This document shows, in pieces, positions 1 to 21,431 of a stretch of DNA of 21,431 nt. Where the stretch lies: the sequence record DRR378314_123; one strand, given 5' to 3'. The translations under genes and the position numbers were made by a program. The notes below the pieces were generated by a model, which saw nothing but the letters and a program-made list of their open reading frames with translations, did no database searches and was not told where the DNA came from. Numbering within the stretch: position 1 is the first letter of the stretch; each line of letters starts with the position of its first letter.

Positions 1-1
1 C

Positions 2-430
2 GCCGAAGCAGCGCTGGCGGACCGCTACCAGCGCCCGTTGACCATCATTCTTATCGACATAGACCAGTTCAAGAGCATCAACGACGACTACGGGCACGAA
101 GCCGGTGATGCGGTCATTCGTGGATTTGCCGACATCCTTTCCGATACGGTTCGGGAAGTGGATCTCGCCGCGCGCTGGGGCGGAGACGAATTCCTTGTCG
201 CCACGCCGGGCGTGGAGCTTCGCAGCGCGCGCCATGCCGCACAGCGCTGCCGGCGCGCCATCGAGAGAGCACCCATCGCGGGCGTCGCCATCACCGCAAC
301 GGTGGGCATTGCCGAGTATATCCCCGGTCAGGGAATCGACGACGCCATCAGCAGGGCCGACGCCATGCTCTATCGAGCCAAGGCGGCAGGTCGGAACCGA
401 GTCATCACAGAAGCCTGCGAACCGGTCTGA
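2..430 (+). CDS. Diguanylate cyclase, GGDEF domain (5'-partial; gene begins upstream of the window)
   Basis: Frame is open from position 2 (AEAALADRYQRPLTIILIDIDQFKSINDDYGHEAGD...). Contains DIDxFKxIND-xxGH-xxGD, an RxxD I-site (REVD) five residues before an intact GGDEF, and C-terminal ADxxLYxAKxxGRN. Confidence 0.95.
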   Translation, partial: AEAALADRYQRPLTIILIDIDQFKSINDDYGHEAGDAVIRGFADILSDTVREVDLAARWGGDEFLVATPGVELRSARHAAQRCRRAIERAPIAGVAITATVGIAEYIPGQGIDDAISRADAMLYRAKAAGRNRVITEACEPV

Positions 431-435
431 TAAGG

Positions 436-1557
436 CTATTGGCGCCCCAGCCACTCCTGAAACCATTGTTCTCGCAACTGAACCGTCTGCGAATACCAAC
501 GGTGATCGCGTACCACCGCTGTATCCAGGTGGGAGGGCGCTGTTGGCATGTAGGGGCGCATGGGCACGCCAACATCGGAATGCAGCCCTACCCGACTCTG
601 GGCAGACTTACGCGCGGGGCCGTAACTGATGAGGTTGGCCTGGGCAGCCATATTTTCAGCGCGGGTGGCAAAACCGATAAATGTCTCGGCCAGGTCGGCC
701 TGTTCGGTATCGCGGAGAATAGCCCAGCTGTTGAAGCCGATCAGTTGGCCGTCCCATATCACCGAGATCGGCGCACCTTCCATGGCTCTGGCGTGAAAGA
801 ATCGGCCATTGTAGCCCGTCGCCATGGCGGCCTGGCCGCTGGTAAGCAGCTCCACCGGTTCATCACCCCGGGTCCACCATACAATTGAGTCGCGAATACC
901 ATCCAGTTGCCGGGAAGCCAGTTCCAGTCCACGGCGGGTGCTGAGCAAATCGTAAAGCTGCTCCCTGGGCACAGAAAGGGATAGCAACGCCCACTCGAAC
1001 AGACCCACAGGGGATTGACGCAGCGCCCGTTTACCAGGAAACGAGGTGAGATCGAAGAAGTCCTCCACACTGTCGGGCTTGACGCCGGGAAACGCCCGGT
1101 CATCGAAGGCGATCACCGTTGAAAACACAATCTGGGTGATGAAGCATCGGTGAATAGCGTCTTCCATGAAGTCCTCCTGCGGCGGCGTACCGTCCGGCGC
1201 AGGTGCCAATATGGCTGGATCAATGTTTTCCAACAGGCCTTCCTCGCAGGCGGCGCTGGCATCGGACTGAATCATGTCAATCACATCCCACTCGGAATCG
1301 CCGCTGGCCAGTTGCTCCCGCAGGACCTTCACGCCGCCGTCGTAATGGACGGTTTCAATCGTTACACCGGTCGCATCCGTGAAGGGCTTAAAGTAGGCGC
1401 GTCTCTGACTGTCCTCGTAGGACCCACCCCAGGTCGCCACCGTCAGCACGTTCCGGGCCTCACCCCCCTCATCACCCGCTGCAGCCGCCAGGAAGCCCGG
1501 AACAGCCAGTAGGCCAAGCATCCACAGTGGCAATATCCTCGCACTAGGCCGCTTCAT
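436..1557 (-). CDS. Periplasmic substrate-binding protein, PotD/PotF (polyamine-type) family
   Basis: Signal-peptide-like N-terminus; motifs TWGGSY, PFTDATGV, WDVID, PGKRAL, YNGR, WDGQ, YGP. Start placed at ATG 1557 with GAGGA RBS; it overlaps the ClC stop by 14 nt. Confidence 0.88.
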   Translation of the reverse strand: MKRPSARILPLWMLGLLAVPGFLAAAAGDEGGEARNVLTVATWGGSYEDSQRRAYFKPFTDATGVTIETVHYDGGVKVLREQLASGDSEWDVIDMIQSDASAACEEGLLENIDPAILAPAPDGTPPQEDFMEDAIHRCFITQIVFSTVIAFDDRAFPGVKPDSVEDFFDLTSFPGKRALRQSPVGLFEWALLSLSVPREQLYDLLSTRRGLELASRQLDGIRDSIVWWTRGDEPVELLTSGQAAMATGYNGRFFHARAMEGAPISVIWDGQLIGFNSWAILRDTEQADLAETFIGFATRAENMAAQANLISYGPARKSAQSRVGLHSDVGVPMRPYMPTAPSHLDTAVVRDHRWYSQTVQLREQWFQEWLGRQ

Positions 1558-3274
1558 TTTCTTCCTCACGCAAGTCGTGCACGATTTCCAGGTAAGCCCG
1601 TATCACCGCCTCTTCCGGCACCACACCAAGCAGCCGCCCCTGCCTCGATACCAACGGAACGGCTTCGCCAAGAAAGCCCCGCAGCAACTCCATCGACTGC
1701 CACACAGAGGTCTCCTCATCAAAGGTGGTGAATGAGCGGATGGCCGCCTCCATCACCGGTGTTTCCGCGCTGCCGTTTACGATGCCCTGCAGCCGAATCA
1801 CGCCGAGCAAGTCGCCCTCTTGGTTCAGGACCATGGCTTCGGCACGGTGGTCGTCCACCAGACGCTGGCGTACGTCTCCCAGGGTGTCCCGGTCACTCGC
1901 CGTGGTGAAGTCACTGGATAGGTAATCCCGGATGTGGTGAGTCTCCAGGATGGCTTTATCCCGCCCCAGGGACAGGTCGAATCCCCGGGCCCGCAATTGC
2001 AGGTCAAACAGCGAGCGCCCGATCACCCGGTAGGAAATCAGGTTGGCGAAAACCACAGCCACCATGGCGGCGATGGTGAGGTCGTAACTGCGGGTCAGTT
2101 CAAACACGATCAGGATGGTGGTCAAAGGCGCACCGATGACGGAACTGGCCAGGGCCATCATGCCGCAGATGGCGTATACCACCAGCCCCGAATGCGGTAC
2201 CGGCGCCACATAAGGCAACACCAGGCCGTAGAAAGCGCCAAAAAGAATGCCGATTAGCAGGGCTGGGCTGAACACCCCGCCGACAAATCCAAACCCTACG
2301 CAAAGCGCCGTTAGTACCAGCTTGGCAATGATAATCAACGCCAGCTCACCGATTCCGAACGCGCCCTCGATGGTGGCGAAACGCAGAGTTTCCTGCCCTA
2401 TGCCCAGCACCTCCGGTATCCAAAGAGCCACAAGCCCCACTGCCAAACCGGCACCCGCCGGCCGGGCCCAGACTGGCGTGATATAACGCTTCGCTGCGTT
2501 GGCGCTGATCCTCAACAGAACCATGAACGCCCAGGCCAGGCCCGCGCACAACACGCCTTCCAGGGCAAAGAACACGAACTCATAGCTGTGCTCCACACGG
2601 TCGAAATTCACCAGAAACAACGCCGGGCGGTCAAAGATCACGTTGGCGATAATGTAGCCCGTTGCCGCCGCTACCGTGACCGGTGCAAAGGCACGCAAAG
2701 AGTAGTGGCGCAGAATCACCTCGTGGGCAAACACCAGCCCCGCTATCGGTGCGTTAAAGGCTGTGGAAATGGCCGCTGCAACACCGCAGGCGATGGCGAT
2801 GGACCGCTGATGCCGCAAATTCAGCCGCAGGCGCCCTGCCAGGTTCCCGAACATCGCCCCCAGGTACACCAACGGGCCATACTGCCCGACCGATGCGCCA
2901 CTGCCCAGAGACACCAGCGCCGCCAGTGTGGACGCCACGCCGCTTTTAAAACCGGGTGCCGGGCCGCTGGTCTGCGCAGCGAGAATCGCGTCCGGCGGCG
3001 ACAAGCCGCGTTTTTCCCGGATCAGAAACTGAACGATAAGCCCGACGACGAGACCACCCACCGCAGGCACGAGAACGGTCGCCGCCGCAACGAGCCCCGG
3101 CCTGTCGTCTGCCTGGATGCGAGCATAGGGTGAAATCAGCAGGCGGTCGTTGAGGTAATGCACCGCGTCCACGAAGCCGATCGCCGCAAGCGAGGCGACG
3201 GCGCCCACGACGATGGCAACCACCGTCACGGCGCTGATCTGATACACAATCTGTTGAACGCCTTTCCTGTCCAT
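1544..3274 (-). CDS. ClC-family chloride channel/transporter-like protein with C-terminal CBS pair; non-canonical selectivity motifs
   Basis: Multiple TM helices; GASVGQYGP (canonical GREGP), AFNAPIAG, GGVFSP, GAPLTTILIVFELT; CBS-like tail. Start moved to ATG 3274 (MDRKG) because the upstream ORF extension runs through the divergent promoter region. Confidence 0.9.
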   Translation of the reverse strand: MDRKGVQQIVYQISAVTVVAIVVGAVASLAAIGFVDAVHYLNDRLLISPYARIQADDRPGLVAAATVLVPAVGGLVVGLIVQFLIREKRGLSPPDAILAAQTSGPAPGFKSGVASTLAALVSLGSGASVGQYGPLVYLGAMFGNLAGRLRLNLRHQRSIAIACGVAAAISTAFNAPIAGLVFAHEVILRHYSLRAFAPVTVAAATGYIIANVIFDRPALFLVNFDRVEHSYEFVFFALEGVLCAGLAWAFMVLLRISANAAKRYITPVWARPAGAGLAVGLVALWIPEVLGIGQETLRFATIEGAFGIGELALIIIAKLVLTALCVGFGFVGGVFSPALLIGILFGAFYGLVLPYVAPVPHSGLVVYAICGMMALASSVIGAPLTTILIVFELTRSYDLTIAAMVAVVFANLISYRVIGRSLFDLQLRARGFDLSLGRDKAILETHHIRDYLSSDFTTASDRDTLGDVRQRLVDDHRAEAMVLNQEGDLLGVIRLQGIVNGSAETPVMEAAIRSFTTFDEETSVWQSMELLRGFLGEAVPLVSRQGRLLGVVPEEAVIRAYLEIVHDLREEENEAA

Positions 3275-3353
3275 GGAACAAGTAAAGTTCCGATTTGCGA
3301 TGTGCTCAACTGTTTGTCTGAAAACCGGGCCGGTAGAACAGCGCCATCCGCTT

Positions 3354-3417
3354 TGCCGCTTTTGGACGACTTGGTGTCGTATTGGATTTAGCACCCCCGA
3401 GCAATCCGGGCCACATT
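3354..3417 (+). promoter_or_regulatory. Tandem activator box (3354-3387) plus -10-like CACATT (3412-3417) for the DMG oxidase-like gene
   Basis: TGCCGCTTTTGGACGACTTGGTGTCGTATTGGAT is 24/34 identical to the box at 13022-13055 (minus), with the same 24-nt gap to CACATT. Confidence 0.75.
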
Positions 3418-3466
3418 GAATCAAGGCCGCGCATGCGGCTGCCATAGTGGGAAAAGGGGGATCAAG

Positions 3467-6037
3467 ATGGCACAACTACCGAAACGTGCAAAAGTCGTCA
3501 TTATTGGCCAGGGCGGTATCGTTGGCTCGTCGGTAGCCCACCACCTGATCGAACAGGGCTGGGACGACATCGTAGGGTTGGAAAAGTCGGCCATTCCCTC
3601 AGACATCGGCTCCACGTCCCACGCCTCGGACTTCTGCTTCACCACCTCGCACGACAAGCTGAATGTCTACACCACCAAATACAGCCAGGCGTTTTATGAG
3701 AAGCGCGGTAATTACGTGAAGTGCGGCGGTATGGAAGTCGCTCGCGCCGATGACGATGAGCGCATGGACGAGCTACGCCGCAAGGTGGGGTCTGGCAAGG
3801 CGTTCGGCACCAACGTCAGCATGATTTCACCGAAACAGGCGAAAGAACTGTTTCCCCTGCTGAATGAAGACTGCATACAAGGCGCCATGTGGGACCCGGA
3901 CGCCGGGCTGGTTGTGCCCCGTTCCCAAAGTGTCGCAGGTGACCTGGTTGAAGAAGCGGTTGCTACGGGAAAACTGCAGGCCTTCGCCTACACCCCAGCC
4001 ATCCGCATCGATGTGCAGGACGGCCAGGTGCGGGGCGTTGAGACCCACAAGGGTTATATCGAAACCGAGTACGTGGTGCTGTCCATGGGCATCTGGGGGC
4101 CACTGATGGCCAATACCGCCAACTCGCCGCTGCCGTTGATGCCCCTGGAACACCCACTGCTGTTCTTCGGCCCCTACGAAGAACTGGCCGGTACCGGCAA
4201 GCAGATCGTCTATCCCCTGTTCCGCGACCAGGGCAACTCGGCCTACGTGCGGGATACGGGCGACCCCACCACCACCGAGGGTGGGCGCATCGAGTGGGGC
4301 TATTATGAGGCCGAGGATCCACGGCTGGTCTATCCCGGAGCTATTGCCGAGCCTGGCGACGCACGTATGTCGCCCTCCATGCGCGACCTGACGCTGGATC
4401 AGGTCATGGACGCGTACGAAAAAGCCATCGAGATGACCCCGATCCTCGGCGAGTTGGGCTGGGAGGAAAAACACTCCTTTAACGGGCTGCTGTCAGTCAC
4501 ACCCGATGGCGGCTCACTGATGGGGGAATCCCCTGACGTGCGCAACTTATGGTTCTGCGAGGCGGTCTGGGTCAAGGATGGCCCAGGCGCGGGCAAAGTC
4601 CTGGCGGACTGGATGACCCATGGCTCTCCGGAAATGGACCCCCACAGCATCGACATTGCGCGCCACTATCCGCTGCAGAAAACCCCGGATTACGTGTACA
4701 ACCGCTGCTACGAAACCGCCAAGAAAATCTACACCCCGGCGGTTCATCCCCGTGAGCCCTACATGACCGGCCGCAAGATGCGCACCAGCCCGTTCTATCT
4801 GCGGGAGGTCGAACTGGGTGCCTATTTCATGGAGGCCGCCGGTTGGGAACGCGCCCATGGCTACGCCGCCAACGAGCCCACCCTGCTGGCGAAATACCGT
4901 GATCGCATCCCGGTGCGGGAACATGAATGGGACGCCCGGCATTTCTGGGACGTGTCCAACGCCGAGCAACTGGAAATGAGCGAATCAGTGGGCATGATCA
5001 ACCTCTCCCACTTCGCCATTTTCGACATCGCCGGTGACGACGCCGAAGCCCTGCTGGAGTACTTGTCCGTCGCCAAGGTGGGCGGCACCATTCCTCACGG
5101 CAAGGGTGTCTACACCCACTTCCTGGATGCCCGTGGCGGCATCCGTTCCGACCTGACCATCATCCGGCGGGGCGACAACGATTACCGGGTGGTCTGCGGG
5201 GGCGACACCGGTCATCGGGACCATTGCTGGATCAAACGCATGGCGCGGGAGAAGGGCCTGGACAACGTCCGCCTGCAGGACCGCACCGACGAGCTGGCCA
5301 CGTTGGGGCTTTGGGGGCCGAAGGCGCGGGAAACCCTCGCGCAGTTCGTCACCAACCCGGACGAACTGTCCGCCGACAATTTCCCTTTCGCCACCGCTCG
5401 GGAGCTGAACATCCAGGGCGTGCCTGTCTGGGCTTTCCGTATATCCTATGTGGGCGAGCAGGGATGGGAGCTCTATTTCCCATTCAGCTATGGCCTTCGC
5501 ATCTGGGACCTGCTTTACGAAGCCGGCGTTACCCCGGTTGGCATCGAAACCTATGCCAACACCCGCCGCCTGGAAAAAAGCCTGCGCCTGCAGAACGTGG
5601 ATCTGGAAACAGAGTACAACCTTTACGAAGCCGGGCTCCAGCGCCCCAAGGTCAAGGAAGCGGATTTCCACGGCAAGGCCGCCTACGTGGAACAACGGGA
5701 ATGGCCCCGCCAGGCCGCCTACCTTTGCACCATGACCATGACGGACCACCGGGACGCCAACGGCGTGCTGCGGTATCCGGTGGGCCAATGGCCCATCCTC
5801 GACCCGCAAACCGGCGAGGTACTGGTGGACAGCCACGGCCGCCGTTCCTACAACACCAGCGTGGCCTGGGGGCCGTCGGTGGGCAAGATTATCCTGCTAG
5901 GCTACATTCCCGTGGAGTATGCTCAGGAAGGCCGGGAGCTGACCCTGGAATACTTCCAGGAGCACTACCCCATCCGCATAGAGGCCGTGGGCTACCGGGC
6001 GATGTTTGATCCGGACAACGACCGGGTGAAGTCCTGA
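3467..6037 (+). CDS. Dimethylglycine oxidase/dehydrogenase-like flavoprotein (DAO-type FAD domain plus GcvT folate-binding domain)
   Basis: N-terminal Rossmann motif VVIIGQGGIVG; GSTSHA (covalent-FAD His position in DMG oxidase); TPDG; GWER; C-terminal GcvT fold (GGIRSDLT, RISYVGEQGWE, RLEKS). ATG 3467 has an AAGGGGG RBS. Confidence 0.88.
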   Translation: MAQLPKRAKVVIIGQGGIVGSSVAHHLIEQGWDDIVGLEKSAIPSDIGSTSHASDFCFTTSHDKLNVYTTKYSQAFYEKRGNYVKCGGMEVARADDDERMDELRRKVGSGKAFGTNVSMISPKQAKELFPLLNEDCIQGAMWDPDAGLVVPRSQSVAGDLVEEAVATGKLQAFAYTPAIRIDVQDGQVRGVETHKGYIETEYVVLSMGIWGPLMANTANSPLPLMPLEHPLLFFGPYEELAGTGKQIVYPLFRDQGNSAYVRDTGDPTTTEGGRIEWGYYEAEDPRLVYPGAIAEPGDARMSPSMRDLTLDQVMDAYEKAIEMTPILGELGWEEKHSFNGLLSVTPDGGSLMGESPDVRNLWFCEAVWVKDGPGAGKVLADWMTHGSPEMDPHSIDIARHYPLQKTPDYVYNRCYETAKKIYTPAVHPREPYMTGRKMRTSPFYLREVELGAYFMEAAGWERAHGYAANEPTLLAKYRDRIPVREHEWDARHFWDVSNAEQLEMSESVGMINLSHFAIFDIAGDDAEALLEYLSVAKVGGTIPHGKGVYTHFLDARGGIRSDLTIIRRGDNDYRVVCGGDTGHRDHCWIKRMAREKGLDNVRLQDRTDELATLGLWGPKARETLAQFVTNPDELSADNFPFATARELNIQGVPVWAFRISYVGEQGWELYFPFSYGLRIWDLLYEAGVTPVGIETYANTRRLEKSLRLQNVDLETEYNLYEAGLQRPKVKEADFHGKAAYVEQREWPRQAAYLCTMTMTDHRDANGVLRYPVGQWPILDPQTGEVLVDSHGRRSYNTSVAWGPSVGKIILLGYIPVEYAQEGRELTLEYFQEHYPIRIEAVGYRAMFDPDNDRVKS

Positions 6038-6064
6038 TCGGTAACCTTTGCCGCTACCTGGCGG

Positions 6065-7447
6065 TCAGCACTCGATGATGTTGACCGCCAGCCCGCCTCT
6101 TGAAGTTTCCTTGTACTTGTCCAGCATATCGCGCCCGGTTTCCCGCATGGTGTGCAACACCTTGTCCAGGGAAACGAAATGTTGCCCGTCGCCTCTCAGT
6201 GCCATAATGGCGGCGTCAATGGCCTTCACCGATGCCATGGCGTTGCGTTCGATACAGGGAATCTGTACCAGCCCGCCAATGGGGTCGCAGGTCATGCCCA
6301 GGTGATGTTCCATGCCTATCTCGGCCGCATTTTCCACTTGTTCCGGTGAACCACCCGTCGCCGCCGCCAGACCCGCAGCGGCCATGGCACACGCGGAGCC
6401 CACTTCCCCCTGGCAGCCGACCTCAGCCCCGGAAATGGAGGCGTTCTCCTTGAACAGAACGCCAATGGCCGCTGCTGTCAGCATGAAGCGGACAATGCCA
6501 TCTTCGCTGGCCTGGGGACAGAATTCCCAGTAGTAATGCAGTACCGCCGGGATAATGCCCGCGGCACCGTTGGTAGGGGCCGTCACAATTCGCCCGCCGA
6601 CAGCGTTCTCTTCGTTAACAGCCAGGGCATAGAGATTAACCCAGTCGAGCGCGCTCAATGACGGCGATATCAGGTCCACCCGCGTCTTATCCATCAGCGA
6701 ACGGTACAGCGATGCGGCCCGGCGCCGGACCTTGAGCCCCCCGGGCAATTCGCCCTCATGGCGAATGCCGTTCTGAACACATTCCCGCATAACCCGCCAG
6801 AGCTCGAGGATGCCGGCGCGAATCTCATCAGGCGTGCGCCAGGCCTGCTCATTGGCGTGCATGATCTCGGCAATTGTGAGGCCGTGTTCCTGACACAGGG
6901 CCAGCAGGGCCTTACCGCTGCTGAAAGGGTAGGACTGCGGTGTTTCGTCAGTGCGGATTTCCAGGGCGCCATCACTATTGGCAGCCACAACAAACCCACC
7001 GCCCACCGAATAATAGGTTCTTTCCCACAGGCAGTGTCCGTCTTGATCAAAGGCCTGACAGATCATGCCATTGGGGTGTTCCGACAGCGATTTCCGGCGG
7101 TAATACACCAGGTCTGTGCTGTCATCAAAACGAACCGCCTGCTGGCCGGCCAGGGAAAGGGTTCCGGAGCGCCGGATCTGCTCAAGCCGACCCGGCATTG
7201 TCTCGGGATCAATCCGGGCCGGCCTCTCCCCTTCCAGGCCCATCATGACGGCTGGGCCAGTACCATGGCCTTTGCCTGTGGCGCCAAGGGAGCCATAAAG
7301 CGAGACTTTGAGGCGATGTACGGATGCCAGCAGACCCTCATCGTCCAGACTATCGGCAAACCGGCGCGCGGCCTCCATGGGCCCGACGGTATGGGAACTG
7401 GACGGTCCAATGCCTGCCTTGAACAGCTCAAACAGACTGACAGCCAC
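6065..7447 (-). CDS. sdaA: L-serine ammonia-lyase (Fe-S dependent)
   Basis: [95 protein letters not shown] start with AGGAGG RBS. Confidence 0.97.
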
Positions 7448-7478
7448 TTTTCAGCCTCCTACCTTGGGGTGTACTTGA

Positions 7479-7542
7479 AGGATAGCCCTATCGGCGAACC
7501 ATCGCCTGCTTGCTGACGACATTCGAACGATGGTTTACGACA
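7479..7542 (-). promoter_or_regulatory. Third, more divergent copy of the tandem box (7542-7509) plus -10 TATCCT (7484-7479) for sdaA
   Basis: Minus strand reads TGTCGTAAACCATCGTTCGAATGTCGTCAGCAAG. It keeps TGnCG-N8-CG-N6-TGTCGT, the 21-bp half-site period and the 24-nt gap to a TAnnnT hexamer. Confidence 0.6.
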
Positions 7543-7570
7543 GTTCCGGTTTGCGAAAAAACATCGTGCA

Positions 7571-7620
7571 CGTCGCATTTGGATCATTCCACACAACGCC
7601 ATGTCGGTTGTGGACCATTC
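7571..7620 (+). repeat. Imperfect 19-bp direct repeat (31-bp period) upstream of the regulator
   Basis: CGTCGCATTTGGATCATTC (7571-7589) and TGTCGGTTGTGGACCATTC (7602-7620), 14/19 identical; each resembles the first half-site of the tandem box. Confidence 0.5.
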
Positions 7621-7670
7621 GCGTCCCGACCGCCAGAATAGAATGAGACCACAGCGCAACTGATCACTTA

Positions 7671-7689
7671 TTGCACTATTGAAGTGCAA
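7671..7689. promoter_or_regulatory. Palindromic operator, NtrC-like (TGCAC-N7-GTGCA)
   Basis: TTGCACT-ATTGA-AGTGCAA is a perfect 7-bp inverted repeat in the sdaA/regulator intergenic region. Confidence 0.55.
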
Positions 7690-7775
7690 CAACTAAGGTT
7701 CAGGTTGAGGCAATCCACTTGGCGCATCAGCCAGACATTGTCGCGACAGGCCCAGGCGGGGCAAGGGGGTTTCCC

Positions 7776-8888
7776 ATGACCACTTATAGCGGCTCACACT
7801 CAGACAAGCCCGCCCCGGAGCCCTATCGGGTCGGCTTCCTGCTGATCGAGAATTTCACCCTGATTGCTCTCGCCACGGCCGTTGAGCCGCTACGCATGGC
7901 CAACCAGTTGGCCGGTACCGAACTCTATTCCTGGAAGCTTCTGACCGCCGAGGGCGAGCCCGCCCGCGCCAGCGATGGCATTACCATGCTACCGGACGCG
8001 TCCATCCAGGAAGAGCACCCGTTTGACCTGGTGATCGTGGTGGCTGGTATTGATGTTACCCGGAGCTTTTCCCGCAAGGAGGTCGTCTGGCTGAAGCAGA
8101 TGGCCCGTCGCCATGTCCTCCTCGGAGCGGTCTGCACCGGGCCCTATGTTCTGGCCAGTGCAGGTTTGCTGGACGGCCACGCCTGTAGCGCTCACTGGGA
8201 GTGCCTGGAGGCTATGCAAGAAGGTTTTCCTCGGGTGCAGACCAACAACCGACTGTTCACGGTCGAACGGGAACGCATGACCTGTACCGGCGGCACTGTG
8301 CCCATGCACATGATGCTCAGCTTCCTGTCACGACGCCACGGCCAGGAACTCAGCAACGCGGTGTCCCACATGTTCGTCTGCGACCGTGTGCGCGAGGAGA
8401 GCGAACAGCAACCCATGCCCATGCACCCTCGCCTGGCCTGTGCCCAGCCCAAACTGGCGGAAGCGGCCCAGTTGATGGAGGCCAATATCGAGGAGCCTAT
8501 CGAGTTGAAGGAACTGGCCACACTGGCTGGCATTTCGCGGCGGCAACTGGAGCGGCTTTTCCTCAAACACATGGGCTGCACACCGTCGCGCTATTACTTG
8601 CGTGTGCGCCTCAACCGGGCCCGCCGCTTGCTGAAGCAGACGTCCTGCTCAATTGTAGAAATCGCCTCCATGTGCGGGTTCGTATCCGCCACCCACTTCA
8701 GCCGGTGCTATCGCAAGAGCATGGGGCGCGCCCCCAAATACGAGCGGATGGAAATCTATTCGCAGGACGCCACCGGAACGGTTCTTACCGATTCCATGAC
8801 CAGCCTCCCGTCCTCTTCCCTGCAGGCATTGAGGCGCGCCCGGGCCGAGCCGACCTACGGTATTTTCGAGGATACCGGTTCAGGTTAA
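7776..8888 (+). CDS. GlxA-family (GbdR/SouR-like) AraC transcriptional regulator with N-terminal DJ-1/GATase-like domain
   Basis: GFLLIENFTLIALATAVEPLRMANQL, GAVCTG, AGLLDG, HWE, MEANIEEP, SRRQLERLF, P.RYYL..RL..AR.LL, CGF.SATHFSRCYR. ATG 7776 with AAGGGGG RBS. Confidence 0.93.
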   Translation: MTTYSGSHSDKPAPEPYRVGFLLIENFTLIALATAVEPLRMANQLAGTELYSWKLLTAEGEPARASDGITMLPDASIQEEHPFDLVIVVAGIDVTRSFSRKEVVWLKQMARRHVLLGAVCTGPYVLASAGLLDGHACSAHWECLEAMQEGFPRVQTNNRLFTVERERMTCTGGTVPMHMMLSFLSRRHGQELSNAVSHMFVCDRVREESEQQPMPMHPRLACAQPKLAEAAQLMEANIEEPIELKELATLAGISRRQLERLFLKHMGCTPSRYYLRVRLNRARRLLKQTSCSIVEIASMCGFVSATHFSRCYRKSMGRAPKYERMEIYSQDATGTVLTDSMTSLPSSSLQALRRARAEPTYGIFEDTGSG

Positions 8889-10616
8889 CCCCACCACCAG
8901 GCCGTTGTCGTCAAGCGCGATGTCCAACGCTGCTGGGTGGCGGGGTAAACCGGGCATGGTCATGATGTCGCCACACACCGCCACCACAAATCCGGCTCCG
9001 GCACACAAGCGCACTTCCCTCACCGGCAGCATGTGGCCGGATGGCGCTCCCTTCACCGATGAATCCGCCGAAAAACTGTACTGGGTCTTGGCGATACACA
9101 CCGGCAGGTGGCCAAAGCCCAGGCTTTCGTATTCCTCGAGTTGCCGCTTCGCCACCGTGGTGAACTCCACGCTACCGGCGTGGTAGATGCGGGTGGCAAT
9201 GGTACGGATCTTGTCGGCCAGCGGAACGCTGTCTTCATAGAGAAAGTTCACCTCTGGCGCGTCCTCATCCATCTGATCAAGCACCGCCTGAGCCAAGTCG
9301 GTGGCCCCCTCTCCGCCCGTTGCCCAGTGGTCGGCGGGCACCGCCCTCACACCCATGGATTCACTGATGGACTGCACCAGTGACATTTCCTCCTCGGTAT
9401 CGTCCGGGAAGCGGTTGATGCACACCACCGGCGTGAGCCCGAACTGCTGCAGGTTGCGAATGTGCCGTTCCAGGTTGGCCGCACCTTCGCGCACGGCAGC
9501 CAGATCAGGAACAGAGAGTTGGCTCCGAGACACACCACCCTGCATCTTGAGCGCCCGGATGGTACAGACAACAACCGCGGCATCGGGGCGCAGCCCGGTC
9601 TGCCGGCACTTGATATCGATGAACTTCTCCGCCCCCAGGTCGGCGCCAAACCCGGCCTCCGTGACCACCACGTCGTTCAGGGCGAGGGCGGCGCGGGTAG
9701 CGGTCACGGAATTGCAGCCGTGGGCGATATTGGCGAAGGGCCCGCCATGGATAAACACGGGGTTGTGCTCCAGACTCTGGACCAGGTTAGGCTGCAACGC
9801 CTCTTTCAACAGCACCGTCAACGACCCTTCCACACCGAGATCACGAACGGTCACCGGGGTCATGTCAGAGCGCCTGCCAACGATGATATTGCCCAACCGC
9901 TGTTTCAGGTCCGCGCGTCCATCCGCCAGGCAGAGGATCGCCATGATTTCAGACGAGACCGTGATATCAAATCCGGTTTCCCGGGGCACACCATGGGGAG
10001 CCCCACCCAGGCCACAGACCATATTTCGCAGGGAGCGGTCGGTCAGGTCCATGACTCTTCGCCAGCTGATGTAACGCGTGTCCAGCCCGGCTTCGTTCCC
10101 CCAGTGAATGTGATTGTCGATCAACGAGGCCAGCAGGTTATGGGCGGTAGTGATGGCGTGAAAATCACCATTGAAATGCAGGTTGATATCTTCCATGGGA
10201 ATCACCTGTGCACGACCACCACCGGCAGCCCCACCCTTCATGCCAAAGCAGGGGCCAAGGGATGGCTCCCGCAGGCACACGGATGATCGCACACCAAGGC
10301 GATTGAAACCGTCGTTCAGTCCCACACTGGTGGTGGTCTTGCCCTCCCCCGCTGGCGTAGGTGTAATGGCGGTCACCAGCACCAGCTTGCCCCGTGGCGC
10401 CGTCTCAGAGGTATCCACATAGGCCATGTCAAGCTTGGCCTTATAGTGGCCAAAGGGCACCAGGCTTTCTCCCGGCAAACCGAAACGCTGTTGTGCCAAC
10501 AGCAGAATGGACTGCGGCTGAACCGACCGGGCAATCTCGATGTCCGGCGTGCCCGGCGGTGGAAACTCTGCGGCTGTCGCGGCTGCGGGTGTCAATTTAC
10601 TGTACTGAAGACTCAT
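8880..10616 (-). CDS. fhs: Formate--tetrahydrofolate ligase
   Basis: TAITPTPAGEGKTTT, LREPSLGPCFGMKGGAAGGG, HGGPFANIAHGCNS, VTEAGFGADLGAEKF, CIAKTQYSFS, IMTMPGLP. Start reassigned to ATG 10616 (MSLQYS, GGGAG RBS), overlapping the end of metF. Confidence 0.97.
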   Translation of the reverse strand: MSLQYSKLTPAAATAAEFPPPGTPDIEIARSVQPQSILLLAQQRFGLPGESLVPFGHYKAKLDMAYVDTSETAPRGKLVLVTAITPTPAGEGKTTTSVGLNDGFNRLGVRSSVCLREPSLGPCFGMKGGAAGGGRAQVIPMEDINLHFNGDFHAITTAHNLLASLIDNHIHWGNEAGLDTRYISWRRVMDLTDRSLRNMVCGLGGAPHGVPRETGFDITVSSEIMAILCLADGRADLKQRLGNIIVGRRSDMTPVTVRDLGVEGSLTVLLKEALQPNLVQSLEHNPVFIHGGPFANIAHGCNSVTATRAALALNDVVVTEAGFGADLGAEKFIDIKCRQTGLRPDAAVVVCTIRALKMQGGVSRSQLSVPDLAAVREGAANLERHIRNLQQFGLTPVVCINRFPDDTEEEMSLVQSISESMGVRAVPADHWATGGEGATDLAQAVLDQMDEDAPEVNFLYEDSVPLADKIRTIATRIYHAGSVEFTTVAKRQLEEYESLGFGHLPVCIAKTQYSFSADSSVKGAPSGHMLPVREVRLCAGAGFVVAVCGDIMTMPGLPRHPAALDIALDDNGLVVGLT

Positions 10617-11526
10617 GGAATGGCTCCCTCTGGCCCTGCACGGACCCGCTATGATCGTGAATCCATTGCGCCGACTGGCGCAGACCACCGAATGGGAAAA
10701 GATGTATGCCCCGAAGAAGGGTTTCGGGGTTGTCGAGGCAATACCGGACGAGCGCATGGACCATGCCGTCCGGCGTCCAGGCCCGCAGCAGCTTGGCGCT
10801 GCCCGGGCGCCGCAACATAAGGCGGGCGGACGCGCCCACACCGCATTGGGCGGCATAGGCAATAAGGGTTTTGACGCGCGTGGGACCGGCCATGCCGATG
10901 TAAACCGGTACCTCTTCCAGGATGTTACCCAGGCTTTGCAGCCAATCGATCACCACCTCTGCGTCGAAGGTGAACTGGGTAACCACCCACAGCCGGGTGG
11001 ACGTCGTGCGTGCGTATTCACGCTTGATGCCAAGAGCCTGGGTCAGCGTTGCCCTGTCCGCCATTGGGTGGCCGTCCGGATGGGCAGCCACGCCGATACC
11101 GTGGAACCGGAACTGGGCCAGCAGGCCGGACTCCAGAACCGCCAGGGTATCCGGAAAAGGGCCGGCAATGGCATCGCTGTCGCCGGCAATCAACAGCAAA
11201 CGGTCAACGCCGCTTTCCTCCAGTTGGGCCAGCCAGTCCCGCAGTTGCTCGCGGCTTTCCGCCATACGTGCAGGTACATGAGGGATGGGCTGCATGCCCA
11301 GTTCAAGGAGATGTCGGCACGCCTGCAGCGTGTCGCTGAACTGCCCCTTTGGCAGAAACGGCACATAGACACAGGTCCCCGCAGGCAGCAGATCCGGCAA
11401 ACTTTCCTGCGTCAGTATCTGGCGGGGTGTCGCCTCAATGGACGCAGAGCGCACCAACGCGCGTAACCGTTCAGCAGCGTCATCGTCGCGAGGACGGAAC
11501 GGCTGTTTTTCGCTCACCAGTTTCAT
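10597..11526 (-). CDS. metF: Methylenetetrahydrofolate reductase-like flavoprotein (MetF family, divergent type)
   Basis: SIEATP, PIPHVPAR, LLLIAGD, GVAAHPDGHP, VTQFTFD, YIGMAGP, GIHLFPFGG; lies between a GcvT-family demethylase and fhs. Confidence 0.85.
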   Translation of the reverse strand: MKLVSEKQPFRPRDDDAAERLRALVRSASIEATPRQILTQESLPDLLPAGTCVYVPFLPKGQFSDTLQACRHLLELGMQPIPHVPARMAESREQLRDWLAQLEESGVDRLLLIAGDSDAIAGPFPDTLAVLESGLLAQFRFHGIGVAAHPDGHPMADRATLTQALGIKREYARTTSTRLWVVTQFTFDAEVVIDWLQSLGNILEEVPVYIGMAGPTRVKTLIAYAAQCGVGASARLMLRRPGSAKLLRAWTPDGMVHALVRYCLDNPETLLRGIHLFPFGGLRQSAQWIHDHSGSVQGQREPFHESSVQ

Positions 11527-11559
11527 AAATAATGCACCCCATTGCTACCTGTGTGCACT

Positions 11560-11585
11560 GGCCAGGTGGCCCTAGCCACCCGGCC
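11560..11585. other. GC-rich intergenic stem-loop between the demethylase gene and metF
   Basis: GGCCAGGTGGC-CCTA-GCCACCCGGCC, an 11-bp stem with one non-Watson-Crick position and no U-tract. Confidence 0.5.
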
Positions 11586-11595
11586 TGTCGTGCCG

Positions 11596-12957
11596 CTAAT
11601 CGGCGAAGTCGATGCCTTTCGCACGAGCCCGCTCTCGGGCATTGGGGTTCACCGATGGCCGGAAGGGCACTTCCACCACTTCTGCCGCGACAGCCGTTGA
11701 ACCGTCTGCAGCGGCATATTCCACTGGCAGATGGACCGTCAGGCGAGTGCCAACGGCTCGCAGGTCAAAGGGCACATAGGCCAGTCCGATGTTGGTTTCC
11801 AGCTCGGGCGAGTACCAGGGTGAGGTGACATAGCCCTCCGGCTCACCTCCGTCCGGCCCGCTGACCAGCCAAAAGTCATTGGCGTAGTCGGTTACATGAC
11901 CGCCGTCGAAGCGTATTCCCACCATGATGTGACTGAATGGCGGTCTGCCCGCGTCCAACTGTTCACGCACCTTCTCAAGCGCCTGCTTGCCGATATAGTC
12001 AGCGTCTTTGTTGCGGGGCACCTGGTACGCCAGGTTGCATTGGAACGGCAGGGTTTCCTGGTCCACATCCTGCCCCCAGGACAGAATCCCGGCCGCGATC
12101 CTCCGATGGTGTGCCGGTGCAATCACCCGGAGGTTGTGGGCCTCACCGGCCGCAAGCACGGTGTACCAGAGGTCCTCGGCGTACTTGGTGGCTTCCTTGA
12201 GGTAGATTTCGTAGCCCTTCTCACCGGTAAAACCGGTCTGGGAAACGATGACATCGTGGCCAGCAACCTGGCCCTCCATCAGCCCGTAGTAGGGAATGTC
12301 TTTCACCTTTTCACCGAACAGGTCCGCCATCAGTGCTTCGGACTTGGGTCCCTGAATCTGGACCGGCGCCACGTCAATTTCTGCGATACTGACATTGAAG
12401 CCCATCCCGATATTAACGCCCCTCATCCAGAACTCGAGGTCGCTGTCTGAGAGTGAGAACCAGAATTCGTCCTCGGCGACACGAAGCAGAACCGGGTCGT
12501 TGAGAATACCGCCCTCTTCGTTGCACAGAATGACGTACTTGCCGCGCATCGGTTTTATCTTGGTCGCGTCCCGGGTGATGACATAGTTCACAAAGCGTTC
12601 CGCGTCCGGGCCCTTGACCTGGATCTGGCGTTCAACAGCCACGTTCCACATGGTGACGTCGTGAATCAGCGACTCGTACTCAACCATGGCGCCGCCGTCT
12701 TCAGGACGGACATAGCCACGAGGATGGTACATGCGGTTATAAACGGTTGCCCGCCAGCAGCCGGCCTCGTAGGCCAGGTGCCAATAGGGTGACTTGCGCA
12801 CCCTGGTGGAAATCAACATCTCTACCGGCGTGGGGCCGGACTGACGAAGGTTGATGGGAACCCGACGGTCGGACTGATCAACGCTGTCAGGCTGGCGGGC
12901 GGCACCCGCCCGTTGTTGCGGATAATCCAGAAGTGCTTGCTCAAATTTAACGGCCAT
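11596..12957 (-). CDS. GcvT/aminomethyltransferase-family, DmdA-like THF-dependent demethylase (substrate unknown)
   Basis: STRVRKSP, TVYNRM, WNVAVERQIQVKGPDA, GGILNDPV, FWFSLSDSDL, IQGP, TGFTGEKGYEIY, GILSWGQD, YIGKQAL, SPWYSP; this motif order matches DmdA-type proteins. About 45-aa N-terminal extension. GGGGAG RBS. Confidence 0.85.
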   Translation of the reverse strand: MAVKFEQALLDYPQQRAGAARQPDSVDQSDRRVPINLRQSGPTPVEMLISTRVRKSPYWHLAYEAGCWRATVYNRMYHPRGYVRPEDGGAMVEYESLIHDVTMWNVAVERQIQVKGPDAERFVNYVITRDATKIKPMRGKYVILCNEEGGILNDPVLLRVAEDEFWFSLSDSDLEFWMRGVNIGMGFNVSIAEIDVAPVQIQGPKSEALMADLFGEKVKDIPYYGLMEGQVAGHDVIVSQTGFTGEKGYEIYLKEATKYAEDLWYTVLAAGEAHNLRVIAPAHHRRIAAGILSWGQDVDQETLPFQCNLAYQVPRNKDADYIGKQALEKVREQLDAGRPPFSHIMVGIRFDGGHVTDYANDFWLVSGPDGGEPEGYVTSPWYSPELETNIGLAYVPFDLRAVGTRLTVHLPVEYAAADGSTAVAAEVVEVPFRPSVNPNARERARAKGIDFAD

Positions 12958-12991
12958 TGCTATCTCCCCCTACCGGGTTGTCGATAGCTCT

Positions 12992-13055
12992 AATGTGCCC
13001 CTGTTTGAGTTTGTCAGGTTGAACCAATACGACATTGGCACGACCAAAAACGTCA
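12992..13055 (-). promoter_or_regulatory. Tandem activator box (13055-13022) plus -10-like CACATT (12997-12992) for the demethylase-metF-fhs operon
   Basis: Minus strand TGACGTTTTTGGTCGTGCCAATGTCGTATTGGTT shares the exact 11-mer TGTCGTATTGG, and the spacing, with the box at 3354. Confidence 0.75.
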
Positions 13056-13079
13056 GAGGGATGGCAACGGGCATCCCTC
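13056..13079 (-). terminator. Possible intrinsic terminator/hairpin after the permease gene
   Basis: GAGGGATG-N8-CATCCCTC perfect 8-bp stem 14 nt past the permease stop; followed on the minus strand by TGACGTTTTT (imperfect U-tract). Confidence 0.45.
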
Positions 13080-13093
13080 CAGGTTTGTCCCTG

Positions 13094-14443
13094 TCAGTCG
13101 TGGGGTATCGGGTCCGGGCTCCGATCCCAGCCTACCAGCGACAGTGTGGCCACCACCCCGATCAGCAAGCCGATCCAGGGCTCGAAGAACGCCAGCGAGG
13201 CACCGATCAGCACCACCGTTCCCCTGGACGCATTGTCCCTTGGAATGGACATGGCAATGTACGCGCAGGCAAAGCCGGTCAACACCAGCGTCAGCGACAG
13301 CGCAATCCCCAACAACGGCTTGAGGCCAGTGAGCAGCGGTAACAGAAAGAAGATAAAAGGCAGCCCCATCAGGTAATAGGACGCCAGGCCGCTGTGCAAA
13401 CTGCCCATCGCCTTCGGCCCCTGCTTCCAGCGCTGCACGACGATCACGTGCACGCCAGTCCAGACTGCGCCCTGGGTCGGGAAAAACGGCGCCGCAATAC
13501 CCATCAATGCGTTGCGGATCGCGATCGAGAAATGGGTGCGGTTCAGGTTGATGTCGATGTGTTCGTCTTTCCTGTCCTTCATCCCGTCGCGGAGTACTTC
13601 GTTCCCCGTCACGATATCGCCGAACAGGATAATGTACGCAATCAGTGCCAGCGGCACACTCTGGGCAATCATCTCCAGGGTCGGCCAGCCGTTGACCAAG
13701 GGTGACGCTTTGGCAAAGGCCTCAGGCAGTGGCGGCACGATAAAGCCCCACTGGATATCAAAGTTGACTTCGCCCACCAACGGGCCGACGACGGCCGCGA
13801 TAATAAAGCCGGGAAGCAGGCCCAGGGCACCCAGCATCAGGAAGAACCGGTTGCGTGCCTTGAGCCTCTGCATGGGCAGGGAAAAGGTAAAAATCAGGCA
13901 CACCGCGCAGGCAAGCGTGGTGGCAACCGGTTGCTCAAGCAGGAACCGGTCGGCATCGTCGATGAACACCCGCTTCAGGGCCGCGATGGACGCACCGAGA
14001 ATAATCCCGGCCTTGAGGGTATCCGGCAGCCAGATCACCAGCCGTTTCCCCAGCCCGGTAATACCCAGCACAAACACCAGGCTCGCGAAGACCATGGTCA
14101 GTGCCGTCATCGCCTGGAACCGGCTTGAGGGGTCTTCATACCCCCCGATAACAAACGCCAGTATCAGGGGCAGCGCCGGCGTTATCCAGCCACCGGCGTA
14201 GGGTTCGCCAAATATGATCACCGCCGATGCGATCAGGAACGCGTGGACCATCGACAGTGCCACGGCTTCCTCGAAGCTGAGGCCAAAATAGGCGGTCATG
14301 ACCGGAATCAGCGCGAGGCCTGTGGCCGCGGAAACGAACAGGCCCTGAAGGAACTCAGACCAACACAATCGGGTGTGGTAAAACGGGAGACGGAAGGTAA
14401 AAGGCCCCCAGCGCCAGCCCGCCAACTCTTGTCTTTCTGCCAT
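13094..14443 (-). CDS. Polytopic inner-membrane permease (BenE/NCS2-like fold suspected), putative solute importer
   Basis: 449 aa, roughly 11-13 hydrophobic segments; GWITPALP and KAGIILGA resemble BenE/NCS2-type transporters; directly upstream of the demethylase on the same strand. Confidence 0.7.
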   Translation of the reverse strand: MAERQELAGWRWGPFTFRLPFYHTRLCWSEFLQGLFVSAATGLALIPVMTAYFGLSFEEAVALSMVHAFLIASAVIIFGEPYAGGWITPALPLILAFVIGGYEDPSSRFQAMTALTMVFASLVFVLGITGLGKRLVIWLPDTLKAGIILGASIAALKRVFIDDADRFLLEQPVATTLACAVCLIFTFSLPMQRLKARNRFFLMLGALGLLPGFIIAAVVGPLVGEVNFDIQWGFIVPPLPEAFAKASPLVNGWPTLEMIAQSVPLALIAYIILFGDIVTGNEVLRDGMKDRKDEHIDINLNRTHFSIAIRNALMGIAAPFFPTQGAVWTGVHVIVVQRWKQGPKAMGSLHSGLASYYLMGLPFIFFLLPLLTGLKPLLGIALSLTLVLTGFACAYIAMSIPRDNASRGTVVLIGASLAFFEPWIGLLIGVVATLSLVGWDRSPDPIPHD

Positions 14444-14629
14444 CTCGGATCACTCGCTTGTCGTTATAGTTGTCGTGACCTGAGTATGAAAAGGGTTTGG
14501 CTATTCCGCGAATGAATTTTTCTGATTTACAGGGATAAACGATATTGATGCACAGCGAGTAGGGCCACTGGATCAATACCCGCCCAAACTATTAGACTTT
14601 AAACCCTTTATTCATACAGAAGGGACCCG

Positions 14630-14983
14630 ATGAAACACACTGTTGCGGTCTACGGCACGCTGAAGCGCGGCTACAGCAACCACCACCTGCTCGACAAAGC
14701 CTGCTATATTGGTTCTGACACTCTCACCAGCCTGACCCTTTACGACCTTGGGCCCTACCCCGGTGCCCTACCCAAACCGTCTGACGGGGTGGAGGTTGAA
14801 ATCTACGCCGTAAACAGCCTGTTACTGGCGACGCTGGATGAACTGGAGGGCTACGACCCGGAGGCGACAAAGACGAGCCTGTACCTGCGCAAACGCATGC
14901 AGACCTGCCATGGCCAGGCGTGGGTATACCTGTACAACAGGCCTGTCAGCAACCGCCAGCGCATCGATAGTGGACACTGGTAG
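14630..14983 (+). CDS. Gamma-glutamylcyclotransferase (AIG2/YtfP-like) family protein
   Basis: VAVYGTLKRG.SNHHLL, LYDLGPYPGA, EIYAV, LDELEGY, Y.R, AWVYLYN. Confidence 0.9.
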   Translation: MKHTVAVYGTLKRGYSNHHLLDKACYIGSDTLTSLTLYDLGPYPGALPKPSDGVEVEIYAVNSLLLATLDELEGYDPEATKTSLYLRKRMQTCHGQAWVYLYNRPVSNRQRIDSGHW

Positions 14984-15028
14984 CGACTCAATCCGATTCA
15001 CCCGTCCGCGCAGATCAAGGAGCCGACG

Positions 15029-15442
15029 TTGACATTGACCACCCCCGCCCTTCTGTTCCCCGCCATATCATTGCTATTGCTGGCCTACACCAACCGTTTC
15101 CTCGTCCTGGCGCAGTTGATCCGTCAACTCAAACAGATGGACACGGAAGAAGACCACGCGCTGATTGCACGGCAGATCAGCATGCTGCGCAAACGCATTG
15201 TGCTGACCAAACGGATGCAGGCCTATGGTGTACTCAGTTTTTTCGTCTGCACCATGTCCATGTTCGTGCTGTTTGTCGGTGCCGAGCTTGCAGGGGCCAT
15301 CGCTTTCGGAATCAGCCTGATACTGCTTTCCGTGTCCCTGCTCTATTCACTGTACGAGATCGTGATTTCAACCAACGCCATCAACGTTGAACTTGAGAGC
15401 TTTGAGGCAAGGAAGCAGGGGGAAGCGGGAAAGCAGGAATAA
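15029..15442 (+). CDS. DUF2721-type small membrane protein
   Basis: TTPALLFPAISLLLLAYTNRF N-terminus, LRKRI, three TM segments; TTG start with AGGAG RBS at 15018-15022. Confidence 0.8.
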   Translation: MTLTTPALLFPAISLLLLAYTNRFLVLAQLIRQLKQMDTEEDHALIARQISMLRKRIVLTKRMQAYGVLSFFVCTMSMFVLFVGAELAGAIAFGISLILLSVSLLYSLYEIVISTNAINVELESFEARKQGEAGKQE

Positions 15443-16433
15443 CCGCCTCCTCCAGCAGCGCGTTCTGCTTCTGCATAAAAGCGGGCGACGCCGGCGGCCG
15501 GGGATTGGACGTCATCACCACGGTCATTTCAAGCTCCGGAAACACGTACAGCATCTGCCCACCGAAGCCGCGTCCGTAATAGGCGCGGTAGCCTCCCAGC
15601 TCGGTCACAAACCAGCCATATCCGTACCGGTCATCGGTGTAGCGGGACGTGCCGCGTTGAGTCCATGACTTCTCGATCCAATCACGGGAGAGCAGTTGTT
15701 CTCCGTCATGGATACCGCTGTTCCGATAGAGCTCACCGATCTGCAATAGCGCCATTGGCGACAGGCGCATGTCATTGCCACCGAAATAGATGCCCTGGGG
15801 GTCCGTCAGCCAGGGGTCAATCCGGATACCCAGTGGCTCACCGAGCCAATCGCGAGTGATCGCCAACGTACTGCGCCCGGTAGTCCTGGTGAGCGCCGCC
15901 GAAAGCAGGTGGTAGCTGCCGGTGGAGTACAGCATCTCGCCGCCTGGCTCCGCCACAAACGGGCGGCTGAGTGCGTAATCAACCCAGTTGTCGCTGTTTA
16001 CCCATGGCCCATAGTAGCGGCCGGAAGTACGCTGCAACCCGGCCTGCATGGACAACAAGTTGCCAATCGTCACCTCACTGACCCGGTCACTGGCGTCGGG
16101 CGGTTCCTCAAGAAACGCCGTGATCGGCTGTTCCACGCTGTTGAACACACCCCGGTCAATCGCCATGCCCACCACCGCGGAAAGCACGGTTTTGGAGAGG
16201 GATTTGATATTGGCCGGCTCATCAAGCCCCGAGCCACGGAACACCTCTGAAAACACCGGCTCACCGTCAACGGCGATCACCAGGCTGTGAAGTCGCTCCA
16301 GACTGACGGCACGGTCCGACAGACCCGGAAACACCTCTTCGCTTCCAACAGGCCCGTCGGCCAGGAGGGGAGACGCCAAAAGCGTCAGGCCGGTGGACAA
16401 AACCACTGCAGCAAGGCTCGTTACAACCCGCAT
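15381..16433 (-). CDS. Serine hydrolase, beta-lactamase/class C-like family, secreted
   Basis: SxxK (SLSK), LLSMQAGL, PG...YSTG (Y-x-x motif), G.GFGGQ.LYVFP; signal peptide from ATG 16433 (MRVVTS). Confidence 0.88.
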   Translation of the reverse strand: MRVVTSLAAVVLSTGLTLLASPLLADGPVGSEEVFPGLSDRAVSLERLHSLVIAVDGEPVFSEVFRGSGLDEPANIKSLSKTVLSAVVGMAIDRGVFNSVEQPITAFLEEPPDASDRVSEVTIGNLLSMQAGLQRTSGRYYGPWVNSDNWVDYALSRPFVAEPGGEMLYSTGSYHLLSAALTRTTGRSTLAITRDWLGEPLGIRIDPWLTDPQGIYFGGNDMRLSPMALLQIGELYRNSGIHDGEQLLSRDWIEKSWTQRGTSRYTDDRYGYGWFVTELGGYRAYYGRGFGGQMLYVFPELEMTVVMTSNPRPPASPAFMQKQNALLEEAVIPAFPLPPASLPQSSQVQR

Positions 16434-16437
16434 GGAA

Positions 16438-16716
16438 TTATCGGGAACCCCAGATCCTGGCCACAGCACTATTGCTGCCCAGCAGCCCGACCACAAAACA
16501 GACCAGGCTGATCACGAAAAACAGCACAATGGGCAACAAAGCGCTGAAGGTTGCTGCAAAGATCGAGAAAAAAAGCGACACCCCGGAGAGAATCAGGAAC
16601 AGAACGCCCACCACCAGCAGAATTTTCCGGTGGGAGGGACGATACCCTTCGTCACTTCCTCCCTTCTCGAAGAAACAGAGAATGGGCCAGAATACTTTTC
16701 GGAGCACGTCTTTCAC
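16438..16716 (-). CDS. Small hypothetical membrane protein
   Basis: 92 aa with two hydrophobic segments; packed between neighbours on the same strand (4- and 11-nt gaps); GTG start with AGGTAG upstream. Confidence 0.7.
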   Translation of the reverse strand: MKDVLRKVFWPILCFFEKGGSDEGYRPSHRKILLVVGVLFLILSGVSLFFSIFAATFSALLPIVLFFVISLVCFVVGLLGSNSAVARIWGSR

Positions 16717-16727
16717 TGCAAACTACC

Positions 16728-17156
16728 TCACCTGTTTTTAGGGCTGACAACGGCCAGAGTAACCGTTGCCTTGGAAACAAGTCGCATGTCGTCATCCGTG
16801 CCGCAATACACCTCAGACTCTACCACGGTTAATGTGGAACCGGCCTTAAGAACGGTAGCAACACACTCGATATGTGTACCACTGGCCGATCTGAGCAGCT
16901 TCAGCGAGAAGTCCGATGTCAGAACCATCTGGCCGGATTTCACAACGGAAGCTCCAGCTGCGCCAGCGGTGTGATCCGCAACCGTCGCCTGCACGCCGAA
17001 ATGCACGAAGCCGTCCTGTTGAAGATGCCGGTTCGCCAGCACCAGCCGGGAGCGGCATTCGCCGGTTTCAATAGAGACCAGTTCCAGGCCCAGATCCGTA
17101 ATAAACGGAGCTGACGAAAAAATCCGTTCCACTTCGCTGTTGTTGAAATTGTCCAC
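16728..17156 (-). CDS. PaaI-family (hotdog-fold) thioesterase
   Basis: PFITDLG, HLQQDGFVH.GV.ATVAD.TAG.A, KAGSTLTVVESEVY, KATVT. Confidence 0.88.
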   Translation of the reverse strand: MDNFNNSEVERIFSSAPFITDLGLELVSIETGECRSRLVLANRHLQQDGFVHFGVQATVADHTAGAAGASVVKSGQMVLTSDFSLKLLRSASGTHIECVATVLKAGSTLTVVESEVYCGTDDDMRLVSKATVTLAVVSPKNR

Positions 17157-17189
17157 GTTGTCTCCCGGAACAAGGGTTAGCAGCTCGGC

Positions 17190-17585
17190 TTACGCCTCAA
17201 AAGTATGCCCTGCAAGCTCGTTACGAATCGGTTCGGGGACGGAAACCGACTTTTGGGTCTCATAGTCGAAATGGATCAGCACGGTAACGCCACGCGCAAC
17301 CAGCACGCCATTCTGTCTGGCTTCCTGGATAACTTCGAAAGAGGAGTTGCCAATCTTGCCAATACCGGTGCGAACTTCCACGGGCGAGTCCCAATAGCAC
17401 TGGGCTTTCAGGTCAATTTCCATCCTGGCGAGAATCAGGGGCCAGCCTTTTGGCTCAAGGGAGGGATGGAAAATACGGAAGATCGGAGTCCTTGCCTGCT
17501 CGAACCAGACGGGGTAGACGGTGTTATTGATATGACCGAGCGCATCGGTGTCGCTGAATCGTGGTTCGGCTTCGTAGTAGAACAT
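17190..17585 (-). CDS. Acyl-CoA thioesterase, 4HBT/YbgC/FadM-like family
   Basis: PRFSDTDALGHINNTVY..WFEQAR, IGNSSF, VLIHFDY. Confidence 0.92.
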   Translation of the reverse strand: MFYYEAEPRFSDTDALGHINNTVYPVWFEQARTPIFRIFHPSLEPKGWPLILARMEIDLKAQCYWDSPVEVRTGIGKIGNSSFEVIQEARQNGVLVARGVTVLIHFDYETQKSVSVPEPIRNELAGHTFEA

Positions 17586-17646
17586 TTGCTCCCCTTTTGT
17601 CGTGTTAACAGTGAAATTTTACGGGATTTATGCTCTTGAAGGCGAT

Positions 17647-18210
17647 TCAATCCTTCACTGCCTTGGCCAAGGGAAACCTTTCAATGATGTGATAGACAGA
17701 TCCATGAGTATCGGGCGTGCTCTCAAACAGCGCAATCCCACACACTGAAAATGTACCCGCATGTTGCCACTGATGGGTATCAAGTAGTTCGACGACCGAC
17801 CCGCGCTCCCCCTTGAAACGGGACAGCGTTATATGAGGGCAAAAACGGCGTTTCTCATGCTCGAAACCAAGAAAGGCAAGCCTCTGGCCCAGTGCCTCAT
17901 GAAGCTCTGCGAGTTTATCCAATGGCTGAACGCCGGCCCACAGATTTTTGGGGAGGTCCGGTTGGCCAAAGCAACCCAAACCGCAAACCGTCAGATCAAA
18001 TGGTTCAAGCGGTAGGTTCCGGGCGGTATCACAAATATCAGGCAACAACGGCTGGTCCACACTGCCGAGGAATACCAGCGTCAGGTGCAACTGCTCCTTA
18101 CTCTGCCATCGTGCTCCGGCCACGGGCGCTTGAATCGACAACAACCGCTGTTTGACGGGGTCCGGAATCTCCAGCCCGAAGAACAGCCGACGTGTTTTAG
18201 CCTTAGCCAC
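17647..18210 (-). CDS. thpR: RNA 2',3'-cyclic phosphodiesterase (2H phosphoesterase)
   Basis: RLFFGL start, two HxT motifs (LHLTLVFLG, PHITLSR), LFES...GSVY; likely GTG start at 18210 overlapping the upstream stop. Confidence 0.88.
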   Translation of the reverse strand: MAKAKTRRLFFGLEIPDPVKQRLLSIQAPVAGARWQSKEQLHLTLVFLGSVDQPLLPDICDTARNLPLEPFDLTVCGLGCFGQPDLPKNLWAGVQPLDKLAELHEALGQRLAFLGFEHEKRRFCPHITLSRFKGERGSVVELLDTHQWQHAGTFSVCGIALFESTPDTHGSVYHIIERFPLAKAVKD

Positions 18211-18787
18211 TGTGCACCCCGAACCATTGTGGAAACCGGCGCAGACAGTACAGTGCCAGCATGTCGTAAGCTGCATGCCAGACCATCACCAGCAGCAGGC
18301 TGTCAGTCAGCGCATAGGTCGCGCCCAGAACAAGGCCCAGTCCGGTTGCCAGCATGAAATAGGTAAAGGAAAGATAGTGCACCAGCCCGAACAGCAGCGA
18401 CGCTGCGATAATCGCCAGGCTCTCATCAAGGTGCTGTGCCAGCCAGCCCTGTATGGCACCACGGAACAGCAACTCTTCCCCTACGCCGGCGAGCACGGAG
18501 AGGGTCACTAGAGTCGGCCAGGAATAATCCCGTGCAAACCGGTGCAACAGCTCAAGCTGGGATTCCAGCGATTGCCGCAACAAGCCGGGCAGCCAGCTCA
18601 GCGCCATGATCACGCCGTAGGTTGCCACGCTGCCGGCCAGCCCCCAGAGAATAGCAGCGCCCACGCCCAGCCCGTCGTTCCGGACCGGGATGCCAAACAG
18701 CAGGATGGCCACCAGGCCCAATACACCGATCCCGCCCTGGAATACCAGTGCAGCTCTGGAGGAAATCCTTGGGCGCCCTGCAGCCAT
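18203..18787 (-). CDS. CPBP/Abi-family intramembrane glutamic endopeptidase
   Basis: EELLFRG, FGLVH, HAAYD motifs in a multi-TM protein. Confidence 0.92.
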   Translation of the reverse strand: MAAGRPRISSRAALVFQGGIGVLGLVAILLFGIPVRNDGLGVGAAILWGLAGSVATYGVIMALSWLPGLLRQSLESQLELLHRFARDYSWPTLVTLSVLAGVGEELLFRGAIQGWLAQHLDESLAIIAASLLFGLVHYLSFTYFMLATGLGLVLGATYALTDSLLLVMVWHAAYDMLALYCLRRFPQWFGVHSG

Positions 18788-18794
18788 GGTTTTT

Positions 18795-19118
18795 TCAGTG
18801 ACTCCGCTTGCCAGGGGGCGTCACCACCCACTCCGGGTCTTCAAACTCACCGAGAGGGGTAATGTCGCAGAAGGGCGCAGCACTGCGGATGATGCTGGCA
18901 ACCTCGGGATTGTGCTGGCCCTCCATCGCGTCCCGTTCCGCCTTGCTATCCCAACTGGCGATAGCAATCAACACGTTCGGGTCGCCAATCTTCCTGTGCA
19001 GCTCAGTGCCCCTTGCCCCCGGCGCCTGCTGGATAATCTCGCTGGCACGAACCCAGGCGTCGGCATATTCCTCTGCAGTGTGGCCTTCTTTTATGCGGAC
19101 CTCGAAGATGTATTTCAT
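18795..19118 (-). CDS. Antibiotic-biosynthesis-monooxygenase (ABM, dimeric alpha-beta barrel) family protein
   Basis: MKYIFEVRIK.G...EY..AW, PGARGTELHR, IASWDS; start reassigned to ATG 19118. Confidence 0.75.
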   Translation of the reverse strand: MKYIFEVRIKEGHTAEEYADAWVRASEIIQQAPGARGTELHRKIGDPNVLIAIASWDSKAERDAMEGQHNPEVASIIRSAAPFCDITPLGEFEDPEWVVTPPGKRSH

Positions 19119-19239
19119 CCGTTCACCCCATGTCGATCTGGCAGCTTTCAGACCAGTGTCGGCAATGGATCGAGTGAAGGCAACCGCTACAATTCCTATA
19201 TCATTACTACTGGAGGCCCCGACTTCCGAGCTTGGGTGA

Positions 19240-19917
19240 TCAACGCACCAGTATTCGGCGCCGGAATCGGCCGAACAACATGGCAAGAGCAAGGCTCATC
19301 AATCCCAGTGTGCCGGGCTCAGAAACCTCCGTTGGATTGTCATCCGGATCAGGGTCGGTCGGATCTGACAATTCAGCCGTAAAACCGATGTTCTGAAAAT
19401 CCACTTCACCGTTTGAACCCGTCAGGAACGCAGTCACAAACTGCACATTCAGGGGTGCCGCAAGGAGTATGTCCTGCGCGGAAATCCCGGGACTACTTCC
19501 AAGGTCAGGCATGATAGCCAGATTTCCCACTTCCGTGTCGGACGCATTGAAGAACGTGAAAGCGATGTTATCCACATCAAAGCCTTCACTTGTGTAGTTC
19601 CAGAAATGGAGAGTATTGATATCGTATTCCTGTCCGAAATCAAACAGCAGTTCCAAGCCTCCGCTCGCTTCATCCGCCGAAAACCAGATGTGCGTGGTTT
19701 GAGAATGAACCTCTTCCGCGTCTGCCGTAGGAGCATCGATCACCTTATTGATCGTTTGTCCAGCATCAAAGGTATTGTTGAAATCACCGGGTGATGTACC
19801 GGCACCAACTGCAACGGAAATATTTGACTCGTTGAGGTAAATAGGCGCAGCCACAGCATTTACCGCACCGAAGGCAAAGAGTACTACCAGGTTATAAAGC
19901 GATAACTTAAATAGCAT
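19240..19917 (-). CDS. PEP-CTERM-type exosortase-sorted surface protein (VSEP variant)
   Basis: Signal peptide (..AVNAVA-APIY), acidic secreted domain, D/P linker DPTDPDPDDNPTE, then VSEPGTLGL, a TM helix and RFRRR. Confidence 0.85.
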   Translation of the reverse strand: MLFKLSLYNLVVLFAFGAVNAVAAPIYLNESNISVAVGAGTSPGDFNNTFDAGQTINKVIDAPTADAEEVHSQTTHIWFSADEASGGLELLFDFGQEYDINTLHFWNYTSEGFDVDNIAFTFFNASDTEVGNLAIMPDLGSSPGISAQDILLAAPLNVQFVTAFLTGSNGEVDFQNIGFTAELSDPTDPDPDDNPTEVSEPGTLGLMSLALAMLFGRFRRRILVR

Positions 19918-19955
19918 CTTTCCGATCCTTTCAGTGGGAATGGAAAAATGCATAA

Positions 19956-19971
19956 CGCAATTAAAATACCA
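19956..19971 (-). promoter_or_regulatory. Sigma54 (-24/-12) promoter for the PEP-CTERM gene
   Basis: Minus strand TGGTATTTTAATTGCG = GG-N10-GC with TTGC, 38 nt upstream of ATG 19917. Confidence 0.7.
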
Positions 19972-19990
19972 CTATTCAGATACAGACCTT

Positions 19991-20003
19991 ATTCAACAAC
20001 TTA
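19991..20003 (+). promoter_or_regulatory. IHF-like site
   Basis: ATTCAACAACTTA versus WATCAANNNNTTR (1 mismatch), located between the sigma54 promoter and the enhancer-like site. Confidence 0.5.
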
Positions 20004-20025
20004 GTTCTATGGGCATTCTATCCAG

Positions 20026-20042
20026 TGTAAAAGAAGCTGACG
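20026..20042. promoter_or_regulatory. Enhancer-binding-protein site (TGT-N11-ACA-like; candidate PrsR box)
   Basis: TGT-AAAAGAAGCTG-ACG, about 55 nt upstream of the -24 element. Confidence 0.5.
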
Positions 20043-20061
20043 AAAGTCCTTAAAAATGCAG

Positions 20062-20994
20062 TTACGGCGCGTCACCCATCAGGTCATTGCGGATCAGATA
20101 TCGGCCGTCGAACGTCATGGGCACCCCTGTCGATTCCCACATTAGTTCATCGTACCCGACAATCCGGCCTTCCACGGCATGGACGTGCAGGTGAGGTTCA
20201 CTGGTATTGCCCGAATTACCCACTCGCCCCAGACGTTCACCGGTTTCTATACGGTCACCTTGCTGCAACGACACCGATCCTTCCTGAAGGTGGGCCAGCA
20301 CCACGGTTACATCTCGACAATGGATGGCAACGAAGTTACCCGCTGGATTGTCTCGATCGCTCTGCGGCGGTTGCTGGTCGGGAAGCCCCTTGGCAAGGTT
20401 GGTCACTTCGCCGCTGCAGGGCGCGGTTAACAACGCATTCCATATGCGATAATCCTCCAGAGCCGGAGAAGCGAATTCGGAGGCCCGGAGACCAAAACGG
20501 CCAATGCGAACCACGTCAATCGCATGATGCTGGGCCTCAATACCATGGTGGTGATTCATAACGTGGGAGTTGCCTCCCTGCCCTACGCGGTACTGTCCCT
20601 CGGGCAAGGGCCATCGCAACTCTACAGGTCTGGTACCGGCATCGCCCGCTCCCACGACGGACCACGCTGGCACCAGGAGGACAGCCAGCACCGCACTGTT
20701 AAAACCCAACGACAGAATGGTTCCTGGCCGCCACGCCGGCTGCACTGGCAAAGCGGGCATGCGGCGCACCAGGAACCCGATCACGCTGGCCGACAACCCT
20801 ACCCAGAACAGCCACGGCCAGTAACCACCAAGCCACGCCCAGGCGCCCGCTCTCTGAATCAGGAAAAGGTACACAACCGCCAGTAGAAAATAGCTCAGCC
20901 AGTGGATTCTGGAGGCAGACTTACCAAACCCTACAGCCAGAATAAACACCAGCGGAACGACCAGGTGAGACAAGACAAGGAGAAAAAGTGTCAT
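20062..20994 (-). CDS. M23-family metallopeptidase with N-terminal membrane domain
   Basis: About four N-terminal TM segments; HAID, APCSG.V, GN.V.I, LAHLQ.GS, G.VGNSGNTSEPHLHVH (HxH). Confidence 0.9.
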   Translation of the reverse strand: MTLFLLVLSHLVVPLVFILAVGFGKSASRIHWLSYFLLAVVYLFLIQRAGAWAWLGGYWPWLFWVGLSASVIGFLVRRMPALPVQPAWRPGTILSLGFNSAVLAVLLVPAWSVVGAGDAGTRPVELRWPLPEGQYRVGQGGNSHVMNHHHGIEAQHHAIDVVRIGRFGLRASEFASPALEDYRIWNALLTAPCSGEVTNLAKGLPDQQPPQSDRDNPAGNFVAIHCRDVTVVLAHLQEGSVSLQQGDRIETGERLGRVGNSGNTSEPHLHVHAVEGRIVGYDELMWESTGVPMTFDGRYLIRNDLMGDAP

Positions 20995-21067
20995 CTTTCA
21001 ACGCTCATTGGTAATAAGGTGGCTTTCCGTTTTTGTGCCCCATCGGTAACTGCCTACAAAAATAAGC

Positions 21068-21097
21068 TTGGCAATCCCGGGGATATAAGAGTAAAGT
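21068..21097 (+). promoter_or_regulatory. Possible sigma70 promoter for the cold-shock gene
   Basis: TTGGCA-N18-TAAAGT, about 180 nt upstream of the csp ATG; weak match only. Confidence 0.3.
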
Positions 21098-21275
21098 GCC
21101 GTTCGTAGGAAAGATTTAGCACAGCATTTCACGAATAAGACGCATCTCTGTTGTTATCGGTAGTTTTCCGTCCTGTTTTTGATTCCGCGCGTTTTTTGTT
21201 TCCGCACAACGCTGATCAGTCATCGCTTCAGATGGTCTGGCGGCACATTAAATTATCGATTTCAGGATTATAATT

Positions 21276-21431
21276 ATGTCGACTACTACCGGTACTGTTA
21301 AGTTTTTCAACGAAGCAAAAGGTTTTGGTTTCATCACTCGCGAAAGCGGCCCGGACGTCTTCGTTCACTACAGCGCCATTCAAGGCGGTGGTTTCAAGAC
21401 TCTGGCAGAAGGCCAGCAGGTTGAGTTCACC
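21276..21431 (+). CDS. Cold-shock protein, CspA family (3'-partial; not in the ORF track)
   Basis: Manual translation [52 protein letters not shown], with RNP1 (KGFGFI) and RNP2 (VFVHY); AGGA RBS. Confidence 0.97.

Follow-up and report, generated by a model that had tools for sequence, protein, structure and literature searches.

A conserved Marinobacter gene cluster that may encode folate-dependent demethylation of glycine betaine

A 21,431-nt stretch of Marinobacter DNA (DRR378314_123; the whole stretch is called the window here) carries the genes and promoter features listed in Table 1. The initial annotation had named seven genes between positions 3467 and 14443, and all of them lie where it had placed them. 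Its statement that the window holds no gene for GbcAB, BHMT, or MtgB also held: Rieske, PF02574, and MttB domains were absent from the 19 window ORFs scanned, and a BHMT-like probe gave no tblastn match to the window. None of the RNA runs searched for the stretch contained it.

Table 1. Genes and regulatory features of the window, with the evidence for each.
Feature	Position	Strand	Evidence
DMG-oxidase/dehydrogenase-like flavoprotein, 856 aa	3467..6037	+	DAO, FAO_M, GCV_T, GCV_T_C (Pfam)
SdaA, L-serine ammonia-lyase	6065..7447	-	TIGR00720, 687 bits (cut-off 345)
GbdR, AraC-family regulator with DJ-1/PfpI domain	7719..8888 (start codon uncertain)	+	NF052371, 505.6 bits (cut-off 480)
Fhs, formate-tetrahydrofolate ligase; operon gene 3, LigH analogue	8880..~10616	-	NF010030, 843 bits
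MetF-like, putative type-4 (S6MTHFR-type) methylenetetrahydrofolate reductase	10597..11526	-	best solved relative 7xg9
DmdA-like GcvT-family protein; operon gene 1	11596..12957	-	PF01571, PF08669
Membrane protein, 449 aa, unnamed family	13094..14443	-	no Pfam or NCBIfam match
GbdR-type box before flavoprotein gene	3354..3381	+	perfect pattern match
GbdR-type box before DmdA-like operon	13028..13055	-	perfect pattern match
Terminator-like hairpin after permease gene	13054..13081	-	10-pair stem (consensus scan only)

The membrane protein, annotated as a permease of the cluster, had to be set apart from the conserved unit, as it is present in only 9 of 80 related loci. The hairpin separates its gene from the DmdA-like gene, the operon box lies downstream of it, and the T-run of the hairpin overlaps the first half-site of that box. 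Language-model look-alikes of the protein were xanthine/uracil and BenE-type permeases, which may serve as a lead. At the other end of the cluster, the flavoprotein joins an FAD domain to a GcvT-type folate domain, and its ATG at 3467 is preceded by a GGGGGA ribosome site. Its best solved relative is the Arthrobacter N,N-dimethylglycine oxidase (1pj5, E = 4.5e-109), matched over the full length (residues 4-830); this similarity to a characterised dimethylglycine (DMG) enzyme, along with the domain fusion, marks it as a probable DMG oxidase/dehydrogenase. SdaA occurs in 22 of the 80 related loci and a GbdR-like gene in 64. With a DJ-1/PfpI domain (PF01965), an AraC HTH domain (PF12833), and a score above the equivalog cut-off, the window regulator is, judged by its sequence, a true GbdR.

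Shared promoter boxes had been claimed for the cluster, and the pattern search bore this out. The box is 28 nt long, with two direct half-sites 21 nt apart, and follows the pattern TGMCGYTTTYRG-N9-TGTCGYM, derived from an alignment of the regions upstream of the DmdA-like gene. It matches the window with zero mismatches at exactly two sites, before the flavoprotein gene and before the DmdA-like operon; another site, with 3 mismatches, falls within the permease gene, and shuffled sequence averaged 0.14 matches at ≤3 mismatches. Genome-wide in G010, G089, and G079, the sole two perfect boxes are the promoters of the flavoprotein and DmdA-like genes. The flavoprotein box is kept upstream in Marinobacter loci that hold the flavoprotein gene, and the operon box is kept in Marinobacter, Tamilnaduibacter, Marinobacterium, Saccharospirillum, Photobacterium, Parasalinivibrio, and one alphaproteobacterial MAG. 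In two Marinobacter genomes with GbcA and SoxB and without the DmdA-like gene (G044 and G092), the best boxes (1 mismatch) border the gbcA/soxB cluster. Those of G044 are found between gbdR and sdaA and in front of a Peptidase_M19-DUF5943 pair. The same pair heads dgcAB in a Photobacterium locus (L056) and, as a section of PMC12093977 describes, in Vibrio and Pseudomonas. We infer that GbdR would bind the box.

The DmdA-like protein has both the folate-binding GCV_T domain (PF01571, 138 bits) and the C-terminal barrel (PF08669, 35 bits) of the GcvT/aminomethyltransferase superfamily. Its best NCBIfam match is the DmdA equivalog model NF009133, at 269.1 bits and below the cut-off of 410, and it matches DmdA of Pelagibacter ubique (3tfh) at E = 3.8e-47. 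In a quick ML tree of 66 rows, its family forms one clade of 13 rows (SH-aLRT 96-98), and five DmdA equivalog representatives fall across the midpoint root from it. We rejected an identity as DmdA on the bit score and the separate, tight clade; LigM (NF047885, 31 bits against a cut-off of 580) and DesA (NF047633, 49 bits against 800) were likewise rejected. The best 120 relatives listed are 74-96% identical to the window protein, and the family is spread over Marinobacter, Photobacterium, Woeseiaceae, Azotimanducaceae, and some Alphaproteobacteria. Within Marinobacter, the DmdA-like and flavoprotein genes occur in exactly the same 44 of 121 genomes.

Given its nearest relatives, the protein might be a divergent demethylase of DMSP or another sulfonium (e.g. 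dimethylsulfonioacetate), in a cluster for sulfur-osmolyte demethylation, like DmdA. DmdA is the closest characterised family by both the structural and the NCBIfam match, its product is also methyl-THF, and part of PMC3160333 draws SAR11 metF in the same genome region as dmdA. Even so, we consider this reading very unlikely: the score falls well short on the DmdA model, the clade stands apart from the five representatives that pass the cut-off, the gene shares its box with betaine, DMG, and serine genes, the co-occurrence with the DMG-oxidase-like gene is 44 of 44, and a Pfam and NCBIfam scan of the window found no MMPA-pathway genes. PMC7487153 describes one Trp as specific for DMSP (its W171, equivalent to W197 of chain 3tfh); 13 of 13 family members sampled have Phe there, although this position is not diagnostic because the DmdA representatives themselves carry W, F, or Y.

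Among solved structures, S6MTHFR (7xg9) is closest to the MetF-like protein (E = 1.9e-47), with ordinary MTHFRs (3apt) far behind at 3.8e-8; the protein also falls below the cut-offs of the ordinary MTHFR models. It retains the S6MTHFR motifs Leu48-Pro49 and Pro268-Phe269; Arg78 is replaced by Met, with the preceding Arg retained. Across the MetF-like sequences of related loci, Pro-Phe-Gly-Gly is found in 58 of 72 and Leu-Pro in 57 of 72. These features class it as a type-4 (S6MTHFR-type) MTHFR, and it is predicted to oxidise methyl-THF. Sections of PMC11868366 describe type-4 MTHFRs as oxidising CH3-THF, with no reduction of CH2-THF, and as paired with THF-dependent demethylases, e.g. in ligM-metF-ligH. 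In 75 loci the sequence runs on for 3 kb or more past the DmdA-like gene; that gene is followed by Fhs in 73 of them and directly by the MetF-like gene in 70, and 69 have the complete order demethylase-like, MetF, Fhs. The Fhs ATG, at 10616, lies within the 3' end of the MetF-like gene, and the ORF is open as far as 10862. Some relatives have a formate dehydrogenase gene beside the cluster.

Methylene-THF is the usual product of GcvT-type folds, the folate domains of SoxA, DMGDH, and Tdm being examples. The DmdA-like enzyme could accordingly resemble T-protein and form aminomethyl- or methylene-THF, for example by capturing formaldehyde or an iminium from an oxidase, and the MetF-like protein and Fhs would then be no more than a general C1 module. 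In the five Marinobacter genomes examined there are just two GCV_T proteins each, none of them a canonical GcvT, which would fit. However, a type-4 MTHFR works only from methyl-THF and would be of no value to an enzyme that makes methylene-THF, yet the two genes are adjacent in 70 of the 75 loci. The flavoprotein also carries its own folate domain, and DmdA, the nearest characterised relative, is a methyl transferase. We regard the T-protein-like reading as extremely improbable; the DmdA-like enzyme appears to be a methyl rather than an aminomethyl transferase. The conserved unit is the operon of DmdA-like, type-4 MTHFR, and Fhs genes together with the separately transcribed DMG oxidase/dehydrogenase-like gene, both with box promoters.

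The expectation that genomes with the cluster would lack gbcAB and bhmt stood in part. GbcA was not found in 38/44 Marinobacter and 29/33 other genomes with the DmdA-like gene, but it reached the cut-off in 6/44 and 3/33. Six of ten GbcA-positive Marinobacter genomes hold the DmdA-like gene, and the two occur together in Parasalinivibrio, Marinobacterium, and Saccharospirillum as well; they are not mutually exclusive. Stand-alone PF02574 proteins of ~300 aa, candidates for BHMT or MmuM, are present in 27/44 Marinobacter and 23/33 other genomes with the DmdA-like gene, and at one locus (L034) such a gene is divergent from the flavoprotein gene with a box in between. MttB was above its cut-off in none of the 121 Marinobacter genomes. 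Loci of the Azotimanducaceae type combine a GbdR-like gene, the trio (DmdA-like, MetF, Fhs), and a second type of FAD-GcvT fusion, some with a soxB-like gene further downstream; in three of them (L075, L079, L080) an MttB-superfamily gene (358 bits) comes right after the FAD-GcvT gene, and the first step there may fall to a different betaine-type demethylase.

Photobacterium loci are arranged as soxB-(D)-soxA/G, the trio, and M19-DUF5943-dgcA-dgcB-etfA. GbcA had no match in 6/7 Photobacterium genomes and only a truncated match below the cut-off in the seventh (G133), MttB was found in 0/7, and in 4/7 (G002, G131, G132, G137) the sole PF02574 match is MetH-sized. DMG and sarcosine are accounted for by DgcAB and SoxBDAG in Photobacterium, and the betaine step alone is left open. 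The window-type genomes differ. The initial annotation had placed a sarcosine oxidase elsewhere in the genome, but none was recognisable among the six DAO-family ORFs of the closest proxy genome (G010); SoxB is present in only 6/44 Marinobacter genomes with the DmdA-like gene, and a close DgcA was not found in the five Marinobacter genomes examined. The window-type pathway has a gap at the sarcosine step, with no sarcosine enzyme found in window-type genomes.

Betaine carries three methyl groups, for which the window-type genomes have just two demethylating enzymes, and the DmdA-like enzyme might be a THF-dependent methyltransferase with another methylated substrate that feeds the GbdR-controlled pathway: DMG, giving sarcosine for oxidation by the flavoprotein, or a further quaternary amine, for instance choline, proline betaine, carnitine, or a homologue. 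DMG would fit as methyl donor if the flavoprotein were a sarcosine dehydrogenase, and the MttB and small PF02574 proteins that co-occur in some genomes are possible betaine handlers. DMG is also a signal to which Pseudomonas GbdR responds, according to a passage of PMC12093977. Against this stand the Photobacterium loci, with only the betaine step open, and the DMG oxidase that is the best solved relative of the flavoprotein. Genes for carnitine, proline betaine, or choline did not recur among the neighbours of the 33 non-Marinobacter loci. In methyl transfer to THF, a tertiary amine is chemically a harder donor than an onium ion, which would disfavour DMG. We judge a substrate other than betaine to be unlikely; glycine betaine is the probable substrate.

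We think it probable that the cluster serves folate-dependent glycine betaine demethylation, and the proposed sequence is as follows. The DmdA-like enzyme would transfer one N-methyl of glycine betaine directly to N5 of tetrahydrofolate, yielding DMG and 5-methyl-THF, a step that would need no O2, cobalamin, or homocysteine. The type-4 MTHFR would oxidise methyl-THF to methylene-THF, from which housekeeping FolD and the operon's Fhs, presumably running in reverse, would release formate and ATP. The flavoprotein would oxidise DMG, and perhaps sarcosine too, passing the carbon to THF as methylene-THF. Finally, glycine and methylene-THF would form serine, which SdaA would convert to pyruvate. The analysis shows the gene identities, the type-4 sequence character of MetF, the conserved operon, the box common to both promoters, and the patterns of co-occurrence. 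The core of the initial annotation (betaine:THF transfer by a GcvT-family enzyme, DMG passed to the flavoprotein, and oxidation by MetF and Fhs) came through all computational tests and is partly supported, less the permease and with only a partial exclusion of gbcAB and bhmt. It is strengthened by three independent supports: the type-4 MTHFR, the shared GbdR-type box, and the strict co-occurrence with gap-filling synteny. Our literature searches found no published enzyme of this type, and on balance we lean slightly towards a fourth way of starting glycine betaine catabolism, in which a single GcvT-family protein under GbdR control moves a betaine N-methyl to tetrahydrofolate, with a type-4 MTHFR and ATP-yielding formate release. 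If true, and if the DMG enzyme is of the dehydrogenase type, betaine could be used without oxygenases, e.g. under denitrifying conditions.

Several known systems resemble parts of this scheme. DmdA (PDB 3TFH, NF009133), the closest solved and curated relative, has the same GcvT fold, and its folate-site stretches NDPV and GYE(I/V)Y are retained in the window protein, which has ~45 more N-terminal and ~40 more C-terminal residues. DmdA moves a methyl from an onium ion to THF with methyl-THF as product, and the candidate window reaction would be alike. Purified DmdA reportedly does not use betaine, which counts against the proposed substrate. The gene context and regulation of the window point to betaine, DMG, and serine rather than MMPA. 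The ligM-metF-ligH cluster of Sphingobium lignivorans SYK-6 has the same layout of a GcvT-superfamily demethylase(-like) gene, type-4 MTHFR, and Fhs, and the window MetF-like protein is a clear S6MTHFR homologue. The demethylase candidate, however, is not LigM, and its substrate would be an N-methyl onium compound in place of an aryl methyl ether. LigM, DesA, CmuAB, and Dmt were the queries named in portions of a 2025 survey (PMC11868366), where DmdA-like proteins are not among them.

The GbdR regulon of Pseudomonas aeruginosa (gbcAB, dgcAB, soxBDAG, sdaB, glyA1) has a similar carbon flow, from DMG through sarcosine, glycine, and serine to pyruvate. In the window, too, the GbdR orthologue adjoins sdaA and a shared box links the betaine-pathway promoters, but most cluster-bearing genomes are without GbcAB, DgcAB, and SoxBDAG, and methyl transfer to folate would take the place of oxygenation at the first step. 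The proposed net reaction, betaine + THF to DMG + methyl-THF, is the same as that of MtgBCD in Desulfitobacterium and Ruegeria pomeroyi, as sections of PMC12478193 present it; MtgBCD employs three proteins and cobalamin, whereas the window would accomplish it with one GcvT-family protein.

Window genes were called from the ORF listing and from Pfam and NCBIfam scans, and all seven genes named in the initial annotation were confirmed. No gene for GbcAB, BHMT or MtgB had been noted in the window, and this also stood: Rieske, PF02574 and MttB domains were present in 0 of the 19 ORFs scanned. The flavoprotein gene has a divergent neighbour encoding a ClC-type chloride channel (with CBS domains), beyond which a PotD-like solute-binding protein is encoded; the channel recurs as a neighbour in few of the related loci only (L002, L004, L037, L048; L-numbers denote contigs with a DmdA-like relative, G-numbers whole genomes). 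None of the RNA runs searched for 8880-14443 contained the stretch; one DNA-type run had a 0.24 share of words.

Features of the window, with positions, strands and the evidence or remark for each
Feature	Position	Strand	Evidence or remark
PotD-like solute-binding protein gene	436-1569	-	
ClC-type chloride channel gene	1544-3475	-	CBS domains
Box	3354-3381	+	Perfect pattern match before flavoprotein gene
Flavoprotein (FAD-GcvT fusion)	3467-6037	+	Pfam: DAO, FAO_M, GCV_T, GCV_T_C
SdaA	6065-7447	-	Pfam/NCBIfam scan
Inverted repeat, 10 nt	7668-7692		TTATTGCACT / AGTGCAACAA
GbdR	7719-8888	+	505.6 bits versus equivalog cut-off of 480
Fhs	8880 to about 10616	-	Pfam/NCBIfam scan
MetF-like protein	10597-11526	-	Pfam/NCBIfam scan
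DmdA-like GcvT-family protein	11596-12957	-	Pfam/NCBIfam scan
Box	13028-13055	-	Perfect pattern match before DmdA-like gene
Permease (449-aa membrane protein)	13094-14443	-	No family match

Among the neighbours of the DmdA-like gene, the one for the MetF-like protein carries the most information. The protein was barely detected by ordinary MTHFR models and matched PDB 7xg9, the S6MTHFR of Sphingobium lignivorans SYK-6, with an E value of 1.9e-47 (next MTHFR, 3.8e-8). According to the sections of PMC11868366 that describe it, this type 4 MTHFR oxidises CH3-THF to CH2-THF, hardly reacts with NADH and was not observed to reduce CH2-THF; its gene is located in ligM-metF-ligH, and it is proposed there to be a partner of THF-dependent demethylases. 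The MetF-like protein retains Leu48-Pro49 and Pro268-Phe269, with Arg78 replaced by Met, and PFGG was retained in 58 of 72 related sequences. Relatives of the DmdA-like protein were encoded by 463 stretches (one-genome-per-species contigs), the best 80 of which were used for locus comparisons. Among the 75 of these 80 with at least 3 kb downstream, the gene after the DmdA-like gene was MetF-like in 70, Fhs lay downstream in 73, and both were found in 69. The layout of this operon (DmdA-like, type-4 MTHFR, Fhs) is the same as that of ligM-metF-ligH, which argues that the GcvT-family enzyme is a methyl transferase producing methyl-THF. FdhD and formate dehydrogenase genes follow Fhs in some Marinobacter and Tamilnaduibacter loci, an arrangement consistent with formate release by Fhs and its subsequent oxidation. 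In two loci (L022 and L039, about 14300-19900), the trio is followed by genes for FdhD, the alpha subunit of a formate dehydrogenase, a NuoF-like subunit and GbdR, in that order; in four others (L032, L034, L051, L076) Fhs directly follows the DmdA-like gene, with no MetF-like gene between.

The best curated match of the DmdA-like protein was the DmdA equivalog NF009133 (269 bits against a cut-off of 410), and its nearest solved relative was Pelagibacter DmdA (3tfh, E 3.8e-47). The source of the window is a Marinobacter: its DmdA-like protein shares 98% identity with the copy in a complete Marinobacter MAG (L001) and 97% with those in M. salarius R9SW1 and M. algicola DG893. The family is tightly conserved: the best 120 relatives listed share 74-96% identity and most have about 440-470 aa, their named hosts including Marinobacter, Tamilnaduibacter, Marinobacterium, Photobacterium, Parasalinivibrio, Woeseiaceae, Sedimenticola and Salinarimonas. 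Diversity around the family was sampled from 1.84 billion cluster representatives, and 5 of the 53 full-length representatives scanned passed the DmdA cut-off. A quick maximum-likelihood tree (66 rows) united the 13 rows of the family in a single short-branched clade (SH-aLRT 96-98), placed among uncharacterised DmdA-like paralogues and apart from the 5 DmdA equivalogs. One residue was considered as a discriminator from DmdA and dropped. A Trp at a DMSP-contact position has been called DMSP-specific (PMC7487153), and the position is Phe in 13 of 13 family rows; the DmdA equivalog representatives themselves vary between W, F and Y, so this residue is not diagnostic.

The 200 nt upstream of the DmdA-like gene were aligned for the window and 27 related loci, and contained two conserved direct half-sites at a spacing of 21 nt, with CACATTA 30 nt further on. 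The derived box, TGMCGYTTTYRG-N9-TGTCGYM, had only two perfect matches in the window, before the DmdA-like and flavoprotein genes, in agreement with the shared promoter boxes noted initially; CACATTG also occurs 30-31 nt after the box at the flavoprotein promoter. Shuffled sequence averaged 0.14 matches, even with as many as 3 mismatches allowed. In three cluster-bearing whole genomes (G010, G089, G079), perfect sites were found only at the same two promoters. Two other genomes (G044, G092) encode GbcA and SoxB and lack the DmdA-like gene; there, the classical cluster is flanked by the best-matching sites, which have 1 mismatch. Of those in G044, one lies between a GbdR gene (560 bits) and sdaA, the other before Peptidase_M19-DUF5943, a pair that heads dgcAB in Photobacterium and, according to the portion of PMC12093977 concerned with these genes, in Vibrio natriegens and Pseudomonas. 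Since these sites stand at classical betaine genes, the box is best read, by its position, as a putative GbdR site, and the DmdA-like operon as part of the same predicted regulon as the classical betaine genes. With at most 2 mismatches, the box precedes the DmdA-like gene in Marinobacter, Tamilnaduibacter, Marinobacterium, Saccharospirillum, Parasalinivibrio, Photobacterium and one alphaproteobacterial MAG. It was mostly missing from Azotimanducaceae/Woeseiaceae-type loci, where GbdR-like genes are only 38-47% identical; in three of these, a site with 2 mismatches was located about 300 nt upstream. Between sdaA and gbdR in the window, where the inverted repeat lies, no box copy was present at up to 3 mismatches, and a repeat search within each intergenic region gave nothing useful.

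The permease had been counted in the cluster. Its gene is present, but it lies outside the conserved unit: it was found in 9 of the best 80 loci, a terminator-like hairpin follows it, and it has no box. It was therefore not counted in the unit as the pathway transporter. Nucleobase- and BenE-type permeases are its look-alikes, which provide a lead only.

The DmdA-like and flavoprotein genes each occurred in 44 of the 121 Marinobacter genomes sampled, with no difference between the two sets. GbcA reached the cut-off in 10 of the 121 (6 with the DmdA-like gene, 4 without), SoxB was found in 11 (the ten GbcA genomes and one more), and MttB was above cut-off in none of the 121; by these counts, 38 of the 44 genomes bearing the DmdA-like gene are without GbcA, SoxB or MttB. 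All but two of the 121 had a MetH-sized PF02574 match, and a second match was present in 27 of the 44 versus 25 of the 77 others. Among the matches listed, these second proteins were ORFs of about 300-350 aa, which could be BHMT or MmuM; a small PF02574 gene was within reach in only 2 of the best 80 loci. The expectation that genomes with the cluster would lack gbcAB and bhmt thus held for GbcA in most of the 44, but the 6 genomes with GbcA and the 27 with a second PF02574 match stand against it. Mutual exclusion of the DmdA-like gene and GbcA was not found, as 6 of the 10 GbcA-positive genomes carry both. In one of the 2 loci with a small PF02574 gene within reach (L034), that gene, BHMT/MmuM-like and encoding 328 aa (18200-19186, +), is divergent from the flavoprotein gene, with a box between them (17374-17401). 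The flavoprotein gene in the complete genome of M. salarius R9SW1 (G001, C1:3707339-3709497; L002, 17498-19543) is split into two frames by a frameshift or sequencing error: the query matches residues 1-661 only, and frames of 714 and 224 aa each contain part of the GCV_T domain.

A point that fits poorly is that betaine has three methyl groups to lose, for which the window-type genomes seem to encode two demethylating enzymes. In five Marinobacter genomes (G010, G001, G089, G027, G019), the flavoprotein and the DmdA-like protein were the only GCV_T proteins above cut-off; there is thus no canonical GcvT, and glycine would leave through GlyA and SdaA. No close DgcA was found in the same five (at most 35% identity). 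The initial annotation expected the sarcosine oxidase to be encoded elsewhere. In G010, the closest proxy for the window (98% identical DmdA-like protein), none was recognised among the six DAO ORFs scanned, all DadA-, GlpD- or L2HG-oxidase-like; a seventh ORF has 641 aa. Three readings of this gap can be given: the flavoprotein accepts sarcosine as well as DMG, an unrecognised enzyme catalyses the sarcosine step, or the substrate assignment is one step off and the methyl donor would be DMG.

Photobacterium loci have the order soxB-(soxD)-soxA/G, the trio, M19-DUF5943-dgcA-dgcB-etfA. The DMG and sarcosine steps being covered, the betaine step is the open one in Photobacterium. The genome of P. 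alginatilyticum had no GbcA and no MttB; it gave one Rieske match of 28 bits, and its PF02574 match was MetH only. Azotimanducaceae-type loci have a GbdR-like gene, the trio and a second type of FAD-GcvT fusion, some with a soxB-like gene further on. Across the 33 non-Marinobacter genomes with the DmdA-like gene, GbcA was above cut-off in 3 (with one further, truncated match), MttB was found in 6 and a second PF02574 match in 23. In three loci (L075, 17235-18776; L079, 17059-18765; L080, 17236-18777), the FAD-GcvT gene is immediately followed by a gene of the MttB superfamily (358 bits), with no corrinoid-protein gene among the neighbours scanned. Of the contextual evidence, this MttB gene inside the trio cluster speaks most strongly against a simple gap-filling argument. 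In L075 (13924-14754), L076 (12997-13815) and L079 (13905-14735), Fhs and the FAD-GcvT gene are separated by a conserved ORF (about 276 aa, no Pfam match), which may be a genuine gene of an unknown kind or may have arisen from the crude ORF picking.

The most likely reading, in which we have somewhat better than even confidence, is that the DmdA-like protein would pass a betaine methyl group directly to THF, that the methyl-THF would then be oxidised via the type-4 MTHFR and Fhs, that DMG would be oxidised by the flavoprotein, and that all steps would be under GbdR. Glycine betaine is among the main marine osmolytes and nitrogen-rich substrates, and its catabolism genes in marine bacteria were still called poorly characterised in 2025 (PMC12478193, in its remarks on these genes). 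If correct, this one-protein folate-dependent route would require neither oxygen nor vitamin B12, and would account for betaine entry in many marine Gammaproteobacteria that have genes for DMG and sarcosine but no gbcA. Metagenome studies would also gain a new marker gene. This gene is readily misannotated as dmdA or gcvT, an error that would bias estimates of the DMSP cycle.

Three first-step systems for betaine are known, the GbcAB oxygenase, BHMT and the cobalamin-dependent MtgBCD, and the relevant passages of recent papers on betaine catabolism give only these (PMC12478193, PMC12093977, bioRxiv 10.1101/2023.12.12.567942). No description of a GcvT-family THF-dependent betaine demethylase was found in full-text literature searches; gene lists in supplements, such as the 68 S6MTHFR homologues of PMC11868366, may also be relevant. 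For SAR11, Sun et al. 2011 (PMC3160333) mention GcvT-like aminomethyltransferases whose substrate is unknown, one of them encoded next to a betaine transporter, and the type-4 MTHFR survey, as its search is described in PMC11868366, was made without DmdA-like queries. Relative to the known pairing of a THF-dependent demethylase with a type-4 MTHFR, the substrate class and the pathway role would be the new part; if the reading is correct, a scheme recently defined for lignin aromatics would reach N-methyl osmolytes.
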